This document shows positions 1 to 64,000 of a stretch of 64,000 bases of DNA, one piece after another (within the stretch, counting starts at the first letter, position 1; every line of letters starts with the position of its first letter). The stretch comes from Escherichia phage vB_EcoM_ECO78. The DNA lies in the sequence record PP526941.1; one strand, written 5' to 3'. A model generated the notes under the pieces. That model had not been told where the DNA came from. It worked only from the letters and a program-made list of their open reading frames with translations, and did no database searches. The position numbers were made by a program, and so were the translations under genes.

Positions 1-1060
1 AAGATTGCTTTTTATTGCGAATATCATTCGCCAACGTCTGCTGGGTTTTAATATTATCTCGGTATTCATCAACGAGAACTTTTAAATTATCACGATGTGT
101 TGAAAGCTGTTCAAACGAATGCGTACATTCAGAAACTTTATCTTTAATTTTAGAAACAACTTTATCACCGGAACTTAATTGTGACAAACAGGTTGGACAT
201 AATCCACCTTCGTGATACATATTAATGACTTTATTATACGAGTCAATTTTTGATTTAATTAAAAATGCTTCTTGACCGATTTTATTAAATGCATCAGTCG
301 GGTCTTCATCCAAAACAATATTAACTAATCTTTCATTAGCTTCTTCTATTTCCGATTTTAGCGTTCTAGCTTCTTTTGCCAAATCATCATACATATTCTG
401 TAGACGAGTAAGATTGTCACCAGTTAATTTTTTCTGGCGTTCAACGTTATCATTATATATTTTAATTTGTTGGATAATACTATCTTTTTTAACATCAAGC
501 ACTTGGTTTTGTGAATTTAATTCACGTATTAGTGCTTTATTAAGCTTATCCATTTCAGCTAATGTTCCTACCTCAAGCAGGTCTTCCACAAGCTTTCTTC
601 GTGCAGGGGTCGACAAACCCATGAAAGGGGTATACCCTGCTGTACCAAGGACAACAATCTGCTTGAAACTGGCATATGACATTCCGATAAGCTGTTCAAA
701 TTCTGCTTGGAAATCTTTACTGCTGGCAGATTCATTAAGACGTGTACCGTTAACGGTGATTTCGAAAACGTTTGGTTTTTGTCCTCTTTTGATATAGTAC
801 TTTTTCTCATCATATTCCATCCACAGTTCAACTAAAAGTTCTTTCTTATTTGTGCTGTTTATTAATTGGCCTTTCTTTACATCACGAAATGGCTTGCCAA
901 AAAGCCCAAATGTGATGGCTTCTAGCATAGTAGACTTACCACCGCCATTTCGTCCAGTAATAAGAGTTTTTTGAACCTTATCTAATTGAATGTCAATAGG
1001 ATTTCCACCTACTGACATTATATTTTGATACCTAACTCGGTTTAGTTTAAAATTCTTCAC
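1..1060 (-). CDS. 46: Recombination endonuclease subunit gp46 (Rad50/SbcC-like ATPase), N-terminal part; gene runs off the window start
   Basis: Open minus frame from GTG at 1060 (SD AAGGAA upstream; alternative ATG at 1018) to window edge; Walker A GRNGGGKST; CPTC zinc-hook motif; GTGA overlap with upstream ORF stop. Confidence 0.85.
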   Translation of the reverse strand, partial: MKNFKLNRVRYQNIMSVGGNPIDIQLDKVQKTLITGRNGGGKSTMLEAITFGLFGKPFRDVKKGQLINSTNKKELLVELWMEYDEKKYYIKRGQKPNVFEITVNGTRLNESASSKDFQAEFEQLIGMSYASFKQIVVLGTAGYTPFMGLSTPARRKLVEDLLEVGTLAEMDKLNKALIRELNSQNQVLDVKKDSIIQQIKIYNDNVERQKKLTGDNLTRLQNMYDDLAKEARTLKSEIEEANERLVNIVLDEDPTDAFNKIGQEAFLIKSKIDSYNKVINMYHEGGLCPTCLSQLSSGDKVVSKIKDKVSECTHSFEQLSTHRDNLKVLVDEYRDNIKTQQTLANDIRNKKQS

Positions 1061-1320
1061 AAAAGATTCCTTTTAATGTATCTTTTAGACCATTCTATCA
1101 TATCATCATAATCTAAAAAGTATTCATCAAATTCAGCCATGCAAACAACACCTTGTGCTGTTTTTGATGTAATATAAATTATTCCAACATATCTAGAATC
1201 TTCTTCGGTATAATCAATGTTTGCTATGAATTCATCATTGATGTCAAATGTCGAAAACTTCACAGTATGCATCCTTAATACAAGATACAGCCATATCTTG
1301 TAATGATTTAGGTGTGTCAT
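1057..1320 (-). CDS. Hypothetical small protein (46.1 position); start uncertain
   Basis: 87-aa ORF between gp47 and gp46; overlaps upstream ORF by about 77 nt so true start may be internal. Confidence 0.4.
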   Translation of the reverse strand: MTHLNHYKIWLYLVLRMHTVKFSTFDINDEFIANIDYTEEDSRYVGIIYITSKTAQGVVCMAEFDEYFLDYDDMIEWSKRYIKRNLL

Positions 1321-1507
1321 TATCTAAAATGTTGAAGTTAAAAGATACAGCCCAGTCAGTGCAGACCGTAACCTTTTTAATACAATTATCTTCAACCTCT
1401 AGCGGTTCAAACCAATATTCAATAATTTCTTTATGCCCAATATCATCTTTTACTTCGCATTCAAAATGCTGACTCATCATAACATTTTTAAATTCATCAA
1501 AAGTCAT
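1244..1507 (-). CDS. Hypothetical small protein (46.2 position)
   Basis: 87-aa ORF; ATG overlaps gp47 stop (ATGA coupling). Confidence 0.5.
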   Translation of the reverse strand: MTFDEFKNVMMSQHFECEVKDDIGHKEIIEYWFEPLEVEDNCIKKVTVCTDWAVSFNFNILDNDTPKSLQDMAVSCIKDAYCEVFDI

Positions 1508-2523
1508 TGTGTTGCCTCTACATATAGCTGATTTGCATATTGAATAAGTGCTTCACGATCAGAATCAGTGATGTCTGGAATTGCATTAATGTATTCTTCC
1601 ATCAACGTCTGAAGCGATTGAACTTCAACTTCTTCACTGTCATCTGACTCGACAGAGTTATCAATCTTTGACACAACTCGTAATGAATGCACAACTTTTT
1701 CTAGTTCAGATTCGAACTTCGTCAGATTTTTGTCTACTTCAGTTACTATAACACGTACTGATAGATTTGTAAAATCTTTATAGTCAATTTTTCCTTTAAA
1801 CGGATAATGAATTCTACGATGCCAGGTAGTATTGTTTGGAATAAATTCCATTCGTTCTGTTTCTGTATCAAACATCCAGAACCCGCGAGGGTCATTCTCG
1901 TCACCTGCAGTTAGTGTCCATGGTGTCCCAATATATCTGACGTTAGCAGCCTCAGAGATAGTATGGAAGTGACCAGACCACACTTCTTTATAAGTCTTAA
2001 GGAAATCAGGTTCAAGACCATGAGATTTCATTCCTTTATAAAAATAAAATCCATTCAGCTCCCAGTGGCCAACACAAAAAGAAGCAGATGAAGTTTTGAT
2101 GTGTTCAAGAATTTCACCAGTATTTTCTTCACACATCCAAGGAATTAAATCAATCAAACATCCGTCAAAATCTACTGTAGTAGGCTTATCATATACTTTA
2201 ACATTAGGATATTTAGCCAAAAGCTCAGTAGAAGCATTTGGAGTTAAAGTATTTTTAAAGTGCATATCATGGTTTCCTACAACAGTATGTAGGGTAATAC
2301 CAGCATCATCAAGCATTTGAACTATTTCACGAGCGAACTCCATAGTTTTATGTGTGATTGCTTTTCGCACATCAAAAATATCGCCGTATTGAATCCATGT
2401 AGTAATTCCATTTTTCTTAGAATATTCTATTGCTTGTTTAATTCCATCCAACTGAATGGATTGAACCCACTCATCATCGGCTTTAACACCTAAATGCCAA
2501 TCACCTAAATTTAAAATTTTCAT
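1504..2523 (-). CDS. 47: Recombination endonuclease subunit gp47 (Mre11/SbcD-like phosphoesterase)
   Basis: 339 aa; calcineurin-like phosphoesterase motifs GDWHLG, GDIFD, GNHD; upstream of gp46 as in T4. Confidence 0.9.
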   Translation of the reverse strand: MKILNLGDWHLGVKADDEWVQSIQLDGIKQAIEYSKKNGITTWIQYGDIFDVRKAITHKTMEFAREIVQMLDDAGITLHTVVGNHDMHFKNTLTPNASTELLAKYPNVKVYDKPTTVDFDGCLIDLIPWMCEENTGEILEHIKTSSASFCVGHWELNGFYFYKGMKSHGLEPDFLKTYKEVWSGHFHTISEAANVRYIGTPWTLTAGDENDPRGFWMFDTETERMEFIPNNTTWHRRIHYPFKGKIDYKDFTNLSVRVIVTEVDKNLTKFESELEKVVHSLRVVSKIDNSVESDDSEEVEVQSLQTLMEEYINAIPDITDSDREALIQYANQLYVEATQ

Positions 2524-2660
2524 ATATCAAGAACCGTCATTGAAATGCAAAATAAAATTATTGAAATAAATCCATCTGGTGTGCTAAAGAACCCAATCCA
2601 ACATGCTCTAGTGAATAGATAAAATGCAAGAAAAAGTATCACATATCCAAGAAATATCAT
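2520..2660 (-). CDS. Small hydrophobic protein (46 aa), putative membrane peptide
   Basis: ATG at 2660, stop overlaps gp47 ATG (ATGA); translation MIFLGYVILFLAFYLF... is strongly hydrophobic; below the 60-aa cutoff of the ORF track. Confidence 0.35.
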   Translation of the reverse strand: MIFLGYVILFLAFYLFTRACWIGFFSTPDGFISIILFCISMTVLDI

Positions 2661-2684
2661 TATATCAAACTCCGTATAAAGCTA

Positions 2685-2700
2685 AAGGGCCGAAGCCCTT
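2685..2700 (-). terminator. Stem-loop GGGC-UUCG-GCCC immediately after a-gt stop; terminator or RNA-stability hairpin
   Basis: Perfect 4-bp GC stem with UUCG tetraloop on minus transcript, followed by a U-rich tract. Confidence 0.45.
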
Positions 2701-3902
2701 TATTTTGTAATAATGTCAAACTGTTCTTTAAAGCAGAAGCTTGAATCTTGATGTTGATACAAAAATTCATACGCTTTTTCTCGCTCACGGTCATAAAGAG
2801 CTCGGTCAGATGACAGTTCTTTAATACGTTCAAACGTTGATTCCATATCATTTTCATCAAACCAAATGATACCGCTATCATGCGAGGTCAAAGGAGTATT
2901 ATCAACACGGAATTTTAAATTTTCGCCAGTAGATTTCCAAAATACCGGAATTGTTCCACATGCACCAAGCTCGAGATGAGTATATTCTAAAGAACGCTGT
3001 AGATATTTTTTATCCAACTTACTCAACTGATAACCAAATCCGGATTTACTCATACGCTCAAGCATTTCGCTATTTACATAACGGTCAAGAATTTGCGTTG
3101 GCAAATTAGGAGCAATTTTAATTTGGTCTACTTGATGAAGACGATAATACTCATATGGAATTCCTTTTTCTTTAATAGGAATGAACGCTGGAGAACGCTC
3201 CAGACCTTCCATAATAGTACTTAGTCCTGCAGGTTTAAGATGTTTTTCATGAAAATCAAACATCTGATAAAAACCTTTCCATGTAGTCGTACGACCAATC
3301 CAACGGTTGATATTCATGTTAATTTCAGAAACATCTTTCCAGTAGGTTGACCGAACCTTCGCAATATCCATAGGAGGCTGAAAGTTATATACTGTCGGTG
3401 CTTCTTCAATATCATCAAACAAAGAAACTGTTTCAGGATACCACTCTTTCATCAGAACTTTATTAAAATCACCATTATCAGAATGGCTAAAAATAACATC
3501 AGCTCGACGAACAGTTTCTTCTAATCCCAAATTTCGGCGCAAAGAAAGAGAAGAATGGTCATGTTGATAAACTACAACACGAACTGAAGGTTTAATGTTA
3601 TCAATAATTTTTTTATAGTTATTAATAGTGTCTTCTTCAACTGAAGTAGCAGGAACTGAATTGATAATTAGAATATCACAATCATTTACCAGCTTAAGTG
3701 TTTTATCGTATTCTTTTGCCAATAAAACCGGAATTGAAAATGATTTATAATCATGCGCGCAATTACGAGTAAATGATTTATCTTTAGCATAAACCAAAGT
3801 TACTTCATGACCATTTTTAATAAACCAATCACGTTGCTCAAGAGAAAATTTAGTTACACCGCAACCTTCAAGACCTCGAGCCATAAAAATACATACTTTC
3901 AT
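2700..3902 (-). CDS. a-gt: DNA alpha-glucosyltransferase (HMC alpha-glucosyl transferase)
   Basis: 400 aa, same length and near-identical N-terminus (M.ICIFMARGLEGCGVTKFSLEQRDWF) to T4 a-gt by recall; position between 47 and 55. Confidence 0.85.
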   Translation of the reverse strand: MKVCIFMARGLEGCGVTKFSLEQRDWFIKNGHEVTLVYAKDKSFTRNCAHDYKSFSIPVLLAKEYDKTLKLVNDCDILIINSVPATSVEEDTINNYKKIIDNIKPSVRVVVYQHDHSSLSLRRNLGLEETVRRADVIFSHSDNGDFNKVLMKEWYPETVSLFDDIEEAPTVYNFQPPMDIAKVRSTYWKDVSEINMNINRWIGRTTTWKGFYQMFDFHEKHLKPAGLSTIMEGLERSPAFIPIKEKGIPYEYYRLHQVDQIKIAPNLPTQILDRYVNSEMLERMSKSGFGYQLSKLDKKYLQRSLEYTHLELGACGTIPVFWKSTGENLKFRVDNTPLTSHDSGIIWFDENDMESTFERIKELSSDRALYDREREKAYEFLYQHQDSSFCFKEQFDIITK

Positions 3903-3968
3903 TTAATATCCTCTTTGTTTTGGTTTATTTTACCAAAAATTTATAAAGCAATATAGGAGCCGAAGCTC

Positions 3969-4142
3969 CTATCCGCATAATACGCCATACAAAGGCTCAT
4001 TAGAACTTCTAAATTTTATGCGCTTATATGTTATAGTTCCTTCTGCTTTAGCTTTATCATGAGACTCTTTAAAGCGTCTCATCATTTCCTCTTTAGAGGA
4101 ACGAATTTTATTATAATCTATTTCAGAAGTCTGGGTGTTCAT
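3969..4142 (-). CDS. Possible small ORF (57 aa), unknown function
   Basis: ATG at 4142 to TAG at 3969; weak SD; stop overlaps GGAGC-UUCG-GCUCC hairpin at 3957-3970. Confidence 0.25.
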   Translation of the reverse strand: MNTQTSEIDYNKIRSSKEEMMRRFKESHDKAKAEGTITYKRIKFRSSNEPLYGVLCG

Positions 4143-4145
4143 CTT

Positions 4146-4352
4146 TCACAGTTGCCACCATTTTTTGACTTGATAAGAATCAACCCACACTTTCATATTA
4201 GGGTCTGCTCTTACAATAGGAGGATTAACTTCTTTAATTGAACTATCATGGTATTCTTTTTCAGAAATTTTCACACAAAGATGACCATTCAAAGATTCAG
4301 TAAATCCTGCATTAATTTTAAGACGCTTGAATTTTACGTGTGTAAGCATCAA
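4146..4352 (-). CDS. Hypothetical protein (68 aa)
   Basis: ORF in the a-gt to 55 interval; overlaps upstream ORF end. Confidence 0.4.
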   Translation of the reverse strand: MMLTHVKFKRLKINAGFTESLNGHLCVKISEKEYHDSSIKEVNPPIVRADPNMKVWVDSYQVKKWWQL

Positions 4353-4635
4353 TCATATCCTCAATCTGCGATCTAGTAGTCTTCCAAAGAATACTAATGA
4401 GTTCATCGTTATATGGCTGTTTTAGAATATCCCGACTTTTCTTGATAGCATATTCGTATTGAGCAAAATTATTATTTTCAGCTGCAATCTGAGCGTGCTT
4501 ATAAAGACGGTTCAGTTCGCGTTTGTTTTTAGACAATAACTTATTTGCTTTTCTTTCTGCTTCAAGACGGTTCTTTTCTTCAATAGAAGAAATAAGCTTT
4601 TCCACTTCATCATTAATTTCGGGTTTATCAGTCAT
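4318..4635 (-). CDS. Hypothetical protein (105 aa), coiled-coil rich
   Basis: ORF with charged heptad-like sequence; a-gt to 55 interval. Confidence 0.55.
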   Translation of the reverse strand: MTDKPEINDEVEKLISSIEEKNRLEAERKANKLLSKNKRELNRLYKHAQIAAENNNFAQYEYAIKKSRDILKQPYNDELISILWKTTRSQIEDMIDAYTRKIQAS

Positions 4636-4636
4636 A

Positions 4637-4855
4637 TTATTTCTCTAATATAAAATAAAAATCATCATCTGTTAAATGATACCGATAATTTAATTCTACA
4701 CCATTAGATTTAAAAGCGGTATCATACGGATTTTCTGGATCAATATCAATGTCAAGAGCTAAAACTTCCCTGAGATACATTTTAAGTAAATAGGGAATAG
4801 CTTCAACTTCAGGTATTTCTTCCAAGAATCCGGAGAGGTTAATCGTTAGCCTCAT
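4637..4855 (-). CDS. Hypothetical protein (72 aa)
   Basis: ORF whose ATG lies within the last codons of gene 55. Confidence 0.45.
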
Positions 4856-5396
4856 ATAAAAAATCCAAACTAGGAGAATCGTCTACAACACTTTTCTTTT
4901 CAGCCCCTGGTGTTCTATAGGTTGATTCTTCGTAATGCGTCATTTTATCGTAGATGTCTTGAATAAAAGTTTCATCTACTAACGCAACCATATCGTCGTC
5001 ACGACTGTCATAGACATTGTGAACGAAGTAACTATATTTCTTTGCAACTTCCTTACGTTCTTTTTTAATACGTTGGACGAATGCATTAAAACAAGCTTGA
5101 GTTATATACGCATGTGGGTTTTTATATTTCGTTTCATCAAAATTGTGAAGCCCCTTAATAGAAGCTTCTATACCATCTGCAATCATTTCTTGTTTCCAAG
5201 ACTGGGTGTATCCTGAAAAGTTGAAACGTTTAGATAAGCCTTCTGCAATAAGCATAATGGCTAATCCGATAGTATCATTCTGACGAACTACTTTATTTGG
5301 GTCTTTATTATTTGCTAATTCTGTTTTCCAATCAATAATAGCTTGTAAAAGCTCTTTATTGTTTACGTAATTATATTTAGGCTTAGTTTCTGACAT
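4839..5396 (-). CDS. 55: Late-transcription sigma factor gp55
   Basis: 185 aa from second ATG ([21 protein letters not shown]...), matches T4 gp55 length and N-terminus by recall. Confidence 0.9.
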
Positions 5397-5474
5397 TTTC
5401 ACCTCTTAGCTCAATTCATAGATCTATTATATCATAATATTTGAAGATCTATCTTAAAGCATAGAGGATATCAG

Positions 5475-5744
5475 TTATCTAAGTAAACAGTATGCTTGGA
5501 ATACTTTCTCCATCATCTTTTTAAATTCATGAATATCTATATAATGACTAGTTAGATCAGCATGATATAAAAAGTCTAAAAACTTTTCATGTGTACTAAC
5601 ATATTCACTTTCATTTAATTCAGAAACATGACTTTCCCAATATCCAACACCAGTCTTATTTGGGAAAAATGAAATTTTCATGTATTGATCAACATAGAAA
5701 ATGCCATAATTTTCAATAGTAATAGAAATATTAATTAATTTCAT
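5475..5744 (-). CDS. Hypothetical protein (89 aa)
   Basis: ORF in 55.x block. Confidence 0.5.
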   Translation of the reverse strand: MKLINISITIENYGIFYVDQYMKISFFPNKTGVGYWESHVSELNESEYVSTHEKFLDFLYHADLTSHYIDIHEFKKMMEKVFQAYCLLR

Positions 5745-5956
5745 ACATTTATCAGCTTAGCCGCTCCAAGAGCTGCATCTAGTGAATCAAATTGGTCAAC
5801 ATATTCAATCAATTCGCCATAATTGGCATATAACCACCATTGGCTAAATTCATACTCAAGGATGAATCCGTTTCCTTCAATTTGAGTTAAACCAATGCCA
5901 TTTGTATTTACTTCATATCCAGCGAGACGTAAATCATTAATAAGAGCTTCGTTCAT
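5741..5956 (-). CDS. Hypothetical protein (71 aa)
   Basis: ORF; start overlaps upstream stop. Confidence 0.5.
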   Translation of the reverse strand: MNEALINDLRLAGYEVNTNGIGLTQIEGNGFILEYEFSQWWLYANYGELIEYVDQFDSLDAALGAAKLINV

Positions 5957-5958
5957 AA

Positions 5959-6285
5959 TTATACCTTAGTAATTTTCAGGTCTGCAAATTTTTTCTTGCG
6001 TTGATTTTTCATGCGACGAATAGTCTTATCGGAAATTTCATGCTTTTGATAAGCTTTAGATTCTACACCAAAAGCTTTAACATCAAATTCTGACAAGATA
6101 TACTGAACCAGCAATTCACGGACAGTATTGCGTCCAATCTTCTGATCGTTCTGTTTCATCGTCTGATGAAGCTCTTTTTCCCATTTATCCAAAATTTGAG
6201 GAGTTACAATATCGCCTTTTTCTAGCAAAGAAACTACTTTATCATATGCATAAGAATTGATGGCGTTTTTAATTTGAATAGTCAT
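5959..6285 (-). CDS. Hypothetical protein (108 aa), basic C-terminus
   Basis: ORF with SD GAGGATAA upstream of ATG. Confidence 0.55.
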   Translation of the reverse strand: MTIQIKNAINSYAYDKVVSLLEKGDIVTPQILDKWEKELHQTMKQNDQKIGRNTVRELLVQYILSEFDVKAFGVESKAYQKHEISDKTIRRMKNQRKKKFADLKITKV

Positions 6286-6320
6286 ACATTATCCTCAATT
6301 ACGTTAAAATTTTATTATCC

Positions 6321-6338
6321 AAAAAAGGGCCGAAGCCC
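6321..6338 (-). terminator. Rho-independent terminator (GGGC-UUCG-GCCC + U6)
   Basis: On minus transcript GGGCUUCGGCCC followed by UUUUUU, directly after stop of ORF 6339-6539. Confidence 0.65.
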
Positions 6339-6539
6339 TTAGCTAAACTTTTTGGCACCCTTCCAGCCTTCATACATCATTGCGGCTGATATTAATATTG
6401 CTCCTGAGCAACTTGAATATTTGTGATTCCAAAACCAGTTTAGAAAAACTTCGTCATCAATACCTTGAGCTATCATATTTTCAAAGAACTGACGACGAGC
6501 TTCAGCAATTCGTTGCGATAATTTAGATTCAGGATTCAT
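6339..6539 (-). CDS. Hypothetical protein (66 aa)
   Basis: ORF followed by terminator hairpin. Confidence 0.5.
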   Translation of the reverse strand: MNPESKLSQRIAEARRQFFENMIAQGIDDEVFLNWFWNHKYSSCSGAILISAAMMYEGWKGAKKFS

Positions 6540-6674
6540 TTAAATTTCCCACCAATTGCCATTTTCATCAATAAATTTAATCCAATCATTTACTGACCAC
6601 TTAGTTGTATCACCTTTTGGAGTAACATTTAAAGTGTATAGCCCTTGCTTAAAAAGCATTCGTTTGATATTCAT
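6540..6674 (-). CDS. Hypothetical small protein (about 44 aa from internal ATG)
   Basis: SD GAGGAAA then ATG (MNIKRMLF...); track ORF 6540-6758 extends upstream into neighbouring gene. Confidence 0.4.
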   Translation of the reverse strand: MNIKRMLFKQGLYTLNVTPKGDTTKWSVNDWIKFIDENGNWWEI

Positions 6675-6681
6675 ATTTTCC

Positions 6682-6975
6682 TCAGCTGTAACGATAACAC
6701 TCATTTGATTTGCGCTTAGCAACTCGTTGAGAAGTATTGTAATCAAAATCATCGTCAATGTAAACTGATTTTTTCAACTTTCTTACTTCGCCACGTAATT
6801 GGCGATTTAGCTCATCTTTAACTTCTGAATCAATGCCTTTCATTCTACGCCATTTATCTGAGCGAAAAATGTTTTCAACCATATCTTTATGACTTACACC
6901 ATCAGGAGCTTTACGCTTTCCGAAATAGTCATAATCACGAACTTTCAAGTCTTTACGACGATACGTTTTACCCAT
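6682..6975 (-). CDS. Hypothetical basic protein (98 aa)
   Basis: SD AAGGAAA 9 nt before ATG (MGKTYRRKDLKV...); lysine/arginine rich. Confidence 0.55.
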   Translation of the reverse strand: MGKTYRRKDLKVRDYDYFGKRKAPDGVSHKDMVENIFRSDKWRRMKGIDSEVKDELNRQLRGEVRKLKKSVYIDDDFDYNTSQRVAKRKSNECYRYS

Positions 6976-7144
6976 GGAGTTTAATTTCCTTAGCAACTGA
7001 ACTAAATACGGCACGATCGCAAATCATCTGTTTATTCCATTTAAGTACAGTATAATGAACATCTAGATCATCTACTGCTGTAACAATAACAATATGTCCG
7101 TTAACACGATAATACTGATCTCTTTTAATCTCTTTATCAACCAT
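6968..7144 (-). CDS. Hypothetical small protein (58 aa)
   Basis: SD GAGGA 6 nt before ATG at 7144; stop overlaps next start; not in ORF track (under 60 aa). Confidence 0.4.
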   Translation of the reverse strand: MVDKEIKRDQYYRVNGHIVIVTAVDDLDVHYTVLKWNKQMICDRAVFSSVAKEIKLHG

Positions 7145-7174
7145 ATCAAATCCTCAAAGGCAATTCATATGTTA

Positions 7175-7204
7175 ATAATACCACAGTTTGAACTTGTTGT
7201 AAAC
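7175..7204 (-). promoter_or_regulatory. Early (sigma70-like) promoter
   Basis: Minus strand GTTTAC - 18 nt - TATTAT with TGG extended -10 and A/T-rich upstream. Confidence 0.6.
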
Positions 7205-7283
7205 AACTTTGTGAAAAATATTTTAGGGAATGATAAGAAAGGAACGATAGCTTAGAATGGTAATATACAGAATGTGAGAAAGA

Positions 7284-7300
7284 AAGGCCCAGAGGGCCCG
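7284..7300 (-). terminator. Stem-loop GGCCC-UCU-GGGCC after nrdH; putative terminator
   Basis: GC-rich hairpin followed by U-rich tract on minus transcript. Confidence 0.5.
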
Positions 7301-7302
7301 TC

Positions 7303-7611
7303 TTAATCTTCTATGATATCTCTATCATATCCAAGTGAAATGAGAGTTTCTTTGAAGTGTTTAATGTTCTTTTGTCTAGAATCATTAATGAAAATGACTG
7401 GATAACGAATGTTAAGAGATGTGAATCCAGCGCGTTTAGCAAGAGATACAATCAGTGGACGATCATACTCAATCTTACCATTATTTGTAAGAACTTTATA
7501 GAAAGTAAAAGGAGCATTGAGCTCCTTTAGAAGTTTTGTAACTGATTGACATCCAGGACAACGACCTACTTCATCTGGAATTCCATAGACTTCAATCTTA
7601 TTTTGTTTCAC
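7303..7611 (-). CDS. nrdH: Glutaredoxin/NrdH-like redoxin
   Basis: 102 aa; CPGC redox motif near N-terminus; adjacent to nrdG/nrdD. Confidence 0.8.
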   Translation of the reverse strand: MKQNKIEVYGIPDEVGRCPGCQSVTKLLKELNAPFTFYKVLTNNGKIEYDRPLIVSLAKRAGFTSLNIRYPVIFINDSRQKNIKHFKETLISLGYDRDIIED

Positions 7612-7613
7612 AA

Positions 7614-7826
7614 CTATTCCTTACTAAGAGCAGCATTCAGCTTGTTAGTAATTTTATCCAGACGCTCATTGAATTCACTAGAAGATAAGCCCTTTTCTGG
7701 AGAAATCAAACTAATCACGAAAAATATAGCAATAAAAGGAATAAGGAAAATAGCTCCAACTGCCATAAACAGAAAGAATGTTACAGTTGTAAGAAAATCA
7801 GCTAAACCTTTACGAAATTTATACAT
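7614..7826 (-). CDS. Small membrane protein (70 aa)
   Basis: Central hydrophobic stretch VTFFLFMAVGAIFLIPFIAIFFVISLI. Confidence 0.55.
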   Translation of the reverse strand: MYKFRKGLADFLTTVTFFLFMAVGAIFLIPFIAIFFVISLISPEKGLSSSEFNERLDKITNKLNAALSKE

Positions 7827-7944
7827 TTACCTTTACCTTTAATTAATTAACCAAGCATTGATAAGCACTAAACTATATTGCGAATAAAATTCTGGACCAA
7901 AATGAAAAATCATATCATTTATAGTGTCCATAATATAATTCAAT

Positions 7945-8415
7945 TTAATCATGTTTCCACACCCCATCGGTATTTGACCAAAGTCGCTGATTATCTGATC
8001 CTCGCCACAACTTTTTGGTCGGAAGATTTTTCTCATACTTCCCATCAATAATAACATCAACATATTTAAGCATTTCTAGTTGTTTAATATCTTCAAACTT
8101 ATATCCTGTCCACAACCAAATGCTTTTATTGGGATAAAGATTTTTTACTGTTTGAACAATGCAATGAATAACATCTCGGTTATCAGGATAGAGAGGGTCT
8201 CCTCCAGTTATAGTTAATCCTTCTATATAATCATTATTCAAACATTCAATCAATTGTTCTAGTGTTTCACCAGTGAATGGAATACCATTTCTAGCATTCC
8301 ATGTTGATTTATTATAACACCCTTCACATTTATGCAAACAACCTGTAACGAAAAGAACGACCCTGCAACCAGGGCCATTCACAAAATCGCAAGGATAAAA
8401 TCTATCATAATTCAT
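7945..8415 (-). CDS. nrdG: Anaerobic ribonucleotide reductase activating protein (radical SAM)
   Basis: 156 aa; CxxxCxxC motif CLHKCEGC; overlaps nrdD stop. Confidence 0.9.
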   Translation of the reverse strand: MNYDRFYPCDFVNGPGCRVVLFVTGCLHKCEGCYNKSTWNARNGIPFTGETLEQLIECLNNDYIEGLTITGGDPLYPDNRDVIHCIVQTVKNLYPNKSIWLWTGYKFEDIKQLEMLKYVDVIIDGKYEKNLPTKKLWRGSDNQRLWSNTDGVWKHD

Positions 8416-10229
8416 TGGTGTTTAACCCTATGCATGATTTCTTTATTTTTACCGAGATTAAATCCGCGTTCGTTCGGATTTCCCAAATAACCACATGTTC
8501 TTCTTATGGTATTCATCTTTTTAGGATCAGTTTCTCCACAAATAGAACAAACAAATCCGTTTTCAGTAGGAGTCATTTCATGGGTACTTCCACATGTAAA
8601 ACATTTATCTACTGGCATATTAACACCAAAATAATCTAAATGTTGTGCAGCATAATCCCATACAGCCTCAAGACCTTTTAAGTTATTTTTCATATCAGGA
8701 AGTTCAACATAAGAAATGTGACCACCTGTCGCAATGAAATGATATGGCGCTTCACGAGAAATCTTTTCAAACGGAGTAATATTTTCTTCTACTGAAACAT
8801 GGAAACTATTAGTGTACCAACCTTTATCGGTAACATCTTTTACACTTCCATATTTTTCTGTATCGAGTTTACAGAAGCGATAACAAAGGTTTTCAGCAGG
8901 AGTAGAATATAAACTAAAAGCAAATCCAGTTCTTTCAGTCCACTGTTTAAGATGAGCATTCATTTTAGTTAAAATTTCTTGCCCAATATCGCGACCGACA
9001 AGAATATTCAATTCGTGAATACCAATGTATCCCAAAGACACTGAACTTCTACCGTTTTTAAATAACTCAATTATGTCGTCATCAGGTTTAAGACGAACCC
9101 CGAATGCACCTTCTTGGTAAAGAATAGGAGCAACAGTTGCTTTAACTCCTTTTAAGGAACTAATTCTACACATCAAAGCTTCAAAACATAAATCCATTCG
9201 TTCATTGAACAATTCGGCAAATTTCTGTTCATTGAATTGTGTTCCAATATAAGAATCTAACGCAATGCGAGGAAGATTCAGTGTTACAACGCCAAGATTA
9301 TTACGTCCATCAAGAATTTCATTACCAGTCGAATCTTTCCATACGCTCAAGAAACTACGGCAACCCATTGGAGAAACAGGAATAGATGAACCAGTGATAG
9401 CTTTATTATTCTTAACTGAAATAATATCAGGATACATTCTTTTGCTTGCACACTCTAAAGCAAGCTGCTTAATATCATAGTTCGGGTCGTCTTTATAAAG
9501 ATTAACACCTTCTTCAACGAACATAACAAGCTTAGGGAAAATAGGAGTTATCCCATCACGACCAAGACCTTTAATACGATTTTTCAGAATTGCTTTCTGA
9601 ATCATTCGTTCAGTCCAGTCAGTTCCCGTACCAAATGTAATTGTTACAAAAGGCGTTTGTCCGTTTGAACTAAAGAGAGTATTTACTTCATATTCATAAG
9701 CTTGGAATGCATCGTATACGTCTTTTTCTGTTTTAGATTGAGCATAATTCAACGCATCAGCGATTTGCCATTTTTCTGCATCCTCAATATGTTTTGCATA
9801 GGTGCGTTTAACATAAGGAGAAAGTACTTTATCTACATTCGCAAAAGTCGTTCCGCCGTATTGGTGAGAAGCAACTTGCGCAGTAATTTGTGCCATAATT
9901 GCAGTAGCAACGCCAATTGATTTAGGAGTTTCAATCTGTGCATTACCGAGCTTAAATCCGTTCTCAAGCATTCCTTTTAAATCTACTAAACAACAATTAG
10001 TAAATGGAAGAGCAGGGGAATAATCAATATCGTGGAAATGGATAATTCCGCTTTCATGCGCTTTCATAATAAAAGACGGGACCATATTTTTGGCAATGTG
10101 TTTAGACACAATACCAGCCATAAGGTCCCGTTGAGTTGGAAAAACACGAGAATCTTTATTAGCATTCTCGTTTAAAAGGTCTTTATTAGTTTTATGAATC
10201 AATCCTTCAATTTCTTTTTCAATTGTCAT
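8412..10229 (-). CDS. nrdD: Anaerobic ribonucleoside-triphosphate reductase (glycyl radical enzyme), uninterrupted
   Basis: 605 aa; C-terminal glycyl-radical motif RTCGYLG and Cys-rich zinc site; single continuous ORF. Confidence 0.9.
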   Translation of the reverse strand: MTIEKEIEGLIHKTNKDLLNENANKDSRVFPTQRDLMAGIVSKHIAKNMVPSFIMKAHESGIIHFHDIDYSPALPFTNCCLVDLKGMLENGFKLGNAQIETPKSIGVATAIMAQITAQVASHQYGGTTFANVDKVLSPYVKRTYAKHIEDAEKWQIADALNYAQSKTEKDVYDAFQAYEYEVNTLFSSNGQTPFVTITFGTGTDWTERMIQKAILKNRIKGLGRDGITPIFPKLVMFVEEGVNLYKDDPNYDIKQLALECASKRMYPDIISVKNNKAITGSSIPVSPMGCRSFLSVWKDSTGNEILDGRNNLGVVTLNLPRIALDSYIGTQFNEQKFAELFNERMDLCFEALMCRISSLKGVKATVAPILYQEGAFGVRLKPDDDIIELFKNGRSSVSLGYIGIHELNILVGRDIGQEILTKMNAHLKQWTERTGFAFSLYSTPAENLCYRFCKLDTEKYGSVKDVTDKGWYTNSFHVSVEENITPFEKISREAPYHFIATGGHISYVELPDMKNNLKGLEAVWDYAAQHLDYFGVNMPVDKCFTCGSTHEMTPTENGFVCSICGETDPKKMNTIRRTCGYLGNPNERGFNLGKNKEIMHRVKHQ

Positions 10230-10699
10230 TTTAAACTCTTTCTAAGCTGCTTCTTAAATGAAGCTATTAATTGTGTTTTGGTGTCAGATTCATTATATTC
10301 AAATCCTCTTTGAAGCATCTCAGCCATCATTTCCTCTTTTCCTAAACGAGAAAATTCCTTTGATTTATCTCCAACAAAGTTAGGGTGAATATTATTTTGG
10401 GTGTAATCGGATTTTAAATAAGTAAGTAAATTTTCTAACCATTCAAGATAATCAACCCCTTGTCCCTTTAAGCCAGAACGATTAAATTTATGTTTCATTT
10501 GACCTTCTGCGGCATTGCAGAGATTACAAAGCAATCCACGCACCTTTCCTGCTTTTGGTCCATTTAATTCATGGTCATGGTCAAGGTGATTAGCTTGAAC
10601 ATCAGGATTTAGTTCTCGTTGGCAAATTAAGCATTTACCGTTTTGTGCATCATAAAATTTCTGTTTTTCTTCTTTATATAATTTGCCAGTCAATAACAT
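10226..10699 (-). CDS. 49: Endonuclease VII (Holliday junction resolvase)
   Basis: 157 aa; zinc-binding CLICQ...HLDHDH; matches T4 gp49 by recall. Confidence 0.9.
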   Translation of the reverse strand: MLLTGKLYKEEKQKFYDAQNGKCLICQRELNPDVQANHLDHDHELNGPKAGKVRGLLCNLCNAAEGQMKHKFNRSGLKGQGVDYLEWLENLLTYLKSDYTQNNIHPNFVGDKSKEFSRLGKEEMMAEMLQRGFEYNESDTKTQLIASFKKQLRKSLK

Positions 10700-10740
10700 A
10701 ATAAACCCTTACCTTAAATAGATAAGGGTATTTATTATTT

Positions 10741-11226
10741 TCAAGTATTGTAAAACATTTGATGCAATCGCTTATATTGCTGAATCATTCGGTCAGAAAA
10801 AGAAATTTGAGTTTCAAGCCATTCAATGTACTCTGCGGCAGCTTGCATTAAATTTCCTTCATAACCATCGTTATTTTCTTGTGCAGCTAATTTAGCTAAT
10901 GCGTATGAAATGCGTTCACCTTGAAAATCGGCTTTAGGCTTCTGAACAACTTGATTAGTTCTCTCTACAACTTCTTCAATTTCGCCATTTTCGACTGATT
11001 CAGTATTCCACAAACACCAATATGTAATTGGCTTATCGTAGATATTAATAATCTTTCCATCAGAAAGTTCAATTTCAATAATTCCAGTATCAGGCTCTAT
11101 ATCATCTTCACATTCTTTTGCAAGTTCACGAACTTTAAAGACAGCACCTGCACTAAGTTCCGGCCAGTAATTACACAGTCCTATATCAACACGATTAATT
11201 CTAAACCACTTATCTACTGTAATCAT
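10741..11226 (-). CDS. Hypothetical protein (161 aa); positional equivalent of T4 pin
   Basis: Track ORF starts at TTG; SD GGAGA 6 nt before ATG at 11226; early promoter upstream. Confidence 0.55.
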   Translation of the reverse strand: MITVDKWFRINRVDIGLCNYWPELSAGAVFKVRELAKECEDDIEPDTGIIEIELSDGKIINIYDKPITYWCLWNTESVENGEIEEVVERTNQVVQKPKADFQGERISYALAKLAAQENNDGYEGNLMQAAAEYIEWLETQISFSDRMIQQYKRLHQMFYNT

Positions 11227-11266
11227 GTCCCATCTCCATATCAATTAAGTCATTTATCGTTGGTTC

Positions 11267-11296
11267 ATTATATACTGTTTCTTCATCAGTGTAAAC
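11267..11296 (-). promoter_or_regulatory. Early promoter
   Basis: Minus strand GTTTAC - 18 nt - TATAAT. Confidence 0.55.
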
Positions 11297-11348
11297 CGGT
11301 TCTTCCGGCTCTGGCTCTACAGTTTCCCATCTAGCCGCCCACCAGGGT

Positions 11349-11543
11349 TTAACACCGAAGCTTATTAAGTTCTTCATAATCAATCCAGGATTCTAATCCT
11401 GATGGCAAATCAGATTCAATTTCCCAAAGAAGCTCTTCAATTTTCTGAAGACGATCTAGTTCTTCAGCTGGAATAGTAACCATTGATGGAGTTCTTGATA
11501 CACTAATATCGTAAATCATATTTACCCCAGTTTGACCATGCAA
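11349..11543 (-). CDS. Hypothetical acidic protein (64 aa)
   Basis: ORF between nrdC and pin-like gene. Confidence 0.45.
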   Translation of the reverse strand: MHGQTGVNMIYDISVSRTPSMVTIPAEELDRLQKIEELLWEIESDLPSGLESWIDYEELNKLRC

Positions 11544-11737
11544 TCACCGTATTTCCACTTAGAAATAGACTTTTCACCATTAGAATAATAAACTTCGAGT
11601 TTAGCACGATTATTTTTAATTTGAATAACCTTGGCTGTCATCAAAGTTCCATACCCGTAGTAAACTGCAACTTCATCACCTACATATACCGCGCTTCCGC
11701 GGTAATCATGGATATAATCAGTTCCTTCGAGAATCAT
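11522..11737 (-). CDS. Hypothetical protein (71 aa)
   Basis: ORF; start overlaps nrdC stop. Confidence 0.5.
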   Translation of the reverse strand: MILEGTDYIHDYRGSAVYVGDEVAVYYGYGTLMTAKVIQIKNNRAKLEVYYSNGEKSISKWKYGDCMVKLG

Positions 11738-11997
11738 TTAAAGTATTCCCGCAATTGGTCAAATCCACCAATATGACTTCCATCAGGAGCAAATATTTGT
11801 GGCATTGTCAAGCCGATTTGAGTATCACGACCTAGTTTCGTCAGAAGCTCAGCTATTTTCTCATCATCAAAAACACCTTTTTCCGGCATAATGTTGATAA
11901 ATTCAAATGGCTGTTTCTTCACGGTCAAAAGACGTTTTGCATTATCGCAATACACGCATTTATGGATGTTGCTATCATAACCATATACTTTAAACAT
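11734..11997 (-). CDS. nrdC: Thioredoxin (glutaredoxin-like) NrdC
   Basis: 87 aa; CVYC active site; same length as T4 NrdC. Confidence 0.85.
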   Translation of the reverse strand: MFKVYGYDSNIHKCVYCDNAKRLLTVKKQPFEFINIMPEKGVFDDEKIAELLTKLGRDTQIGLTMPQIFAPDGSHIGGFDQLREYFK

Positions 11998-11998
11998 A

Positions 11999-12241
11999 TT
12001 ATTCCTTAATTCCTAGTACTTGTTTAAAAGTCTCGTCGTAATCAAGACTTTGGCCCGTTTGTTCTTTATGTTTGTATATAATATCACTTACTTCTGATAG
12101 CATATTTTTATATGAACGAGTTAAAGCAGATTTAAGCACACTGTATCTATCAGGAAATTTACCATGTTCATTATAATAAGCTATTGCTAATTCACGGACT
12201 GCCTTTTCAGCAGTCTCCATATATTCTTTACGCTTGGTCAT
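11999..12241 (-). CDS. Hypothetical protein (about 80 aa)
   Basis: Internal ATG ([13 protein letters not shown]...) chosen because longer ORF overlaps the upstream gene in another frame. Confidence 0.45.
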
Positions 12242-12542
12242 TTTCTTCTCGGTCAAATCGGTGTTTACAATGACGACATTTATAACGAAGATTACTAGTC
12301 TGCCAATGAACCAATTGGACCTGTTCAGTTCCACATTCAGGGCAATTAGGAACGTTTTTAGAAGCACGTTCGCGGCGTTCAACCATGACCATTACAGAAT
12401 CCCAATTAACAGGAGGGCTATAATCATCACAACCATGAATCTTTCCACGCATTTCCAGATCGTCTTCTTCACCAGCCATAATAATTTTAATTAGACTAGA
12501 ATTACTTGAAGCTGCAATGTCTTCTAATAGACGCTTTTTCAT
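12228..12542 (-). CDS. Zinc-ribbon protein (104 aa)
   Basis: Cys pairs CPECG ... CRHCKH; ATGA overlap with upstream gene stop. Confidence 0.6.
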
Positions 12543-13468
12543 TTCAATACCTCAATAGCATTACGTAAACCATTTGCTTTTGCATTAAGAGCTTTTAACA
12601 ATTTGGTGTGTTCTGCAATTTGGGCTTCAACTTCAATCAAACGAGCATTGAGATATTCGCGTTCTTCGCTCAGGTTATCAACCTTTTCTACTTTAGGTTC
12701 TTTTACAACTGGCTTATACGTATTAGGGTTCTTCAGTTTAATTAGAATGCGTGAGCTGTATAACATTGAACCATTATCTTCGGTTTCATCATACATTTCC
12801 ACTACATCCATGATTTTTAACATCATGCGGAGTTTATAAGACAACGAACGAATAGTTTTGTTGTGCTTATTAATTTCTCTAGCTGTCATGGTGCCGAGAT
12901 TACGTGAGTAATAATAAGGAACCTGGATATTAATTAATACTGATGAACCACCTGGCTTGTGTGTTACTTCATCAGCAATAACCCAGTCCTTAACGTGAAC
13001 TGTATTTGTACGGTCATCGCCCGCGGTAAATAGTTTGCGAGCATGCTTAAAAAGCATATTCACTTGGTCATTGAATTGACAAGCAAATTTATCAGCAAAT
13101 TTAGTTTCAGGAATGGTAGATAACCAATCAGCCAAATGGGTCTTTTTAACATCGTTAACAATAGTAAATTCAACCAAATCGGTTATAGATGTCGCAGATT
13201 TAATGAAGCTCGGCTTCATAAAGTTTTCAATGTTATCACGAGCTACAGTAGAAGATAACATACGAGAACGTTTAAACCATTCAAGCAAATTGCCTAACGA
13301 ATGAGAATAAGCGTTCTGTGTATCTTTACAGATATGATTTTCCTGGCCAACATATTGAAGGAAATCACGAAGAATATTATTGATTACTGCTCTGTGTCCT
13401 ATCTGATAATTACGATGTTTAGTAATAAGACTGTCAAAATAATCAATATAATGTTTACGAGTTTTCAT
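12539..13468 (-). CDS. Paralog family member A (309 aa), C-terminal coiled coil
   Basis: N-terminus MKTRKHY; block FKRSRMLSSTVARDNIENF shared with neighbours; heptad-rich C-terminal 50 aa. Confidence 0.7.
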   Translation of the reverse strand: MKTRKHYIDYFDSLITKHRNYQIGHRAVINNILRDFLQYVGQENHICKDTQNAYSHSLGNLLEWFKRSRMLSSTVARDNIENFMKPSFIKSATSITDLVEFTIVNDVKKTHLADWLSTIPETKFADKFACQFNDQVNMLFKHARKLFTAGDDRTNTVHVKDWVIADEVTHKPGGSSVLINIQVPYYYSRNLGTMTAREINKHNKTIRSLSYKLRMMLKIMDVVEMYDETEDNGSMLYSSRILIKLKNPNTYKPVVKEPKVEKVDNLSEEREYLNARLIEVEAQIAEHTKLLKALNAKANGLRNAIEVLK

Positions 13469-13520
13469 GTTCTTCTCACTTGGTTAATGATTTATACTCC
13501 GAGCCATCCTTGGCTTTAAA

Positions 13521-14522
13521 TTACTTAATTAACTGTAAAGCTTGTTCCAAACGATCCAGACGATTAACAGATTCTTCCCAAATCCTTTTAGCCTGCTCAT
13601 ATTCTTTCTGCGCTTTATTAGAAATTTCTAGAACTTCTTTATAAGCTTTTTCTAATGCAATAACTTCTGGACGAATTTCTACCGATTCAGGCGAATCATC
13701 AAGATTATCCATTAGTTCCTCAAGGGTAGTTTCTTCTTTAGGAGTATTCACAATTTCATCACATTTTTGTTGGTAAATTTCTTTATCAGTTAGTGAATAA
13801 GCACACTTTACTTCACGAAGACTAACTACAATTTTATATCCTTCCCAACCGCATATATTCTTAAAAGGATAAGTATGAATATTTTCTACTGTTTCCATAC
13901 AAAGTAATGCGGTCTCTAATTGACGAGTTATAGTGCTAGCAATTGAGAAAAATTTATTAATATTCTTTTGGTTAGTTTCTGGTGTAAAAAATCCATAATT
14001 CACAAAAATAGATACTTTATTTTTATCAAGTTCATATTCTTTTATGATAATCATATCAGAAGCCAAAGGATGAATTTGACGATAATCGCCATAACATAAT
14101 TTAGAAGCTGATTTTAGAATTTGTCCTCTGAAAAGTCTGAAATTACTAATCCAACGACGAGTAAAAATATTCTCAGGGTCTTCTTTGACATTAAGATGAT
14201 AAGAATTAACATCACCGAACCAATTATATCCTACTACATCTTTGGTTCGTTTAATTTCTTTCCCAAAATTACCAAGAATATCCCGATTAACCAAATATGA
14301 AAGAAGACGAGACTCTTTAAAGGTTTTCTTGATAACATCTTTATCTACACGGCTAGAAATTTTACGAATTTCATGAATAAATTTAGCAGAAGAAACAATA
14401 CCTGCATCAACACTATTGAGCCACTGATTGATAATAGAAAGAACGCTATTTTGGCCAAACATCGGTATAGCTTTATCATCAATAACGCTATTGAATGATT
14501 TGATATATTCGTTGCGAGTCAT
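13521..14522 (-). CDS. Paralog family member B (333 aa), C-terminal coiled coil
   Basis: SD GAGGAG before ATG (MTRNEYIKSF...); block FKESRLLSYLVNRDILGNF; C-terminal coiled coil. Confidence 0.7.
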   Translation of the reverse strand: MTRNEYIKSFNSVIDDKAIPMFGQNSVLSIINQWLNSVDAGIVSSAKFIHEIRKISSRVDKDVIKKTFKESRLLSYLVNRDILGNFGKEIKRTKDVVGYNWFGDVNSYHLNVKEDPENIFTRRWISNFRLFRGQILKSASKLCYGDYRQIHPLASDMIIIKEYELDKNKVSIFVNYGFFTPETNQKNINKFFSIASTITRQLETALLCMETVENIHTYPFKNICGWEGYKIVVSLREVKCAYSLTDKEIYQQKCDEIVNTPKEETTLEELMDNLDDSPESVEIRPEVIALEKAYKEVLEISNKAQKEYEQAKRIWEESVNRLDRLEQALQLIK

Positions 14523-14550
14523 AATAATCTCCTCAGTAGAAAGTAAGAAC

Positions 14551-14580
14551 ATTATACCACATCCTTGTGGCAAAGTAAAC
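14551..14580 (-). promoter_or_regulatory. Early promoter upstream of paralog B
   Basis: Minus strand GTTTAC - 18 nt - TGGTATAAT (extended -10). Confidence 0.65.
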
Positions 14581-15584
14581 TAATTCAGTGCATTTAATGC
14601 ATTGTTCAGTTTAGAACGTTGCTTTGTCAGATTTTGAACCCTTGACTGAGCTTGTTCTAACACCTTTTCAGCTTCTAGCATTTCATTGGTTGCTTTAACT
14701 AATTCATCATCTACTGCCTTGATAGACTTCTCAATCGCGTCAGCGTGCCATTTTTCTACAGGTTTAAAATTTGAATTTTCAGTAGGAAGAAAACTCACTT
14801 TATTAAGTTTACATGCATCTATGTTACTTGAACTATACATCCAAAATTTAGAATCGTTTGATGAGTAGTTATCTTGCACTTCATGCTTTTTCTCTTGCGG
14901 GACTTCGTCCTTTCTCAAAAAATCGTATTTAAATGAAACGATCATATCAAGTTCATATGTTGTTGTGTCTAATTTAAATCGCTCAAAACGAGGTAAAATC
15001 TTAGACTGAACAGCGGCAACAACATCCATATACTTAAATGCTTCTGTCAACTGCGATTTAAGGCATTCACAAATTGAAAGAGAATTTTTTGTATTAGGTT
15101 TAAAGCTAATTCGTGCAGTTCTGTTATTTTCTTTTAATGGTCTTACTTCCATCTGAAGAGTATAACCATCAAATTTCAGGTTCTTTAAGTTAATGTCAGA
15201 GCCTTTTAATCGACTAGCCGTCGACAAAATTTGCTTTAATTGTTTACGGAATAGAGCAATAAATCTCCATTCAATACGATAATGATTTGGATTAAAAAAT
15301 CCAGATGATAAATCAACCTTACTCTGACCAACGCCTTGAACAAATAGAGGATTTTTATAATCAATAGTTTTACAGAAATCGGTGAGCTGCTCACGAGCCG
15401 TCATTTGTGTAATATACCCCGCTTTACTAAAATGACGTAACCATTCACTGCTATTCATATATTTAAAGTGAATATCACGATTAACTTTATCAGGGTCTAA
15501 ATTATTTTGGCACAAAAATGTCATAACATCACGAGTATAGCTGGCATTACGAACCATATCTTCAATTTGAGAACGAGTTTTCAT
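14580..15584 (-). CDS. Paralog family member C (334 aa), C-terminal coiled coil
   Basis: N-terminus MKTRSQIEDM; block FSKAGYITQMTAREQLTDF; SD AAGGAA; C-terminal coiled coil. Confidence 0.7.
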   Translation of the reverse strand: MKTRSQIEDMVRNASYTRDVMTFLCQNNLDPDKVNRDIHFKYMNSSEWLRHFSKAGYITQMTAREQLTDFCKTIDYKNPLFVQGVGQSKVDLSSGFFNPNHYRIEWRFIALFRKQLKQILSTASRLKGSDINLKNLKFDGYTLQMEVRPLKENNRTARISFKPNTKNSLSICECLKSQLTEAFKYMDVVAAVQSKILPRFERFKLDTTTYELDMIVSFKYDFLRKDEVPQEKKHEVQDNYSSNDSKFWMYSSSNIDACKLNKVSFLPTENSNFKPVEKWHADAIEKSIKAVDDELVKATNEMLEAEKVLEQAQSRVQNLTKQRSKLNNALNALN

Positions 15585-15592
15585 GGTGTTCC

Positions 15593-16483
15593 TTAAGATT
15601 TAAGTAAATCGACAATTTTAATTAACTTTTCACGCTCAGATTTAGCTTTACTACTCAGTCCAGATAGTCTGAAAATTTCATCATCATATTGTTGAATAGA
15701 AATATTCAGCTCTTCAATTTGCTTATTAAAATAATCAATTTGTTCAGAATGTTTTTCGTTACTACGAACTGGTACAGGTTTTGTAGGCAATTTAGTTGAA
15801 CTGGATTCATCCGGGCGATAAATTAAAATGCAATTTGAACCAATCGGGCATTTAGCACCAGATGAATATTCTAATGTTCCGGCTTCTTTTAAAACTTCAA
15901 AAGCTAAACAGAGATGATGCCCCATATTAACATAATCTGTAGAGCGAGCTCTGATATAATAATCATCGCCCCTAATACTAAATTTAAAGCATTTAAGGTC
16001 TTCTGTATTATTAGTTTTAAAAATCATTTGTTTATCTAGACCTTTAGCCAATCGAGCACCTAATGCTAATAATCGTCGTTGATTTTCCCACAAATCCGTA
16101 ATCATTTGGTCGAATGATAATTTTGGCATTAGTCGACCATAAAGGTCATATCCTTTATTATAATTACGAAGGATTTCACTCGCGTTAATGCGAGACAATG
16201 CTCCAATTTTATTAAGGGCTTTCATAATGCGATTAGATAAACTCATTCCAGATCCGTTTGTTCGCTGCAAATGTTTTTCTAATCCAAATCCAATATCAAC
16301 TTTAAACTTATCTAAAATTTCTGCATGAACATCTCTGTCGATAACATTCAAATCCAAAGTTGAGTTAAATCTATGAAAAAATTTATCTGGCTCTCCACGA
16401 CGAAGTACAGTCCATTCATTCATCATTTTTTTATTAACTAAAGATTTAATTACTGCATTGACATTATTAATTGCTACTGACAT
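15593..16483 (-). CDS. Paralog family member D (about 296 aa), C-terminal coiled coil
   Basis: Track ORF begins at TTG; SD GAGGAAAAT before ATG (MSVAINNV...); more divergent but same size and coiled-coil tail. Confidence 0.65.
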   Translation of the reverse strand: MSVAINNVNAVIKSLVNKKMMNEWTVLRRGEPDKFFHRFNSTLDLNVIDRDVHAEILDKFKVDIGFGLEKHLQRTNGSGMSLSNRIMKALNKIGALSRINASEILRNYNKGYDLYGRLMPKLSFDQMITDLWENQRRLLALGARLAKGLDKQMIFKTNNTEDLKCFKFSIRGDDYYIRARSTDYVNMGHHLCLAFEVLKEAGTLEYSSGAKCPIGSNCILIYRPDESSSTKLPTKPVPVRSNEKHSEQIDYFNKQIEELNISIQQYDDEIFRLSGLSSKAKSEREKLIKIVDLLKS

Positions 16484-16490
16484 ATTTTCC

Positions 16491-16898
16491 TCACTCAATT
16501 TCAATTTTACTAAATATACAGAATAAGATGGAACAGACTATATAAGCACCACACACAGATTGAACTAATACCATTCCAAAGAACCAAACAATATTATCAA
16601 ACAATGTCTGTTTTACGTCGAAAGGACGTAAACTTACAGTAATATTATCACCTTTTTCTATTGATGAATACATCTCTGGGGAAATATATTCACTAAATCT
16701 ATAACCGTCTTTTAGTTCATATACGGCAATAAACGATAAACTAGACCCTTTTCCTTGTGTTCCTGTAATGGTATTAACTACAGTAACATCATAATCTTTA
16801 TAATGCATATAATCATTAATTGCGTAATAACCATATGCAACTACTACACATAAACAACATATCAATAAATTCAATCTTTTAATTATCAACTGTTTCAT
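16491..16898 (-). CDS. Membrane protein (135 aa), N- and C-terminal TM segments
   Basis: Hydrophobic N-terminus LLICCLCVVVAYGYYAI and C-terminus WFFGMVLVQSVCGAYIVCSILFCIF. Confidence 0.6.
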   Translation of the reverse strand: MKQLIIKRLNLLICCLCVVVAYGYYAINDYMHYKDYDVTVVNTITGTQGKGSSLSFIAVYELKDGYRFSEYISPEMYSSIEKGDNITVSLRPFDVKQTLFDNIVWFFGMVLVQSVCGAYIVCSILFCIFSKIEIE

Positions 16899-16934
16899 AA
16901 TAATCTCAATTAAAAGGGCTTAGAACCATTATAC

Positions 16935-16965
16935 CATCCTTGGTATAAAGCGGTTATGCGAGTAC
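16935..16965 (-). promoter_or_regulatory. Possible middle-type promoter (MotA-box-like)
   Basis: Minus strand CGCTTTA (one mismatch to TGCTTtA) - 12 nt - TGGTATAAT. Confidence 0.35.
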
Positions 16966-17481
16966 CGTCTTTAACCGTTCTTCAAACTTCCGAAGAGTAT
17001 TTTGGCGTTCAGCTCTTTGCTTTTTGTAAGTTTCAATACGCTCTGAAATGAGAGTGTATCGTTCATTTACTGATTCTTTCATAAAATCAGGAATTTCACG
17101 AGAAGCTTTAATCTCGTCAAATTTATCAATAACAGCTTGCTCTTCAGCAATTAAGTTATCATACATTAAAATATCTTTCTTGATGAACTCAATATCTTCT
17201 TGAGTTACACGAGATAATTTAGATGCTTTATCCTTTTTGTACTGTTCATTAGTATCACGAGACCAGTGTAATGTACGATTTTTATTCGTATTCTTGTAAA
17301 TTTCTACAATACCAATCTCATCAATAATAACGATCCAATTCCAACGGGATTTGTAAATTTGTCCTCCATCAACTGTGATTTCACCTCCGATTGAGATGTC
17401 ATTAAAGAACTTGCTTTGTGCTTCTGATTTAAATTTACCATCGTTGTAATTTACCAGGTTGAAAATATCTTTAGCGTTCAT
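16954..17481 (-). CDS. Hypothetical protein (175 aa), C-terminal coiled coil
   Basis: ORF with SD GGAGG; charged helical C-terminus. Confidence 0.6.
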   Translation of the reverse strand: MNAKDIFNLVNYNDGKFKSEAQSKFFNDISIGGEITVDGGQIYKSRWNWIVIIDEIGIVEIYKNTNKNRTLHWSRDTNEQYKKDKASKLSRVTQEDIEFIKKDILMYDNLIAEEQAVIDKFDEIKASREIPDFMKESVNERYTLISERIETYKKQRAERQNTLRKFEERLKTVLA

Positions 17482-17509
17482 TTTGTGTTCCTCCGTAGTT
17501 GATAGTTGT

Positions 17510-17539
17510 ATAGTACCACAGAGGAACAGTCTTGTAAAC
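17510..17539 (-). promoter_or_regulatory. Early promoter with conserved initial-transcribed block
   Basis: Minus strand GTTTAC - 18 nt - TACTAT followed by ACAACTATCAAC and SD GGAGG. Confidence 0.65.
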
Positions 17540-17541
17540 CA

Positions 17542-17847
17542 CTAAAAGAAACTTCTTTCACAATTTTTTCCACTGAACCATGCACTTACCGCTTTCTTGG
17601 TCTCAGGGGCAGTGTTATCCATAAACCATTCAAAGGCAGCCTTTTTATGATTCTGGAGGGCTTCTCGGGCTTTAATCTGCTCACGGTCTATTAACACTAA
17701 CATATGAGCCTTTCTTGTCACCATGGGCTTCTTATGATTTTTTGAATACTCCCAGTCATTTGTCCATCGCATTGTCGTTGCGAACTGAAATACTGCTTCT
17801 TTAATTTTAGTTTCGTAAATTTCACGAGCCTTTGAGTATAACATCAT
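17542..17847 (-). CDS. Hypothetical protein (about 101 aa)
   Basis: SD GGAGG before internal ATG; track ORF 17542-17856. Confidence 0.5.
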   Translation of the reverse strand: MMLYSKAREIYETKIKEAVFQFATTMRWTNDWEYSKNHKKPMVTRKAHMLVLIDREQIKAREALQNHKKAAFEWFMDNTAPETKKAVSAWFSGKNCERSFF

Positions 17848-17945
17848 TACCTCCATTCACCAGTTTAATTCTAGTCATCTTTTTAATGGCAGTCCATATA
17901 ATCTATTTCTGAACTGCCTTTTTGTCATAGAAGTCCTCTTATGAA

Positions 17946-18914
17946 TTATTTCAGAAGAGTAACCTCAGCGATTTCTTCCCAACCGTTTTTGTCGGTCATA
18001 ATAAAGTCAGCAAGATAAAGAGCAGTACGCAGTGAAACATTACGTAAACGGTTAACATTGACTTTCATCCATGATAATGCTTTATAAGTTTCTTCATCAG
18101 AAAGACCGCGCTTTTGCATCATGTCAGTTGAAAGAATAACATCTTCAACCCTGACCATAATTTCTTCATTAGTGTGAACACCCAAATCCAAATAAACTGA
18201 GCGGGACACTAATGCTTGTAAATGTGGAGCAAGTTTAGTACCACGGTCTAATTCGCGGTCAATGTCAACGTTTGTGATAAAAACAATCGTTCCTTTAAAT
18301 TCAAACTCACGCTCAATGCCTTTTTCTTCTAAGTAAGAAGATGCAGTGCTCCAGCAGACTTTACGGGTCTCTCCAGTGTCCAGAGCAGCTTTCAGAAGAT
18401 TAAGAATGTCCATATCAGAGAAAACATCCACATCATCAATCAAAAGGACAGAATTCTCTTCACGATTATTCCAGAGCTGTTCATAAAGACCGATACCAGA
18501 GATTTTACCATTAATGCTTTTATACTCAATGTATCCAATATCATTTGCTTTATTTAAAGCTTTATCTAAAGAATACGTTTTACCAATACCTGCCGCACCA
18601 GAGATAATTAATGAACGAATGTTTCCGTTAATAATACCATTCGTCATCATTCCCATAACATTAAATCTTTTATTAATGCGGGTTTTCATATCTTCATATG
18701 ATTCTTTAACTTCTTCAACTTTTACACCATCATATGAAATGTCTGATTTGTAAACCCAAACACCGCGACGTTTACCGTCAATTTCAACAAAAACTTTACC
18801 ATCTCCTTGTGCATCTACCGGAGCATTATCTGGGAACCATTCACCTAAGAGCTCAAAAGTTCCAGAGATTTCTTTACCGAAGTAGATACCCTTATTGATA
18901 GTTACAGTTTTCAT
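17946..18914 (-). CDS. P-loop NTPase (AAA-like ATPase), 322 aa
   Basis: Walker A GAAGIGKT and Walker B VLLIDDVD; SD GGAG before ATG (MKTVTINKG...); track ORF begins at TTG. Confidence 0.7.
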   Translation of the reverse strand: MKTVTINKGIYFGKEISGTFELLGEWFPDNAPVDAQGDGKVFVEIDGKRRGVWVYKSDISYDGVKVEEVKESYEDMKTRINKRFNVMGMMTNGIINGNIRSLIISGAAGIGKTYSLDKALNKANDIGYIEYKSINGKISGIGLYEQLWNNREENSVLLIDDVDVFSDMDILNLLKAALDTGETRKVCWSTASSYLEEKGIEREFEFKGTIVFITNVDIDRELDRGTKLAPHLQALVSRSVYLDLGVHTNEEIMVRVEDVILSTDMMQKRGLSDEETYKALSWMKVNVNRLRNVSLRTALYLADFIMTDKNGWEEIAEVTLLK

Positions 18915-18948
18915 TTTATTCTCCAAATCCGTATCAGTTGATAGTTGT

Positions 18949-18978
18949 ATAGTACCATAAAGCTTTATGCTTGTAAAC
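18949..18978 (-). promoter_or_regulatory. Early promoter with conserved block
   Basis: Minus strand GTTTAC - 18 nt - TACTAT, then ACAACTATCAAC. Confidence 0.65.
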
Positions 18979-19002
18979 CGTTTTGTGAAAAATTTTTGAA
19001 AT

Positions 19003-19026
19003 AAAAAAGGGAGCCCGAAGGCTCCC
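19003..19026 (-). terminator. Rho-independent terminator (GGGAGCC-UUCG-GGCUCCC + U6)
   Basis: 7-bp GC stem, UUCG loop, U6 tail on minus transcript right after the NTase-fold gene. Confidence 0.7.
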
Positions 19027-19028
19027 TA

Positions 19029-20042
19029 TCATTTATAATAACTTCGGTGGTTTTCAAGATAGACCTTCTCAAGGAAGTCATCCCAAAAACCCATGTCCAC
19101 TTTTTGCTGCATACCGTTCTTAGAAGCTTCAGTAGATGCTGCTTCTACTTGATCGACCACATCTTCCAAAAACTCTTGAACGGTTTTAAATGGATGTTTA
19201 CCTAACTTCACGTCGAGAATAAATGGAGCGTCTTGAAGTGGATAAACCAAGTCACCAGTTTTGTAAATTTCCAATAGTTGAAGTCCACCACGACAAGCAT
19301 GGCTCAGAGCTTTCCAGTCAATGCCTTCATTGGCTTCGGCCTTACGAGCACGTTCGCCATATTCAGCATCTAATTTGTTCAGTGACTGCTTAAGCTCAAT
19401 AAGAGAAAGCGTTGTCTGATATTTACGACCCAACACTGTGTAAAACGTTTGTGGGCCTGTTTTCTCATGATTATGGAACACCCATTCACAGAATTCGTTT
19501 TCTGGAAGACGATGCTTAATATCTTCAACTTTAGTGCGACGCTGCTTAATAGAACCATCTTCTTGGTAATCAACCCATTGCTCAGGGATTTGATTAACTA
19601 CTTTCAATACATCACGTAATGCAGCCAAACGAGAACCCTTGACACCATATTTAGAGGCTTGTTTACGAACATACCCTAAATAGGATTTCATATTAGTTGT
19701 ATAGAAACGAGATCGGTTGTCTTGAATAAACTTCCACACATCAGGCAAATCAGATTTAACCACTAGTTCAGGTGGAGTGTGAAGCATATCTAATGCTACA
19801 GTTTCACCATCTGCTGCTAATTTAAAGAAATACTTAAGACTGTATAGTTCATGGTCAATATCATCTTTAGTGTTTTTAGATGATGTATTGTTAGTGTTTT
19901 TACTCATATGCTCTTTAACATTTCCGATAAGAATATCGCGAGCAGGAGGAACAAAGATTTCTTTAAAATCTACATCAGATTCTGGAGTAGAAGTTCCATA
20001 AAGATGACTACCAAAATAGCTTTTCATTACTGTTTTCATCAT
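19029..20042 (-). CDS. Nucleotidyltransferase-fold protein (Pol-beta superfamily-like), 337 aa
   Basis: N-terminal motif YFGSHLYGTSTPESDVDF (GS ... D.D signature); ATGA overlap with upstream gene. Confidence 0.7.
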   Translation of the reverse strand: MMKTVMKSYFGSHLYGTSTPESDVDFKEIFVPPARDILIGNVKEHMSKNTNNTSSKNTKDDIDHELYSLKYFFKLAADGETVALDMLHTPPELVVKSDLPDVWKFIQDNRSRFYTTNMKSYLGYVRKQASKYGVKGSRLAALRDVLKVVNQIPEQWVDYQEDGSIKQRRTKVEDIKHRLPENEFCEWVFHNHEKTGPQTFYTVLGRKYQTTLSLIELKQSLNKLDAEYGERARKAEANEGIDWKALSHACRGGLQLLEIYKTGDLVYPLQDAPFILDVKLGKHPFKTVQEFLEDVVDQVEAASTEASKNGMQQKVDMGFWDDFLEKVYLENHRSYYK

Positions 20043-20500
20043 TCAGCCTTATATTCAATAACAGGACATACTTTAGCTTTACGCGCTTTTAAAAATTCGA
20101 CGATAATAGATTTCTTGGGTTGAATAGGAGGTAAACCTTTATACGCCCTATCAATATTTTCTACATGTAAAGCATAATCCTTTTTCCATTTATAATCTTT
20201 ATATTTTTCATGCAGTTGTGTAGGAATAACAAATGAACCGATAATAAGTAAAACAAGAAAAATGGCAAGTATAAATGCTGATGGAATAAGAGTCCATAAA
20301 CTACCAAAAATAAGCCATTTCTGCATGATTTCTGCACAGATAATAGTTAGACCTGCGAGTATAGTACATCCGAAAAAAGAAACGAAAAATGTAGGGATAA
20401 CAATAGACCAAAAATATGCACACAGTGTCTTAGGTCGTTTCCATTCATCATTAAACAGTTTGAATAATTTATAGTGCCAAGAGTTTTCATTAATAATCAT
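20039..20500 (-). CDS. Integral membrane protein (153 aa)
   Basis: Two or more long hydrophobic segments. Confidence 0.6.
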   Translation of the reverse strand: MIINENSWHYKLFKLFNDEWKRPKTLCAYFWSIVIPTFFVSFFGCTILAGLTIICAEIMQKWLIFGSLWTLIPSAFILAIFLVLLIIGSFVIPTQLHEKYKDYKWKKDYALHVENIDRAYKGLPPIQPKKSIIVEFLKARKAKVCPVIEYKAE

Positions 20501-20502
20501 AA

Positions 20503-21024
20503 TTATCCTTTCATTGAAGGCGTAACGGTTGTTAAATATTTAATCATAGCTTCAGCTTCTGATTTCGATAATGAAATTTCTCCATTGTTTTGACGAATAG
20601 AAATAAAATCCGGATGACGGTCACCACCAGCTTTTAAAACACACATATAAGTATCAGTTTCACCTTCAATATTTGAAATGATTGAAGCAGTTCCACATGA
20701 ATGTGGTTTTTGATAAATCAATGCAGCTTTTCTTCCACCGTTTGACTGTTCATAAACTTTTAACACATCAAACAAATCGCTTCTTTTATCAATAGCTAAA
20801 ATGTTATTTTCATCTTCAATATTAAATCCTTCGGATACTTCATAAAGCGTTACCCATAAATCGCCAATGTCAATAACAGCATTTACTTTTCCATGACTTT
20901 CAAGAGCATTACAAATTTTCTTAATTTCATCATAACTCATTTTAATAATATCATCTCCTTGAATAAGGAAGATGTCATTTTTAAATTCAACACGAATTAA
21001 ACCACTTCCACTTGAAATAAACAT
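20503..21024 (-). CDS. Hypothetical protein (173 aa), paralog of next gene
   Basis: C-terminal motif SKSEAEAMIKYLTTVTPSM shared with 21031-21588 (TKDEAIALKTYLDSVIPTM). Confidence 0.6.
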   Translation of the reverse strand: MFISSGSGLIRVEFKNDIFLIQGDDIIKMSYDEIKKICNALESHGKVNAVIDIGDLWVTLYEVSEGFNIEDENNILAIDKRSDLFDVLKVYEQSNGGRKAALIYQKPHSCGTASIISNIEGETDTYMCVLKAGGDRHPDFISIRQNNGEISLSKSEAEAMIKYLTTVTPSMKG

Positions 21025-21030
21025 ATTTCC

Positions 21031-21588
21031 TCACTTTGAAATCATAGTTGGAATGACAGAATCAAGATAAGTCTTTAGCGCAATAGCTTCGTCTTTGGTA
21101 AATGTGACAATATGCGATCGAAAATCATCAATTTGACGAATAGTTAAGACATCTCCATCTTCATAACATTTTGATACGTTTAAAACAGTTTCATCATTCT
21201 GATTGCAAGCGTTAGTAATAATAGCATTGCAATTTTTAAACCATTTTAAACTATGTTTTCTTTCATTAGAATAATAAAAATATTTAATCTTATCTATAAA
21301 ACTGTCCCAATGAATAACTGATAGGCATATTGACTCGCTTTCAATATTAAATCCTGGGCATGAAGAATAAAAATGAATTTTATGCTCATCATTAATGCTT
21401 ACAATTTTATCAGTATAAGGATTTTCAATTTGGGTTAAATGAATGATTTCACTAGGCGTAAAATACATCATATCATCTTCTTGCGTCAAACGATACATAT
21501 TATTTACTTTTTCTATAGCTAATTCACCAAAAAGTAAACTAACTTCTAATACTAATCGTTTCATATTGATTCTCTTCGACTCACTCAC
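21031..21588 (-). CDS. Hypothetical protein (185 aa), paralog of previous gene
   Basis: GTG start with SD AAGGAG 9 nt upstream (ATG alternative at 21564); shared C-terminal motif. Confidence 0.55.
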   Translation of the reverse strand: MSESKRINMKRLVLEVSLLFGELAIEKVNNMYRLTQEDDMMYFTPSEIIHLTQIENPYTDKIVSINDEHKIHFYSSCPGFNIESESICLSVIHWDSFIDKIKYFYYSNERKHSLKWFKNCNAIITNACNQNDETVLNVSKCYEDGDVLTIRQIDDFRSHIVTFTKDEAIALKTYLDSVIPTMISK

Positions 21589-21723
21589 AATTACATACTC
21601 CTTTGAATAATATCAATAATGTTGTTCACCAAATTATAAGTAAACATTGGGTAATTATATTGAATCATCACATACACAACAAACAAAACTTTCATTCTCT
21701 TCTCCTTGGCAGTTGACAAGATT

Positions 21724-21753
21724 ACTATACCATAACCTTGCCAACTTGTAAAC
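21724..21753 (-). promoter_or_regulatory. Early promoter
   Basis: Minus strand GTTTAC - 18 nt - TATAGT. Confidence 0.6.
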
Positions 21754-21755
21754 CA

Positions 21756-21929
21756 TTAAATGACGTTTTCAATAAAATTCTGAAGCTTTGTGTGAGCATC
21801 AACCATGATTTTCATTTCTTCCTTTGCGAAAGCTGTACCTCTTTCTCGAGCAGAATACTCATAGTCAGAAACTGCATTAGCATATTCTTCAATTAGCTTC
21901 ATTAAAAACATCTGCTTTTCAGTTTTCAT
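21756..21929 (-). CDS. Possible small ORF (57 aa)
   Basis: ATG at 21929; not in ORF track; overlaps end of upstream ORF. Confidence 0.3.
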   Translation of the reverse strand: MKTEKQMFLMKLIEEYANAVSDYEYSARERGTAFAKEEMKIMVDAHTKLQNFIENVI

Positions 21930-22113
21930 TATTCCACCTAATCATTTCAAGATATTGAACTAACTTAGCTTTGGATTTATCCAAATCTCTTTTAGCTGCT
22001 TCTATACCGTCGTATGAATATCCTTCACAATGCTCAACTGCTAATTGATATGAATCTATTTCAATATCACGTGCTAATTTAATGATTTTTTCAAACTGTT
22101 CACGTGTTAGCAT
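21919..22113 (-). CDS. Hypothetical protein (64 aa)
   Basis: ORF. Confidence 0.5.
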   Translation of the reverse strand: MLTREQFEKIIKLARDIEIDSYQLAVEHCEGYSYDGIEAAKRDLDKSKAKLVQYLEMIRWNNEN

Positions 22114-22115
22114 AC

Positions 22116-22334
22116 TTAAACTCTCGTATTATGATCGATAATTTCATCAAGAAACATATCTAACGCTTCTACAGCATTATCAACTTTAGCTTCAAGTTCT
22201 TCAATACCTGATAAGGCAAAGTTAATTCGTTCCTCATCTGCTTTACGAATTAAAGCTACCAATTCCTTAATTTTATCAGCTTGTTCGATACTAATCATTA
22301 TTCCACCACATATGAAAGAGAGAATATTGCACAC
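22116..22334 (-). CDS. Hypothetical protein (72 aa)
   Basis: ORF. Confidence 0.5.
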
Positions 22335-22531
22335 GCCATGTGAGTTGCAACTTCATCACACATATTATAACGTTTCTTAAGAAGTTCTACAAGTTCTTCA
22401 CTAGTAACTTCATCCATGTCGACGAAAAAATCACCATTAATGATGACGTAGATATTTCCTTCTTGATTAAGTGCTTCAATTTTCATGATGTTCTCCTCTT
22501 TATCCGATGGTTGTATAGTACCACAGCTCAA
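22298..22531 (-). CDS. Hypothetical protein (77 aa)
   Basis: ORF downstream of early promoter. Confidence 0.5.
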
Positions 22532-22544
22532 ACGGAAAGTAAAC
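22515..22544 (-). promoter_or_regulatory. Early promoter
   Basis: Minus strand GTTTAC - 18 nt - TACTAT. Confidence 0.6.
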
Positions 22545-22554
22545 CGGTAAAATG

Positions 22555-22576
22555 AAAAAAGTCTCCCGAAGGAGAC
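22555..22576 (-). terminator. Rho-independent terminator (GUCUCC-UUCG-GGAGAC + U6)
   Basis: Hairpin plus U6 on minus transcript immediately after ORF 22582-22968. Confidence 0.7.
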
Positions 22577-22581
22577 TAATG

Positions 22582-22968
22582 TTATTCGAGGGAAAGAAGA
22601 TACTTACTCTGGTAAAACATTCCAGTAATATCATCTATCGTGCTTTGGATGGCTGGAGGCATTTCTTTATAAATGCTGTTAGATTGGTCTAGTATGTGAT
22701 CAATCATTTTAATTGTGTCGGTAGGAAGTTTACTGGCATCTGGAATTGAAGGTGTGTATTTTCTACCAGAATACCCCAAATATTGTTCACCAAATTTATC
22801 AATCAAATCTGGCAACTCGGAGAAAATAAAATCGTATGCTTTGTGTCTAGCATAATTTTTAGTTTCAAAATGTGCAGAATGAAAATAAGCTTGTGCAGCC
22901 ATTAATAAACCTAAGTATTCATCTGCCTTTGAAGGTTTTCCACTTTGTGAAAAGTCGCTGAATTTCAT
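22582..22968 (-). CDS. Hypothetical protein (128 aa)
   Basis: ORF; ATG overlaps rI stop. Confidence 0.6.
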
Positions 22969-23258
22969 TCAGTCTCCAATTTAATGTTCATAATTCTAGC
23001 GTATGATTGTGCCATCTCCGCGCCTCGCTCTATACATTCAAAATCAGAAGAGCACGGGTCATTTTTATAGGTCGTTCTCATAAAACTATAGAATTGTTCA
23101 GACGATTCTACGCTTTTATTTTCAAAAAGTGTATAAACGTGCCTAATACCAGATTCCATAAATTTATCAAAATGAGGATCGACATTCGCTTCAATCGATG
23201 GAGATAAAACAAATGACAATCCTAGCATGGCAAATAGTGCCGTTGCTTTTAAGGCCAT
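22965..23258 (-). CDS. rI: Lysis-inhibition regulator rI (periplasmic antiholin partner)
   Basis: 97 aa; signal peptide MALKATALFAMLGLSFVLSPSIEA; matches T4 RI by recall. Confidence 0.85.
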   Translation of the reverse strand: MALKATALFAMLGLSFVLSPSIEANVDPHFDKFMESGIRHVYTLFENKSVESSEQFYSFMRTTYKNDPCSSDFECIERGAEMAQSYARIMNIKLETE

Positions 23259-23270
23259 AAAGGCCTCCTA

Positions 23271-23483
23271 TCATTTTTGTCCTGTATTTACTTTATGCCG
23301 ATGCACGGCCTTAACTTTATCAAGGTATTTTTCAAAATTTCGCAATCTAGTATAGTCTGCCGGAGATTGGTTGAGTGATACTTCTCGACGCAAAGCTGAA
23401 ATGATATTTCCAACTTCCCTACGAATTTCATCTAATTGAAGCACAGTAAGATTGCGAAGTTGCTTTTCAGTTAATTGTAGCAT
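23271..23483 (-). CDS. Hypothetical protein (70 aa)
   Basis: ORF between tk and rI, preceded by TATAAATA. Confidence 0.5.
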
Positions 23484-23508
23484 ATATACCCCTTTAGTTA
23501 GATAAACC

Positions 23509-23516
23509 TATTTATA
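23509..23516 (-). promoter_or_regulatory. Late promoter TATAAATA
   Basis: Exact TATAAATA on minus strand about 25 nt upstream of ATG at 23483. Confidence 0.5.
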
Positions 23517-23525
23517 ACTTTTGCA

Positions 23526-24107
23526 CTAACCGAGCTTTTTAGTTAATTCATTCCAATGTTTTCTACACAAAGAAACATAAATTTCATCACCAATACAGAT
23601 TTGATTACCTTCTTTAACTGGTGTTCCATCTTCCATTAATCGAGCTGTCATAATCGCTTTTTTACCGCAATGACAAACTGCTTTTAGTTCAATAAGTTTA
23701 TCTGCAATCGCTAAAAGTTCTTTAGAACCTTCAAATAATTTTCCAGCGAAATCAGTCCTTAGCCCATAAGCCATAACAGGAACATTATATGTATCAACAA
23801 TTCGGCTTAATTGATGCACCTGTTCAGTTTTTAAAAACTGAGCTTCATCTACAAATACGCAATGAATATCTTTTTGTGCTTCAGCCCATTTATAGAACTC
23901 GAAAATATCCATATCATCTGTGATAATATTCGCTTCCTGTTTAATTCCAATGCGAGAAACGACTTCACAGACAGAGTCGCGAGTATCAATAGCAGGCTTA
24001 AGAACTAATACACTCATTCCGCGTTCTTTATAATTATGTGCAGCAGTCAAAAGAGAAGCAGATTTTCCAGCATTCATTGCTGCATAAGTAAAAATTAAAC
24101 TCGCCAT
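23526..24107 (-). CDS. tk: Thymidine kinase
   Basis: 193 aa; P-loop AAMNAGKS; C-terminal Cys cluster; matches T4 Tk length. Confidence 0.9.
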   Translation of the reverse strand: MASLIFTYAAMNAGKSASLLTAAHNYKERGMSVLVLKPAIDTRDSVCEVVSRIGIKQEANIITDDMDIFEFYKWAEAQKDIHCVFVDEAQFLKTEQVHQLSRIVDTYNVPVMAYGLRTDFAGKLFEGSKELLAIADKLIELKAVCHCGKKAIMTARLMEDGTPVKEGNQICIGDEIYVSLCRKHWNELTKKLG

Positions 24108-24116
24108 ATCACCTTC

Positions 24117-24323
24117 TTAAAGCGTATTCACATAAGCTATTAATTCGTTTTCTTTCTTATCAAACCGATCAGCAAATTCTTCTTGCTGTTCGGGAGATAT
24201 CGGGCCATATTCATCATAAAAGATGTTTGCTTCTGCATGCTCATCTAGAAGTTCATGGATAAGCTCAAACAATTTATCTTTTTGTTCTTTACTCAGACTC
24301 ATAACCATGTAACCTTTAAGCAA
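24117..24323 (-). CDS. Hypothetical acidic protein (68 aa)
   Basis: ORF. Confidence 0.45.
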   Translation of the reverse strand: MLKGYMVMSLSKEQKDKLFELIHELLDEHAEANIFYDEYGPISPEQQEEFADRFDKKENELIAYVNTL

Positions 24324-24511
24324 TATTCTTCTACATGCTGTTTACGACCTTTCTTATCAATAAAGGTATATTCAACGAATGTTCCAATGTAGTCTTTATC
24401 TACATCATGTAGACTATTAATTGGGCATTTAGTACGGCAAATGCGTTCCCATTGACGAATAATTTCTGCTTTGTTTTTAGGATCAAACGGATGCGGGTAA
24501 TGTATTTTCAT
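24299..24511 (-). CDS. Hypothetical protein (70 aa)
   Basis: ORF. Confidence 0.5.
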   Translation of the reverse strand: MKIHYPHPFDPKNKAEIIRQWERICRTKCPINSLHDVDKDYIGTFVEYTFIDKKGRKQHVEEYCLKVTWL

Positions 24512-24962
24512 AATCCACCACTATTAAATCAATATCAGGAGTAAACATGTCGATTAATTTAGAAACCTTATCCCAATCACCGCCAGCAATACCACAACCT
24601 ATGCGTGGAATGTAAATTACTGGTTTAAACAAAAGGGTTTCTGCCTGTAGATTTAATTCTATCATGCAGTTTACTAAAGCACCATAATCAAGATTAGGAC
24701 CTGGTTCGTATTGCGTATACAAGTTATAACATATGCCAAAACCATTAGGTTTATGTTTAAAAACAATAGACATATCACCGAGTTTTTCACGCGAACCATA
24801 TTCAGTTGTGGTCTTATCTATTTCTAAAATTTTGGGATAGGCTCTTGCTAATTGACCAGCTACACCACTACCCATTGTATGAAAACAATTGCACCCGTGC
24901 GCAATAATATTACCTTCAAGAAAGAGGGCGACAATATCGCCCTTGATATATTTTACAATCAT
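24483..24962 (-). CDS. Macro-domain protein (ADP-ribose binding/hydrolase-like), 159 aa
   Basis: Motifs GDIV ... NIIAHGCNCFHTMGSGVAGQLARAYP and IPRIGCGIAGGDW resemble macrodomain signature; ATGA coupling. Confidence 0.7.
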   Translation of the reverse strand: MIVKYIKGDIVALFLEGNIIAHGCNCFHTMGSGVAGQLARAYPKILEIDKTTTEYGSREKLGDMSIVFKHKPNGFGICYNLYTQYEPGPNLDYGALVNCMIELNLQAETLLFKPVIYIPRIGCGIAGGDWDKVSKLIDMFTPDIDLIVVDYENTLPASV

Positions 24963-25306
24963 CTAGTACTCAATCCTCGATTATAAGAATCTACCAAACG
25001 GTCAACCATTGAATGACAAGCGGCTTTATCTTTCTCCTCCGCAACTGAACATTCTAACGTATTCCACTTTTTAGCATATCGTTTTAATAATGTATCGTTT
25101 TTGTATCTGCTTGATTTATCTCTTTCTCCATCTTTATATGCATATATTAATTTCTGTGCAAATTCAGCTTGGCATGCTTTATTTTTCCCACAATAATCTG
25201 CCGCAGTGCGGTTTGCATATTCTCTAATTTCAGTATATGATGTATCTGCTGACGCAGAAGCAGAAAATGAAATTAATCCTATACATAAAACCAAAATTTT
25301 AGTCAT
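24959..25306 (-). CDS. Secreted small protein (115 aa); vs position
   Basis: Signal peptide MTKILVLCIGLISFSASASA; Cys-containing mature part. Confidence 0.55.
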   Translation of the reverse strand: MTKILVLCIGLISFSASASADTSYTEIREYANRTAADYCGKNKACQAEFAQKLIYAYKDGERDKSSRYKNDTLLKRYAKKWNTLECSVAEEKDKAACHSMVDRLVDSYNRGLSTR

Positions 25307-25844
25307 TTACTATTTCCAAAAGTTTATTATTTTTAAGGTAATTAGCCTTTTCTAGGACTTCAGAAGCATATTTAGAACCTGCTTTAACATTCCATCCCGA
25401 ATTATAAGAGGATATTGCTTTTCTTATATCGCCCTTATGTATATTTAACCAATAAGAAAGTTCAATGTACGCCCAGGAAGCTGAATTGGATCGTTTATTC
25501 AACATTCTTTTTATTTCAGCATCGGTCATATTATAACCAAGTTCCTTAACTCTTGCTCGCATAGTAGGCAAATAATTTTGGAACATTCCGTAGGCGTGGT
25601 GCTTTGGTTTAGATTTTAAATTAACTCCGCCAGAGCTTTCTTGCCATAAAATAGCAGCCATTATATGACCCAATCCGCTCTTGTGGATATTTTTATGTGT
25701 TTTATATTTTCCATCCTTAGAAAATTGTTCCCCGAATTGATACGCGTAACGCATGTTATCGAGTTGGACATTACTGAAAGTATGCTCGGAGCTATGCGCC
25801 ATCATTGAAATGGCCAATAGACCAGCGAGTAGTGCTTTTCTCAT
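25299..25844 (-). CDS. Secreted lytic-transglycosylase-like protein (SLT domain)
   Basis: Signal peptide; SLT-like motifs AILWQESSG and YGMFQ. Confidence 0.65.
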   Translation of the reverse strand: MRKALLAGLLAISMMAHSSEHTFSNVQLDNMRYAYQFGEQFSKDGKYKTHKNIHKSGLGHIMAAILWQESSGGVNLKSKPKHHAYGMFQNYLPTMRARVKELGYNMTDAEIKRMLNKRSNSASWAYIELSYWLNIHKGDIRKAISSYNSGWNVKAGSKYASEVLEKANYLKNNKLLEIVND

Positions 25845-25851
25845 GCTTACC

Positions 25852-26313
25852 TCATTGAGTTTTAATTACTGCTTTAGAAGCCTTTCCTGGTAAACGACGA
25901 CTGTTGATAATTGCCATCCTACATTGAAGTGACGGGTCTTTGAACTTCTCGTTAGGTTTACAAACTGTAAATCCGAGCCAAAGATTTCCATCTGTGATTT
26001 CTAAACGTCCAGGGCGATATTCAACCCCATCAATAAAATCCTCGTCAATGTCAGGACGCGGAGGCATACTCAGGAATTCATTAACTTCTAAAACATGGTC
26101 TTTTATTTTGTGGAATAATTCAAAAACGTATGTCTCATCAATCTCCCGTTGAATTGCACGATCAAGAAGATGCTGAGAATATTTTAGATGAAACGATGAG
26201 ACTCCTGCTGCTTTTGATGCCTCACGAATCTCATTGTTAATTTGACGAAACTCCGACTCAAAGTGACGACGAAGCTTATTTCGACGGATAAAAACTTCTG
26301 TATTGATAGTCAT
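25852..26313 (-). CDS. regB: Endoribonuclease RegB
   Basis: 153 aa, same length and position as T4 RegB; sequence recalled as RegB-like. Confidence 0.8.
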   Translation of the reverse strand: MTINTEVFIRRNKLRRHFESEFRQINNEIREASKAAGVSSFHLKYSQHLLDRAIQREIDETYVFELFHKIKDHVLEVNEFLSMPPRPDIDEDFIDGVEYRPGRLEITDGNLWLGFTVCKPNEKFKDPSLQCRMAIINSRRLPGKASKAVIKTQ

Positions 26314-26340
26314 GTTATTCTCCTCTTAACTGATAGAAAA

Positions 26341-26370
26341 ATTATACCACAGTCAAGAGGAAAAGTAAAC
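26341..26370 (-). promoter_or_regulatory. Early promoter upstream of regB
   Basis: Minus strand GTTTAC - 18 nt - TATAAT; SD GAGGAG before regB ATG. Confidence 0.65.
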
Positions 26371-26372
26371 AA

Positions 26373-26651
26373 TTATTCTTTAAATCTAATCAATTTATTC
26401 ATAGACTTTGAAACTTCTGCACGAACCTCATGTAGATTTTTGAGCTGTTCAAGACGTTGCTCATAGTAAGCAATTTCATCTTCTTCAAGACAGTCCTGTG
26501 AATCTTCTTTAAGATAACGTGCATAGTCCTGAAAAGCGTTACGAACTACTTCCTGGAAATCATCAAGACTTTGAATTTTCTTAGGAGCAGCAGATACACG
26601 ACGAGGGGCAGTATAATACTCATAACCAAACCCTGCGCTTAATTGAGCCAT
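26373..26651 (-). CDS. Hypothetical protein (about 92 aa)
   Basis: Internal ATG start ([12 protein letters not shown]...) abutting upstream stop. Confidence 0.5.
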
Positions 26652-26917
26652 TAGTATTTTTCCTCTGGTTGGAACACTGCACGACAAGCCCACATACTGG
26701 CTTCTTTGAGTTTCGTTTTAGCAATAGTTAACTGATCGAGGCTTTCGGCGTAATTCTTCGCGAGTTCATCATCTTCACAGCTATCAAATGCTTCCCAAAA
26801 TTCATCGTATAAAGCATCAAAGATAAGTCCTAAACGAACTTCAGCGTCTTTGATAGCATTCACTTTACCGATTTTTTCGTCGGTATGTGGCTTATAACCT
26901 TTAATATCTTCAATCAT
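26651..26917 (-). CDS. Candidate Acb2-like cyclic-oligonucleotide sponge (vs.4 position), 88 aa
   Basis: Fourth ORF beyond the vs-like gene in a vs.1 to vs.8-like series; SD GAGGAAG before ATG ([11 protein letters not shown]...); assignment by synteny and recall only. Confidence 0.45.
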
Positions 26918-27131
26918 ATTTGACTTCCTCACCAGTACCCAAGTCATATTCAACTAAACGAATAGGTTCATGAATGCCATATCCCTGAACAGAAATTTCT
27001 GTAGTAGGATAAATTCCATTAATATCACCCATGTTCCATGCTTCGTTAAATTGCTGTTCGCCTGAATTACTAAACCATTCGGCGAAAGCATTTAGCACAT
27101 CTTCAGAACCTTCAATAATTATCTTTGCCAT
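26910..27131 (-). CDS. Hypothetical acidic protein (73 aa)
   Basis: ORF. Confidence 0.5.
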   Translation of the reverse strand: MAKIIIEGSEDVLNAFAEWFSNSGEQQFNEAWNMGDINGIYPTTEISVQGYGIHEPIRLVEYDLGTGEEVKYD

Positions 27132-27493
27132 TACAAACTCTCGGTAAAGGTACGAGCGATAACGTCGCGCTGCTGTTCCGGAGTCAGAGAGTTAAAGCGA
27201 ACTGCATAACCGGATACACGGATGGTCAGCTGCGGATATTTTTCCGGATGCTTAACTGCATCTTCCAGAGTTTCGCGACGCAGAACGTTAACGTTCAGGT
27301 GTTGACCACCTTCAATTTTAACTGTAGGTTGTGGCTCAATTTCAATTTCACGGGCATGCAAACCGTAGAAAATTTCTGGGTCTACAAAAGAGTCCTCTTT
27401 AAAGGTTTTAGAGACAATAATTCGTGCTTGAATACCATCTTCAAAATAAATAGTACCTTTATGTGTGCCTTCAAGAATTTGATATGCTTTCAT
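27131..27493 (-). CDS. GrcA/YfiD-like autonomous glycyl-radical cofactor protein
   Basis: C-terminal 60 aa [60 protein letters not shown] identical to recalled E. coli GrcA; host-like codons (CTG/CGT/CCG). Confidence 0.85.
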
Positions 27494-27500
27494 ATAAACC

Positions 27501-27830
27501 TCAATTAGAAAATAAATTTATCCAAGATTGTTCTTTAATTAAAAATGGCTCAGAATCATATGCCATTAAACTCTGGGTAATTAATCCTTTAAAAGGTCCA
27601 TCAATAAACTCCATTGTAAAATATGGAATTTTATTCATTAGCCGTGCATTAGGAGCAGTGCACAAAACTCTGCATCCTTTGAATACGCCTTTTTGTAATT
27701 TGTATTGCTTGGGATAAAATTCGCTCAAAATATTATTATTCGCTAAAATTTCAAAATGATTCACCAATTTATTTTTAATAGTTTTTGGCGAAAAATAAAG
27801 ATATTCGAAAAGCTGAGTGTCTGTCATCAT
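27501..27830 (-). CDS. Hypothetical protein (109 aa)
   Basis: ATG overlapping upstream stop (ATGA). Confidence 0.5.
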
Positions 27831-28366
27831 TGCATTCCGATTACGAAAAACTGTGGACGAGTAATACCACCAATACAACAGTTAATATTACAGCAGTGGT
27901 GTACAGTGTCAATATGGACACTATAAATCTTATCCATATCAGGAGATTTGACAGGCTCATCAATTATATACAAAATTCGCGAAAGCGATAAACCTCTGAA
28001 CTTGCTTCCTTTATTACCTATAAAACTGCGCACAGAATCAGTAAATAAACGAAAACGTATATCATCATTAGAATAACGCGAAAATTCCTTTTTAATGTTA
28101 TTTGCAGAAATTTTAGCGTAAGCTGAAGTATTAGAAAGAACAATAACTGTTCCGCCATCATACAGCCAATTAGCAGCAAAGTTAGTCACAGCAATTGATT
28201 TACCGGATTGACGTCCACCATCTAGTCGAAGTGTGCAATACTGTTTAAGTAAGTCTTCAAATGGCGGGATATATTCGTTTTTACAAATTTCTTCTACTCT
28301 AGCATCAGAATGGTGTGTAAAAGCATTCATCAGGGATAGATAAGGACCAGTTAAAAATGTTCTCAT
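27827..28366 (-). CDS. P-loop protein (179 aa), unknown function
   Basis: Walker A LDGGRQSGKS; C-terminal Cys/His cluster HHCCNINCC. Confidence 0.6.
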   Translation of the reverse strand: MRTFLTGPYLSLMNAFTHHSDARVEEICKNEYIPPFEDLLKQYCTLRLDGGRQSGKSIAVTNFAANWLYDGGTVIVLSNTSAYAKISANNIKKEFSRYSNDDIRFRLFTDSVRSFIGNKGSKFRGLSLSRILYIIDEPVKSPDMDKIYSVHIDTVHHCCNINCCIGGITRPQFFVIGMQ

Positions 28367-28518
28367 TTCTTCTCTCTAAGTTTGGGCCATTCCGTGGCAC
28401 ATGAATTGTCCATTTCTGTATTTACCCATTACCGCGCTTGGGCTCGACCTTATTACAGGTTGGCGGGAATCCCTCATAGAATCATGAGGTCCAGCTTGTT
28501 CCCATATTTCTTATTTGC

Positions 28519-28992
28519 TTATTTGAATGATTTGACGTACTGAATAGAGCCTTTACTATTCACGAAAGCGATTTTACCATTTTTATTATACATGGTAGCA
28601 GTACGCTGATAGCCATAAGTTTGTTTACCAGATTGATAACCAACTAATGCGAAATTATCTTCACCCATTTTATTCTGTTTAGCGCGAATACGTTCATGAC
28701 CGTGTGCCATAAGAACCTTAGCATCACCAGTTGAAATTGATCTACGAGTTTTTTCATCTTCAACTGTATTAACAAAGTCGTCAAATGAATCAAATTTAGC
28801 ATGGGATTTATTATACAGTTTTCCATCTACTGCATAATTATATCCCTGTACATCCATCTCAACTTCTGTACCATCATCCAATACAGCAGTGATTTTTTGA
28901 CCTTTTTTAAATTTCAAAAGATCAGTAAAAGATTCAGCAATAATTTGAGAATTAATAGCTGCTTCAGTGATAAATTCTTGATATGTTTTCAT
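28519..28992 (-). CDS. Internal-protein-like (capsid targeting sequence) protein, 157 aa
   Basis: N-terminal CTS MKTYQEFITEA typical of T4 internal proteins; SD AAGGAAA. Confidence 0.65.
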   Translation of the reverse strand: MKTYQEFITEAAINSQIIAESFTDLLKFKKGQKITAVLDDGTEVEMDVQGYNYAVDGKLYNKSHAKFDSFDDFVNTVEDEKTRRSISTGDAKVLMAHGHERIRAKQNKMGEDNFALVGYQSGKQTYGYQRTATMYNKNGKIAFVNSKGSIQYVKSFK

Positions 28993-29001
28993 ATGTTTCC
29001 T

Positions 29002-29418
29002 TTAAATGTAAATATTTTTGCCGTAATACTTGTACCAGTGTGGCTTCATTAAAATTTTTTCATCGAGTCGTTGTTGACTCAATTTAATAGCTGATTTGCA
29101 TGGATTATAATCATTTTTCCATTCTGCTGGAATATCGCTGATGTCAGGAACTTCAGTATCTTTTATACTAAACCCACGTTTTAAGCATTCCGTTATAATG
29201 TCTGATTGACGCTTTCGCAAAAATTCTAACTTATCGTAAAAGAACGTAACATGACCAGAGCCTAAAATAAACTCGGAAGATATTTTAAAATCTTTAACCC
29301 GCTTACCATTTGCCACATGTTTACGAACTATACCAAAAACACGCGGCAATTCACGATACTCAGCCATAAGATGTTGGTCGGTCAGTTCAGAAACAAGTGT
29401 TAAATTGATACGAGTCAT
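29002..29418 (-). CDS. denV: Endonuclease V (pyrimidine dimer DNA glycosylase)
   Basis: 138 aa from ATG with SD GGAGGA ([12 protein letters not shown]...); matches T4 DenV by recall with a few substitutions. Confidence 0.9.
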
Positions 29419-29445
29419 AATTTCCTCCAAGTAGTTGATGAATGT

Positions 29446-29475
29446 ATAGTATCAAAGTCCTTGGAGGAAGTAAAC
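29446..29475 (-). promoter_or_regulatory. Early promoter upstream of denV
   Basis: Minus strand GTTTAC - 18 nt - TACTAT with conserved downstream block. Confidence 0.65.
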
Positions 29476-29476
29476 A

Positions 29477-30279
<803 letters not shown>

Positions 30280-30720
30280 TTAAAAGAGGCTGTTCATTAT
30301 TCGGTAAAGTGAAGGACCCATCACATATTGCCATTGAGTACGAGGAATAAGAGCAAAAGCGTCCATCTCTGGAATCATAATACCATCTTTATTTTCAAAA
30401 TAAGACTCGCAACGGCAATTTCTGAACATCTCATGCTCTACTGGAATCGTATAATAAAATAACTGTAAGTCTTTATTACTAGAATATTTAAATACACCTA
30501 GGTCTTCTAGAAGGTCTGGATTATAATTGCTAAAACCAGTCTCTTCTAAACATTCTCTTCGTGCTGCATCTAGTGTGTTTAAATCAGAATTTTCTACACG
30601 GCCCTTTGGAATATCCCAACGATGTGCCATCATTCCAGGCTTACGAGAACCAGTAACCCGACCCATAAATAAATCTTTATCTTCTGTCATAAAGATAATA
30701 CCAGCTGATAATGTTTTCAT
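30280..30720 (-). CDS. nudE: Nudix hydrolase
   Basis: Nudix box GRVENSDLNTLDAARRECLEETGF; SD AGGAAA before ATG (MKTLSAGIIF...). Confidence 0.8.
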   Translation of the reverse strand: MKTLSAGIIFMTEDKDLFMGRVTGSRKPGMMAHRWDIPKGRVENSDLNTLDAARRECLEETGFSNYNPDLLEDLGVFKYSSNKDLQLFYYTIPVEHEMFRNCRCESYFENKDGIMIPEMDAFALIPRTQWQYVMGPSLYRIMNSLF

Positions 30721-31205
30721 TTTAATTTCCTGCATTCAGTGATAAAGTTATTTAAATTTTGAGTATATTTCTTTTCATCAAAAATCTTTTGTTGTCTACG
30801 TAAACGCCATGGCATTTCAATGAACACGCACCATATTCCTGATAATATTGCTGCAGTAAAAATATTAACAAATATAGTACAAAGAGCCCAATCTCCTATT
30901 CTGTCCATTGGATTTTTTCCAAAGAAGTAAAATACGAATGATGACACAGGAAGACTGATAATATACCACAGAAGCATATTCTTGTCTGTAAACCAATCAG
31001 CGTTCGTTAACTTAGCGCGACCATTATGAATACACACGAATTTATCATCTGTTACAGTAGATGGCTTAACTGGTTGATATCCCATTCTAAACTCCCTAAT
31101 CAACAAATTTTTCATATCTTCGGAACAGCCATTCCAGTCAACTCTATCAACTGAAATGCCATCATCCCCATCATCTAAATCATACCAGCGAGTTTTTAAA
31201 ATCAT
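30717..31205 (-). CDS. Membrane protein (162 aa)
   Basis: Hydrophobic segments LLWYIISLPVSSFVFYFF and ILSGIWCVFI. Confidence 0.55.
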   Translation of the reverse strand: MILKTRWYDLDDGDDGISVDRVDWNGCSEDMKNLLIREFRMGYQPVKPSTVTDDKFVCIHNGRAKLTNADWFTDKNMLLWYIISLPVSSFVFYFFGKNPMDRIGDWALCTIFVNIFTAAILSGIWCVFIEMPWRLRRQQKIFDEKKYTQNLNNFITECRKLK

Positions 31206-31564
31206 CTAATTTTCCTGCAATCACTCACAAACTCTTTCATTGATTCATTTTCAATATAAGACATGTAGCTGTTATATTCTTTTAATTGTATTTTGTAATC
31301 CTTTTTTCTTTGCCAATTTATTTTAAAATTATCATAATGAAAATATAACATGATACCAAAGAATGAAAATGATGAAATCGCTATAGTATAATGAAGTTCA
31401 CTCCAAACTTCTATTATATTTACTGTGCCGTCGATATTTAAAATAAGACAGTCAATTAACAATCCAATAAGACTACCCGCAAGAGCTGCAGCCAACGCCA
31501 CAGCAAAAATTAAAAATGACTCAGGAAGCGAATATTTGACTTTATTTAGTTTTGGCTTTTGCAT
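31202..31564 (-). CDS. Membrane protein (120 aa)
   Basis: Two hydrophobic helices. Confidence 0.55.
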   Translation of the reverse strand: MQKPKLNKVKYSLPESFLIFAVALAAALAGSLIGLLIDCLILNIDGTVNIIEVWSELHYTIAISSFSFFGIMLYFHYDNFKINWQRKKDYKIQLKEYNSYMSYIENESMKEFVSDCRKIR

Positions 31565-31938
31565 CGTGATTCCTTAACAAATTTCATAATTTCATCAAAT
31601 TCATACGCAGCAAGTTTAAGCTGGTGTTCCTTTTTAATCTTTTTACACTGTGCTTTCCAATCACGTATGCGTTTACGATAATGTCTTCCTTGATACCAGT
31701 ATCCTACCCAATTTACAGGTACTAATAAAAATGGAACTATTAATGGAAGAATTAGCATTAACACAAGTATTTCGCCAGAATCAATATCAGTCATAACATC
31801 TAAAACACCTCCAATAATCAGTAGAATTACAAATGATATGAGTATAACAGGACCTATTAATACATCAGTAGAAATTATCTGGCGCTTTAATTCATACTTT
31901 AAGGGTTTACTTGGAAGATACATTGATGGCTTTGACAT
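31546..31938 (-). CDS. Membrane protein (about 130 aa)
   Basis: SD AAGGAA before internal ATG (MSKPSMYLP...); two TM segments. Confidence 0.5.
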   Translation of the reverse strand: MSKPSMYLPSKPLKYELKRQIISTDVLIGPVILISFVILLIIGGVLDVMTDIDSGEILVLMLILPLIVPFLLVPVNWVGYWYQGRHYRKRIRDWKAQCKKIKKEHQLKLAAYEFDEIMKFVKESRCKSQN

Positions 31939-32515
31939 ATTCTCTACATTCCTTAACAAATTTTTCTAGTAATAAATCGCTTTCAAAATTAGGATTTTCC
32001 ACGAATTTATCAAAAAGATCATCAACAATAGTTAAGATATTCTTTTTACTAAGAATACGCTTATTTTCATGCTTTGTTTCAGAATCAACTATAAGAGTAA
32101 AGAAATATTTCTTTCCCTGAAATTTTACCGTAGTATCAATATAAAATAAATTTGACTTTTGTAAATTACGTTTAAACCATGCGTCACTTAAACTATAAAT
32201 GCCAAGATAATCATAATCGTCATTTAAATAACAAACTGTCCATTCAGGAGAAATGAAATCAGTAAATTCAACATCAAAATCACATGTCAATGAATGAATT
32301 GATTCAATACTTTTAATGAGTATTCCAGGACGTATTAAAGACTTTTTACCTCTACAAAATCTTCCAGAAAGGCTTTCATCAGTTTCATATGAAGACCCCC
32401 AATAGTAATTACGTCCTTCTGCCATGCGTTTAAGAGCATTTAGTAATTGGTCTGGAACATCAACCTGTCTTTGGAACTCTTCAAACATTGAATTGAAATC
32501 ACTTTGCATTTTCAT
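31907..32515 (-). CDS. Hypothetical protein (202 aa)
   Basis: ORF. Confidence 0.55.
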   Translation of the reverse strand: MKMQSDFNSMFEEFQRQVDVPDQLLNALKRMAEGRNYYWGSSYETDESLSGRFCRGKKSLIRPGILIKSIESIHSLTCDFDVEFTDFISPEWTVCYLNDDYDYLGIYSLSDAWFKRNLQKSNLFYIDTTVKFQGKKYFFTLIVDSETKHENKRILSKKNILTIVDDLFDKFVENPNFESDLLLEKFVKECREYVKAINVSSK

Positions 32516-32536
32516 TCCTATTTACTCCAAGTAATA

Positions 32537-32550
32537 GGGGCCGAAGCCCC
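32537..32550 (-). terminator. Stem-loop GGGGC-UUCG-GCCCC (RNA hairpin, possible terminator or processing site)
   Basis: 5-bp GC stem with UUCG loop between two genes; no clear U-tail. Confidence 0.4.
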
Positions 32551-32556
32551 TTATCA

Positions 32557-33150
32557 TTATTTCAGAGAATTAATGTATTCCTGAACATCGGCAGAGGTGG
32601 TTTCAACCCCAGAAATATTACCGTTAAAGGTTTCAACTCGAGCGAGAGTATCTTCAATATCAACCTTAGTCAGTGCTGCAATTTCAACTACATCATCAGC
32701 AGTACTAATTCCAAGGGCATTTGCTGCACGAGTTTCACGGATATATTCCAATTTAACTGCAAGTTCTTGACGAGCATCATCTAACTCAACTACTTTCTTG
32801 GCGATTTCAATTCGCATTTCAGCATAACCATCAGCTTTAGTAGTCAACTGCTCAGCTGTTCGACGATATAGTAAACCGAGTTTAGCATGCATTGTTACAT
32901 CTTGACCTTCAAAAAGAAGCTTGCGAATTTCACGCTCTTTTGATTCGGCCTGCTTATTCTTTTCGACAATAAGTTCACGAATACGTTTTTCTTCATTAAT
33001 AGATTTAACAGAAGCAGTTTTTAGGTCTTTAATTTTATCAAGTAGTTTTGCTGCTGCAGCAGTATACTGTTCTTCAACAGATAGATTTTTAGCCATAGCA
33101 GAACCAAGTTTAGTGCGAATAAACTCAACAATTTTCTTCAGTGTGTTCAT
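32557..33150 (-). CDS. Coiled-coil protein (197 aa), possibly PspA/IM30-like
   Basis: Mostly helical, heptad-rich sequence; family assignment is by impression only. Confidence 0.55.
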
Positions 33151-33222
33151 AGTATTTCCTTAGGTTGATTAAGATTTAAAATCCGTGGAAGAATTATATC
33201 ATGTTATCTGAGTGATGTAAAC

Positions 33223-33558
33223 TTATTCTTCGTCTAGCTCATCGATAAAACCGTCGATGGCCTCGATAACTGCATCATTGATAGCCAATAAAGTAAAATC
33301 ATCGTCAGTGCCTTTAGAAAATTCTAAAGCATTGATATATGCTTGATTAGCAAGTTCCCAAGCCTTTTTAAAATAAGGAGCTTCATCATCAGGGCCAACG
33401 AAACGTACACCTTCAAAGATACGGTTAGCATAATCCAATACCCACTGTACAGGCATATTTTGAGAACGTTCGTTAAACTCTTTAAAGTCCTTAGATTCAA
33501 AAAGCTCTTCGGGATAATTATTTCTATTACAAAAAGCTTTACTAAAGTTACGTTTCAT
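33223..33558 (-). CDS. Hypothetical acidic protein (111 aa)
   Basis: ORF. Confidence 0.55.
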   Translation of the reverse strand: MKRNFSKAFCNRNNYPEELFESKDFKEFNERSQNMPVQWVLDYANRIFEGVRFVGPDDEAPYFKKAWELANQAYINALEFSKGTDDDFTLLAINDAVIEAIDGFIDELDEE

Positions 33559-33611
33559 ATTGTTCTCCTCAAGTTGGGCTCATAATATCTCAATCATGAG
33601 CCCATGTAAAC

Positions 33612-33875
33612 TTATTTCATATTATTGAAATATTCTTCTGCGATTTCGTCGTTATCATGGTAAACTTTAGAAGACAGTTTAACATAACCTTCAGCAGCGA
33701 ACATGTTAATCACAACCTTTACAGTATACCACTGACCGTCTTCATTACCCATTACTGCATAGGTTTCAAACATCGGATGGTCAGGACCGATAACTTTAAT
33801 ATCATTCACCGTACGACCAAAATCTTCTGAAACACATTTCATAAAGAAGTTGAACAGTTCGCCGTAATTATCCAT
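33612..33875 (-). CDS. Hypothetical protein (87 aa)
   Basis: SD GGAGAAT before ATG (MDNYGELF...); track ORF begins at TTG. Confidence 0.55.
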   Translation of the reverse strand: MDNYGELFNFFMKCVSEDFGRTVNDIKVIGPDHPMFETYAVMGNEDGQWYTVKVVINMFAAEGYVKLSSKVYHDNDEIAEEYFNNMK

Positions 33876-33918
33876 TTTATTCTCCAAGTTGTTTTCTGTA
33901 TCAGTAGTTGATAGTTGT

Positions 33919-33948
33919 ATAGTACCATGGAAGAACAGGGATGTAAAC
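33919..33948 (-). promoter_or_regulatory. Early promoter with conserved block
   Basis: Minus strand GTTTAC - 18 nt - TACTAT, then ACAACTATCAAC. Confidence 0.65.
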
Positions 33949-34082
33949 CGTTTTGTGAAAAAAATTTTTAAAAAGTTTTAGGGAATTCTAGGGTCAGGAG
34001 GGGCAATTAAAAGATAGGATAATATATTATAAAGGGTAGAAACTAAATGATGCCTAGAGAGGTCCAGAAAGGCCTAGATACC

Positions 34083-34107
34083 AAAAAGCCCTATCATTTA
34101 GATAGGG
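34083..34107 (-). terminator. Rho-independent terminator after 187-aa IP gene
   Basis: CCCTATC/GATAGGG 7-bp stem followed by CUUUUUGG on minus transcript. Confidence 0.6.
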
Positions 34108-34115
34108 ATTTAAGA

Positions 34116-34679
34116 TTATTTGCTTAGTTTAGTTATTATAGCTTCGGCAGCAGCTTTTAGCTTAGATGCGGTGTTAATACGATTTTTAATTTCAGTATAC
34201 GCATCGCCAAGAACATCAAGGCTATCGGAATAAACACTTACACTATTGCGTTCGCTATTTGAAATAGAACCTTTAGTTTTACGATCAAAATCAGTGTACA
34301 CGTCTTGAAGATCACGGGCTGCCTTCTTTGCATCATCCAATGCATCAAGAGCTTTATTCAAAGCATTAACATATTTTTTAGTATCGAACATATTCTTAGA
34401 AATTTTAACAGGTGCACGTTCAGGAGTAGCTAAGGCAGATTTAGGAACCTGAGCGCCTGATGCTAATTTCTTAGAAATTTTGAAAAATGCTTTATTGAAT
34501 TTATTTTCTTGACTCATCGTAAAAGAACTATTATCAATGTTATACATTTCAATAGCTTTAGCTTTCCACTTAAGAAAATCGCCACGGTCTTTTGGGTCTA
34601 ATTGGAAGAATACTTTAGTAAGATCTGCTTCAGATGGTAATTTTGCTGCTTCGGTTAAAAATTCGGCGTAGGTTTTCAT
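34116..34679 (-). CDS. Internal-protein-like protein (CTS), 187 aa
   Basis: CTS MKTYAEFLTEAA; own SD and terminator. Confidence 0.7.
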   Translation of the reverse strand: MKTYAEFLTEAAKLPSEADLTKVFFQLDPKDRGDFLKWKAKAIEMYNIDNSSFTMSQENKFNKAFFKISKKLASGAQVPKSALATPERAPVKISKNMFDTKKYVNALNKALDALDDAKKAARDLQDVYTDFDRKTKGSISNSERNSVSVYSDSLDVLGDAYTEIKNRINTASKLKAAAEAIITKLSK

Positions 34680-34762
34680 TTAAAATCCTTGAAATAATTT
34701 ATTGGTTATTAATTATTTATCACGTTGTTATATGTAACAGTATTATCCGAGCGATTCAAACT

Positions 34763-34790
34763 AAAAAGCCCCAACCTTTCGGCTGAGGCT
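34763..34790 (-). terminator. Rho-independent terminator (repeat copy 1)
   Basis: GCCUCAGCC-GAAA-GGUUGGGGC + U5 on minus transcript; near-identical to copy at 35317-35345. Confidence 0.6.
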
Positions 34791-34797
34791 AAGAATG

Positions 34798-35271
34798 TTA
34801 TTTGATTTGTTTAGCAGACCAAATGCGGTCTTTAATAATTTTTTGGATGTCTTCAACATATTCAAGAGAGTGAACATGTGGGTTATCTTTGAAACTATAA
34901 GCACGAGCTAACTTTTGGCCTTCGGTTTTGATTACTAAAAGCTCTTTAAGGATAGCTTCATATTTAGCGATAATGCCTTTAACAATATTTTTTTCTTGTG
35001 CAGCTTTAGGATCTGCTTTAGGAGCAGGTTTACCCGAAGCCTTTGCAAAAGCAGCTCCAGTAGCAACTAAACTTTTCCAAGCCATACTAACTGCATTCCC
35101 TGTAAATCCTTCTGCTTTCATATCGCGAGCAAATTGGAATCGTGATTCATCGGAAGCATCTTTATAGGAATATTTACCCGCGGCAATGGCAGCTTTTGCA
35201 ACAGCTTGAATTTCGGTGCTAGATGCTTCATTTAACACCGCTTCATTTAAAAATTGAGCATATGATTTCAT
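34798..35271 (-). CDS. Internal-protein-like protein (CTS), 157 aa
   Basis: CTS MKSYAQFLNEA; Ala/Lys-rich; late promoter upstream. Confidence 0.7.
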   Translation of the reverse strand: MKSYAQFLNEAVLNEASSTEIQAVAKAAIAAGKYSYKDASDESRFQFARDMKAEGFTGNAVSMAWKSLVATGAAFAKASGKPAPKADPKAAQEKNIVKGIIAKYEAILKELLVIKTEGQKLARAYSFKDNPHVHSLEYVEDIQKIIKDRIWSAKQIK

Positions 35272-35307
35272 CTTATTTCCTGTTTTAATTCGTGGTTTTA
35301 ATATACT

Positions 35308-35315
35308 TATTTATA
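35308..35315 (-). promoter_or_regulatory. Late promoter TATAAATA
   Basis: Exact TATAAATA on minus strand about 37 nt upstream of IP gene ATG. Confidence 0.5.
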
Positions 35316-35316
35316 C

Positions 35317-35345
35317 TAAAAAGCCCCAACCTTTCGGCTGGGGCT
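35317..35345 (-). terminator. Rho-independent terminator (repeat copy 2)
   Basis: GCCCCAGCC-GAAA-GGUUGGGGC + U5 on minus transcript, downstream of the structured RNA region. Confidence 0.6.
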
Positions 35346-35389
35346 AAGCCTTGCGGCAACCTTGTCGGGGTTCCACCTGCTAAGGCAAG

Positions 35390-35656
35390 TGTTTGTACGA
35401 AACGCCGGGATTCGAACCCGGTTACCAAGCAGTTGACGCTACTCAATATTTTTAAAAGGCCATATCTCGACCATATCCGAACGTTCCGTCAAAAACGCTA
35501 CTCGGCTTACGGCAAAGATATTTCCTCGAATCGATAATTCGGTGCGCCGTTTCTGCTGTGATGTAAGGGGGCATTAACCGATCGCAAAGATTTGTTAATG
35601 CCAGTCCTTACCCAGGGAACATCAGTCCGACGACTTACCGGTAGCGACCCGGTTTC
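35390..35656 (-). ncRNA. Putative small stable RNA(s), tRNA-like 3-prime module (T4 species 1/2 RNA-like)
   Basis: About 265-nt ORF-free, GC-richer segment at the distal end of the tRNA cluster; hairpins ACCGG/CCGGT and CATTAAC/GTTAATG; T-arm-like CCGGGTTCGAATCCCGG with acceptor-like CGGAACG/CGTTTCG. Confidence 0.4.
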
Positions 35657-36007
35657 TTAATATTCTTTTAAAGCATCAATCTGTTCACGGCGTTTACGCC
35701 ATAAATCAATTGCTTCATACGCAGATTCAGCATTTCGAATTAGCCGACATTTATATAAAGACTTATGATTTTGATATTGTGTAGATAACGGAATTTTATC
35801 TAAAAGGTCTTTACGTTCAAAATATTCGTAACCATCTAAACCAAATGAACGATTTTTAAGAAATTGCCAATGTCCAAATTCGTTTTCAACATAAACATAA
35901 TCTGCATGCTGATAAAGTAAATTAATTACACGTTCAGAAATAACAGTATCATTATGATTAAAATAGAATGTTAAATCATGAACTACTAAATAAACATTAC
36001 CTTTCAT
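35657..36007 (-). CDS. Hypothetical protein (116 aa) inside the RNA gene cluster
   Basis: ATG 18 nt downstream of tRNA-Arg 3-prime end with SD GAGGAAAAT. Confidence 0.55.
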   Translation of the reverse strand: MKGNVYLVVHDLTFYFNHNDTVISERVINLLYQHADYVYVENEFGHWQFLKNRSFGLDGYEYFERKDLLDKIPLSTQYQNHKSLYKCRLIRNAESAYEAIDLWRKRREQIDALKEY

Positions 36008-36025
36008 ATTTTCCTCACTTATAAT

Positions 36026-36101
36026 TGGTCGAGGCAGTAGGGATCGAACCTACGACCCAGGACTTAGAAGGTCCTTGCTCTTCCTTCTGAGCTATGCCCC
36101 G
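36026..36101 (-). tRNA. tRNA-Arg (anticodon UCU)
   Basis: 76 nt; cloverleaf by eye: acceptor CGGGGCA/TGCCTCG, anticodon loop CTTCTAA, T-loop GGTTCGATCC, encoded CCA. Confidence 0.8.
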
Positions 36102-36105
36102 TAAT

Positions 36106-36181
36106 TGGGGTGACCGATGGGAGTCGAACCCATGACTACGAGAATCACAATCTCGAGTTCTACCAACTAAACTACGGCCAC
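36106..36181 (-). tRNA. tRNA-His (anticodon GUG)
   Basis: 76 nt; acceptor GTGGCCG/CGGTCAC, anticodon loop TTGTGAT, T-loop GGTTCGACTCC, encoded CCA. Confidence 0.75.
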
Positions 36182-36294
36182 ATTAATACCTACTCCAACA
36201 ATCAAGATGTCTTCACACGAAATTAAGAGAAGAGTGATCAGTTCAACCCTATAATCGCGTCAAGTAGATATTAATGTGACAGTTGTCACAAATT

Positions 36295-36369
36295 TGGCGG
36301 ACGTGATAGGATTCGAACCTATAACCAATCGCTTAACAGGCGATCGCTCTGCCATTGAGCTACACATCC
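36295..36369 (-). tRNA. tRNA-Asn (anticodon GUU)
   Basis: 75 nt; acceptor GGATGTG/CACGTCC, anticodon loop CTGTTAA, T-loop GGTTCGAATCC, encoded CCA. Confidence 0.8.
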
Positions 36370-36373
36370 AAAT

Positions 36374-36460
36374 TGGTGGGGAGTGATGGAGTCGAACCAC
36401 CCGAGTCGCAATGACAATGGATTTACAGTCCACACCGCTACCTCTACGGGATAACTCCCC
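36374..36460 (-). tRNA. tRNA-Tyr (anticodon GUA), long variable arm
   Basis: 87 nt; acceptor GGGGAGT/ACTCCCC, anticodon loop CTGTAAA, T-loop GGTTCGACTCC, encoded CCA. Confidence 0.75.
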
Positions 36461-36473
36461 TTAATTCTTAATT

Positions 36474-36548
36474 TGGTGGCCCTGGGTGGAATTGAACCAC
36501 CATCTGGCGATTATGAGTCGCTTGCTTGAACCTTCCAGCTACAGGGCC
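36474..36548 (-). tRNA. tRNA with anticodon CAU (Ile2-like or Met)
   Basis: 75 nt; anticodon stem-loop GCGACTCATAATCGC resembles tRNA-Ile2 (lysidine type); T-loop GGTTCAATTCC; encoded CCA. Confidence 0.7.
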
Positions 36549-36556
36549 AAATTTTC

Positions 36557-37039
36557 TTATTTTATGTAATATTTATTTAAAAACTTTCTAGCTTGAGTAT
36601 GGCTAACATTTATAGCGTTTGCATAATTTTTAATAAAACCTCGTTCATCCATATTAAAATTTTCTAATATTTTTAATCGTCTAGTTATCTCATCTTGACT
36701 TAAGGTACTTGCATTATTTTTAGAAATTTTTTCTAAGGACTGTGCCGAGTGTTTTCTACCATTAAAATTAAAATTTTTAGATTTTGGAGGAAATCTAGCA
36801 TTTAATCTCGCATCTTTTGTATTTTGATTATTAGTTGCGCAATATATGTTATTTAATGAATATGGTCCTTTATCGCCGAAACGGCACATGCAGTATTCAT
36901 GACCCTTTCTTCCACGCTTATCATAATTTCCCGTCGATTTCCACCAATGCAGCCATTCATCAAAAGTTAAATTCCATTCAATGTTTCTACGTATAGCAGA
37001 ATTCCGCTGAGAAATATATTTTGCATAATCTTCTTTCAT
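36557..37039 (-). CDS. Putative HNH-like homing endonuclease / DNA-binding protein with NUMOD3 motif
   Basis: 160 aa; motif GRKHSAQSLEKISKNNAS (NUMOD3-like), C-terminal HTH-like tail, N-terminal His/Cys/Asn cluster; inserted between tRNA-Ser and the CAU tRNA. Confidence 0.55.
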   Translation of the reverse strand: MKEDYAKYISQRNSAIRRNIEWNLTFDEWLHWWKSTGNYDKRGRKGHEYCMCRFGDKGPYSLNNIYCATNNQNTKDARLNARFPPKSKNFNFNGRKHSAQSLEKISKNNASTLSQDEITRRLKILENFNMDERGFIKNYANAINVSHTQARKFLNKYYIK

Positions 37040-37086
37040 CACAAATTTCTCTACTTATTCAATACACTGAGCTAAATCAGCAAAAC

Positions 37087-37176
37087 TGGCGGAGGCGATA
37101 GGATTTGAACCTATGAGTCGCCGGAGCGACTGCCGGTTTTCAAGACCGGTGCATTAAACCACTCTGCCACGCCTCC
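37087..37176 (-). tRNA. tRNA-Ser (anticodon UGA), long variable arm
   Basis: 90 nt; acceptor GGAGGCG/CGCCTCC, anticodon loop CTTGAAA, T-loop GGTTCAAATCC, encoded CCA. Confidence 0.8.
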
Positions 37177-37178
37177 AG

Positions 37179-37252
37179 TCTCCATACAAGGATTTGAACC
37201 TTGGACCTCCTGATCCCAAATCAGGCGCTCTACCAAACTGAGCTACACGGAG
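37179..37252 (-). tRNA. tRNA-Pro (anticodon UGG)
   Basis: 74 nt; D-arm GCTCAGTTTGGTAGAGC, anticodon loop TTTGGGA, T-loop GGTTCAAATCC; CCA not encoded. Confidence 0.8.
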
Positions 37253-37262
37253 TAAATTAAAT

Positions 37263-37336
<74 letters not shown>

Positions 37337-37341
37337 AAATT

Positions 37342-37428
37342 TGGTGCGAGAAGTGGGACTCGAACCCACAAGGAAATCATTCCGCAGCATTTTAAGTGCT
37401 GTGCCTTTACCAATTTGACCATTCTCGC
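37342..37428 (-). tRNA. tRNA-Leu (anticodon UAA), long variable arm
   Basis: 87 nt; acceptor GCGAGAA/TTCTCGC, anticodon loop CTTAAAA, T-loop GGTTCGAGTCC, encoded CCA. Confidence 0.8.
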
Positions 37429-37429
37429 G

Positions 37430-37502
37430 CTGGGAATAAAGGACTCGAACCTTTGCATCCTGGAATCAAAATCCAGTGCCTTACCAACTTGGCTAATTCC
37501 CA
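37430..37502 (-). tRNA. tRNA-Gln (anticodon UUG)
   Basis: 73 nt; acceptor TGGGAAT/ATTCCCA, anticodon loop TTTTGAT, T-loop GGTTCGAGTCC; CCA not encoded. Confidence 0.8.
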
Positions 37503-37588
37503 ATTATTAACAAAGGCTCTCAAACAAGAACCCTTGATGATAGAGGGTATTAATCAGTGCGGTATGAATTAATAATAACAAATAATTC

Positions 37589-38113
37589 TTAAAGCAAATT
37601 AAACATTTTAACGGTCGGCAAAACAATTTCTTCTTCTATATAAGAGTATTTAACACTCTCAACTACACGCAAAAAATCATAATCATAATACTCAGAAGCA
37701 TTACCTAAAATATTAATAAGTCCTTCAAGCACTTTATTACCATTCGCAAAGAATAAGTCAAATACACGTTCTTCGTCTTCTTCGGATTTATTACCAAGGT
37801 CAACTTCTATATCAAATACCTTTTTAATGAATTCTGGATAAAGTTGTTCTGAGAACAGTCCTTCAACCAAGTATTCATAAATAAAAAGCGATTGCTCGCT
37901 GAACAAGCCATTACCACAATAGCGTTCAGCTTTAGTACTAGAATGTCTGCTTTTAAACTTCTTTAAAAGATATTGGAATTGTAAGATTTCATGCTCTTCT
38001 ACGCCAAACAATGTTTTGGTTTTATAGTTATCACCGTCATTTTCCCAGGTAGTGACATCAATTACGTAACCCTGCGGAATTGTAGTACCTAAACAAATAT
38101 TCATTTTCACCAC
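37589..38113 (-). CDS. Hypothetical acidic protein (174 aa)
   Basis: ORF upstream of the tRNA cluster. Confidence 0.55.
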   Translation of the reverse strand: MVKMNICLGTTIPQGYVIDVTTWENDGDNYKTKTLFGVEEHEILQFQYLLKKFKSRHSSTKAERYCGNGLFSEQSLFIYEYLVEGLFSEQLYPEFIKKVFDIEVDLGNKSEEDEERVFDLFFANGNKVLEGLINILGNASEYYDYDFLRVVESVKYSYIEEEIVLPTVKMFNLL

Positions 38114-38397
38114 GCTGCATTAATATAAGTATATTTAATACATTCAAGACCCAAAGGATTCTTGAAAATATCATATTCAAGAGGACCTTTTTCTGTTTCG
38201 ATAAAGAAATCAAAATTTACTGTATTAAATTTACGGTCTTCCTTCACTAATTTAACTTGAGAAGATGAACGGTCAATGTAAACCTTTTCAACTTCAAAAC
38301 ATGTTAAAATGCCATAATCATCAATCAAGGCTTTAGCCGCGTCTTGATCATATTTATATCCATTTTCAATGGACGATACTTTCGCATAAAGAATCAT
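38107..38397 (-). CDS. Hypothetical protein (96 aa)
   Basis: ORF. Confidence 0.5.
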   Translation of the reverse strand: MILYAKVSSIENGYKYDQDAAKALIDDYGILTCFEVEKVYIDRSSSQVKLVKEDRKFNTVNFDFFIETEKGPLEYDIFKNPLGLECIKYTYINAAW

Positions 38398-38399
38398 TA

Positions 38400-38810
38400 T
38401 TAACCTTTATCAACAATAGTATGAGTATGGGCATTTACAATTTGCCACCAGTCGAAACTATCGCCAAATCGTTTTGATTTATTGTCTTCAATAATTTGGC
38501 GTAATTCATCTTCTGTTTCAGCATACGCAATCAAATCATCATATCCACCACAAGGATAGTAATTATCGCCTGCGAACAAAAGAAAATTTACTTTAGATGG
38601 GTCTACATAATAATGCTCTTTAGGATATTTAGTTCCTTTCCAATCAGTTACTTCAACATAACGGTAAGAAAATCCATTTTTACTTTCAACCCAACTCCAC
38701 GCTTCAAAAGGAGTATTAAAAACTTTATCAGGTATTAAATTACCTTCAAAATGAGAAGGATTTGCATAATCCCCAGCATAAACATAGTATTCGTTAATGT
38801 TAATACTCAT
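38400..38810 (-). CDS. Hypothetical protein (136 aa), Tyr/Trp-rich
   Basis: ORF. Confidence 0.55.
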   Translation of the reverse strand: MSININEYYVYAGDYANPSHFEGNLIPDKVFNTPFEAWSWVESKNGFSYRYVEVTDWKGTKYPKEHYYVDPSKVNFLLFAGDNYYPCGGYDDLIAYAETEDELRQIIEDNKSKRFGDSFDWWQIVNAHTHTIVDKG

Positions 38811-38996
38811 CTATTCACCTTTAGAAATTTTATCCATAACGATAGCAATTAAACCAATTAAAAATGCTACTACAAGTGAAAACACGTTTTCTGCTGTAGT
38901 CAATAATCCGCATATAAATCCAACAAACATTGAAAAACTAAAAGCAGAAGCAGAAATTGCAATAGCAACATTTCGAATTAATTCACAACGTTTCAT
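38811..38996 (-). CDS. Small membrane protein (61 aa)
   Basis: Two hydrophobic segments; downstream of early promoter. Confidence 0.5.
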   Translation of the reverse strand: MKRCELIRNVAIAISASAFSFSMFVGFICGLLTTAENVFSLVVAFLIGLIAIVMDKISKGE

Positions 38997-39024
38997 TTTA
39001 TTCTCCTCGGTAGTTGATAGGGTA

Positions 39025-39054
39025 ATAGTATCACAACTAAAACCCTATGTAAAC
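39025..39054 (-). promoter_or_regulatory. Early promoter
   Basis: Minus strand GTTTAC - 18 nt - TACTAT, then conserved TACCCTATCAACTAC block. Confidence 0.6.
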
Positions 39055-39072
39055 AACTTTGTGAAATATTTA

Positions 39073-39360
39073 TTACAAAAGATTTTTAGCAATAATCTTG
39101 AGATGTGCCGCAGAAATGTGTTTAGCTTTAAACAACGCAGTTTCTTCAGCAGGAGAGATAACGATTGTAGCACCATCCTTTTTAGCAGACCACCCATCAC
39201 CTAGGTAAACAGTACCTTTGATTTCTTCGCCATCAACCAAACTAATCATTGGTTTACCTTCTCGTCCTTTATTTGCTTTAATAACTTCAGAAGTAAGAGT
39301 AGCTTCAGTAATAGTAGAAACCGGGATAGTTGTAGAAGTAAATTCTTTGAAAGTTTTCAT
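39073..39360 (-). CDS. Internal-protein-like protein at the ipI locus (CTS), 95 aa
   Basis: CTS-like N-terminus MKTFKEFTSTT; same size and position as T4 IPI but different body sequence by recall. Confidence 0.6.
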   Translation of the reverse strand: MKTFKEFTSTTIPVSTITEATLTSEVIKANKGREGKPMISLVDGEEIKGTVYLGDGWSAKKDGATIVISPAEETALFKAKHISAAHLKIIAKNLL

Positions 39361-39390
39361 TTTATTTTCCTAATTAATTTTGATGAGATA

Positions 39391-39420
39391 ATAGTATCAC
39401 TACCTCATCAGTATGTAAAC
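39391..39420 (-). promoter_or_regulatory. Early promoter upstream of ipI-like gene
   Basis: Minus strand GTTTAC - 18 nt - TACTAT. Confidence 0.65.
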
Positions 39421-39432
39421 AACTTTGTGAAA

Positions 39433-40129
<697 letters not shown>

Positions 40130-40130
<1 letters not shown>

Positions 40131-40855
40131 TATAGTACCTTTAGTGTATTTTTAATTTTAGAAAAAAGTTCTTCAAGAGAACCATCGTTTGTAATTACTA
40201 AATCGCCATCACGAATTGGCAATCCAGCTTCTGTAATATGTGTATCATTGGATTTTTGACCAGGACGAACTACATGAATTACTGTAGCACCCATCGCCCT
40301 AGCCGCATCCATTTCATGATCTTGACGGGTATCAGGAACGATATAATAATCATAACCTGAGTTAAATTTATCAAGATAATCTAAAGCAAATAATTTTACC
40401 CAATACATGCGGTCGAAGTTATTAACAATCAAATCCGTACCTAGGGCTTGCATCAGACGACGGACTGACCATTGATCTTCAATATTATTTATAACGTCAG
40501 CAATCTTGTTAAATGCTACGAAAGTAACTGATTCTTTTCCTTCGTCATCAAAAACAAACACGCCTTTAATTGGGCTTTTACTATTAAGATAGCAAAATGC
40601 TTGTTCCATAATCGTAATTACTTCTAATTTAGTCAGATTTAAATTAGTCTCACGATCATAGTCAATTCCTTCAAACTCTCTACGAGTTAAGCAAGGATAA
40701 TCAGTGTTTGCTGCAAATACGCCCCATGCATAAGCCAATGCATCCTTAATAGGACCAGCAAGTTGGTATTTAATTGCAGAATAATTGCTCATGATAAAAT
40801 CGGCAGTAGTATCTTTTCCACTACGCTTTACACCGCTTAAAAAGATTAGTTTCAT
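40130..40855 (-). CDS. 1: dNMP (deoxynucleoside monophosphate) kinase gp1
   Basis: 241 aa from ATG with SD GAGGAG (MKLIFLSGVKRSGKDT...); P-loop GVKRSGKD. Confidence 0.9.
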
Positions 40856-40880
40856 GTGTTTCTCCTCAAATTTAATTAAG

Positions 40881-40908
40881 ATTATAACACACAAAACTGA
40901 AGCATTAA
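40881..40908 (-). promoter_or_regulatory. Middle promoter (MotA box) upstream of gene 1
   Basis: Minus strand TAATGCTTCA (MotA-box consensus) - 11 nt - TATAAT. Confidence 0.5.
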
Positions 40909-41435
40909 ACTTCTGCTATAATTTTTCCATCTTTTTCTACTTGAAAATAGGTGTAAGGAATCGTTGCTGTACATACTAAAGCCGGGTCTGAATCTTCTGT
41001 ATAGCTAAATTCTACTTCAGACAGGTCAGAAACCCAAGGCTTATAAAAATTTATTGACATCACGATTTCAGTTTTGCTATTATCTAAGATGTAAAGCGTA
41101 ATGTACTCAGGACCTGTTTTTTGGGAAGTATTTTCACCTGTAAGATAGTTGCTAGTTCCTAGCATCCATTCATACATTCCTATCCACGACTTAAGTTCTT
41201 CATCAACTATAAATCTCACGATGAGTGGATCGTACTCAAATGTAGCACCTGGACGTTGTGCTCGGCCCAGTCCAAACGGCCCAGTCACGGTATCAGTAAC
41301 AGGTATTCTAATTCCTGGAATAGGAACTGACTGAGCATTTAAAGTAAAAGCAGATGTAGTATTACTATGTGGTATTGATACTACAAAGTTAGTTGTATTT
41401 GCTTGGTTAAAAATTTGTTGCAGAGCTTGCGACAT
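40905..41435 (-). CDS. 3: Tail completion / sheath stabiliser protein gp3
   Basis: 176 aa from ATG with SD GAGGAA (MSQALQQIFNQ...); position between genes 2 and 1. Confidence 0.8.
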   Translation of the reverse strand: MSQALQQIFNQANTTNFVVSIPHSNTTSAFTLNAQSVPIPGIRIPVTDTVTGPFGLGRAQRPGATFEYDPLIVRFIVDEELKSWIGMYEWMLGTSNYLTGENTSQKTGPEYITLYILDNSKTEIVMSINFYKPWVSDLSEVEFSYTEDSDPALVCTATIPYTYFQVEKDGKIIAEV

Positions 41436-41541
41436 ATATTCCTCATAATGCTTTATAACTGTTGGTGGTATAATGGGTCTAAGTCCCTTCCATTCAATTC
41501 CATTTAGAACAAACAACAGAAAAGAATGGAAGATAATAGAA

Positions 41542-42366
41542 TTAAATATTTGACCAGACTTTGTTTGCAGAGAAACGTTTTCCTTTTGAAACGAACTGCT
41601 GAAGTGGCATTAACACAACGTTCGCCCAGTCTTTCGGGGCGATTTCAACAAGGCTACCCATAATATTACCGGGTATATATGCCTTAATCATTTGGTCTGC
41701 ACCCCTAAATCCTTTCACTTGACTCCAATCAATTTTTAATTTCGTTTTATTAGTAATAGTAGGTGTATTTGAATATTGCTTTAAAAGCTCTTCTAGGAAT
41801 TGCTGACGAGCTTTAGGTGGAATATAGTGCAAGTTTAATCCGTACATTAAATTATGCTTACCTAAACCAAGGTAAATTATCAAAGGAAATTTATCCCAGT
41901 AAGGAAGAGTTTCCTTGTGTTTAGCATCATAAGCAAAAGCATATATTCGTCCCGGCTGCGGGCGAACAACTTTATGTCCTTTTACTTGCTTAATAGTTTC
42001 AGCAAACCACTTTCTAGTTTTATTATTAATTGCTGCGCCTTCATTACGAATTTTATCACGCAATGTTTGCCTGAATGAATTTATCATAAGCAGTTGTCTT
42101 TCTTGCTTATTGAGTTTATTCATTGGTTTTGATTCAAGCTTTTGAATCTTTTCAGCTGTTTTAATTCCTGAAGCATATTTTGACATTGCTGAAGTAAACG
42201 TAGAGTATTTTATTCCTCTTTCTTCAGCAAATTGCTTTCCTGTCATTCCTTTTGCTTTGGCCTTTTTATATTCAAGACCTATCTGAATCCATTTCTTTTC
42301 GTTTAATGATTGCTTAACCTTTGGAACTTGGGGAGTGCTTTCATTAATTATTTGAAAAATAGCCAT
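41542..42366 (-). CDS. 2: DNA end protector protein gp2
   Basis: 274 aa, same length as T4 gp2; basic N-terminal half; overlaps gp4 stop. Confidence 0.85.
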
Positions 42367-42818
42367 TATGCCCCCTTAAAGCCAAGAGCTCGTAATCCAT
42401 CTTCTGTTAGAATTCTAAATTTTATTCCACGCTTTTCAGCTAAAGATTGTGCTGCTTTCCATTTGTCAGTATTAACAGAATATGTATAAATTTCATTCAT
42501 AAATCTTTTCTTCGCTGCGGTTGTTAGATGTGCTGGTTTAACTGGTGGTTGTGTTTCTTTTTTAGGTTTTATTTCAATGAAAAATTCTTGTCCAGAAGAA
42601 TCTTTCATCCAAATATCCATGAAGTATCTACGTTTTTTCCCTTCTGCATTACAAAAATAAGGAATTACTGCTGTTTCACTACCCCATGCAATAATTTCTG
42701 GATTTTTATCTAACCATTCAAAAAAGAATTTTTCCCAATTTGATCTATACGTAATTTTTTTAGGGTCACCTCTATATTTTGATATATTTTTAGGAACCCA
42801 TTTTCCAGAATATGCCAT
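42366..42818 (-). CDS. 4: Head completion protein gp4
   Basis: 150 aa; position and size as T4 gp4; late promoter upstream. Confidence 0.85.
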
Positions 42819-42829
42819 TGGATTCTCCT

Positions 42830-42837
42830 TATAAATA
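42830..42837 (+). promoter_or_regulatory. Late promoter TATAAATA for gene 53
   Basis: Exact TATAAATA on plus strand about 29 nt before gp53 ATG. Confidence 0.6.
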
Positions 42838-42844
42838 GATAATA

Positions 42845-42852
42845 TATTTATA
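42845..42852 (-). promoter_or_regulatory. Late promoter TATAAATA for gene 4 (divergent)
   Basis: Exact TATAAATA on minus strand about 27 nt upstream of gp4 ATG. Confidence 0.6.
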
Positions 42853-42865
42853 AACAGGAGGGCCC

Positions 42866-43456
42866 ATGCTCTTTACATTTTTTGATCCGATTGAATATGC
42901 GGCCAAAACGGTGAATAAAAACGCGCCGACTATTCCTATGACAGATATTTTTAGAAACTATAAAGACTATTTCAAACGTGCTCTTGCGGGATACCGCTTA
43001 CGTACTTATTATATCAAAGGTTCACCACGCCCGGAAGAATTAGCAAATGCTATATATGGAAATCCGCAGTTGTATTGGGTTTTATTGATGTGTAATGATA
43101 ATTATGATCCATATTATGGATGGATTACTTCACAAGAAGCAGCTTATCAAGCATCTATACAAAAATACAAAAATGTAGGTGGAGACCAAATAGTATATCA
43201 CGTGAATGAGAATGGTGAAAAATTTTATAATTTAGTATCATACGATGATAATCCACATGTTTGGTATGACAAAGGCGATAAAGCTAGAAAATATCCTCAA
43301 TATGAAGGAGCACTTGCTGCTGTCGATACGTATGAAGCGGCTGTTCTTGAAAATGAAAAACTTCGTCAAATAAAAATAATAGCAAAATCAGACATCAATT
43401 CATTTATGAACGACCTTATACGTATAATGGAGAAATCTTATGGAAATGATAAGTAA
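42866..43456 (+). CDS. 53: Baseplate wedge protein gp53
   Basis: 196 aa, first plus-strand late gene; size and synteny as T4 gp53. Confidence 0.85.
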   Translation: MLFTFFDPIEYAAKTVNKNAPTIPMTDIFRNYKDYFKRALAGYRLRTYYIKGSPRPEELANAIYGNPQLYWVLLMCNDNYDPYYGWITSQEAAYQASIQKYKNVGGDQIVYHVNENGEKFYNLVSYDDNPHVWYDKGDKARKYPQYEGALAAVDTYEAAVLENEKLRQIKIIAKSDINSFMNDLIRIMEKSYGNDK

Positions 43457-45167
43457 TAACCTTAATTGGTTTGTTGGTGTTGTTGAAGATAGAATGGACC
43501 CATTAAAATTAGGTCGTGTTCGTGTTCGTGTGGTTGGTCTGCATCCACCACAAAGAGCACAAGGTGATGTAATGGGTATTCCAACCGATAAATTACCATG
43601 GATGTCAGTTATTCAACCTATAACTTCTGCAGCAATGTCTGGAATTGGAGGTTCTGTTACTGGACCGGTAGAAGGAACTAGAGTTTATGGTCATTTTTTA
43701 GACAAATGGAAAACTAACGGAATTGTCCTTGGCACGTATGGCGGGATAGTTCGCGAAAAACCTAATAGACTTGAAGGATTTTCTGACCCAACTGGACAGT
43801 ATCCTAGACGTCTAGGAAATGATACTAACGTATTAAACCAAGGCGGAGAAGTAGGATATGATTCGTCTTCTAATATTATCCAAGATAGTAATCTAGACAC
43901 TGCGATAAATCCCGATGATAGACCGCTATCAGAGATTCCAACTGATGATAATCCAAATATGTCAATGGCTGAAATGCTTCGCCGTGATGAAGGATTAAGA
44001 CTAAAAGTTTATTGGGATACAGAAGGATATCCGACAATTGGTATTGGTCATCTTATCATGAAGCAGCCAGTTCGTGATATGGCTCAAATTAATAAAGTTT
44101 TATCAAAACAGGTTGGTCGTGAAATTACCGGAAATCCAGGTTCTATTACAATGGAAGAAGCGGTAACTTTATTTGAACGTGATTTAGCTGATATGCAACG
44201 TGACATTAAATCACATTCTAAAGTTGGCCCAGTCTGGCAGGCAGTTAATCGTTCTCGTCAAATGGCATTAGAAAATATGGCATTTCAGATGGGTGTTGGC
44301 GGTGTAGCTAAATTTAACACAATGTTAACTGCTATGTTAGCTGGAGATTGGGAAAAAGCATATAAAGCCGGTCGTGATTCATTGTGGTATCAACAAACAA
44401 AAGGCCGTGCATCCCGTGTTACCATGATTATTCTTACGGGAAATTTGGAATCATATGGTGTTGAAGTGAAAACCCCAGCTAGGTCTTTATCAGCAATGGC
44501 TGCTACTGTAGCTAAATCTTCTGACCCTGCTGACCCTCCTATTCCAAATGACTCGAGAATTTTATTTAAAGAGCCAGTTTCTTCATATAAAGGTGAATAT
44601 CCTTATGTGCATACAATGGAAACTGAAAGCGGACATATCCAAGAATTTGATGATACCCCTGGGCAAGAACGATATAGATTAGTTCATCCAACTGGAACTT
44701 ATGAAGAAGTATCACCGTCAGGAAGAAGAACAAGAAAAACTGTTGATAATTTGTATGATATAACCAACGCTGATGGTAATTTTTTGGTAGCCGGTGATAA
44801 AAAGACTAACGTCGGTGGATCAGAAATTTATTACAACATGGATAATCGTCTTCACCAAATAGATGGAAGCAATACAATATTTGTACGTGGCGATGAAACT
44901 AAGACGGTTGAAGGTAATGGAACTATCCTAGTTAAAGGTAATGTTACTATTGTAGTTGAAGGTAATGCTGACATTACAGTTAAAGGAGATGCTACCACTT
45001 TAGTTGAAGGAAATCAAACTAACACAGTAAATGGAAATCTTTCTTGGAAAGTTGCTGGGACAGTTGATTGGGACGTTGGTGGTGATTGGACAGAAAAAAT
45101 GGCATCTATGAGTTCTATTTCATCTGGTCAATACACAATTGATGGATCGAGGATTGACATTGGCTAA
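43440..45167 (+). CDS. 5: Baseplate hub / tail lysozyme gp5
   Basis: 575 aa; internal T4-lysozyme-like domain MAEMLRRDEGLRLKVYWDTEGYPTIGIGHLI; C-terminal VxGxxxxx beta-helix repeats. Confidence 0.9.
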   Translation: MEMISNNLNWFVGVVEDRMDPLKLGRVRVRVVGLHPPQRAQGDVMGIPTDKLPWMSVIQPITSAAMSGIGGSVTGPVEGTRVYGHFLDKWKTNGIVLGTYGGIVREKPNRLEGFSDPTGQYPRRLGNDTNVLNQGGEVGYDSSSNIIQDSNLDTAINPDDRPLSEIPTDDNPNMSMAEMLRRDEGLRLKVYWDTEGYPTIGIGHLIMKQPVRDMAQINKVLSKQVGREITGNPGSITMEEAVTLFERDLADMQRDIKSHSKVGPVWQAVNRSRQMALENMAFQMGVGGVAKFNTMLTAMLAGDWEKAYKAGRDSLWYQQTKGRASRVTMIILTGNLESYGVEVKTPARSLSAMAATVAKSSDPADPPIPNDSRILFKEPVSSYKGEYPYVHTMETESGHIQEFDDTPGQERYRLVHPTGTYEEVSPSGRRTRKTVDNLYDITNADGNFLVAGDKKTNVGGSEIYYNMDNRLHQIDGSNTIFVRGDETKTVEGNGTILVKGNVTIVVEGNADITVKGDATTLVEGNQTNTVNGNLSWKVAGTVDWDVGGDWTEKMASMSSISSGQYTIDGSRIDIG

Positions 45168-45696
45168 TATACTTCCAATGAGCGCTGATTTAGGAGAATC
45201 CATGGAAGGTTCTTCTATCGACGTCACCTTTACCGCTCAATTAGAAACAGGTGAAACGTTAGTATCTATAAATATAACTAGTTACGAAGAAACTCCTGGG
45301 GTTTTAGTAGAAGAAAATCGCTTATATGGAACATATGAATCTGTATTTGGTTTTGGAAATGACGCGTTGAAATATCGTTTAGGCGATGAATTTAAAACTG
45401 CTGCTTCATGGGAAGAACTTCCTACTGATTCTGACACTCAGTTGTATTTGTGGAAAGCTCCTCAGAATCTCCAGAAGACATTCACTTACGAAGTAACATT
45501 AATATATGACTACCAAGAACAAAGTGAATCTGGAGGTTCTGGCAGTAATTCTAGATCATCTTCTGATACTACTGAACCAACGGATCCTCCTGCTCCAGTA
45601 AGAAAAACTCTCGTTAAAAATTATACTAAAACTATAGTTGGAAATTGGAGCCGTTGGGCTAATAAATTGAGAAGCTATGTGTATGAGAGGCCATAA
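45142..45696 (+). CDS. 5.1: Hypothetical protein 5.1
   Basis: ORF between gp5 and gp5.4; track ORF begins at TTG, first ATG at 45142. Confidence 0.6.
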
Positions 45697-45990
45697 ATGT
45701 CAGGATTAAGTTATGATAAGTGTGTTACTGCTGGCCATGAAGCGTGGCCTCCAACAGTTGTGAATGCTACACAAAGTAAAGTATTCACTGGAGGAATTGC
45801 TGTTCTCGTAGCAGGCGATCCAATTACAGAACACACAGAAATTAAAAAGCCATATGAAACACATGGCGGAGTGACACAACCTAGAACTTCTAAGGTATAT
45901 GTCACTGGAAAGAAAGCTGTTCAAATGGCTGATCCAATATCATGCGGTGATACTGTGGCTCAGGCATCATCTAAAGTATTCATTAAATAG
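45697..45990 (+). CDS. 5.4: PAAR-repeat tail spike tip protein gp5.4
   Basis: 97 aa; small Cys/His-containing protein directly upstream of gp6, as T4 gp5.4. Confidence 0.8.
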
Positions 45991-45998
45991 GATTTAAA

Positions 45999-47981
45999 AT
46001 GGCAAATACCCCTGTAAATTATCAATTAACAAGAACAGCAAATGCTATTCCCGAGATATTCGTCGGGGGTACGTTTGCTGAAATAAAACAAAACCTCATT
46101 GAATGGCTTAATGGCCAAAATGAATTTTTGGATTATGATTTTGAAGGCTCAAGATTAAACGTTCTGTGTGACCTTTTGGCTTATAATACGCTGTACATTC
46201 AGCAGTTTGGTAATGCTGCTGTATATGAAAGCTTTATGCGTACTGCTAACTTACGAAGTTCAGTTGTTCAAGCTGCACAAGATAACGGATATTTACCTAC
46301 TTCAAAATCAGCTGCTCAAACTGAAATTATGCTAACTTGTACAGACGCATTGAATAGAAATTACATTACAATTCCTCGCGGAACTCGCTTTTTAGCATAT
46401 GCAAAAGATACTTCTGTTAATCCATATAACTTCGTTTCTACCGAAGACGTTATTGCTATTCGTGATAAAAATAACCAATATTTTCCACGTTTAAAATTGG
46501 CCCAGGGACGTATAGTAAGAACTGAAATCATTTATGATAAATTAACACCTATTATCATTTATGATAAAAATATTGATAGAAACCAGGTTAAATTATATGT
46601 TGATGGAGCGGAATGGATTAACTGGACGAGAAAGTCAATGGTTCATGCTGGTTCTACATCAACAATTTATTATATGCGTGAAACTATTGATGGAAACACT
46701 GAATTCTATTTTGGCGAAGGTGAAATTTCTGTTAATGCTTCTGAAGGAGCTTTGACTGCTAATTATATTGGAGGTCTTAAACCTACTCAGAACTCTACGA
46801 TTGTCATTGAGTACATCAGTACTAATGGTGCTGAAGCGAACGGCGCAGTCGGATTTTCATACGCAGATACATTAACAAATATAACTGTCATCAATATTAA
46901 TGAAAATCCAAACGATGACCCAGATTTTGTTGGGGCAGATGGAGGCGGTGATCCAGAAGATATTGAGCGTATCCGCGAATTGGGTACTATTAAACGCGAA
47001 ACTCAGCAACGATGCGTAACTGCAACTGACTATGATACATTCGTTTCAGAGAGATTTGGTTCTATTATTCAAGCTGTTCAGACTTTCACTGATTCTACTA
47101 AACCTGGTTATGCATTTATTGCTGCTAAACCTAAATCAGGCCTGTATTTAACTACCGTACAGCGTGAAGATATTAAAAATTATCTCAAAGACTATAATTT
47201 AGCTCCTATTACGCCATCAATTATTTCTCCTAATTATCTTTTTATTAAGACTAATTTAAAAGTCACATATGCTTTAAATAAACTGCAAGAATCCGAGCAG
47301 TGGCTTGAAGGTCAAATAATTGATAAAATTGATCGCTATTATACCGAAGATGTAGAAATTTTTAACTCGTCTTTTGCCAAGTCTAAGATGTTAACTTATG
47401 TAGATGATGCAGACCATTCTATCATTGGTTCATCAGCGACAATTCAAATTGTTCGTGAAGTACAAAACTTCTATAAAACACCTGAAGCAGGTATTAAATA
47501 CAATAATCAAATAAAAGATCGTTCTATGGAATCTAATACGTTTTCATTTAATTCTGGACGAAAGGTTGTAAATCCTGATACTGGTTTAGAAGAAGATGTA
47601 TTATATGACGTTCGTATAGTATCAACAGACCGAGATTCTAAAGGAATTGGTAAAGTTATTATTGGTCCATTTGCTTCTGGCGATGTTACAGAAAATGAAA
47701 ACATTCAGCCGTATACAGGCAACGATTTTAACAAATTAGCAAATTCTGATGGACGCGACAAATACTATGTTATCGGTGAAATAAATTATCCAGCTGATGT
47801 GATTTATTGGAATATCGCTAAAATTAATTTAACATCTGAAAAATTTGAGGTTCAGACTATTGAATTATATTCTGACCCAACCGATGATGTTATCTTTACT
47901 CGCGATGGTTCACTGATTGTATTTGAAAATGACTTACGTCCACAATACTTAACTATCGATTTGGAGCCTATATCACAATGA
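45999..47981 (+). CDS. 6: Baseplate wedge protein gp6
   Basis: 660 aa, same length as T4 gp6; synteny. Confidence 0.85.
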   Translation: MANTPVNYQLTRTANAIPEIFVGGTFAEIKQNLIEWLNGQNEFLDYDFEGSRLNVLCDLLAYNTLYIQQFGNAAVYESFMRTANLRSSVVQAAQDNGYLPTSKSAAQTEIMLTCTDALNRNYITIPRGTRFLAYAKDTSVNPYNFVSTEDVIAIRDKNNQYFPRLKLAQGRIVRTEIIYDKLTPIIIYDKNIDRNQVKLYVDGAEWINWTRKSMVHAGSTSTIYYMRETIDGNTEFYFGEGEISVNASEGALTANYIGGLKPTQNSTIVIEYISTNGAEANGAVGFSYADTLTNITVININENPNDDPDFVGADGGGDPEDIERIRELGTIKRETQQRCVTATDYDTFVSERFGSIIQAVQTFTDSTKPGYAFIAAKPKSGLYLTTVQREDIKNYLKDYNLAPITPSIISPNYLFIKTNLKVTYALNKLQESEQWLEGQIIDKIDRYYTEDVEIFNSSFAKSKMLTYVDDADHSIIGSSATIQIVREVQNFYKTPEAGIKYNNQIKDRSMESNTFSFNSGRKVVNPDTGLEEDVLYDVRIVSTDRDSKGIGKVIIGPFASGDVTENENIQPYTGNDFNKLANSDGRDKYYVIGEINYPADVIYWNIAKINLTSEKFEVQTIELYSDPTDDVIFTRDGSLIVFENDLRPQYLTIDLEPISQ

Positions 47982-50900
47982 CAGTAAAAGCACCTTCAGT
48001 CACTAGTCTCAGAATTTCCAAGTTATCCGCAAATCAGGTGCAAGTACGCTGGGATGACGTTGGTGCTAATTTCTACTATTTTGTAGAAATCGCTGAGACA
48101 AAAACAGACTCGGGGGAAAATCTCCCGAGCGATCAATATCGTTGGATTAATTTAGGATATACAGCAAACAATAGTTTCTTTTTTGATGATGCTGATCCAC
48201 TAACATCATACATCATTAGAGTAGCTACAGCTGCACAAGATTTTGAGCAATCTGATTGGGTTTATACAGAAGAGTTTGAAACTTTTGCTACGAATGCTTA
48301 CACATTTCAAAACATGATTGAAATGCAATTAGCCAATAAATTCATTCAGGAAAAATTTACTCTTAATAATTCTGATTATGTTAATTTTAATAATGATACT
48401 ATAATGGCTGCATTGATGAATGAATCATTTCAATTCAGCCCATCATATGTTGATGTTTCATCAATCAGTAATTTTATTATTGGTGAAAATGAGTATCATG
48501 AAATACAAGGTTCTATTCAACAAGTATGTAAGGATATTAACCGAGTTTATTTGATGGAATCAGAAGGGATTCTATATCTTTTTGAGCGTTATCAACCTGT
48601 AGTTAAAGTATCCAATGATAAAGGACAAACTTGGAAAGCTGTAAAGCTCTTCAATGACCGTGTAGGATATCCTTTATCTAAGACAGTATATTACCAATCT
48701 GCGAACACAACATACGTTCTAGGATACGACAAGATTTTCTACGGCCGCAAATCTACTGATGTTAGATGGTCAGCCGATGATGTCAGATTTAGTTCTCAGG
48801 ATATAACATTTGCTAAACTTGGCGACCAATTACATTTAGGATTTGATGTAGAAATTTTTGCCACTTACGCGACTTTACCAGCGAATGTATATCGCATTGC
48901 AGAAGCTATTACTTGCACCGATGATTACATTTACGTTGTCGCCAGAGACAAAGTTAGATACATAAAAACGAGTAATGCACCTATAGATTCTGATCCATTA
49001 TCTCCAACATATTCGGAAAGACTTTTTGAACCTGATACAATGACTATAACCGGAAATCCTAAAGCAGTATGCTATAAAATGGATTCTATCGGTGATAAAG
49101 TTTTTGCTCTTATTATTGGTGAAGTTGAAACATTAAATGCTAATCCTAGAACATCAAAAATAATTGATTCTGCTGATAAAGGAATATATGTTTTAAATCA
49201 TGACGAAAAGACGTGGAAAAGAGTTTTTGGTAATACCGAAGAAGAAAGAAGACGTATTCAACCCGGATATGCGAATATGTCAACTGACGGTAAATTAGTT
49301 TCTCTGTCTTCGAGTAATTTTAAATTTTTAAGCGATAATGTTGTTAATGACCCTGAAACTGCAGCAAAATATCAGTTAATTGGCGCTGTTAAATATGAAT
49401 TTCCTCGTGAATGGTTAGCTGATAAGCATTATCATATGATGGCATTTATAGCGGATGAAACATCTGATTGGGAGACTTTTACTCCTCAACCAATGAAATA
49501 CTACGCAGAACCATTCTTTAACTGGTCTAAAAAATCTAACACACGTTGTTGGATAAACAACTCTGATAGAGCTGTAGTAGTTTATGCTGATTTAAAATAC
49601 ACCAAAGTTATAGAAAATATTCCGGAAACATCACCAGATAGATTAGTTCATGAATACTGGGATGATGGTGATTGCACTATAGTAATGCCAAATGTCAAAT
49701 TCACTGGATTTAAAAAATACGCATCAGGAATGCTTTTCTACAAAGCCTCCGGTGAAATAATTTCTTACTATGATTTTAACTATCGTGTGAGAGATACAGT
49801 AGAAATTATTTGGAAACCTACTGAAGTATTTTTAAAAGCATTTTTACAAAACCAAGAGCATGAGACTCCTTGGTCACCAGAAGAAGAGCGTGGACTAGCT
49901 GACCCTGATTTAAGACCATTAATTGGCACAATGATGCCTGATTCTTATTTGTTACAGGATTCAAATTTTGAGGCATTTTGCGAAGCATATATTCAATATC
50001 TTTCTGATGGATACGGAACTCAATATAATAATTTACGGAATCTTATTCGTAATCAGTATCCACGAGAAGAGCATGCATGGGAATATTTGTGGTCAGAGAT
50101 ATATAAAAGAAACATTTATTTAAATGCTGATAAACGTGATGCTGTTGCGAGATTCTTTGAATCACGTAGCTATGATTTTTATTCTACTAAAGGAATTGAA
50201 GCATCATACAAGTTTCTTTTTAAAGTTCTTTATAATGAAGAAGTTGAAATTGAAATTGAATCTGGGGCTGGTACTGAATATGATATAATCGTTCAATCTG
50301 ATTCTTTGACTGAAGATTTAGTAGGACAAACGATTTATACGGCAACAGGAAGATGTAATGTTACTTATATAGAAAGAAGCTATTCTAATGGTAAATTGCA
50401 ATGGACCGTAACTATTCATAATCTTTTAGGACGATTAATTGCTGGTCAAGAAGTTAAAGCAGAAAGACTCCCTAGTTTTGAAGGCGAAATTATTCGTGGG
50501 GTTAAAGGAAAGGATTTGCTTCAAAACAATATAGACTATATTAATAGAAGTAGATCATACTATGTAATGAAAATTAAATCCAATTTACCTTCTTCTCGTT
50601 GGAAATCTGACGTTATTCGTTTTGTTCATCCAGTAGGATTTGGATTTATAGCAATTACACTTTTAACAATGTTTATTAATGTTGGTTTAACTCTTAAACA
50701 TACAGAGACTATAATTAATAAATACAAAAACTATAAATGGGATTCTGGATTGCCTACTGAATATGCTGATAGAGTAGCTAAATTAACTCCAACCGGCGAA
50801 ATTGAGCATGACTCAGTAACAGGCGAAGCAATTTATGAGCCTGGCCCAATGGCTGGTGTAAAATATCCTCTTCCTGATGACTATAATGCTGAAAATAATA

Positions 50901-51076
50901 ATTCAATATTTCAAGGTCAATTGCCGTCTGAACGACGTAAATTAATGAGTCCTTTATTTGATGCATCTGGAACAACATTTGCACAATTTAGGGATTTAGT
51001 TAATAAACGTCTAAAAGACAATATAGGAAATCCAAGAGACCCTGAAAATCCAACACAGGTTAAAATAGATGAATGA
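47978..51076 (+). CDS. 7: Baseplate wedge protein gp7
   Basis: 1032 aa, same length as T4 gp7; synteny. Confidence 0.85.
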   Translation: MTVKAPSVTSLRISKLSANQVQVRWDDVGANFYYFVEIAETKTDSGENLPSDQYRWINLGYTANNSFFFDDADPLTSYIIRVATAAQDFEQSDWVYTEEFETFATNAYTFQNMIEMQLANKFIQEKFTLNNSDYVNFNNDTIMAALMNESFQFSPSYVDVSSISNFIIGENEYHEIQGSIQQVCKDINRVYLMESEGILYLFERYQPVVKVSNDKGQTWKAVKLFNDRVGYPLSKTVYYQSANTTYVLGYDKIFYGRKSTDVRWSADDVRFSSQDITFAKLGDQLHLGFDVEIFATYATLPANVYRIAEAITCTDDYIYVVARDKVRYIKTSNAPIDSDPLSPTYSERLFEPDTMTITGNPKAVCYKMDSIGDKVFALIIGEVETLNANPRTSKIIDSADKGIYVLNHDEKTWKRVFGNTEEERRRIQPGYANMSTDGKLVSLSSSNFKFLSDNVVNDPETAAKYQLIGAVKYEFPREWLADKHYHMMAFIADETSDWETFTPQPMKYYAEPFFNWSKKSNTRCWINNSDRAVVVYADLKYTKVIENIPETSPDRLVHEYWDDGDCTIVMPNVKFTGFKKYASGMLFYKASGEIISYYDFNYRVRDTVEIIWKPTEVFLKAFLQNQEHETPWSPEEERGLADPDLRPLIGTMMPDSYLLQDSNFEAFCEAYIQYLSDGYGTQYNNLRNLIRNQYPREEHAWEYLWSEIYKRNIYLNADKRDAVARFFESRSYDFYSTKGIEASYKFLFKVLYNEEVEIEIESGAGTEYDIIVQSDSLTEDLVGQTIYTATGRCNVTYIERSYSNGKLQWTVTIHNLLGRLIAGQEVKAERLPSFEGEIIRGVKGKDLLQNNIDYINRSRSYYVMKIKSNLPSSRWKSDVIRFVHPVGFGFIAITLLTMFINVGLTLKHTETIINKYKNYKWDSGLPTEYADRVAKLTPTGEIEHDSVTGEAIYEPGPMAGVKYPLPDDYNAENNNSIFQGQLPSERRKLMSPLFDASGTTFAQFRDLVNKRLKDNIGNPRDPENPTQVKIDE

Positions 51077-52073
51077 TTCAAGTGTTATCTATCGTGCGAT
51101 AGTTACTTCAAAATTTAGAACAGAAAAAATGTTGAATTTTTATAATTCAATTGGAAGTGGTCCGGATAAAAACACTATCTTTATCACATTTGGAAGATCA
51201 GAACCGTGGTCATCAAATGAAAATGAGGTGGGCTTTGCCCCACCTTATCCAACCGATTCTGTATTAGGCGTAACTGACATGTGGACGCATATGATGGGAA
51301 CCGTAAAAGTTCTTCCATCAATGCTTGATGCAGTTATTCCTCGTCGAGATTGGGGAGATACTCGATATCCTGATCCATACACATTTAGAATTAACGATAT
51401 TGTAGTGTGTAACTCAGCTCCTTACAACGCTACTGAATCAGGCGCAGGCTGGTTAGTATATCGTTGTTTAGATGTTCCTGATACCGGAATGTGTTCAATA
51501 ACATCTTTAACTGATAAGGATGAATGCCTTAAGTTAGGTGGAAAATGGACTCCTTCTGCTAGGTCAATGACTCCGCCTGAAGGCCGAGGAGATGCTGAAG
51601 GAACAATTGAACCCGGAGACGGGTATGTGTGGGAATATCTATTTGAGATTCCGCCTGATGTATCTATAAACAGATGCACGAATGAATATATCGTGGTTCC
51701 TTGGCCTGAGGAATTAAAAGAAGACCCGACTAGATGGGGGTATGAAGATAATCTCACTTGGCAACAAGATGATTTTGGATTAATTTATCGTGTTAAGGCA
51801 AATACTATCCGTTTTAAAGCATATTTAGATTCAGTTTATTTTCCTGAAGCTGCATTGCCGGGAAATAAAGGATTTAGACAAATATCAATAATCACGAATC
51901 CTCTTGAAGCTAAAGCTCATCCAAATGACCCAAACGTTAAAGCTGAAAAGGATTATTATGACCCAGAAGATTTAATGAGGCATTCGGGTGAAATGATTTA
52001 TATGGAAAATAGGCCACCTATTATTATGGCAATGGATCAAACAGAAGAAATCAATATTCTGTTTACATTTTAA
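51069..52073 (+). CDS. 8: Baseplate wedge protein gp8
   Basis: 334 aa, same length as T4 gp8; followed by terminator. Confidence 0.85.
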   Translation: MNDSSVIYRAIVTSKFRTEKMLNFYNSIGSGPDKNTIFITFGRSEPWSSNENEVGFAPPYPTDSVLGVTDMWTHMMGTVKVLPSMLDAVIPRRDWGDTRYPDPYTFRINDIVVCNSAPYNATESGAGWLVYRCLDVPDTGMCSITSLTDKDECLKLGGKWTPSARSMTPPEGRGDAEGTIEPGDGYVWEYLFEIPPDVSINRCTNEYIVVPWPEELKEDPTRWGYEDNLTWQQDDFGLIYRVKANTIRFKAYLDSVYFPEAALPGNKGFRQISIITNPLEAKAHPNDPNVKAEKDYYDPEDLMRHSGEMIYMENRPPIIMAMDQTEEINILFTF

Positions 52074-52078
52074 ATTAA

Positions 52079-52101
52079 GGGAGCCCATGGGCTCCCTTTT
52101 T
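52079..52101 (+). terminator. Rho-independent terminator after gene 8
   Basis: GGGAGCCC-AUG-GGCUCCC hairpin followed by UUUUU on plus transcript. Confidence 0.7.
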
Positions 52102-52104
52102 CTT

Positions 52105-52112
52105 TATAAATA
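52105..52112 (+). promoter_or_regulatory. Late promoter TATAAATA for gene 9
   Basis: TATAAATACTAT on plus strand about 25 nt before gp9 ATG. Confidence 0.65.
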
Positions 52113-52136
52113 CTATAAACTCATAAGGAAACCGCT

Positions 52137-53003
52137 ATGTTCATTCAAGAACCAAAGAAATTGATTGATACCGGCGAAATTGGTAACGCTTCTACTGGTG
52201 ATATCTTATTCGACGGTGGTAATAAAATTAATAGTGATTTTAACGCAATTTATAATGCGTTTGGCGATCAGCGTAAAATGGCAGTAGCAAATGGTACTGG
52301 CGCTGATGGCCAAATTATCCATGCTACTGGATATTATCAAAAACACACTATCGCAGAGTATGCAACTCCTGTAAAAGTTGGTACTAGGCATGATATTGAT
52401 ACTTCTACCGTAGGCGTAAAAGTTATTATTGAAAGAGGAGAACTTGGTGATTGTGTTGAATTTATTAACTCTAATGGATCAATATCAGTTACTAATCCTT
52501 TAACTATTCAAGCCATTGATTCAATTAAAGGCGTTTCAGGTAATTTAGTAGTAACTAGCCCATATAGTAAAGTTACTTTACGCTGTATTTCATCTGATAA
52601 TTCTACGTCGGTTTGGAATTATTCTATTGAAAGTATGTTTGGACAAAAGGAATCACCAGCTGAAGGTACATGGAATATTTCTACATCCGGATCAGTTGAT
52701 ATTCCATTATTTCATCGTACTGAATACAATATGGCTAAATTGCTAGTTACGTGCCAATCGGTAGATGGAAGAAAAATTAAAACAGCAGAAATAAATATTC
52801 TTGTGGATACTGTTAATTCAGAGGTAATTTCTTCTGAATATGCTGTCATGCGGGTTGGGAATGAAACCGAAGAAGACGAAATCGCTAATATTGCATTTAG
52901 TATTAAAGAAAATTACGTAACGGCGACTATAAGTTCTTCAACTGTCGGTATGAGAGCAGCAGTTAAAGTTATCGCTACGCAGAAAATCGGGGTGGCTCAA
53001 TAA
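52137..53003 (+). CDS. 9: Baseplate wedge / long tail fibre socket protein gp9
   Basis: 288 aa, same length as T4 gp9; synteny. Confidence 0.85.
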   Translation: MFIQEPKKLIDTGEIGNASTGDILFDGGNKINSDFNAIYNAFGDQRKMAVANGTGADGQIIHATGYYQKHTIAEYATPVKVGTRHDIDTSTVGVKVIIERGELGDCVEFINSNGSISVTNPLTIQAIDSIKGVSGNLVVTSPYSKVTLRCISSDNSTSVWNYSIESMFGQKESPAEGTWNISTSGSVDIPLFHRTEYNMAKLLVTCQSVDGRKIKTAEINILVDTVNSEVISSEYAVMRVGNETEEDEIANIAFSIKENYVTATISSSTVGMRAAVKVIATQKIGVAQ

Positions 53004-54811
53004 TGAAACAAAATATTAATATCGGTAATGTTGTAGATGATGGTACCGGTGACTACCTGCGTAAAGGTGGTATAAAAATAAATGAAAACTTTGATGAGCT
53101 TTATTATGAACTCGGTGATGGTGATGTTCCATATTCAGCCGGTGCCTGGAAAACTTATAATGCTTCATCAGGACAAACATTAACAGCAGAATGGGGAAAA
53201 TCATACGCTATTAATACATCTTCTGGAAGAGTGACTATAAATCTTCCAAAGGGTACAGTTAATGATTACAACAAGGTAATTAGAGCTAGAGACGTATTTG
53301 CTACATGGAACGTTAATCCAGTTACACTCGTAGCTGCTTCCGGCGATACGATTAAAGGGTCTGCAGTACCAGTTGAAATTAATGTTCAATTCAGCGATTT
53401 AGAACTAGTGTATTGCGCCCCAGGACGTTGGGAATATGTCAAAAATAAACAAATTGACAAAATTACCAGTTCAGACATTAGTAATGTAGCTCGTAAAGAA
53501 TTTTTAGTTGAAGTTCAAGGACAAACGGACTTTTTAGATGTTTTCCGTGGAACTAGTTATAATGTAAATAACATCAGAGTAAAACATCGTGGTAACGAAT
53601 TGTATTACGGCGATGTATTTAGTGAAAACAGCGATTTTGGCTCTCCGGGCGAAAATGAAGGAGAACTAGTTCCTCTTGATGGATTTAATATTCGATTAAG
53701 ACAGCCTTGTAATATTGGCGACACTGTTCAAATTGAAACATTTATGGATGGTGTATCGCAGTGGAGAAGTTCATATACAAGACGTCAAATTAGACTGTTA
53801 GATTCAAAATTAACGTCAAAAACTTCTCTAGAAGGAAGCATTTACGTTACTGATTTATCAACAATGAAATCAATTCCATTTTCTGCTTTTGGATTAATTC
53901 CAGGAGAACCTATTAATCCAAACTCTCTTGAGGTTCGTTTTAATGGAATTTTGCAGGAATTGGCTGGCACAGTTGGAATGCCATTATTTCATTGTGTTGG
54001 TGCCGATTCAGACGATGAAGTAGAATGCTCTGTTTTAGGTGGAACTTGGGAACAATCTCATACCGATTATTCAGTTGAAACTGATGAAAACGGCATACCG
54101 GAAATTTTACATTTCGATAGAGTATTTGAGCATGGTGACATTATCAATATCACCTGGTTTAATAATGATTTGGGTACATTATTAACAAAAGATGAGATTA
54201 TTGATGAAACTGATAATCTCTATGTATCGCAAGGACCGGGAGTAGATATTTCTGGTGATGTAAATTTAACAGACTTCGATAAAATTGGTTGGCCAAATGT
54301 AGAAGCAGTTCAATCTTATCAACGCGAATTTAATGCTGTTTCAAATATCTTTGATACGATTTATCCTATTGGAACTATATATGAAAACGCTGTTAATCCA
54401 AACAACCCTGTTACATATATGGGATTCGGCTCATGGAAATTATTTGGGCAAGGAAAAGTTTTAGTTGGATGGAATGAAGATATTTCGGACCCTAACTTTG
54501 CTCTAAATAACAACGATTTAGATTCGGGTGGAAATCCTTCGCATACTGCAGGTGGAACAGGTGGTTCTACTTCTGTTACATTGGAAAATGCTAATCTTCC
54601 TGCAACTGAAACAGATGAAGAAGTTCTAATAGTTGATGAAAATGGATCAGTCATTGTTGGTGGGTGTCAATACGATCCAGATGAATCCGGTCCAATCTAC
54701 ACTAAATACCGTGAATCTAAAGCATCTACTAACTCTACTCACACTCCGCCAACATCAATAACTAACATTCAACCATATATTACAGTTTATCGTTGGATAA
54801 GGATTGCATAA
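53003..54811 (+). CDS. 10: Baseplate wedge protein gp10
   Basis: 602 aa, same length as T4 gp10; synteny. Confidence 0.85.
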
Positions 54812-55470
54812 TGAGTTTACTTAATAATAAAGCGGGAGTTATTTCCCGCTTAGCCGATTTTCTTGGTTTTAGACCTAAAGCTGGTAATATAGATGTAATG
54901 AATCGTCAATCAGTTGGGTCAGTGACAATTTCTCAATTAGCGAAAGGATTTTATGAACCAAACGTAGAATCAGCTATTAATGACGTTCATAATTTTTCTA
55001 TAAAAGACGTTGGTACAATTATTACTAATAAAACTGGTGTTTCTCCTGAGGGTGTTTCTCAAACTGATTATTGGGCATTTTCTGGAACTGTAACAGACGA
55101 TTCTCTTCCTCCTGGTTCTCCTGTTACAGTATTAGTATTTGGTCTTCCAGTTTCAGCAACAACTGGAATGACGGCAATTGAGTTTGTTGCAAAAGTTCGT
55201 GTTGCCCTTCAAGAAGCTATTGCGTCATTTACTGCTATCAACTCATATAAAGACCATCCAACAGATGGTAGTAAATTAGAAGTTACTTATTTAGATAATC
55301 AAAAACATGTATTAAGCACATATTCTACATATGGAATAACTATTTCGCAGGAAATTATTTCTGAGTCTAAACCTGGCTATGGTACATGGAATTTATTAGG
55401 CGCGCAAACTGTAACTTTAGATAATCAGCAGACTCCTACAGTATTTTATCATTTTGAGAGAACAGCATGA
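54811..55470 (+). CDS. 11: Baseplate wedge / short tail fibre socket protein gp11
   Basis: 219 aa from ATG at 54811 ([10 protein letters not shown]...); track ORF begins at upstream TTG. Confidence 0.85.
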
Positions 55471-57050
55471 GTAATAATACATATCAACACGTTTCTAATG
55501 AATCTCGTTATGTAAAATTTGATCCTACCGATACGAATTTTCCACCAGAGATTACTGATGTTCAGGCTGCTATAGCAGCCATTTCTCCTGCTGGCGTAAA
55601 TGGAGTTCCTGATGCATCGTCAACAACAAAGGGAATTTTATTTCTTGCCACTGAACAGGAAGTTATAGATGGAACTAATAATACCAAAGCAGTTACACCA
55701 GCAACGTTGGCAACAAGATTATCATATCCAAACGCAACTGAAACTGTTTACGGATTAACAAGATATTCAACCAATGATGAAGCCATTGCCGGAGTTAATA
55801 ATGAATCTTCTATAACTCCAGCTAAATTTACTGTTGCTCTTAATAATGCTTTTGAAACGCGAGTTTCAACTGAATCCTCGAATGGTGTTATTAAAATTTC
55901 ATCTCTACCGCAAGCATTAGCTGGCGCAGATGATACTACTGCAATGACTCCATTAAAAACACAGCAGTTAGCTATTAAATTAATTGCGCAAATTGCTCCT
56001 TCTGAAACTACGGCTACAGAGTCTGACCAGGGTGTTGTTCAATTAGCAACAGTAGCACAGGTTCGTCAGGGAACTTTAAGAGAAGGCTATGCAATTTCTC
56101 CTTATACGTTTATGAATTCATCTGCTACTGAAGAATATAAAGGCGTAATTAAATTAGGAACACAGTCAGAAGTTAACTCAAATAATGCTTCTGTTGCGGT
56201 TACTGGCGCAACTCTTAATGGTCGTGGTTCTACAACGTCAATGAGAGGCGTAGTTAGATTAACAACAACGGCTGGTTCACAGAGTGGAGGCGATGCTTCA
56301 TCAGCCTTAGCTTGGAATGCTGATGTTATCCACCAAAGAGGCGGTCAAACTATTAATGGAACACTTCGCATTAATAACACACTTACAATAGCTTCAGGTG
56401 GAGCAAATATTACCGGAACAGTTAACATGACTGGCGGTTATATTCAAGGTAAGCGTGTCGTAACACAAAATGAAATTGATAGAACTATTCCTGTCGGAGC
56501 TATTATGATGTGGGCCGCTGATAGTCTTCCTAGTGATGCTTGGCGTTTTTGCCACGGTGGAACCGTTTCAGCGTCAGATTGTCCATTATATGCTTCTAGA
56601 ATTGGAACAAGATATGGCGGAAGCTCATCAAATCCTGGATTGCCTGACATGCGTGGTCTTTTTGTTCGTGGCTCTGGTCGTGGCTCTCACTTAACAAATC
56701 CAAATGTTAATGGTAATGACCAATTTGGTAAGCCTAGATTAGGTGTAGGTTGTACTGGTGGATATGTTGGTGAAGTACAAAAACAACAGATGTCTTATCA
56801 TAAACATGCTGGTGGATTTGGTGAATGGGATGATTCTGGGGCATTCGGTAATACCCGTAGATCAAATTTTGTTGGTACACGTAAAGGACTTGACTGGGAT
56901 AACCGTTCATACTTCACCAATGATGGATATGAAATTGACCCAGCATCACAACGAAATTCCAGATATACGTTAAATCGTCCCGAATTAATTGGAAATGAAA
57001 CACGTCCATGGAATATTTCTTTAAACTACATAATTAAGGTAAAAGAATGA
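55467..57050 (+). CDS. 12: Short tail fibre protein gp12
   Basis: 527 aa, same length as T4 gp12; Ser/Thr/Gly-rich fibrous sequence. Confidence 0.85.
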
Positions 57051-58510
57051 CAGATATTGTACTGAATGACTTACCATTCGTTGACGGCCCTCCTGCAGAG
57101 GGCCAGAGCCGCATTTCCTGGATTAAAAACGGCGAAGAAATTTTAGGAGCTGACACACAGTATGGAAGTGAAGGCTCAATGAATAGGCCTACAGTTTCTG
57201 TATTAAGAAATGTTGAAGTTCTCGATAAAAACATTGGAATACTTAAAACATCTTTAGAAACTGCAAATAGTGATATTAAAACAATTCAGGGCATCTTAGA
57301 TGTATCTGGTGATATTGAAGCTTTGGCCCAAATAGGTATCAATAAAAAGGATATTTCTGACCTCAAAACGCTAACCAGTGAACATACAGAAATATTAAAT
57401 GGTACTAATAATACGGTTGACAGTATTCTTGCCGATATTGGTCCATTTAACGCCGAGGCCAACTCTGTATACAGAACGATCAGAAATGATTTACTGTGGA
57501 TAAAGCGTGAACTTGGACAATACACTGGTCAAGATATTAATGGTCTTCCTGTTGTAGGAAATCCTAGTAGTGGAATGAAGCATCGCATTATTAATAATAC
57601 TGATGTCATTACTTCACAGGGAATACGTTTAAGCGAATTAGAAACAAAATTTATTGAATCTGATGTAGGTTCTTTGACTATTGAAGTTGGTAATCTTCGT
57701 GAAGAGCTTGGACCGAAACCGCCATCATTTTCACAGAACGTTTATAGTCGTTTAAATGAAATTGACACTAAACAGACAACATTTGAATCTGACATTAGTA
57801 CTATTAAGACCTCAATAGGATATCCAGGAAATAATTCGATTATCACGAGTGTTAATACAAACACTGATAATATTGCATCTATTAATTTAGAGCTAAATCA
57901 AAGTGGAGGTATTAAACAACGTTTAACCGTTATTGAAACTTCTATTGGTTCAGACGATATTCCTTCGAGTATTAAAGGCCAAATTAAAGATAATACAACT
58001 TCAATCGAATCTTTAAATGGAATCGTCGGTGAAAACACTTCATCTGGTTTAAGAGCGAATGTTTCGTGGTTAAACCAAATTGTTGGAACTGATTCTAGCG
58101 GTGGACAACCTTCTCCTCCTGGGTCTCTTTTAAACCGAGTTTCTACAATTGAAACTTCTGTTTCAGGCTTGAATAATGATGTTCAAAACCTACAAGTAGA
58201 GATTGGTAATAACAGCACAGGAATTAAAGGGCAAGTTGTAGCGTTAAATACTTTAGTAAATGGAACTAATCCAAACGGTTCAACTGTTGAAGAACGCGGA
58301 TTAACCAATTCAATAAAAGCTAACGAAACTAACATTGCATCAGTTACACAAGAAGTGAATACAGCTAAAGGCAATATATCTTCTTTACAAGGCGATGTTC
58401 AAGCTCTCCAAGAAGCCGGTTATATTCCTGAAGCTCCAAGAGATGGGCAAGCTTACGTTCGTAAAGACGGCGAATGGGTATTGCTTTCTACCTTTTTATC
58501 ACCAGCATAA
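57047..58510 (+). CDS. wac: Fibritin (whisker antigen control, neck whiskers)
   Basis: 487 aa; long heptad coiled coil; C-terminal foldon [27 protein letters not shown]. Confidence 0.9.
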
Positions 58511-58513
58511 CAT

Positions 58514-58529
58514 GGGGCCGCAAGGCCCC
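58514..58529 (+). terminator. Stem-loop GGGGCC-GCAA-GGCCCC after wac (hairpin, weak terminator)
   Basis: 6-bp GC stem with GCAA tetraloop; no U-tract. Confidence 0.4.
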
Positions 58530-58541
58530 AAAGGATTTTAA

Positions 58542-60243
<1,702 letters not shown>

Positions 60244-60284
60244 TAAATATTATAAACTAATTAAAGCCCAGATTAGGAGAAATC

Positions 60285-63422
<3,138 letters not shown>

Positions 63423-63453
63423 ATATATTAAAGCATATTAAAGAGGATTAAAA

Positions 63454-64000
63454 ATGACTTTATTATCTCCGGGCATTGAGCTCAAAGAAACTACGGTTCA
63501 AAGCACCGTGGTTAATAACTCTACTGGTACAGCAGCTTTGGCCGGTAAATTCCAGTGGGGTCCTGCTTTTCAGATTAAACAGGTTACAAATGAAGTAGAT
63601 TTAGTTAACACTTTTGGTCAACCAACCGCTGAAACTGCTGACTATTTTATGTCTGCGATGAATTTCTTGCAGTACGGAAATGACTTACGAGTAGTTCGTG
63701 CTGTTGATAGAGATACCGCTAAAAACTCATCGCCAATTGCTGGTAATATTGAATACACAATTTCTACCCCAGGTAGTAACTATGCGGTTGGAGATAAAAT
63801 CACGGTCAAATATGTTTCAGAAGATGTTGAAACAGAATGTAAAGTTACCGAAGTAGATGCTGATGGAAAAATTAAGAAAATTAATATTCCTACCGCAAAA
63901 ATTATCGCTAAAGCTAAAGAAGTCGGTGAATATCCAGAATTAGGTTCTAACTGGACTGCGGAAATTTCTTCGTCTTCCTCTGGTTTAGCTGCAGTAATAA
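63454..64000 (+). CDS. 18: Tail sheath protein gp18, N-terminal part; gene runs off the window end
   Basis: ATG at 63454 with SD AAGAGGA; open frame to window end; position after gene 17. Confidence 0.8.
   Translation, partial: MTLLSPGIELKETTVQSTVVNNSTGTAALAGKFQWGPAFQIKQVTNEVDLVNTFGQPTAETADYFMSAMNFLQYGNDLRVVRAVDRDTAKNSSPIAGNIEYTISTPGSNYAVGDKITVKYVSEDVETECKVTEVDADGKIKKINIPTAKIIAKAKEVGEYPELGSNWTAEISSSSSGLAAVI

Follow-up and report, generated by a model that had tools for sequence, protein, structure and literature searches.

The vs.6 gene in the 64,000-nucleotide stretch of Escherichia phage vB_EcoM_ECO78 analyzed here (PP526941.1; hereafter the window) is a T-even autonomous glycyl-radical cofactor gene whose radical-domain half has probably been overwritten, in more than one event, by gene conversion from the host grcA gene, a reading that rests on sequence comparison. 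Both the gene and what it does biochemically were known before, and therefore no new function is claimed; the value of the case lies in the evolutionary pattern, a mosaic that tracks the host.

Identity and Genomic Context of vs.6

The ORF at 27131–27493 (Table 1) is vs.6/Y06I, and the phage belongs to the T-even group (Tequatrovirus). Its nucleotide sequence is 98.6% identical to T4 ORF 63.1 (X04567) and 99.4% identical to that of T2, and the T4 gene order is kept around it (ipIII-ipII-denV-vs.8-vs.7-vs.6-vs.5-vs.4-vs.3-regB), with the vs.6 stop and the vs.5 ATG overlapping by one base (TAATG). The predicted product is an autonomous glycyl-radical cofactor of 120 residues and a homologue of GrcA/YfiD. 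It matches PDB 6OWR (E = 9e-42) and, over residues 61–101, PF01228 (Gly_radical; 66.8 bits, cut-off 22.2), and it has the build of a stand-alone protein of ~120–130 residues with a C-terminal glycyl-radical domain and an RVSGYAVRF loop. RefSeq names the T4 and RB69 Vs.6 proteins "autonomous glycyl radical cofactor GrcA". The NCBIfam GrcA equivalog TIGR04365 scored 153.3 bits over residues 20–120, under its 170-bit cut-off, which is operational and tuned to bacterial proteins; the shortfall arises because the N-terminal half has diverged. An earlier reading of the DNA made from the sequence alone (the sequence-only reading) had proposed a GrcA/YfiD-like gene with an RVSGYAVRF motif, and the PF01228, TIGR04365, and 6OWR matches bear this out.

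Table 1. Features of the vs.6 region and the anaerobic ribonucleotide reductase genes in the window
Feature	Position	Strand	Description	Basis
vs.6/Y06I ORF	27131..27493	(-)	120 aa; ATG 27491-27493, TAA 27131-27133	ORF list
Phage-type 5′ half of vs.6	27316..27493	(-)	Gene nt 1-178, residues 1-59; 44% nucleotide identity to grcA	
Host-identical tract	27144..27315	(-)	Gene nt 179-350; residues 60-116 = GrcA 67-123	
vs.6 3′ end, last 13 nt (C GAG AGT TTG TAA)	27131..27143	(-)	Phage-type; 4 synonymous differences from grcA	
Glycyl-radical motif RVSGYAVRF	27194..27220	(-)	vs.6 residues 92-100	
Radical glycine Gly95 (GGT)	27209-27211	(-)	Aligns with GrcA Gly102 and PflB Gly734	Alignments to 6OWR, 1H16/2PFL
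vs.5 homologue	26910..27131	(-)	73 aa; phage-type flank, no host similarity	
vs.7 homologue	27501..27830	(-)	109 aa from ATG; phage-type flank upstream of vs.6	
NrdD	8412-10229	(-)	Intact; own RRTCGYLG motif	
NrdG	7945-8415	(-)	Intact	

A Host-Identical Tract Covers Nearly All of the Glycyl-Radical Domain

Alignment of vs.6 with K-12-type E. coli grcA revealed a tract identical at 172 of 172 positions (grcA nt 200–371), which covers nearly the whole of the structured glycyl-radical domain. When 5,426 complete E. coli genomes were searched with blastn, gene nt 179–363 matched the grcA 3′ half at 97.8% in every genome, and gene nt 1–178 matched none; the only four differences from the grcA 3′ half are synonymous and confined to the final 13 nt. 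In a megablast search of window positions 1–39800 against the same genomes, the tract was the sole match to E. coli chromosomes. The maximum chi-square breakpoint falls at gene nt 178, with identities of 44% to its left and 98% to its right (0 of 2000 permutations reached the observed value), and the 3′ boundary is likewise supported (mismatches 4/12 versus 0/172, Fisher p = 1e-5). Codon 59 holds one further E. coli-type base, outside the 57-codon identical stretch. The sequence-only reading had taken the sequence encoded by the C-terminal ~60 codons to be identical to E. coli GrcA; at the DNA level this holds for 57 codons (residues 60–116) and not for the whole 60.

Conservation of the protein does not account for this identity. 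Phage homologues with a near-identical C-terminal protein and no recent exchange are 71–85% identical to grcA in nucleotide sequence, with longest identical runs of 11–29 nt, and the probability that protein conservation would leave the ~43 synonymous sites identical is about 1e-12 to 1e-17. The 172/172 match thus clearly exceeds the level expected from the protein, and together with the sharp breakpoint it marks the segment as host-derived. Host contamination or a chimeric assembly could produce an abrupt junction, which is all that speaks for such an artefact; the same junction recurs in 632 independently sequenced phage records, including the 1980s entry X04567, T2, RB69, and the T4 RefSeq genome, and the tract is in frame, has phage sequence on both sides, and contains phage-specific substitutions. 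An artefact is therefore so improbable that it can be set aside.

At the 3′ end, the last 13 nt of vs.6 contain a GAGAG Shine-Dalgarno-like run for vs.5 as well as the stop/start overlap, and X04567 annotates a ribosome binding site for ORF 62.7 within the vs.6 3′ end. Phages differ in which of the last 12 nt are E. coli-type and which are phage-type, the final codons being ACT GAA AGT TTG in T4, ACT GAG AGC CTG in OES_C-2, and ACT GAG AGT CTA in Mosigvirus. The converted tract would span from Glu60, the first codon at which phage and host likeness is left, to within 13 nt of the stop codon, at the vs.5 start signals.

Base composition changes along with identity. GC content rises from 0.34 in the vs.6 5′ half to 0.49 in the 3′ half (0.351 for the whole window), and the tract GC3 of 0.448 is higher than that of all 1,209 sliding 58-codon windows across the long ORFs of the window (mean 0.228, maximum 0.431), compared with 0.20 for the 5′ half. 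All five Leu codons of the tract are CTG and all three Pro codons CCG, whereas CTG makes up 6% of Leu codons and CCG 12% of Pro codons in the window ORFs. Composition is thus host-like within the segment and phage-like outside it, as proposed for a GC-rich C-terminal half with host-like codons and an AT-rich, phage-like N-terminal half.

The N-Terminal Half Is Phage-Type and Diverged

In a single BLASTP comparison, Vs.6 residues 22–59 align colinearly with GrcA residues 28–66 (33% identity, E = 4e-5), and the phmmer alignment of Vs.6 to 6OWR also begins at residue 22. The N-terminal half alone had no match in NCBIfam even at E values up to 10, and its homology to the GrcA N-terminal region is therefore weak. 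The N-terminal half nonetheless appears to be an old grcA homologue and not a foreign fusion partner. Comparison of the 5′ half with Mosigvirus gave a dN/dS of about 0.13–0.15, showing that it is under purifying selection. In YfiD, according to the account in PMC8683613, residues 1–60 are disordered and residues 61–127 share the fold of PFL residues 693–759.

The Tract Follows the Host Species

The vs.6 3′ half of phage KP1 (Jiaodavirus) is 95.4% identical to K. pneumoniae grcA, here represented by a single allele from a PLSDB chromosome mislabelled as a plasmid, and 86.9% identical to E. coli grcA. Among the at least 80 GTDB loci listed, which do not include K. pneumoniae, the Jiaodavirus tract is 85–88% identical to grcA. 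At 14 host-diagnostic sites in the first 110 nt, the window is E. coli-type at 14/14, and KP1 and Shinkou are K. pneumoniae-type at 14/14, such that, in separate lineages of phages, the segment is of the type of the respective host (E. coli or K. pneumoniae). The E. coli-type and K. pneumoniae-type domains differ in protein sequence at two positions (E/L and K/E in ETL-DAV-HPEKY). The Jiaodavirus tracts share a common 5′ end and stop, in nested fashion, after about 110, 125, 157, and about 163 nt. The sequence-only reading had offered strong conservation of a radical-domain module as one explanation of the mosaic, but this fails to explain either the ~43 identical synonymous sites or the synonymous variants that follow the host.

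Two further host types gave negative results. When grcA from S. enterica and from E. asburiae was compared by megablast with 50,697 phage records, identity reached at most 83.8% and 88.7%, respectively, and exact 26-nt Salmonella- and Enterobacter-specific words were absent from IMG/VR. No Salmonella- or Enterobacter-type tract was thus found, and host tracking is therefore not general. Separately, one IMG/VR locus contains a run of 53 nt (~70 nt with one mismatch) identical to Haemophilus parainfluenzae grcA that is absent in sibling contigs; as a third host-tract case it is only suggestive after allowing for multiple comparisons and is not counted as evidence.

Age and Direction of Transfer and Number of Proposed Conversion Events

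Over the last 61 codons, dS relative to E. coli is 0.09, with every difference in the last four codons and dS of 0 over 57 codons; for the same segment, dS is 0.42 between E. coli and Citrobacter and 1.06 between E. coli and Salmonella. The proposed recent recombination with the host gene thus finds clear support. Comparison of the window phage with Mosigvirus shows identities of 70–77% for vs.5, 71–83% for vs.7, and 88–93% for the vs.6 5′ half (dS 0.36–0.41), compared with 95–100% (60-nt windows) for the tract (dS 0.07–0.17). Between Tequatrovirus and Mosigvirus the tract thus stands out as an island of 97–100% identity. Judged from these divergences, the tract is far younger than the remainder of vs.6 and than the divergence of the two phage genera.

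In bacterial grcA genes, the two halves have about the same dS for each species pair, the gene evolving as a single unit, which implies that transfer was from host to phage; the opposite direction is ruled out by this equality, with bacterial grcA dS also following species relationships. As a donor of the tract, pflB is ruled out, being only ~80% identical.

A single ancient capture of a host 3′ half, with its nucleotides then kept by selection (e.g. for codon optimality, mRNA structure, or translational coupling) and no recent or repeated exchange, would fit the 5′ breakpoint common to all 632 tract-bearing phage records (query start 200), the extreme purifying selection on the radical-domain protein (dN 0.007–0.04), and the somewhat GC-richer 3′ half in all Straboviridae homologues examined. 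However, codon selection cannot give zero differences at ~43 synonymous sites. Other phage homologues of the same protein sequence are only 75–85% identical, and the host-specific synonymous sites, 14/14 each way in coliphages and Jiaodavirus, contradict such a capture, as does the tract's far lower divergence from genus to genus compared with the vs.6 5′ half. We consider this reading highly improbable.

A scenario with a single conversion in each host lineage, E. coli and K. pneumoniae, followed by phage–phage spread and partial erosion, carries more weight, although we regard it as unlikely. All carriers have the same 5′ end, and since this shared breakpoint coincides with the limit of homology, a single event in each host lineage with later spread between phages could also produce it. 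T-even phages recombine freely, which favors spread, and lateral spread would explain the low-divergence island between Tequatrovirus and Mosigvirus just as well; the nested Jiaodavirus 3′ ends and the mixed last 12 nt of the coliphages can equally be read as erosion by unconverted alleles. Against this, the window tract matches one E. coli allele exactly, whereas other phages are closest to another (E2865-type). In addition, at gene nt 219 the CGC/CGT polymorphism of E. coli segregates in both Tequatrovirus and Mosigvirus, which is not decisive, as the shared C/T polymorphism could reflect recurrent mutation, and no unconverted coliphage allele was seen among Tequatrovirus or Mosigvirus, which is not decisive either.

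With repeated conversion as the preferred reading, the phage would originally have possessed a full-length grcA homologue, old and AT-rich, the radical-domain part of which would then have been overwritten via homologous recombination (gene conversion) with chromosomal grcA, as the sequence pattern suggests; host fragments produced during infection are a plausible source of donor DNA. Conversion would have occurred more than once, giving rise to E. coli-type tracts in T4-like and RB69-like coliphages and K. pneumoniae-type tracts of variable length in Jiaodavirus. We give an even chance to the stronger proposal that the radical half is repeatedly re-copied from the chromosome of the current host, with identity between tract and host easing further exchange and rendering the module self-renewing.

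A Probable Spare Part for PFL Rather than NrdD

PFL activase acts on both T4 Y06I and E. coli YfiD/GrcA, and once activated they repair PFL that oxygen has cleaved (Wagner 2001, pmid 11444864), the rescue by T4 Y06I having been shown biochemically as described in PMC8683613; Y06I/YfiD biochemistry is also covered in PMC13450708. The window protein differs from T4 Y06I at one residue (119/120 identical), and the Vs.6 domain matches PflB residues 697–759 with E = 5e-26. By extension from T4 Y06I, for which these steps are established, the host PFL-activating enzyme would install a radical on Gly95 of the window protein, the C-terminal radical domain would slot into host PFL cleaved by oxygen at Gly734, and production of acetyl-CoA and formate would be restored. 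vs.6 presumably sustains fermentative energy supply during low-oxygen infection.

The sequence-only reading had also raised the possibility that the protein serves the phage NrdD. NrdD too is cleaved by oxygen at its radical glycine, and NrdD and NrdG are encoded within the same window as vs.6. In the Aeromonas phages PX29 and phiWae14, vs.6 adjoins nrdG (PX29 order nrdD-nrdG-vs.6-nrdC-nrdH, with nrdG and vs.6 overlapping by 23 nt), and gene order is the only hint in favor of the link. However, Vs.6 does not carry a radical domain like that of the NrdD C terminus: BLASTP detected no similarity between Vs.6 and the window NrdD (E = 6), and the radical loops (RVSGYAVRF and RRTCGYLG) do not align. 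Its domain is instead identical to that of host GrcA and matches PflB, the PX29 Vs.6 domain is likewise PFL-type and not NrdD-type, and the window nrdD has no host-derived tract. Given also that Y06I rescues cleaved PFL with PFL activase (as described in PMC8683613), a role as a spare radical domain for phage NrdD and not for host PFL is very doubtful, and that part of the earlier proposal is not sustained.

Implications of a Host-Tracking Mosaic

The phage keeps its own N-terminal half, a region implicated in binding of cleaved PFL and in activation, and takes the host radical domain verbatim, a combination that bears on the spare-part mechanism. T-even phages have almost no DNA-level similarity to their hosts. 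If repeated conversion is the correct reading, vs.6 would be an unusually clean and tractable example of ongoing recombination between a virulent phage and the host chromosome, and the radical module would remain matched to the host PFL system. If exchange is ongoing, vs.6 could serve as a natural reporter for the rate at which a virulent phage copies host DNA and could reveal the recombination and host-DNA-breakdown functions needed. The tract may then also record the recent host of a phage isolate, as with a Yersinia-isolated Tequatrovirus that carries an E. coli-type tract (97.8%). No account of the nucleotide-level mosaic or of host tracking in vs.6 was found in the open-access literature, and an earlier mention is possible.

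Comparison with Known Systems

T4 Vs.6/Y06I (NP_049730; ORF 63.1, X04567) is the orthologue of the window gene and likewise lies between vs.7 and vs.5 (98.6% nucleotide identity, 119/120 residues). It differs in having His74 (CAT) in place of the Arg (CGC or CGT) of the window and E. coli, and its E. coli-type stretch extends 4 nt further 3′ than that of the window. E. coli GrcA/YfiD (P68066; 6OWR; TIGR04365) is likewise small and stand-alone, with an N-terminal half that is disordered and a glycyl-radical domain at the C terminus; GrcA residues 67–127 are identical to the window protein, and residues 67–123 are identical in DNA too. The N-terminal half of the window Vs.6 is seven residues shorter than that of GrcA and ~33% identical over 39 residues, and vs.6 sits in a phage early-gene cluster without the host regulatory context, whereas host grcA adjoins ung. 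The C-terminal domain of PflB (1H16/2PFL, residues 693–759), the part replaced by the spare protein, shares the fold element and the RVSGYAVRF loop, but PflB is a 759-residue enzyme, and its DNA is ~80% identical to the tract.

A vs.6/GrcA homologue is present in 1,588 phage records. The GrcA-like genes of T5-like phages (Demerecviridae), Krischvirus, Slopekvirus, and Karamvirus have the same architecture and a near-identical radical-domain protein, but in their 3′ halves identity to each of the enterobacterial grcA genes compared is 75–85%, and no identical run exceeds 29 nt; these genes show the state without a recent host tract.

The closest parallel is provided by cyanophage psbA/psbD, for which intragenic recombination between host and phage has been described (Sullivan et al., 2006; PMC1484495): in both systems a host-derived metabolic gene in T4-like phages shows patchy composition and exchange of segments. 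Unlike psbA/psbD, vs.6 is a 120-codon spare-part gene in a phage of an enteric host, and its tract corresponds to one functional domain. T4-type phages, unlike those of the cyanophage comparison, replace cytosine with hydroxymethylcytosine. The vs.6 tract further differs from the cyanophage case in being base-for-base as in the present host species in two host–phage pairs.

Identity of the Gene

The window is part of a T-even phage genome (Tequatrovirus), and the 15-kb piece around the gene studied here is 96.4% identical to Escherichia phage vB_Eco_T-01 and 94–96% identical to many T4-like coliphages. The ORF is vs.6, with product Y06I, because its DNA is 98.6% identical to T4 ORF 63.1 (X04567) and 99.4% identical to that of T2, and its neighborhood follows the T4 order ipIII-ipII-denV-vs.8-vs.7-vs.6-vs.5-vs.4-vs.3-regB. 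This gene is already known, as are its family and its biochemical activity, and vs.6 is listed among the ORFs conserved across T4-like genomes (PMC1524935). The protein scores 66.8 bits against Pfam Gly_radical (PF01228) and 153 bits against the NCBIfam GrcA equivalog TIGR04365, below the 170-bit cut-off, and matches the E. coli YfiD/GrcA NMR structure 6OWR (E = 9e-42) and the C terminus of pyruvate formate-lyase (PFL; residues 697–759, E = 5e-26). It is one residue apart from T4 Y06I (Arg74 in the window). This residue, in the radical domain, is His (CAT) in the T4 reference (L002:1501–1863, X04567) and Arg (CGC or CGT) in the window, E. coli GrcA, and all other phages sampled; the Y06I protein of the published biochemistry presumably carried His74.

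Features of the window discussed in the text
Feature	Window position	Strand	Remarks
vs.6 ORF	27131-27493	minus	120 residues encoded
Host-identical tract	27144-27315		gene nt 179-350
Residue 74 codon	27274-27276
Radical loop RVSGYAVRF			residues 92-100 of vs.6 protein
Gly95 of radical loop	27209-27211
NrdD	8412-10229		intact
NrdG	7945-8415		intact
tRNA genes	36026-37502	minus	10 genes: Arg-TCT, His, Asn, Tyr, Met-CAT, Ser-TGA, Pro, Gly, Leu-TAA, Gln

A Host-Identical Tract in the 3′ Half of vs.6

Comparison with 5,426 complete E. coli genomes (blastn) gave 97.8% identity between gene nt 179–363 and the 3′ half of grcA in every genome, and no match for nt 1–178. Across the tract all 172 positions are identical to K-12-type grcA, and the entire 3′ half differs from grcA at just four positions, all synonymous and all within the last four codons. 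In a maximum chi-square scan the breakpoint fell at nt 178, where identity rises from 44% on the upstream side to 98% on the downstream side (0/2000 permutations as high as observed); the 3′ boundary is likewise sharp (mismatches 4/12 versus 0/172, Fisher p = 1e-5). Composition changes with identity: GC is 0.34 upstream of the breakpoint and 0.49 downstream (0.351 for the whole window), and the tract GC3 of 0.448 exceeds that of all 1,209 58-codon segments obtained by sliding along the long ORFs of the window, which average 0.228 and peak at 0.431. In the tract, Leu is encoded by CTG at all five positions and Pro by CCG at all three; across the window these codons have shares of 6% and 12%, respectively. 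These results bear out the sequence-only reading, which had described a host-identical, GC-rich 3′ half written in host codons. Its alternative, identity at the level set by protein conservation with uniform composition, fails: phage homologues with a near-identical C-terminal protein and without recent exchange reach only 71–85% identity with the best-matching enterobacterial grcA and share unbroken runs of 11–29 nt with it, and protein conservation alone gives much lower nucleotide identity than the tract shows.

The tract is the sole stretch of window positions 14801–39800 that matches E. coli chromosomes (megablast). Positions 1–14800, which encode NrdD, NrdG, and a glutaredoxin-like protein, all with host counterparts, match none of the 5,426 genomes; host-derived tracts are therefore not general among this phage's host-related genes. 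In a separate observation, the Asn/Tyr region of the tRNA cluster (36309–36464) is 83–90% identical to tRNA-Tyr/tRNA-Thr annotations on ~100-kb E. coli plasmids, which may be phage-plasmids with related tRNA genes.

Domain Structure and Function

In YfiD, residues 1–60 are disordered and aid binding to cleaved PFL and radical installation, whereas residues 61–127 adopt the fold of PFL 693–759 and bear the radical (PMC8683613; also PMC13450708). The tract encodes phage residues 60–116, aligned with GrcA 67–123, and so covers nearly the entire structured domain. The upstream half is not unrelated phage sequence: residues 22–59 are colinear with GrcA 28–66 (33% identity, E = 4e-5), and the profile and 6OWR alignments begin at residues 20–22. 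Its dN/dS against Mosigvirus is ~0.13–0.15, so this half, too, is functional. Given the colinear alignment and this selection, vs.6 is a full-length grcA homologue in two parts of widely different age.

PFL activase installs a radical on the YfiD/Y06I glycine, and in this state the protein associates with PFL cut by oxygen at Gly734 and makes it catalytically active again (Wagner 2001, pmid 11444864, following the account in PMC8683613). Since the window protein is so close to T4 Y06I and equals host GrcA throughout the domain entering the PFL active site, the same PFL-rescue activity is expected by analogy. The sequence-only reading had instead offered the phage NrdD as a possible client, a proposal that finds no support here. 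The NrdD C terminus has its own loop, RRTCGYLG, and no similarity was found between the window's NrdD and the Vs.6 domain. Aeromonas phage PX29 (L184:859–4447, GU396103.1) places vs.6 within nrdD-nrdG-vs.6-nrdC-nrdH, overlapping the nrdG end by 23 nt, yet its Vs.6 domain is still PFL-type; this arrangement suggests co-expressed anaerobic-growth functions rather than an NrdD spare part. The nrdG/vs.6 adjacency recurs in phiWae14.

Direction, Age, and Proposed Origin of the Transfer

Synonymous divergence of E. coli grcA from Citrobacter, Enterobacter, Klebsiella, and Salmonella is 0.50, 0.80, 0.82, and 0.91 for the 5′ half and 0.42, 0.63, 0.81, and 1.06 for the 3′ half, so the two bacterial halves evolve together as one unit. 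The phage tract has dS = 0 to E. coli over 57 codons, and K-12 grcA is nearer to it than to grcA of another Escherichia species. Taken together, these comparisons show that the transfer went from host to phage and dates to the period in which E. coli itself has been diversifying, in agreement with the earlier suggestion of recent recombination with the host gene.

We infer that during infection a heteroduplex would form in which the phage's old homologue pairs with grcA DNA of the host, the tract reaching as far as the two sequences remain alike. Its 5′ limit would be the point where similarity collapses, and its 3′ limit would fall within the last 13 nt. These also contain a GAGAG ribosome-binding run and the TAATG overlap starting vs.5, and the phage-type bases there may be under selection because of these start signals. 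The tract may be kept by selection for a host-matched domain with host-optimal codons, or just by easy recombination once the sequences are identical.

Spread among Coliphages: Signs of More than One Event

The tract is carried by 632 phage records, including T4, T2, RB69, and many Tequatrovirus and Mosigvirus isolates, and starts at grcA nt 200 in all of them. Between the window and the Mosigvirus phages RB69 and AlbertHofmann, identity is 70–83% in flanking vs.7 and vs.5, 88–93% in the vs.6 5′ half (dS 0.36–0.41), and 95–100% per 60-nt window in the tract (dS 0.07–0.17). A tract older than the genus split would hold ~12 synonymous differences; one to four are observed. Both states of an E. 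coli CGC/CGT polymorphism at the site of gene nt 219 occur in both phage genera, the T4 CAT codon being one step off CGT, and in the last 12 nt E. coli-type and phage-type bases are combined differently in T4, the window, OES_C-2, and Mosigvirus.

Tequatroviruses isolated on other hosts also have coliphage-type genes: that of Yersinia phage PYps47T (MT515755.1) matches E. coli grcA at 97.8% DNA identity, and that of Proteus phage Isf-Pm2 (OL741432.1), compared as protein only, is 99.2% identical to the window protein. The tract in these phages may record a recent E. coli host.

Klebsiella-Type Tracts

In KP1, a Jiaodavirus phage of Klebsiella, the 3′ half of vs.6 shares 95.4% identity with grcA of K. 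pneumoniae, 91.4% with that of K. aerogenes, and 86.9% with that of E. coli. Within the homologous region, the first 110 nt contain 14 differences between E. coli and K. pneumoniae grcA; the window is E. coli-type at 14/14, whereas KP1 and Shinkou are K. pneumoniae-type at 14/14. Jiaodavirus tracts start at the same codon as the coliphage tract and end after ~110 nt (KP1), 125 nt (Shinkou), 157 nt with one mismatch (IMG/VR L128), or ~163 nt (IMG/VR L101/L180), beyond which the genes have the same phage-type 3′ end. Such nesting of tracts would be expected if conversion had recurred, or if converted tracts had later eroded.

Not every case shows host tracking. The phage collection and IMG/VR contain no tract of Salmonella or Enterobacter type, and the K. 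oxytoca phage PKO111 is just 88.5% identical to K. pneumoniae grcA, in a comparison made without a K. oxytoca allele. A T4-like metagenomic contig (L123, IMGVR_UViG_3300008607_000007, 91 kb) has, in the last ~190 nt of its vs.6-like ORF, a 53-nt run (~70 nt with one mismatch allowed) identical to Haemophilus parainfluenzae grcA (L075) and absent from sibling contigs L121, L124, and L126; it may be a third host-specific tract, but is suggestive only.

Three database records call for comment. CP125156.1, listed in PLSDB as "plasmid unnamed2", is a K. pneumoniae chromosome of 5.37 Mb. In K. aerogenes NCTC10006 (LR134122.1), the annotated grcA CDS is cut short by an extra base in an A-run, probably a sequencing error. 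The grcA on NZ_JBQPOM010000029.1, a contig labeled Vagococcus sp. WN89Y, is of enterobacterial type, which makes contamination or mislabeling of this contig probable.

Relation to Known Exchanges

We found no account in the open-access literature of the base-for-base host tract in vs.6, of its coincidence with the radical domain, or of host-specific tract replacement in Klebsiella phages, an earlier mention being possible. The protein is ordinary and characterized, yet its gene bears an unusually clean, experimentally testable mark left by a virulent phage recombining with the chromosome of its host. The vs.6 mosaic is a case of host-phage intragenic recombination in a metabolic gene, and cyanophage psbA is an already known example of hosts and T4-like phages swapping parts of a gene (PMC1484495).

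Follow-up and report, generated by a model that had tools for sequence, protein, structure and literature searches.

A spacer between the internal protein gene Ip4 and the P-loop gene vs.8 of Escherichia phage vB_EcoM_ECO78 probably, on balance, holds a pseudoknotted RNA element of about 120 nucleotides, which lies beside the already known Ip4 and has been absorbed into the vs.8 annotation of phage T4. The best reading of the element is that of an uncatalogued family of phage structured RNAs, absent from Rfam. The window referred to throughout is the whole stretch of 64,000 nucleotides that was analysed (record PP526941.1).

The Ip4 gene and the layout around denV

The spacer is bounded by two genes transcribed in the same direction, one of which is preceded by a short open reading frame:

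28519..28992, minus strand: Ip4 (ipIV) internal virion protein gene, 157 aa, with matches to PHROG 3155 and Pfam DUF7412
27827..28366, minus strand: vs.8, P-loop protein of 179 aa, matching PHROG 1488 (E = 3e-79, residues 3-179)
28376..28477, minus strand: ORF of 33 codons (MRDSRQ...AQT, ending in TAG), equal to codons 1-33 of the vs.8 annotation in T4

The product of the first of these, which begins MKTYQEFITEAAINS, matches the PHROG family 'internal virion protein' over residues 1-157 of 157 (E = 1e-101) and DUF7412 over its full length (E = 1e-95). In T4 it is established that capsid-targeting sequences (CTS) follow the rule MKTYQEFI-x-E/A (the slash marking the protease site), and that the head protease cuts sites of the type I-T-E/A. 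The Ip4 N-terminus reads MKTYQEFITE/AAINS, which agrees with this pattern of CTS and protease site, and to judge by these residues it looks like a capsid-targeting sequence. A sequence-only reading of this DNA had pointed to the MKTYQEFITEA start and to the place of the ORF downstream of denV (29002-29418; PHROG 1183), and both are as it described, with a gap of 9 nt between the two genes. It was also right that T4 has no internal-protein gene after denV, where vs.8 follows directly, ipII and ipIII lie upstream of denV, and Ip4 is absent. The extra CTS-bearing gene that it proposed is real but not novel, being already labelled Ip4 or ipIV in ime09, Kha5h, RB14 and many other T-even phages, and the ORF is by its family matches an ordinary member of the known Ip4 family, with nothing new about it. 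The stop codon of denV and the RNA element flank the Ip4 cassette, which by comparison with the T4 layout appears to be an insertion between these two.

Composition of the spacer

The spacer (28367-28518, 152 nt) had been described as GC-richer than its surroundings, as bearing hairpins, and as free of ORFs on both strands. Its G+C content is indeed 45.4%, as against 35.1 ± 4.6% for 152-nt windows over the whole stretch, of which only 2.3% are equally G+C-rich, and the hairpin can be recognised as helix P1b of the element described below. As for ORFs, long ones are absent, but three short ones touch the spacer, encoding 33 aa (28376-28477, minus strand), 31 aa (28305-28400, minus strand) and 53 aa (28382-28543, plus strand). 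When folded as a single sequence the spacer does no better than its shuffles (z = -0.5 on the minus strand and -1.3 on the plus strand), and because the single-sequence fold is indistinguishable from shuffles, the evidence for structure is comparison with relatives and not folding energy. There are no terminator-like sites in the spacer and no promoter-like site on the minus strand within 28367-28518. An intrinsic terminator or ordinary 3' UTR was rejected as an account of the spacer, since no terminator-like site is present and the core of the element outconserves the flanking coding DNA. Comparison of the interval with T4, which the sequence-only reading had suggested, finds the same sequence there, nearly identical, and the structured RNA that it had raised as one possibility has gained support, as the spacer appears from its relatives to be a member of a conserved structured RNA family with covarying helices and a pseudoknot.

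Architecture of the element

The element can be divided into the following parts, all on the minus strand:

28386..28503, minus strand: whole structured RNA element (RNA sense equals the minus strand), from the match to covariance model R1 and near-identity to T4
28465..28503, minus strand: 5' hairpin domain (P1 and P1b), with compensatory changes across families
28461..28463, minus strand: 5' strand of the S1 pseudoknot, CCA, pairing with UGG at 28426-28428
28447..28460, minus strand: HL hairpin, with ACCU (28457-28460), loop GUAAUA (28451-28456) and AGGU (28447-28450), from RNAalifold and covariation
28433..28446, minus strand: P2 hairpin CGAGCCCAAGCGCG, with a closing C-G pair, a bulged GA, a G-C/C-G stem and a variable loop
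28426..28432, minus strand: junction GUAA (28429-28432) and 3' strand of S1, UGG (28426-28428), with a near-invariant GGUAA
28416..28420, minus strand: candidate S2, UACAG, whose complement CUGUA overlaps the HL stem and loop
28386..28414, minus strand: T-even-specific 3' domain, with an A(U/A)GGA motif (AAUGGA, 28409-28414) and the hairpin GCCA-CGGAA-UGGC (28386-28398)

In the proposed fold the RNA would be read from the minus strand, the direction of the surrounding genes, and a variable 5' hairpin (P1/P1b) would precede a near-invariant core, ACCUGUAAUAAGGU-[P2 hairpin]-GGUAAUGG, which would form HL and P2. The S1 pseudoknot would then join the segment that immediately precedes HL to the one that immediately follows GGUAA, a second pairing, S2, might link the HL loop with the downstream tail, and in T-even phages a 3' hairpin domain would be added.

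In P1, GGGAA (28499-28503) pairs with UUCCC (28465-28469), an internal loop CAAGCUGGA (28490-28498) follows, and in P1b CCUCAU (28484-28489) pairs with AUGAGG (28472-28477) around the loop GAUUCU. Across families P1 is replaced by AAAGG/CCUUU, AAAGC/GCUUU, GAGUG/CACUC or GGGG/CCCC, and P1b by CCUUAU/AUAAGG at one locus and by U.G variants at two others. Lineage variants of S1 include CCCU/AGGG, CUGGU/GCCAG, ACAC/GUGU, AAGC/GCUU, ACCU/AGGU and GCACU/AGUGC, and GGUAA is unchanged in nearly all copies. A long alternative pairing in Mosig-type copies, GGACCUU/AGGGUUU, shows no covariation where P1 covaries, and it was rejected.

The S2 pairing is a candidate, either as a loop-to-tail pairing or as an alternative conformer. 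One of its positions is A-U in 32 copies, G.U in three and G-C in one, and variants have been found as CUAUA/UAUGG at one locus, as an 8-bp version at another and as GUAAC/GUUAC in the L150 type; these changes lend S2 moderate support, with the pairing missing from some lineages. With S2 missing there and, in the T4 type, sharing nucleotides with the HL stem, the tertiary model is incomplete. The 3' domain is kept across Tequatro-, Mosig-, Jiaoda- and Karamvirus-type copies and is absent from non-T-even families; its helix 7 is 88.6% paired and mostly invariant, and a further helix that had been drawn in this domain (P3, UACG/UGAA) was dropped, being just 50% paired.

Covariation and covariance-model evidence

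Among about 90 distinct copies of the element, compensatory changes have been found in P1, HL, P2 and S1. In the MAFFT alignment A2, 87.7% of positions are paired as against 21-42% when the partners are slid; one P1 pair (13-60) is GC in 21 cases, CG in 14 and AU in one, and both sides change in three of the four S1 pairs, where none of 2000 permutations in a swap test reaches the observed score. In alignment A5 both partners vary in all five P1 pairs, pairing extends to 94.7% of cells, and none of 500 shuffles reaches the observed score; cell counts are inflated by the close relationship of many copies and by the fitting of A5 to the model. RNAalifold independently predicts P1, HL and P2. The closing pair of HL is A-U in 87 of 92 distinct copies, G-C in four (from three lineages) and G.U in one, with no mismatch, and in the 45 distinct sequences of P2 the inner pair is C-G, U-A or G-C and the next pair C.U, G.U, G-C, C-G or A-U, around a loop that varies freely. 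G.U pairs are seen solely in the minus-strand sense.

A covariance-model check had been proposed for the spacer. Rfam 15 has no match to the element at E <= 10 (window and rV5) or at E <= 1 (11 loci from all lineages), and in those 11 loci it reports nothing beyond tRNAs, noise and a group I intron located elsewhere. Model R1, which was built from non-T4-type copies only, matches 28409-28508 on the minus strand of the window with 55.6 bits (E = 2e-13), and it also matches other families. A search of the window with R1, including the tRNA cluster at 36026-37502, gave no second credible copy; a further match at 37896-37966 on the minus strand (E = 0.03-0.35) lies inside a 174-aa ORF and was put down to chance.

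The same changes bear on a reading at the level of DNA, in which the element is a conserved recombination junction or scar that shuffles internal protein (IP) gene cassettes in the manner of a PeSL. Such a junction would account for the insertion of Ip4 exactly between denV and the element, for Klebsiella phage PKO111, in which an ipII-like gene has a copy on either side, the second of them apparently a recombinant of the T4 and Karam types, and for tandem copies on Karamvirus contigs. The strand-specific G.U pairs and compensatory changes indicate RNA structure, however, and the spacer has none of the minus-strand promoter-like and terminator-like sites by which a PeSL is defined, the defining PeSL parts being absent for want of both. 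The insertion scar that had been suggested for this spacer likewise finds no support, since T4, which has no Ip4, carries the same element at the same position relative to vs.8, and since the core is present in unrelated phages without nearby IP genes. This reading is considered very improbable, and recombination at repeated copies is more readily taken as a side effect.

Coding potential and the T4 annotation of vs.8

In T4, the copy of the element that is nearly identical to that of the window is annotated as codons 1-40 of vs.8, so that, under the explanation proposed here, the annotation would have taken the element into vs.8 as a 40-codon N-terminal extension. The alternative is that this annotation is correct, the stretch being the true N-terminus of Vs.8, cut by a recent TAG in the window, or else an independent gene for a 33-aa peptide. 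The T4 RefSeq record does have a 219-aa Vs.8 that starts within the stretch, and the 33 codons of the window are identical to those of T4 and in frame with vs.8, with the TAG as the sole separator. Against this, the frame differs among relatives, as frame 0 is open in T4, frame +1 is open from a different ATG in the ime09 type, and the stretch is closed by a stop in this window, and Mosig-type copies carry stops as well as indels whose lengths are not divisible by three. Two loci have a 40-nt insertion, and between ime09 and the window there are two synonymous and three non-synonymous changes (counted by eye in alignment A1). The upstream ATG lies inside the P1b stem with no Shine-Dalgarno sequence, the 33-codon peptide matches no family in PHROG or Pfam, and the same nucleotides are intergenic in rV5-like phages.

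The short form of vs.8 is the one that its relatives share. Its ATG (28364-28366) comes after a purine-rich stretch, GAGAGAAG (28369-28376), homologues in other genera begin at the equivalent M(R/K)xFLT, and the PHROG 1488 profile (177 positions) covers the short vs.8 alone, beginning at the short start. The N-terminus annotated in T4 keeps neither its frame nor its amino-acid sequence among homologues, and a 32-nt core of the element is 94-97% identical where vs.8 itself has 65-67% nucleotide and 42-49% amino-acid identity. The 33-codon ORF is judged from these comparisons to be no conserved coding sequence, and a coding role for the stretch is hardly credible. T4 serves a very large group of phages as their reference genome, and if codons 1-40 of its vs.8 are really a conserved structured RNA, then both T4 and hundreds of related phages need a corrected annotation.

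Distribution and genomic context

The spacer is matched by 1088 phage records, and core-only matches have been found in Vequintavirinae and Phapecoctavirus; the core also occurs in Vibrio phages, besides rV5-like phages, phi92-like phages and others. At most non-T-even loci there are tRNA genes on the same strand within about 1 kb of the core, and the element directly abuts tRNA-Glu at one locus and lies 12 nt after a tRNA at another. In T-even phages the element is located between denV or an IP gene and vs.8, some 7.5 kb downstream of the tRNA cluster, and in Jiaodavirus it is an IP gene that follows. The element is not itself recognised as a tRNA, as ARAGORN places 10 tRNAs in the window and none at 28367-28518, and the Rfam tRNA model finds none on the element.

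No RNA is annotated at the element in the GenBank records listed, and no description of it was found in open-access literature text, the candidate list of PMC10690425 lying outside this comparison. A blastn search of E. coli genomes gave no match to the element, and one of plasmids gave a single match, in a 137.6-kb record presumed to come from an rV5-like phage. Pattern matches in bacterial and archaeal genomes number 19, all in DNA that is GC-rich, seems to be coding and lacks the flanking features, and in a looser pattern scan of viral sequences about 60 of 90 loci are not scored by the model; both sets were discarded as chance. A 9-mer, GUGCGGUAA, is the sole sequence shared between E. coli RNase P RNA and Mosig-type copies, and it is recorded as a lead only.

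That one near-invariant core recurs in T-even, rV5-like, phi92-like and Vibrio phages, and lies among tRNA genes outside the T-even group, indicates a function that matters enough for exchange and retention across families, perhaps one linked to translation takeover, counter-defence or the processing of tRNA. T4, as the most tractable phage system, would moreover offer a new RNA family for study.

Proposed function and alternative readings

It is tentatively proposed that the element acts as a self-contained folded RNA, released by nucleases and binding a partner, a role for which the chances are put at a little under even. Ordinary tRNA- or mRNA-processing nucleases would free it from polycistronic tRNA or early transcripts, and the freed RNA would bind a conserved partner, which might be a protein or RNA of tRNA metabolism, translation or defence, or else a small ligand. 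Its action would not be through coding or long antisense pairing. A stand-alone RNA has to reckon with the T-even arrangement, in which a start codon follows the element in every case at a distance of 60-90 nt, and this is fitted equally by a cis-acting leader.

Such a leader would be a riboswitch-like or protein-binding domain of the 5' UTR that governs translation or stability of the next gene, vs.8 or, in Jiaodavirus, the IP gene. The element is built like an aptamer, its conserved junction core being combined with a pseudoknot and with outer helices that vary, and the T-even start codon is fairly constant at 61-88 nt after GGUAA. Alternative conformers are hinted at by the segment upstream of the core, which can pair 5' (in P1) or 3' (in S1), and by the overlap of HL and S2; moreover, the T-even 3' domain has two A(N)GGA motifs, one of them in a hairpin loop. 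The difficulty is with the downstream gene, since non-T-even cores precede other hairpins, a sigma-70-like promoter or tRNA genes, with no consistent ORF, and even among T-even phages the next gene varies, being mostly vs.8 and elsewhere an IP gene. There is no Rfam riboswitch match and no conserved pairing was found that would sequester a ribosome-binding site, and a leader function is regarded as unlikely.

Another possible role is in RNA processing, where the element would help to cut polycistronic tRNA or early transcripts, either as a self-cleaving ribozyme of a new kind or as a domain recognised by a nuclease. Its fold is compact and pseudoknotted, with about 30 near-invariant nucleotides, and it lies within tRNA arrays that it directly abuts at some loci, an arrangement with a precedent in the HDV-like 'theta' ribozymes, which adjoin phage tRNA genes. 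Among the ribozyme models of Rfam there is no match, however, at E <= 10 in the window or at E <= 1 in the 11 other loci, and no conserved candidate cleavage dinucleotide was found. In a by-eye mapping of the helices onto the HDV topology, the 3' strands of S1 and S2 are linked by GUAAA, by U or by nothing, and most lineages have no cytosine in this linker, so that the catalytic C of HDV-like ribozymes is missing. No consistent fit came from the HDV, pistol or twister topologies, all mapped by eye, and with Rfam negative as well they were discarded. The processing role is considered improbable.

A more speculative proposal sees in the element the first representative of a new class of phage RNAs with a double pseudoknot, be it a ribozyme, an aptamer or a decoy for protein or RNA, that is tied to tRNA biology or anti-defence. 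In the same joint proposal, which is about one chance in three, the class would have spread among unrelated lytic phages of Gammaproteobacteria and been overlooked in T4 as the start of vs.8.

Comparison with known systems

The protein-coding part of this locus has close counterparts in the T4 internal proteins IPI, IPII and IPIII and in the Ip4/ipIV family, as the ORF of the window matches the Ip4 family over its full length and shares its CTS-like start. There is no difference between the ORF and this family; T4 itself is without Ip4, and there denV abuts the RNA element.

PeSLs are reportedly mobile regulatory cassettes of T4-type phages. A PeSL consists of a stem-loop plus an early promoter of the sigma-70 type. 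The likeness to these cassettes lies in being a conserved intergenic element that, in T4-type genomes, borders on variable genes like those for the IPs. The element differs in being longer and pseudoknotted, in being present outside T4-type phages too, and in its lack of a promoter-like site on the minus strand of 28367-28518 and of any terminator-like site.

Pseudoknotted riboswitch aptamers include preQ1-II, SAM-II and fluoride. With these the element shares an invariant junction held by variable helices and a pseudoknot, as well as its 5'-leader position in T-even phages; an aptamer-like core and covarying helices are present. It differs from them in having no Rfam match and, across families, neither a constant downstream gene nor an expression platform.

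The HDV-like theta ribozymes and other self-cleaving ribozymes have in common with the element that they are pseudoknotted, compact, highly conserved and found beside phage tRNA genes. The helix order superficially resembles P1/P2/P3 of HDV, but the element does not conserve a C at the catalytic position, and none of the Rfam models for HDV, twister, pistol and hatchet ribozymes matches it.

Stable RNAs C and D of T4 ('species 1 and 2') are small non-tRNA RNAs of unknown function that are encoded with the T4 tRNA genes. The element is without detectable similarity to anything in the tRNA-cluster region of the window, because R1 finds no second credible copy there, and what it has in common with these RNAs is a context of phage tRNA genes, as seen for the core in rV5-like, phi92-like, Vibrio and other phages.

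Gene layout around denV

The window is a segment of a T4-like (Tequatrovirus) genome, and the 1651 bases around the spacer and its neighbouring ORF show 98.8% identity to the Escherichia phages slur03 and slur14, with 164 phage records covering at least 80% of this query. All genes of this region are carried on the minus strand.

Features of the region, in transcription order, with the T4 equivalent of the spacer last
29755-30243, minus strand: lysozyme gene e, first in transcription order
29477-29758, minus strand: gene for a 93-aa internal head protein (PHROG 3499), after e
29002-29418, minus strand: denV, after the gene for the 93-aa internal head protein
28519-28992, minus strand: 157-aa ORF (Ip4), after denV
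28367-28518, minus strand: spacer of 152 nt, between the 157-aa ORF and vs.8
28386-28414, minus strand: two A(N)GGA motifs (AAUGGA; GGA in the loop of GCCA-CGGAA-UGGC)
27827-28366, minus strand: vs.8, followed by vs.7 and then GrcA-like vs.6
NC_000866 64793-64912 (locus L002 3294-3413): T4 equivalent of 28367-28503, the 40-codon upstream part of vs.8

The internal head protein gene appears in the ORF list as 29477-29773, where the start is most likely ATG 29758 rather than the listed TTG 29773; it overlaps the end of gene e by 4 nt from the ATG or 19 nt from the TTG. Upstream of denV this phage has one internal protein (IP) gene, as compared with ipII and ipIII in T4.

As the sequence-only reading described, the 157-aa ORF begins MKTYQEFITEA and lies just downstream of denV (the gap is 9 nt), and T4 has no internal-protein gene there, the denV-vs.8 interval of T4 being without any gene. 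Full-length hits assign the ORF to two families, PHROG 3155 ('internal virion protein', E = 1e-101) and DUF7412 of Pfam (E = 1e-95), and the same gene is labelled Ip4 or ipIV in ime09, Kha5h, RB14 and other T-even phages. Judged by these matches, it is an already known, ordinary gene that is absent from T4.

The spacer and the annotated start of vs.8

The spacer is indeed GC-richer than its surroundings (45.4% G+C vs 35.1 +/- 4.6% in the window, where just 2.3% of 152-nt windows reach its value), and it contains a hairpin as proposed, in which CCUCAU (28484-28489) pairs with AUGAGG (28472-28477). The statement that no ORF lies on either strand does not hold as worded, since short ORFs are present, including one of 33 codons at 28376-28477 (minus strand). 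In the T4 RefSeq record, the spacer stretch makes up codons 1-40 of the 219-aa Vs.8, and the 33-codon ORF of the window is exactly T4 codons 1-33, followed by an in-frame TAG. The idea of a cassette-insertion scar fails on the same comparison, as in T4, where Ip4 is missing, the denV stop codon is followed at once by the same sequence.

The reading frame across the spacer varies among relatives. In ime09-type phages a different frame is open, from another ATG; in window-type phages the frame is shut three codons before the MRTFL start is reached; stops and indels of lengths not divisible by three occur in copies of the Mosig, Karam and Jiaodavirus types, and a 40-nt insertion is present within the stretch in two contigs. 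The vs.8 profile, PHROG 1488, has 177 positions and covers the short protein from residue 3 to residue 179, and the 33-aa peptide matched no protein family in PHROG or Pfam. Between the window and other Tevenvirinae genera, the 32-nt core of the element is 94-97% identical, and the first 450 nt of vs.8 show 65-67% nucleotide and 42-49% amino-acid identity; by this measure, the spacer nucleotides are kept better than the adjacent gene. The T4 RefSeq start of vs.8 (219 aa) is probably 40 codons too early, with the conserved protein beginning at MRTFL and the upstream part being the RNA element. In T4, a 9-nt duplication (CUUAUAGAG twice) keeps the vs.8 frame open.

Distribution of the element

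A blastn search with the spacer matched 1088 phage records, among which Vequintavirinae (rV5-like) and Phapecoctavirus (phi92-like) phages match only at query positions 52-96 (88-98% identity), in unannotated intergenic DNA. About 90 distinct copies came from pattern scans of viral and metagenome contigs whose output was filtered with a covariance model; they include several further phage groups, one corresponding to Vibrio phages. Klebsiella phage PKO111 has two copies (L030 962-1076 and 1501-1599), either side of an ipII-like gene; the second resembles a recombinant whose 5' half is T4-type and whose 3' half is Karam-type.

Outside phages, blastn found no match in E. coli genomes and a single match among plasmids, in a 137.6-kb record taken to be an rV5-like phage genome. 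The 19 pattern matches from 185,579 bacterial and archaeal genomes were rejected, all being GC-rich, apparently coding and without flanking features.

Evidence for a conserved RNA structure

Copies were compared by eye and formal tests followed. A plain alignment by MAFFT, covering 36 distinct non-T4-type copies, makes 87.7% of the proposed pairs standard ones, as compared with 21-42% when partners are slid by 1-3 columns, and the observed covariation score was reached by no shuffle. The closing pair of P1, the outer stem of the 5' hairpin, occurs as G-C (21 copies), C-G (14) or A-U (1), while in the pseudoknot S1, which joins the strand 5' of the small hairpin HL to the strand 3' of GGUAA, three of four pairs vary on both sides, CCCU/AGGG becoming CUGGU/GCCAG in Karamvirus. 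When the 3' windows of S1 were permuted among 56 distinct copies, none of 2000 permutations reached the observed complementarity. The nucleotides flanking HL are A/U in 87, G/C in 4 (three lineages) and G/U in 1 of the full set of distinct copies, with no mismatch, and the GC hairpin P2 occurs in 45 sequence variants, with an inner pair of C-G, U-A or G-C and a freely variable loop. Because G.U pairs become A.C mismatches on the opposite strand, the structure belongs to the transcribed strand.

A covariance model built from non-T4-type copies only (R1) matches the window at 28409-28508 (minus strand) with 55.6 bits (E = 2e-13), placing T4 GGGAA/UUCCC on AAAGG/CCUUU; it also recovers rV5-like, phi92-like and other copies, and passed over about 60 pattern-only matches. 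In the alignment fitted to the model, whose counts for that reason lean toward the structure, both sides of all five P1 pairs vary, paired cells make up 94.7%, and none of 500 shuffles attains the observed score; on this alignment RNAalifold independently predicts P1, HL (ACCU/AGGU) and P2. The proposal of a structured RNA is borne out by these results, and the spacer very probably belongs to a conserved family of structured RNAs, as opposed to coding sequence, a scar or plain untranslated sequence.

S2, between the HL loop region and the tail, is a candidate tertiary or alternative pairing with compensatory support in several lineages, one pair going from A-U through G.U to G-C in the plain alignment; in the T4 type it overlaps with the stem of HL, and it is not detectable in every lineage. 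Two others, a 3'-domain helix (P3) and a long alternative pairing, were discarded after testing. R1 also gave a weak second match at 37896-37966 (minus strand) and L114 1759-1829 (15-18 bits, E = 0.03-0.35), which share GUGGUAAUGG; the former falls within an ORF of 174 aa (37589-38113) immediately upstream of the tRNA cluster and is most likely due to chance.

Genomic setting and possible role

In rV5-like, phi92-like and most other non-T-even groups, same-strand tRNA genes lie within about 1 kb of the element, which is found between tRNA-Thr and tRNA-Gly in DE16, inside a tRNA array in two contigs (L214 and L221), next to tRNA-Glu in L143 and 12 nt after a tRNA in L135. In rV5 it is followed by more hairpins and a sigma-70-like promoter (TTGACA-17-TAAAAT, by eye), with no ORF. 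T-even phages carry it some 7.5 kb downstream from their tRNA cluster, with the same direction of transcription, and since no minus-strand promoter-like site and no terminator-like site is present within the window spacer, it is probably transcribed within upstream early or middle transcripts.

Several features of these surroundings are recorded here in their own right. The tRNA cluster of the window (36026-37502, minus strand) has ten genes (Gln, Leu, Gly, Pro, Ser, Met, Tyr, Asn, His, Arg) and differs from the T4 set of eight (Gln, Leu, Gly, Pro, Ser, Thr, Ile, Arg). In six Phapecoctavirus-like contigs (L028, L031, L033, L041, L044, L106) a long stem, GUGCUCUUAUCGUUGUGA ... UCACAACACACAACAGGUAAGAGCA, encloses the element, and the same stem sequences recur through the phi92-like tRNA region around other inserts, as if they were a repeated scaffold for small RNAs. 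In Vequintavirinae contigs (L003, L004, L017, L045-L047) another conserved motif, CCCUUAGAGGGCUUGAUAGUGCACCACAC, precedes the element by about 40 nt, and in L045-type contigs it is found downstream too; L045 also has a group I intron (3115-3418; Rfam RF00028, 81 bits) about 3 kb downstream.

A self-contained folded RNA that would be freed from polycistronic transcripts by ordinary processing and would act by binding to a conserved partner is favoured, tentatively, by the setting within tRNA arrays of several unrelated phage groups, by the absence of any constant downstream gene, and by a junction of near-invariant nucleotides framed by variable helices plus a pseudoknot. Less likely is that the element serves T-even phages as a cis-acting leader; there the next start codon is always 61-88 nt downstream (usually that of vs.8, or an IP gene in Jiaodavirus), and the extra 3' domain with its two A(N)GGA motifs may serve such a role. 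These two conserved motifs, about 20 nt apart in the T-even-specific domain (28386-28414, minus strand), look like possible CsrA binding sites, and in Mosig-type copies one reads AUACAUGGAUGA. Tandem copies occur in Karamvirus-like contigs (L040, L042, L131) and in L198 (795-969), and recombination between repeated copies may account for IP cassettes beside the element, but only as a side effect.

Comparison with known RNAs

The covariance search called for by the sequence-only reading identified no known family: Rfam 15 places none on the element in the window, rV5 or nine other loci from different lineages. ARAGORN calls no tRNA at the element, the GenBank records listed have no RNA annotation there, and no description was found in the open-access literature searched. 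Of the two parts of the finding, Ip4 was known already; the spacer represents a real RNA family in no catalogue searched, concealed under a protein annotation in T4 and common to unrelated phages, and its function can be tested.

Rfam RNase P models do not match the element. E. coli rnpB (L136, 185-193) and Mosig-type copies have the 9-mer GUGCGGUAA in common, and the specificity domain of RNase P RNA has several hairpin-GGUAA(G)GG motifs loosely like P2-GGUAAGGGG, which serve as a lead only. A processing or ribozyme role is improbable. The nearest analogues are T4 RNAs C and D, which are stable, HDV-like ribozymes encoded beside phage tRNA genes, riboswitch aptamers with pseudoknots, and PeSL cassettes from T4-type phages; they share context or general architecture with the element, but each differs from it in a defining feature tested.

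Follow-up and report, generated by a model that had tools for sequence, protein, structure and literature searches.

Three consecutive small genes of phage ECO78, a Tequatrovirus (T4-type phage), were identified as e.2, e.3 and e.4, and they constitute a defined family of predicted membrane anchors with a constrained cytoplasmic tail of about 40 residues. As genes, e.2-e.4 are already catalogued in T4, where they are annotated as 'predicted membrane proteins'; their shared build, the homology of their tails and the constraint on these tails are new here, as are the recurrence of the tail motif in e.5-position proteins and the match of the e.6 model to Vipp1/PspA. T4 is among the best-studied phages, yet many of its genes, including predicted small membrane proteins, are without an assigned function. 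All positions below refer to the analyzed stretch of 64,000 nucleotides (the window), and the features of the locus are collected in Table 1.

The original prediction of three overlapping small genes (162, 120 and about 130 aa) with two or more hydrophobic helices each was borne out by the list of open reading frames and by hydropathy. It had placed the genes downstream of nudE and lysozyme gene e; by the direction of transcription, the trio lies upstream (5') of both. The three proteins matched PHROG families over their full lengths (e.2 to PHROG 2203, 'membrane protein', E = 2e-78; e.3 to PHROG 2330, E = 5e-60; e.4 to PHROG 2604, E = 2e-70). In tblastn searches against T4 records the identity was about 88% for e.3 and 91% for e.4, and the DNA of e.2 is 95% identical to T4 e.2. 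Furthermore, they fill the interval from e.5 to nudE, all on one strand and with each stop overlapping the following start. Gene order, overlaps and flanking genes (e.5 on the upstream side, nudE and e on the downstream side) agree with those of T4 e.2, e.3 and e.4 (NP_049738-NP_049740), which are named msp7 (e.2), msp6 (e.3) and msp5 (e.4) in GenBank L13089. While the e.2 of the T4 reference is cut to 102 aa by -1 and +1 indels about 80 nt apart, the e.2 of ECO78 is intact with 162 aa and keeps both membrane helices and the tail.

The length of 130 aa for e.4 assumes the ATG used by T4; with the TTG at 31959 as start, the protein would have 137 aa. Neighbouring genes overlap by 32 nt (e.5/e.4), 19 nt (e.4/e.3) and 4 nt (e.3/e.2; ATGA). 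The likely start of nudE is the ATG at 30720, which has AGGAAA 7 nt upstream and overlaps the e.2 stop through ATGA at 30720-30717; a longer open reading frame starting at 30735 is the alternative. The region is a chain of overlapping genes, with e.5 upstream, e.4, e.3 and e.2 in the middle and nudE downstream, and because the genes overlap from e.5 to nudE, their translation is probably coupled.

Table 1. Features of the e.6 to nudE region of ECO78 (positions in the window).
Feature	Position	Strand	Length	Description or evidence
Two T4 late-promoter boxes (TATAAATA)	30257..30277	minus		Directly upstream of lysozyme gene e
nudE (Nudix hydrolase)	30280..30720	minus		Last gene of overlapping block
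Junction module, e.2 tail/nudE start	30717..30746	minus		Direct repeat of 31202-31231, 77% identical over 30 nt
e.2 orthologue	30717..31205	minus	162 aa	ORF list, hydropathy, PHROG 2203, homologues
e.3 orthologue	31202..31564	minus	120 aa	ORF list, hydropathy, PHROG 2330, homologues
e.4 orthologue	31546..31938	minus	130 aa	ORF list, hydropathy, PHROG 2604, PF26873
Exact 16-nt repeat AAATTTGTTAAGGAAT	31569..31584	minus		Codes K-F-V-K-E in e.4 tail; second copy in e.5 tail, 31948-31963
e.5 orthologue	31907..32515	minus	202 aa	Soluble; first gene of overlapping block
GC-rich hairpin with UUCG loop (GGGGC-UUCG-GCCCC)	32536..32551	minus		Between e.6 and e.5
e.6 orthologue	32557..33150	minus	197 aa	All-helical
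Early-type sigma-70 promoter-like site	33193..33221	minus		TTTACA-17-TATAAT with TG extension; upstream of e.6

Two hydrophobic segments were detected in each of e.2, e.3 and e.4 (Kyte-Doolittle peaks 1.8-3.0), the second segment of e.3 being the least certain, and the hydropathy of the neighbours e.5, e.6 and nudE revealed no membrane segment (maxima 0.57-1.05). In e.2, a soluble N-terminal domain (aa 1-76) precedes the first membrane helix (aa 77-96, nt 30918-30977), which is followed by a loop, the second helix (aa 106-130, nt 30816-30890) and a basic tail with NNFITECRKLK at its end (motif at nt 30729-30746). The e.3 protein has a basic N-terminus, a strong first helix (aa 17-42, nt 31439-31516; Kyte-Doolittle 2.56), an acidic loop, a weaker and aromatic-rich second helix (aa 57-76, nt 31337-31396; mean 1.18) and a tail ending in KEFVSDCRKIR (motif at nt 31214-31231). 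In e.4, the N-terminus is MSKPSMYLPSKPLKYELKR, the first helix (aa 27-49, nt 31792-31860) is connected by the loop TDIDSGE to a proline-rich second helix (aa 57-76, nt 31711-31770), the two helices reaching Kyte-Doolittle maxima of 2.85 and 2.99 over 19 residues, and a very basic membrane-adjacent stretch (GRHYRKRIRDWKAQC) leads to a tail ending in KFVKESRCKSQN (motif at nt 31561-31581). The common build is a basic N-terminus, a two-helix hairpin, a basic membrane-adjacent stretch, a helix and a C-terminal motif tail. The counts of lysine plus arginine agree with the positive-inside rule: the C-terminal tails contain 9-15 such residues and the loops 0-2, and e.3 and e.4 have 4-5 in their short N-termini. 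Hydropathy and charge counts, on which the topology is based, argue strongly that e.2, e.3 and e.4 are inner-membrane two-helix hairpins with both termini predicted to be cytoplasmic, and the membrane association proposed originally is supported by both the paired helices and the positive-inside counts. An AF2 model of e.2 from a shallow alignment (pLDDT 50) was too poor for use.

The C-termini carry a motif with the consensus F-[IV]-x-[ED]-C-R (FITECR in e.2, FVSDCR in e.3), which has the variant F-V-K-E-S-R-C in e.4 (FVKESRC). The same tail motif is borne by the soluble e.5 (EKFVKECREYVKAINVSSK; FVKECR, motif at nt 31943-31960), and in e.2-e.5 alike an aromatic-[IV]-x-x-[C/V]-[R/K] tail lies within about 25 residues of the end and is preceded by a helix. 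When all 64 kb of the window were translated in six frames, F[IV]x[ED]CR was found three times, always at the C-terminus of one of these tail-bearing proteins; a looser pattern was found four times in 21.6k residues of open reading frames, three of which are these tails. Tails of the e.4 type are often without cysteine (FIKEVR).

The similarity extends beyond the motif. A BLASTP comparison of e.3 with e.4 gave a full-length, colinear alignment (E = 0.006), and hhalign comparison of the families gave a probability of 93% for e.3 and e.4 (E = 2.7e-7) and of 90% for e.2 and e.3 (E = 1.5e-6). These final probabilities were obtained with broader alignments, shallow ones having given only about 50%. 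For e.2 versus e.4, the alignment was confined to the 11-residue motif (E = 0.08); an early hhalign match of this pair was rejected as an artefact, as a natural e.4::e.2 fusion (P0098) sat in the e.2 alignment. The homology of the tails reaches about 40 residues upstream of the gene junction. Because the tail regions are homologous, e.2, e.3 and e.4 are paralogues at least in their tail part.

All three genes are under purifying selection, with dN/dS values from 0.06 to 0.8 depending on the region: 0.06-0.17 in the tails and 0.40-0.80 in the hairpins. In the e.2 tail, dS is 0.32 versus a dN of 0.018. The membrane helices and the short loop, predicted to be periplasmic, evolve almost freely. 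The near-invariant part is the C-terminal segment, predicted to be cytoplasmic, in which a basic membrane-adjacent patch is followed by a helix (about 25 residues) and by the tail acidic-x-F-[IV]-x-[ED]-C-R. The codons of the motif differ synonymously between genes, the Shine-Dalgarno sequence of the next gene falls at varying positions of the motif or outside it, and in Aeromonas phage avDM2 a tail-bearing gene has no overlapping downstream gene. Because of these three observations and the low dN of the e.2 tail, the constraint acts on the peptide and not on the DNA. The idea that the motif is solely an imprint of the next gene's Shine-Dalgarno sequence was rejected on the grounds of the codon changes, avDM2 and dN/dS. 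The tail core, E-F-I-x-E, also recalls MKTYQEFI[AT]E, by which internal proteins are targeted to the capsid; this resemblance was given no weight, F-[IV]-x-E being too common a four-residue pattern by a rough estimate.

At the DNA level, repeat search of the region revealed no tandem array and only the junction repeats, and an Rfam search gave no credible match. The segment 31202-31231, of which the junction module at the end of e.2 is a repeat, is the junction of the e.3 tail and the e.2 start; both copies contain tail codons, the Shine-Dalgarno sequence AGGAAA and the ATGA overlap of stop and start. The 16-nt repeat holds AAGGA, the Shine-Dalgarno sequence of the next gene.

Homologues of the three genes were found in 500-640 phage records. 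Those of e.2 with 85-99% identity carry the precomputed Pfam family PF26896, and Dhakavirus homologues of e.2 have 195-197 aa and end in FIEECRK. The Mosigvirus orthologue of e.3 is 38% identical and ends in NFIKECRK. Homologues of e.4 carry the precomputed Pfam family PF26873 ('Phage_T4_Y06O') and are present in Mosig-, Gapriver-, Jiaoda-, Kanagawa- and Karamvirus. Searching 1.84 billion representative proteins with the e.4 profile recovered only 6 clusters, and the e.4 family is therefore very narrow; only 6 loci were obtained from a scan of IMG/VR. Natural phages include cases in which e.3 is lost, e.2 is truncated or e.4 is fused to e.2. The Mosigvirus, Gaprivervirus, Kanagawavirus and Karamvirus loci carry no annotated nudE or endolysin gene behind e.3/e.4 within the stretches read.

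No function had been recognised for the trio originally, and the searches agree with this. Nothing passed the threshold for e.2-e.5 in Pfam (the copy used), NCBIfam or PADLOC, and PDB sequence search gave no match for e.2, the only one of the three searched, or for e.5 or e.6, each tested alone. At E <= 1, PADLOC yielded no match of e.2-e.6 to defence-system models, and Pfam yielded only two sub-threshold matches of e.4 to unrelated families, none of them relevant to superinfection immunity. The name 'sulfurtransferase' on some NCBI homologues of e.3 and e.4 is supported by no NCBIfam model, and we regard it as an annotation artefact. Literature searches by gene name and UniProt accession gave nothing relevant.

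According to T4 transcriptome and proteome data, the RNA of e.2-e.6 is early and the e.2, e.3 and e.4 proteins are all detected. A recent T4 gene table lists e.2-e.6 as 'Unknown' and scores their knock-downs as 'Not Fit', which we read as no measurable fitness cost. In ECO78, no late promoter was found upstream of e.2-e.5, the only ones (TATAAATA) directly preceding e. The sigma-70 promoter-like site upstream of e.6 is presumed to be the source of an e.6-to-nudE transcript. The hairpin between e.6 and e.5, marked as a putative stem-loop in the old T4 record L13089, has no T run after it on the transcribed strand.

The neighbours e.5 and e.6 were compared across nine Straboviridae genera. Each protein at the e.5 position has exactly one [FYW][IV]xxC[RK], 3-25 residues from the C-terminus, and this tail-bearing protein always follows e.6 in the sampled genera. 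The conserved order is e.6, the soluble tail-bearing protein and, in some genera, at least one small two-helix membrane protein with a similar tail. In every genus having e.4, e.3 or e.2, e.6 is located one to three genes upstream of them, except for Dhakavirus e.2, which adjoins nudE and e and does not have e.6 among its immediate upstream neighbours (5-kb stretches). With 1106 phage records, e.6 is far more widespread than e.2-e.4, and two of the nine sampled genera have no small membrane protein downstream of it; for these two reasons, e.6 does not need e.2-e.4.

An AF2 single-sequence model of e.6 (pLDDT 73) contains a long helical hairpin (residues 2-81 and 86-145). Using this model as a query, the top ten Foldseek hits in the PDB were all Vipp1/PspA entries (E from 5e-4), and a BFVD match was named 'PspA/IM30 family protein'. 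The e.6 profile matched Vipp1 chains weakly, in parallel from the N-terminus, and one of nine e.6 orthologues matched Pfam PF04012 (E = 3.7e-4). The ECO78 e.6 itself had no Pfam match, and hhalign of e.6 against an approximate E. coli PspA sequence gave nothing. Judged mainly from the model, e.6 is a candidate homologue of PspA/Vipp1 (ESCRT-III superfamily), with marginal sequence evidence. Its C-terminus, E-Y-I-N-S-L-K, loosely resembles the tail motif.

As a tentative reading, which we put forward with some reserve, e.2-e.4 may serve as membrane anchors whose two termini face the cytoplasm and whose tails are docking sites for a common partner, possibly the PspA-like e.6. The hairpins would only anchor the protein and the tail would be its functional part, docking the shared partner at the cytoplasmic face of the inner membrane. 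With e.6 as the preferred partner, the role of e.2-e.4 would be comparable to that of LiaI or PspB/PspC, by which LiaH or PspA is recruited to the membrane, and the phage would obtain its own system of membrane maintenance or remodelling early in infection. There is a precedent in the small membrane proteins that recruit PspA-family proteins (PspB/PspC, LiaI; PMC7619361). The single line of evidence that points from the tail to e.6 is conserved gene order.

A wider proposal, more speculative and in our view unlikely, is that T-even and related phages carry their own membrane-remodelling module resembling Psp/ESCRT-III. By this analogy, e.6 would be a polymer of the PspA/Vipp1 type, and the soluble e.5 together with the hairpins e.4, e.3 and e.2 would be its adaptors. 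The docking peptide aromatic-[IV]-x-E-C-R would plug these adaptors into e.6 or into one shared host factor, in parallel with the MIM motifs that plug ESCRT-III proteins into MIT domains, and the host inner membrane might be held together or reshaped from the first minutes of infection.

Some observations run counter to the anchor model. Knock-downs of e.2-e.6 are without fitness effect in the laboratory, there are natural phages with e.3 lost, e.2 truncated or e.4 fused to e.2, the cysteine is often missing from e.4-type tails, and Dhakavirus e.2 stands apart from e.6. As to partnership with e.6, the hairpin separates e.6 from e.5, e.6 is far more widespread than e.2-e.4 and occurs without small membrane proteins in two of the nine genera, its assignment to PspA has marginal sequence evidence, and e.2-e.4 have no similarity to PspB or PspC in Pfam.

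Superinfection exclusion or immunity is an alternative that we also consider rather unlikely. Early inner-membrane proteins would alter the envelope and block the DNA entry of later T-even or other phages, like T4 Imm, and three paralogues would give different specificities. The early RNA and protein in T4, the inner-membrane hairpin build, the dispensability for single infections in the laboratory and a restricted, uneven distribution in which copies have been gained and lost all suit this explanation. An arms race could also be the reason why the membrane and periplasmic parts are the most variable (dN/dS up to 0.8). However, dN/dS values of 0.4-0.8 are equally expected from relaxed constraint on a mere anchor. 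The constrained parts are cytoplasmic and end in a tail motif common to a soluble protein, while a block at the periplasmic side predicts otherwise, and no superinfection-immunity family was matched in Pfam at E <= 1.

A role in counter-defence appears distinctly unlikely. The proteins would neutralise membrane-acting effectors of host abortive infection or defence, as rII counters RexAB, or would sense or block depolarising toxins, with the tail binding the cytoplasmic part of the effector or a host factor. Consistent with this are the early, accessory nature of the genes and their dispensability on laboratory strains, their position in a variable region beside internal-protein genes, nudE and other accessory genes, and a copy number that varies between genera infecting different hosts. 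On the other hand, no anti-defence homologue is known, and PADLOC gave no match, although its models represent defence and not anti-defence proteins. Moreover, the conservation of the tail from Aeromonas to Escherichia phages indicates a conserved partner rather than a strain-specific one.

It is similarly improbable that the genes have no common function and that the tail is an inherited junction cassette (the 3' end plus the next ribosome-binding site and start) copied at duplication or swap, the roles of the proteins being unrelated or negligible. The DNA is indeed repeated pairwise (77% over 30 nt; 16 of 16 nt) with the next Shine-Dalgarno sequence and start included, the next start codon mostly follows closely on the motif, which holds for e.5 too although its own stop comes 11 codons later, and genes of the chain have been gained, lost and fused. 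But the amino-acid motif is kept even though its codons change and the Shine-Dalgarno sequence takes different places inside or outside it, and it is also kept in avDM2, where no gene overlaps. The tail dN/dS of 0.06-0.17 with substantial dS indicates selection on the peptide, and the homologous region begins about 40 residues ahead of the junction.

Control of lysis timing, which had been suggested originally and in which the trio would tune the action of the adjacent lysozyme e in a holin-like or antiholin-like manner, is very improbable: the build resembles that of class II holins and the distance to e is only one or two genes in Tequatrovirus, as it is for e.2 in Dhakavirus, but because the T4 RNA is early, late promoters occur only at e, the Mosig-, Gapriver-, Kanagawa- and Karamvirus loci have no annotated nudE or endolysin gene behind e.3/e.4 in the stretches read, and knock-downs are neutral, such a role is disfavoured, and the tail motif is common to the soluble e.5. 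Moreover, t, rI and rIII already explain the lysis of T4.

If docking by the tail is true, e.2-e.4 would reveal a conserved phage way of managing the host membrane, together with a short peptide motif by which further members could be found. If it is false, they would be ordinary accessory genes of a variable region. The motif is kept in the e.5-position protein from Aeromonas to Escherichia phages, beside a possible phage version of the membrane-repair protein PspA.

Among known systems, LiaI-LiaH of Bacillus and PspB/PspC-PspA of Escherichia coli likewise consist of small membrane proteins with cytoplasmic segments encoded near a gene with a PspA/Vipp1-like fold, which is here the predicted fold of e.6. 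No sequence similarity between PspB, PspC or LiaI and e.2-e.4 was found with Pfam and NCBIfam, and PspB and PspC have one membrane helix each. Unlike in these systems, e.6 occurs without small membrane proteins in some phages, and the soluble e.5 shares the tail motif. The MIM motifs of ESCRT-III proteins, bound by MIT domains, are likewise short helical motifs at the extreme C-terminus of otherwise different proteins, found near an ESCRT-III-superfamily member, which would here be e.6; their consensus differs from that of the e.2-e.5 tails, and the parallel is one of analogy only. Class II holins (e.g., S21 68) span the membrane twice, keep both termini cytoplasmic and end in a charged C-terminus, and e.2-e.4 resemble them in these predicted features. 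However, e.2-e.4 are expressed early and not late with a lysis cassette, are dispensable, have no endolysin gene beside them in most of the genera studied, and have tails that are much longer and conserved. T4 Imm is a small, early and dispensable inner-membrane protein, as e.2-e.4 are predicted to be, and comes from the same phage group, with no detectable sequence relationship to them; a difference is that e.2-e.4 carry long, conserved tails, predicted to be cytoplasmic, whose motif recurs in a soluble protein.

The window consists of Tequatrovirus (T4-type phage) DNA, and its segment 30280-32560 shares 97% identity with Escherichia phage JoYop and is matched by 506 phage records at no less than 90% identity. 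Three consecutive small ORFs at 30717-31938 had been noticed from the sequence; the T4 reference annotates e.4, e.3 and e.2 (msp5, msp6 and msp7 in an older T4 record) at the same positions, so the observation is real and its coordinates are exact. The minus-strand order is e.6, e.5, e.4, e.3, e.2, nudE (a Nudix hydrolase gene) and e. Along transcription the three genes come before nudE and e, and not downstream of them as the original prediction placed them. All three are known genes with catalogue entries, and this phage contributes one more orthologue set. nudE probably begins with the ATG at 30720 (MKTLSAG...), which overlaps the e.2 stop (ATGA), has AGGAAA 7 nt upstream and is used in the JoYop record; the T4 reference uses the ATG at 30735 (MQEIKMKTL...).

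Table. Features of the e.6-e region, with regional dN/dS of the three membrane-protein genes
Feature	Position	Strand	Basis and remarks	dN/dS, C-tail	dN/dS, membrane hairpin
e.6	32557-33150	minus	ORF list		
e.5	31907-32515	minus	ORF list		
e.4	31546-31938	minus	130 aa ORF; T4 reference annotation at same position	0.17	0.80
e.3	31202-31564	minus	120 aa ORF; T4 reference annotation at same position	0.13	0.40
e.2	30717-31205	minus	162 aa ORF; T4 reference annotation at same position	0.06	0.57
nudE	30280-30720/30735	minus	ORF list		
Two T4 late-promoter boxes (TATAAATA)	30257-30264, 30270-30277	minus	Promoter scan; 13 nt apart, immediately upstream of e		
lysozyme e	29755-30243	minus	ORF list		

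Hydropathy analysis revealed two hydrophobic segments in each protein, in line with the two or more helices originally proposed: aa 77-96 and 106-130 in e.2, aa 17-42 (strong) and 57-76 (weaker, aromatic-rich) in e.3, and aa 27-49 and 57-76 (both very strong) in e.4. By the same analysis, e.5, e.6 and nudE have no hydrophobic segment. Lys and Arg number 4-5 in the short N-termini of e.3 and e.4, 0-2 in the inter-helix loops and 9-15 in the C-terminal segments. Under the positive-inside rule, this composition predicts that both termini of e.2, e.3 and e.4 are cytoplasmic and that the periplasmic loop is only 7-14 residues long.

The three proteins share a common plan, namely a short basic N-terminus (beginning MQKPKL in e.3 and MSKPSM in e.4), two membrane helices, a patch of Trp plus basic residues beside the membrane, a helix some 25 residues long and a C-terminal motif. 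The C-terminal tails end in NNFITECRKLK (e.2), KEFVSDCRKIR (e.3) and KFVKESRCKSQN (e.4), and the C-terminus of the soluble e.5 is EKFVKECREYVKAINVSSK. In the six-frame translation of the 64-kb window, F[IV]x[ED]CR occurs three times, always at these C-termini; a looser pattern has four occurrences in 21.6k ORF residues, of which three are at these genes. The whole lengths of e.3 and e.4 were aligned in the same order (E = 0.006, BLASTP). Using hhalign with alignments including other genera, the segments of e.3 and e.4 that follow the membrane helices matched with a probability of 93% (E = 2.7e-7) and those of e.2 and e.3 with 90% (E = 1.5e-6). The hhalign alignment of e.2 with e.4 was confined to the 11-residue motif, which makes e.3 the bridge. 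From these alignments we conclude that e.2, e.3 and e.4 are paralogous at least from where the second helix ends, and that e.2 is a hairpin of the same type with an extra N-terminal domain of 76 residues.

The capsid-targeting sequence of internal proteins starts two other minus-strand ORFs (28519-28992 and 29477-29773, one with MKTYQEFITE...). It has the core E-F-I-x-E in common with the e.2-e.5 tails, and the F-I-T-E codons of the capsid-targeting sequence and the e.2 tail differ at one of 12 positions. A link between the two was rejected, because F-[IV]-x-E is, by a rough estimate, too common to be significant.

The codons for the tails share nucleotides with the ribosome-binding site and start of the gene that follows, and the junction DNA occurs in repeated copies (30717-30746 and 31202-31231 match at 77%; 31569-31584 is identical to 31948-31963), so the motif could be read as an imprint of translational coupling. 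Four observations argue that the tail peptide itself is under selection. First, the amino-acid motif is unchanged although the Shine-Dalgarno sequence shifts: e.5 and e.4 have it on K-E (AAGGAA), e.3 and e.2 on R-K (AGGAAA), and Gaprivervirus e.5 has it outside the motif. Second, paralogues and genera use different synonymous codons for the motif. Third, downstream of the tail-bearing gene of Aeromonas phage avDM2 there is a 67-nt gap and no overlapping gene. Fourth, the e.2 tail has a dS of 0.32 and a dN of 0.018 among Tequatroviruses. By column entropy (37-91 sequences per family), the C-terminal tails are almost invariant and the first helices and loops variable; dN/dS in the N-terminal domain of e.2 is 0.19. 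Judged from entropy and regional dN/dS (Table), the helices behave like anchors, as which we infer the hairpins to serve, and the cytoplasmic tail like the working part.

The e.2, e.3 and e.4 families are recognised in PHROGs with the function left blank, and no match above threshold was obtained in Pfam (the copy searched), NCBIfam or PADLOC. The precomputed Pfam labels PF26873 ('Phage_T4_Y06O') and PF26896 merely name T4 proteins. Catalogues give essentially nothing past 'conserved hypothetical, predicted membrane protein', in keeping with the first reading, which assigned no function. Some NCBI records of e.3/e.4 homologues are named 'sulfurtransferase' (P0011, P0030, P0032, P0051, P0056, P0066, P0155 and P0162), a name backed by no NCBIfam model. 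Several of these, on contigs of ~165-170 kb, are filed as Salmonella, Shigella or E. coli and are probably phage genomes within bacterial assemblies. All three families are very narrow: a search of 1.84 billion representative proteins with the e.4 profile gave six clusters, and e.2 at 85% identity or more is limited to Tequatrovirus, with the exception of 195-197-aa relatives in Dhakavirus. Mosigvirus orthologues show 38% (e.3) and about 52% (e.4) identity, and more distant e.4-like proteins are present in Gapriver-, Jiaoda-, Kanagawa- and Karamvirus.

The copy number of the small tail-bearing membrane genes changes easily. One Mosigvirus contig (L009 4393-4492) is without e.3, and phage vB_EcoM-UFV05 (P0098) has an in-frame e.4::e.2 fusion (first 31 residues of e.4, last 75 of e.2) in which e.3 is deleted and the hairpin-plus-tail plan is kept. 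In the T4 reference (L001, NC_000866), e.2 (5473-5961, compared with 30717-31205 of the window) carries a 1-nt deletion and a 1-nt insertion ~80 nt apart, giving ORFs of 102 and 51 aa, the latter still encoding the tail. Since e.2 is intact in the window and most database copies, truncated forms (T4 included) being a small minority of entries, T4 is a natural or laboratory e.2 mutant, or its reference has sequencing errors.

In all nine Straboviridae genera sampled (Tequatro-, Mosig-, Gapriver-, Jiaoda-, Kanagawa-, Karam-, Biquarta-, Pseudoteven- and Bragavirus), the gene after e.6 encodes a soluble protein of 163-316 aa, whose sequence is often unrecognisable from genus to genus. Each copy contains exactly one [FYW][IV]xxC[RK], at 3-25 residues from its C-terminus (FVKECR, FIMECR, FIAECR, FIKYCR, FVDQCR, FVEICR, FVDYCR, FIHSCK or YIMQCR), and for several genus pairs the tail is the only similarity detectable by BLASTP. 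In several genera, at least one small two-helix membrane protein with a related tail comes next. The e.4-type tail is F-[IV]-K-[EN]-V-R there, many e.4-type tails missing the Cys, and the e.3-type F-I-K-E-C-[RK]; Jiaodavirus has WIRSCRK and WIKEMK, and Proteus phage YINSKR and YIETKRK. After e.3 or e.4, Mosig-, Gapriver-, Kanagawa- and Karamvirus encode two to four tandem small soluble proteins of 65-105 aa (loci L004 3357-4151, L012 3726-4514, L016 5210-6288 and L017 5127-5601). Each has W-[VI]-[SA]-S-S-x-x-C or a near variant at its C-terminus, Cys last, and together they form a second tandem family of the region defined by a C-terminal motif. In the Jiaodavirus stretch L013 3976-4971 and in Dhakavirus (L019 and L020, 2998-3234), a 78-aa soluble ORF separates the last tail-bearing membrane gene from nudE. 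The Jiaodavirus stretch also has a 102-aa soluble ORF after nudE, which ends LELFIAKCRAK, so the motif is present on the far side of nudE too.

e.2, e.3 and e.4 are real, expressed genes. Each family has hundreds of homologues, and substitution patterns among 5-7 Tequatroviruses indicate purifying selection. In the supplementary tables of a time-resolved omics study of T4, the RNA of e.2-e.6 is classed as early and all five proteins are detected, e.4 and e.5 early, e.2 and e.6 middle and e.3 late (PMC9697503). Promoter scans agree with the early RNA class: the only late-promoter boxes in the region are the two at e, no MotA-type middle-promoter match was found in 30.7-33.3 kb, and upstream of e.6 there is a promoter-like site of the early type. 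Early transcription that begins upstream continues into e as well. Between e.6 and e.5 there is a perfect GGGGC-UUCG-GCCCC hairpin (32536-32551); as no T run follows it on the transcribed strand, it resembles an element for RNA stability or processing more than an intrinsic terminator. e.2, e.3 and e.4 are also dispensable in T4: in the supplement of a genome-wide T4 knock-down screen, e.2-e.6 are scored 'Not Fit', which we read as no fitness cost, and their function and essentiality are entered as unknown (PMC11879866).

The neighbour e.6 is far more conserved and widespread (1106 records, 31-99% identity), and is labelled 'host specificity protein' in some records. Its single-sequence AlphaFold2 model (mean pLDDT 73; >80 at residues 31-130) forms a long helical hairpin (2-81, 86-145) with shorter helices after it. 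[quoted passage not shown] In the viral structure library BFVD, the model matches an Acinetobacter phage ME3 protein annotated as PspA/IM30 family. Long helical hairpins also draw spurious fold matches. A profile of nine e.6 orthologues aligned residues 1-140 on 1-142 of Vipp1 and PspA chains (E 0.15-4.6, singly not significant), one of the nine matched Pfam PspA_IM30 (E = 3.7e-4), and an approximate E. coli PspA query gave no match to e.6. With marginal sequence support, the model makes it fairly probable that e.6 is a divergent PspA/Vipp1-like (IM30, ESCRT-III superfamily) protein. A literature search found no paper describing a PspA-like e.6 in T4.

We tentatively suggest that e.2-e.4 bring e.6 to the inner membrane. 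The hairpins would hold the tails at the membrane, with both termini cytoplasmic; each tail would be a docking element for one shared partner, preferably e.6, and the phage might thereby protect or reshape the inner membrane early in infection. However, e.6 is present without the small membrane proteins in some genera, Dhakavirus e.2 is located apart from e.6, the Cys is missing from many e.4-type tails, and e.2-e.4 have no sequence relation to PspB, PspC or LiaI. Superinfection exclusion, one of two roles originally proposed, is rather unlikely: the early timing, membrane location and variable periplasm-facing parts fit, whereas the cytoplasmic constraint and a tail common to a soluble protein do not. 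Counter-defence against membrane-acting host systems would suit the accessory character of e.2-e.4 but has no specific support, and we regard it as improbable. The same holds for a tail that is purely an inherited junction cassette without common function, which selection on the tail peptide contradicts. Lysis timing, the other proposed role, is very improbable given the early expression, the unconserved link to the endolysin gene and the lack of a knock-down effect.

As far as we found, the paralogy of e.2, e.3 and e.4, the tail common to e.5 across the family and the putative PspA/Vipp1-like fold of the adjoining e.6 are undescribed in the literature; they make the role of the T4 membrane ORFs directly testable, without answering it. 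In the PspB/PspC-PspA and LiaI-LiaH systems, a PspA-family protein is recruited to the membrane by small membrane proteins (PMC7619361). It is in the arrangement of membrane proteins recruiting a PspA-like partner that the docking of e.6 by e.2-e.4 would parallel these systems.

Follow-up and report, generated by a model that had tools for sequence, protein, structure and literature searches.

Introduction

The internal proteins of T-even phages act ahead of phage gene expression. Similar in concept are the Dar antirestriction proteins of phage P1, which are loaded into the capsid and injected together with the DNA; their lineage, the proteins themselves and the mechanism of loading are unrelated to the T-even system, and the comparison is an analogy only. 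In T4, each of the three internal proteins counters a single type IV restriction enzyme variant: Ip1, Ip2 and Ip3 inhibit one GmrSD variant each (PMC12373910). IPIII is required on ECOR17. For several GmrSD variants that are active, no inhibitor is known. Mutagenesis of the T4 leader (Mullaney & Black) assigned residues 4 and 7 to targeting and residues 8 and 10 to processing (reviewed in PMC9026906), and the cleavage motif of the prohead protease gp21 is L/I-x-E (PMC9026906).

The T4 genes ipII and ipIII are located between denV and e, and follow an early-type promoter/stem-loop. At the ipI locus, polymorphic cassettes (Repoila et al. 1994; ip4-ip10) carry unrelated bodies downstream of a late promoter and leader that are conserved, and they are present, absent or swapped among close relatives. 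A recent study speaks of "the two Ip loci" (PMC12373910). Single accessory ORFs between repeated recombination sites are also found in RB49 and phi1, where the sites, termed PeSLs, consist of a stem-loop and a promoter (Arbiol et al. 2010, PMC2839356).

Here we analysed two genes in a stretch of 64,000 nucleotides (the window) from Escherichia phage vB_EcoM_ECO78 (PP526941.1). They are probably internal-protein cassettes of the known T-even kind, situated at a third locus and without a prior name as internal proteins in the public records examined.

Two genes occupy the interval between rnaC and e.8

ORF157 (34798-35271; 157 aa, starting with MKSYAQFLNEA) and ORF187 (34116-34679; 187 aa, starting with MKTYAEFLTEAA) are both encoded on the minus strand, at exactly the coordinates that had been predicted. 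They are flanked upstream by the rnaC/rnaD stable-RNA region, whose homology to T4 was located by colinearity at 35346-35657 (minus strand), and downstream by an e.8 orthologue of 87 aa (33612-33875, minus strand; phrog_2678). The window is colinear with T4 up to position 34107 and again from 35313 onwards, and the colinear block at 35313-35657, which includes the first of the hairpins described below, shows 93% identity to T4. In T4, T2 and T6 the same interval comprises approx. 235 bp with one terminator hairpin and no gene. The original prediction that T4 has no internal-protein gene at this position is thus confirmed by colinearity, and the comparison across T-even genomes places T2 and T6 alongside T4 as empty sites, with both genes present here. 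ORF157 and ORF187 therefore differ in location from the denV-e genes of T4, and the rnaC-e.8 interval is a third site in addition to the two Ip loci.

Occupancy of the site varies further among T4-like phages. ORF157 is found alone in fD1 and others, RB14 carries both genes, and a gene encoding a 205-aa protein is located at the equivalent site in Mosigvirus. Among phage records, ORF157-type genes were counted 511 times and ORF187 164 times, as compared to e.8 in 596. The claim of a new locus accordingly holds relative to T4 and is overstated beyond it. Both genes are dispensable and polymorphic among close relatives, a feature shared with T4 ipII and ipIII, which are non-essential and polymorphic as well.

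Terminator hairpins and late-type promoter boxes delimit the gene units

Each gene is part of a unit consisting of a putative late promoter, a ribosome-binding site, the leader gene and a terminator, with a junction at ...GGGGCTTTTTGGTAT. The description of the two genes as self-contained cassettes, that is promoter-gene-terminator units missing from T4, is supported. Hairpin 1 (AGCCCCAGCC-GAAA-GGTTGGGGCT followed by T5; 35322-35345, minus strand; -20.6 kcal/mol, z-score -3.4) is located downstream of the rnaC homologue and is the counterpart of the lone hairpin in T4, T2 and T6. It is followed by an exact T4-type late box, TATAAATA (35308-35315, minus strand), 36 nt before the ORF157 ATG (-43 to -36), which overlaps the cassette junction GGTAT|AAATA. 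The exact late-promoter box noted for one of the genes is thus present, and it belongs to ORF157. Inspection of the sequence furthermore revealed a ribosome-binding site, AGGAAA, at 35276-35281 (minus strand). Hairpin 2 (AGCCTCAGCC-GAAA-GGTTGGGGCT followed by T5; 34767-34790, minus strand; -17.6 kcal/mol) ends the ORF157 cassette. A late-like box, GATAAATA, is located at 34714-34721 (minus strand), 34 nt before the ATG of ORF187; it reads AATAAATA elsewhere among phages and is non-consensus in both forms. Hairpin 3 (CCCTATC-TAAAT-GATAGGG followed by T5GGTATC; 34089-34107, minus strand; -10.5 kcal/mol) ends ORF187. Its stem is its own and unlike those of hairpins 1 and 2, and its tail and the junction agree with T4.

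A near-identical hairpin had been predicted after each gene. The two copies of GCCCCAGCC-GAAA-GGTTGGGGC followed by T5 are real and are part of a 40-nt direct repeat (34754-34793 and 35309-35348; 93% identical), but they bracket ORF157, and ORF187 ends in a different hairpin. The octamer TATAAATA occurs 11 times in the AT-rich window against 11.1 expected, so that it is not enriched. Its position is conserved: at 11 of 13 loci, [T/G]ATAAATA directly follows the hairpin upstream of genes of the 157/205 type, and this hairpin and late-box module is kept in Tequatrovirus-like as well as in Mosigvirus-like loci.

Repeated stem-loops are a feature shared with the PeSL cassettes of RB49 and phi1. 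In contrast to the strong σ70-type early promoters of PeSLs, the late box TATAAATA is found here; the PeSL arrangement of a stem-loop with a σ70 early promoter on both sides is absent, and the spacers yielded no σ70-like site on their minus strand. The terminator and late box preceding ORF157 and ORF187 also differ from the early-type promoter/stem-loop of T4 ipII and ipIII. One copy of the repeat exists at the empty rnaC-e.8 site and two exist at the filled site. Gene units are probably gained and lost at this interval by recombination at the repeated terminator/late-promoter junction, and the presence and absence pattern reflects either insertion here or deletion between the hairpin repeats in T4, T2 and T6.

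Both proteins start with a predicted capsid-targeting leader

The N-termini were compared with the 10-residue leader of T4 IPII and IPIII (MKTYQEFIAE|A). ORF187 starts with MKTYAEFLTE|AA and ORF157 with MKSYAQFLNE|AV. Residues 1, 2, 4, 7 and 10 are identical to the T4 leader, position 8 is L or I, and alanine follows the cut. Both proteins therefore carry the targeting residues Y4 and F7 of IPII/IPIII as well as the gp21 motif at positions 8-10 (L8 and E10; LTE|AA in ORF187, LNE|AV in ORF157). The alignment hence supports the prediction that both N-termini resemble a capsid-targeting sequence, with the T4 leader and gp21 determinants present in each.

To judge the specificity of the leader, a strict pattern, MK[STA][YF]..[FLIY][ILVM].E, was required at the ORF start. 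It matched 4 of the 592 ORFs of at least 40 aa starting with methionine in the window, and a looser pattern added the IpI orthologue as a fifth match; the number of matches expected by chance was estimated from residue frequencies at approx. 0.004. Two further leader-bearing genes of the window have names in databases: Ip4 (IpIV, DUF7412; 28519-28992), with the leader MKTYQEFITE|AA, and an "internal head protein" of the RB69ORF127c type (29477-29758), in which S follows the leader cut. ORF157 and ORF187 share the leader with this pair, and ORF157 and the 93-aa protein both have a second in-register site, ...LNE|A. In contrast to ORF157 and ORF187, the two named proteins have their own PHROGs annotated as "internal protein", and there is no similarity between the two pairs after the leader.

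Residues 1-10 of ORF157, the leader, are encoded at 35242-35271, and those of ORF187 at 34650-34679. The predicted gp21 cut after E10 is the only L/I-x-E site in ORF187, and the resulting N-terminus would be AAKLPSEADLTK. In ORF157, cleavage after E10 would yield AVLNEASSTEIQAVAK, and a cut at the second in-register site after E15 would yield ASSTEIQAVAK. An additional L-x-E is present at residue 110 of ORF157 within a predicted helix; cleavage there would destroy the protein.

The codons for Y4, A5 and A11 differ synonymously between the two leader genes, which indicates constraint at the protein level. Furthermore, relatives in Klebsiella and Yersinia phages start with MKFKEFLAE|AS and retain all targeting and cleavage positions. 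These observations bear on the alternative that the products stay out of the head, with the conserved 5′ end and late box serving several accessory genes as a common recombination and expression module, and that they act in the cytoplasm late in infection. Such a module would fit the cassette junctions, which map to repeated sequence. Repoila and co-workers are said to have proposed in 1994 that a conserved stretch of about 70 bp, comprising late promoter and leader, drives the shuffling of these genes, and as a shuffling element this stretch would likewise suit a role apart from packaging. Conservation of the leader at the protein level, retention of every targeting and cleavage position even in the Klebsiella and Yersinia phage relatives and detection of an ORF157 orthologue in virions nevertheless make unpackaged products quite improbable.

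An orthologue of ORF157 is associated with fD1 particles

The virion evidence comes from phage fD1, whose protein g140 is the ORF157 orthologue (97.5% identical) and was scored as particle-associated in purified virions by LC-MS/MS (PMC8309999, Table S3). The other leader-bearing fD1 proteins, g129 and g146, were also particle-associated, and the g140 neighbours g138 and g139 (e.8) were not (PMC8309999). As 113 of approx. 277 gene products were particle-associated in this preparation, including an HNH endonuclease and rIIB (PMC8309999), detection of g140 provides modest evidence for packaging. The papers on fPS-65/fPS-90 and Sfk20 report no mass spectrometry of virions.

Both genes evolve under purifying selection

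Calculated dN/dS ratios of 0.01-0.17, at dS values of up to 0.2, indicate purifying selection. Selection is strong within each allele, and variation takes the form of gene presence or absence and of allele replacement. The purifying selection within alleles is unlike the fast divergence of an arms race.

Copies in G29 and OE5505 are frameshifted, and frameshifted or truncated copies were also found in P0017, P0020 and P0043. Such copies in some genomes would be expected if the genes were non-functional remnants or chance reading frames. This explanation is effectively refuted, and we assign it next to no probability: intact ORFs exist in hundreds of genomes, the dN/dS values are low, peptides of an orthologue were detected, and ribosome-binding sites, promoters and terminators are all present.

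The mature proteins are basic and lack similarity to named internal proteins

After removal of the leader, ORF157 and ORF187 have predicted pI values of 9.50 and 9.54 and masses of 16.0 and 19.7 kDa, respectively. They resemble IPII (pI 9.56) and IPIII (pI 9.65; 20.4 kDa) in being basic and of similar size. In contrast, neither sequence nor predicted fold resembles IPII and IPIII past the leader. The same holds for the named families compared (Ip1, Ip2, Ip3, Ip4 and the RB69ORF127c type; phrog_4363, 7857, 5341, 3155 and 3499), to which homology was not detected beyond the leader, and weak cross-hits fell mostly within the N-terminal leader region. Searches of Pfam gave sub-threshold noise only (Cytochrome b562 at 17 bits with a cut-off of 30, and DUF5053), NCBIfam gave no match to either protein, and no hit in the PDB sequence search had an E-value below 0.07. 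The AlphaFold2 model of ORF157 reached a moderate pLDDT of 73.6 and that of ORF187 a poor 58.2; the latter was too weak for a structure search. Apart from self-matches, Foldseek comparison of the ORF157 model with PDB and BFVD returned generic helical hairpins (E > 0.7). With regard to IPI*, known anti-restriction proteins and solved structures, neither protein showed sequence similarity and the ORF157 model showed no similarity in fold.

Both genes are named "hypothetical" in all database entries examined, and ORF157, ORF187 and the 205-aa Mosigvirus protein are all members of phrog_2280 ("unknown function"). Alignments with both ORFs span the whole of the 205-aa protein (E-values of 1e-5 and 3e-8), and profile-profile comparison of the ORF157 and ORF187 families aligned the leader alone. 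Kinship between the two, suggested by the 205-aa bridge and the common PHROG, is thus tentative. Exhaustive phmmer searching with ORF187 recovered six representatives only, with P0099 (31% identity) as a true distant relative; a match to a repetitive 869-aa protein was regarded as spurious. The label "isopenicillin N synthase-like dioxygenase", given to one cluster member by one source, had no support and was rejected. As modelled, the proteins appear to have a common layout of leader, small helical N-domain, Pro/Ala/Lys-rich linker and C-terminal helical hairpin, compatible with one loosely related family. The linker is most pronounced in the 205-aa relative (AKPAKAPVAKPAAQPKVAAPKPTPKPEPVK).

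These properties could also be those of proteins that are packaged via the leader and have no specific host target, serving as basic head-filling or charge-neutralising proteins or as accessories of the scaffold core. A pI of 9.5 for both mature proteins, linkers that are histone H1-like or TonB-like in composition, a remainder predicted as simple helical hairpins that resemble no enzyme fold, and selection that is purifying and not diversifying are all compatible with such a role. However, the basic proteins IPII and IPIII were once regarded in the same way, yet each inhibits a specific GmrSD enzyme (PMC12373910). Moreover, T4, T2 and T6 do without the genes, which are therefore dispensable, and this speaks against a general structural need. 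We consider a mere filling function unlikely.

A candidate role in anti-defence

The presence of the leader and the location of the genes as extra units at a hot-spot that is empty in T4, T2 and T6 point to additional injected proteins. We consider it likely that ORF157 and ORF187 are two further T-even internal proteins, which would be packaged, cut and injected and are candidates for counteracting host defence. Late in infection, transcription of each gene would start at a late-type promoter of its own, directly behind a terminator hairpin. The 10-residue leader would then direct the protein into the scaffolding core of the prohead, where gp21 would cut after Glu10 (L-x-E, then Ala), and the basic products would stay in the head with the DNA. 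After injection with the genome, they would most likely block a defence directed against the incoming glucosyl-hmC DNA, in the manner of Ip1, Ip2, Ip3 and Bas37_0260. One candidate target is a type IV restriction enzyme, either GmrSD-like or from a different type IV class. The candidate anti-defence role is drawn by analogy to Ip1-3; for Ip2 and Ip3 the targets are known GmrSD variants.

As judged from sequence comparison, phrog_2280 probably occupies a third internal-protein hot-spot extending from the rnaC terminator to e.8. A more far-reaching proposal, which we put forward tentatively and hold to be possible rather than probable, is that this hot-spot of Tequatrovirus and Mosigvirus harbors injected inhibitors of defences that no known Ip covers, the N-domain having a common role and the C-terminal hairpin conferring specificity. 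Their targets may be active GmrSD clusters that have no inhibitor among ip1-10 (Silas et al.), or another sensor of incoming DNA. Since ip4-10 yielded no new GmrSD targets (Silas et al.), inhibition of GmrSD is not yet established as a property of every Ip. The sequences of ip4-ip10 were not found in the supplements of PMC12373910, and a literature search on phrog_2280 and on the RB14 and RB32 ORF names returned nothing. We refer to ORF157 and ORF187 as probable T-even internal-protein cassettes; our comparison covered Ip1 to Ip4 and the RB69ORF127c type, and one of ip5-ip10 may be related.

This family of leader-bearing proteins is common in T4-like records, missing from T2, T4 and T6 and "hypothetical" in the database entries examined, and thus supplies ready candidates for anti-defence proteins. 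For gain-of-function tests, T2, T4 and T6 provide natural null backgrounds. The assignment would turn phrog_2280 into an internal protein family in annotation, and it bears on the prediction of host range for therapeutic T4-like phages. A leader-bearing protein encoded at the ipI locus, Bas37_0260, has been linked to type IV restriction systems of E. coli K-12.

The rnaC-e.8 interval is a probable third internal-protein site

A database sequence search placed the window at 94-96% identity to hundreds of Tequatrovirus (T4-like) genomes, with none identical. Its orientation matches that of the T4 GenBank record, and ORF157, ORF187 and their neighbours thus lie on the minus strand. In transcription order, the ten-tRNA cluster (36026-37502) is followed by a 116-aa ORF of phrog_3355 (unknown function; 35657-36007) between tRNA-Arg and the rnaD homologue, a region homologous to the T4 stable RNAs rnaD and rnaC (inside 35346-35657), ORF157 (35271-34798), ORF187 (34679-34116) and e.8 (33875-33612), then e.7 and e.6. 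An ORF check of the window returned the coordinates and N-termini of the two genes exactly as originally predicted. Colinearity with T4 breaks off at 34107 and resumes at 35313 (93% identity over 35313-35657); therefore about 1.2 kb of the window is missing from T4, in agreement with the expectation that T4 has no gene here. Comparison of the interval showed the site likewise empty in T2 and T6, and filled in Yersinia phage fD1 (phiD1) and in the window. The rnaC-e.8 interval is a probable third internal-protein site, filled in most sequenced relatives and empty in the three classical T-even phages.

ORF157 and ORF187 are real genes. Both are preceded by AGGA-type ribosome-binding sites, and fetched orthologues gave pairwise dN/dS values of 0.01-0.17 at dS up to about 0.2, the Mosigvirus-like allele about 0.09 at dS > 1. 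An intact ORF187 was found in 164 phage records, all but one (85% identity) at no less than 95% identity. With the 596 phage records containing e.8 as a rough denominator, it is thus present in about a quarter, and ORF157-type genes in well over half (511 records, including Klebsiella-type phages with partial matches only). Frameshifted or truncated copies in a few genomes agree with dispensable accessory genes.

Cassettes consist of a putative late box, a leader gene and a hairpin

Three hairpins at the site resemble intrinsic terminators, and a five-T run follows each. Hairpins 1 (35322-35345, minus strand; -20.6 kcal/mol) and 2 (34767-34790, minus strand; -17.6 kcal/mol) are near-identical and lie inside a 40-nt direct repeat (93% identity). 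The original prediction of two near-identical copies was correct, but they do not follow one gene each: they bracket ORF157, upstream and downstream, and ORF187 ends with hairpin 3 (34089-34107, minus strand; -10.5 kcal/mol), which has a different stem. This was the sole point of the earlier description needing correction.

The exact late-promoter box foreseen for one gene, TATAAATA, is located 36 nt upstream of the ORF157 ATG; ORF187 has GATAAATA 34 nt upstream of its ATG. Late-box octamers occur in the window at chance level (11 observed, 11.1 expected), and of 13 related loci in two genera, 11 keep the box directly after a hairpin. The weight of the putative late box rests on this conserved place, not on octamer frequency.

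On the transcribed strand, the T4 junction reads ...GGTTGGGGCTTTTTGGTAT|CTAAGCC..., straight into the e.8 upstream region. The fD1 junctions read ...GGGGCTTTTTGGTAT|AAATA...ORF157...GGTTGGGGCTTTTTGGTAT|CTAGGCC..., and the window has a second unit beyond the fD1 arrangement, ending ...GATAGGGCTTTTTGGTAT|CTAGGCC.... From this comparison, each unit starts with a putative late box, which overlaps the cassette junction; the ribosome-binding site, the gene with its leader, the hairpin and T5GGTAT come after it. The T4 ipII and ipIII genes differ from this terminator and late-box module: their upstream regions (2220-2310 and 2917-3006 of the T4 locus L003) carry no TATAAATA box. Early-type promoter elements (GTTTACA ... 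TATATT) overlap palindromes there.

Seventeen loci (16 fetched and the window) fell into several states: empty (about 235 bp, one hairpin; T4, T2 and T6), ORF157-type alone (about 770-795 bp, two hairpin copies in Tequatrovirus-like loci), ORF157 plus ORF187 (about 1470 bp), and Mosigvirus-like, where ORF154/157 stands alone or beside a further ORF (in locus L010, a membrane-like DUF7338 gene) or, alternatively, a leader-bearing gene of 205 aa accompanies DUF7338. The repeat is present once at the empty site and twice at the filled one, which fits either insertion via a circular intermediate, a route proposed for PeSL cassettes (PMC2839356), or deletion between direct repeats in T4, T2 and T6. 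The DUF7338 gene of the Mosigvirus-like site (L009:3636-4190; equivalents in L010 and L011) encodes 184 aa with a hydrophobic N-terminus and lacks a capsid-targeting leader; the site therefore takes cargo other than ip genes.

Both proteins carry a predicted capsid-targeting leader

In the experiments of Mullaney and Black, the first 10 residues were enough for packaging, targeting rested mainly on residues 4 and 7 and processing on residues 8 and 10; the prohead protease gp21 cleaves after the Glu of L/I-x-E (review PMC9026906). Alignment to the T4 IPII and IPIII N-terminus (MKTYQEFIAE|A) bore out the predicted leaders: ORF187 (MKTYAEFLTE|AA) and ORF157 (MKSYAQFLNE|AV) both keep M1, K2, Y4, F7, L8 and E10, with Ala as the next residue. 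At the DNA level these leaders differ synonymously at Y4, A5 and A11; selection thus acts on the peptide and not solely on a DNA recombination site. Some ORF157 alleles (L005:4298-4759, 153 aa; protein entries P0016 and P0019) begin MKTY(A/N)(Q/E)FLMTEAS, with the spacing L-x-x-E versus the L-x-E of the gp21 motif. Without the first 10 residues, the predicted products (ORF157, 16.0 kDa, pI 9.50; ORF187, 19.7 kDa, pI 9.54) are very close to T4 IPII (pI 9.56) and IPIII (20.4 kDa, pI 9.65).

Only five leader-bearing ORFs were found in the whole window. Databases recognise the other three as internal proteins: the IpI orthologue (39073-39360), Ip4 (28519-28992, minus strand) and a 93-aa RB69ORF127c-type 'internal head protein' (29477-29758, minus strand). 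The last two lie on either side of denV, so that the T4 ipII/ipIII locus is filled differently in the window. The 93-aa gene start overlaps the stop codon of the lysozyme gene e (ATGA), and it therefore has no promoter of its own.

Phage fD1 carries ORF157 alone at the site, and its g140 is 97.5% identical to ORF157. LC-MS/MS of purified fD1 virions scored this product as particle-associated, together with g129 and g146, the other two proteins with a leader, but not the neighbouring g138 and g139 (e.8) (PMC8309999 Table S3). The 113 particle-associated gene products of that study include clearly non-structural ones (PMC8309999), and the data are supportive, not decisive, for virion association of an ORF157 orthologue.

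ORF157 and ORF187 probably belong to a loosely related family

Neither protein had a sequence match in Pfam, NCBIfam or the PDB. ORF157, ORF187, the 154-aa allele and the 205-aa protein all matched phrog_2280 ('unknown function') across the whole profile; T4 Ip1, Ip2 and Ip3, along with Ip4 and the 93-aa protein, match other PHROGs, all labelled internal proteins. ORF157 and ORF187 align with each other in the leader only, alignments of the 205-aa protein with the two ORFs run from end to end (E 1e-5 and 3e-8), and an exhaustive search with ORF187 recovered a 204-aa relative at 31% identity. These matches suggest that the rnaC-e.8 site holds a loosely related family. AlphaFold2 models (pLDDT 73.6 for ORF157, 58.2 for ORF187) share a leader helix, a small helical N-domain, a low-confidence Pro/Ala/Lys linker and a long C-terminal helical hairpin; fold searches with the ORF157 model matched nothing meaningful. 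In Klebsiella and Yersinia phage relatives of ORF157 the N-domain is conserved and the C-terminal half replaced.

The family is not named internal protein in PHROGs, Pfam or NCBIfam, nor in any of the GenBank or UniProt names examined. About 55 named members of the three clusters are 'hypothetical' or 'uncharacterized' at source, with one exception; the label 'isopenicillin N synthase-like dioxygenase' of one cluster member was unsupported. Repoila et al., a 1994 paper cited by PMC3012670 and PMC12373910, are said to have described numerous unrelated T-even phage proteins that share a conserved upstream late promoter and leader and are exchanged as cassettes. Polymorphic internal-protein cassettes are already a known kind, and the finding is useful and directly testable, and no surprise for a T4 specialist. 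A recent study speaks of 'the two Ip loci' and 'at least 10' Ips (PMC12373910). The family may coincide by name with ip5-ip10; our sequence comparison covered Ip1-Ip4 and the 93-aa protein.

Proposed function

Transcription would start at the late boxes late in infection and end at the next hairpin. The leader would take the proteins into the scaffolding core, where gp21 would remove it at E10; ORF157 may be trimmed further at E15, at the in-register motif LNE|AS. The basic mature proteins would accompany the DNA, also on its entry into the next host. There they would most probably block defence attacking the incoming glucosyl-hmC DNA, a step proposed because of three precedents. Ip1, Ip2 and Ip3 each inhibit one GmrSD variant, without cross-protection (PMC12373910), IPIII is required on ECOR17, and a leader-bearing Bas37 protein at the ipI locus is tied to type IV restriction systems of E. 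coli K-12 (preprint 10.1101/2025.11.20.689424). A role as general DNA-associated proteins is a live rival to this anti-defence function. Among ip4-10, no new GmrSD pairing proved reproducible (PMC12373910).

Variation in the stable-RNA/tRNA cluster

The rnaC and rnaD homologues matched no Rfam family. A 'tRNA-Lys(ttt)' is annotated inside the rnaC-homologous region of phage G29 (MK327940.1, 4396-4489), and ARAGORN and Rfam detected no tRNA at the equivalent place in the window. The position of the 116-aa ORF is occupied in T2, G29 and vB_SsoM_113 and gene-free in T4 and T6, since rnaD abuts tRNA-Arg there; it looks like another presence/absence site within the cluster. The window tRNAs are Arg, His, Asn, Tyr, Met, Ser, Pro, Gly, Leu and Gln, and T4 lacks four of these (His, Asn, Tyr and Met) and has Ile and Thr tRNAs that are missing from the window. 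Between tRNA-Met and tRNA-Ser lies an ORF of 161 aa (36557-37042, minus strand) that begins with GTG and has no Pfam or NCBIfam match; its position corresponds approximately to that of the T4 homing endonuclease gene segB, where T2 has a 402-nt ORF.
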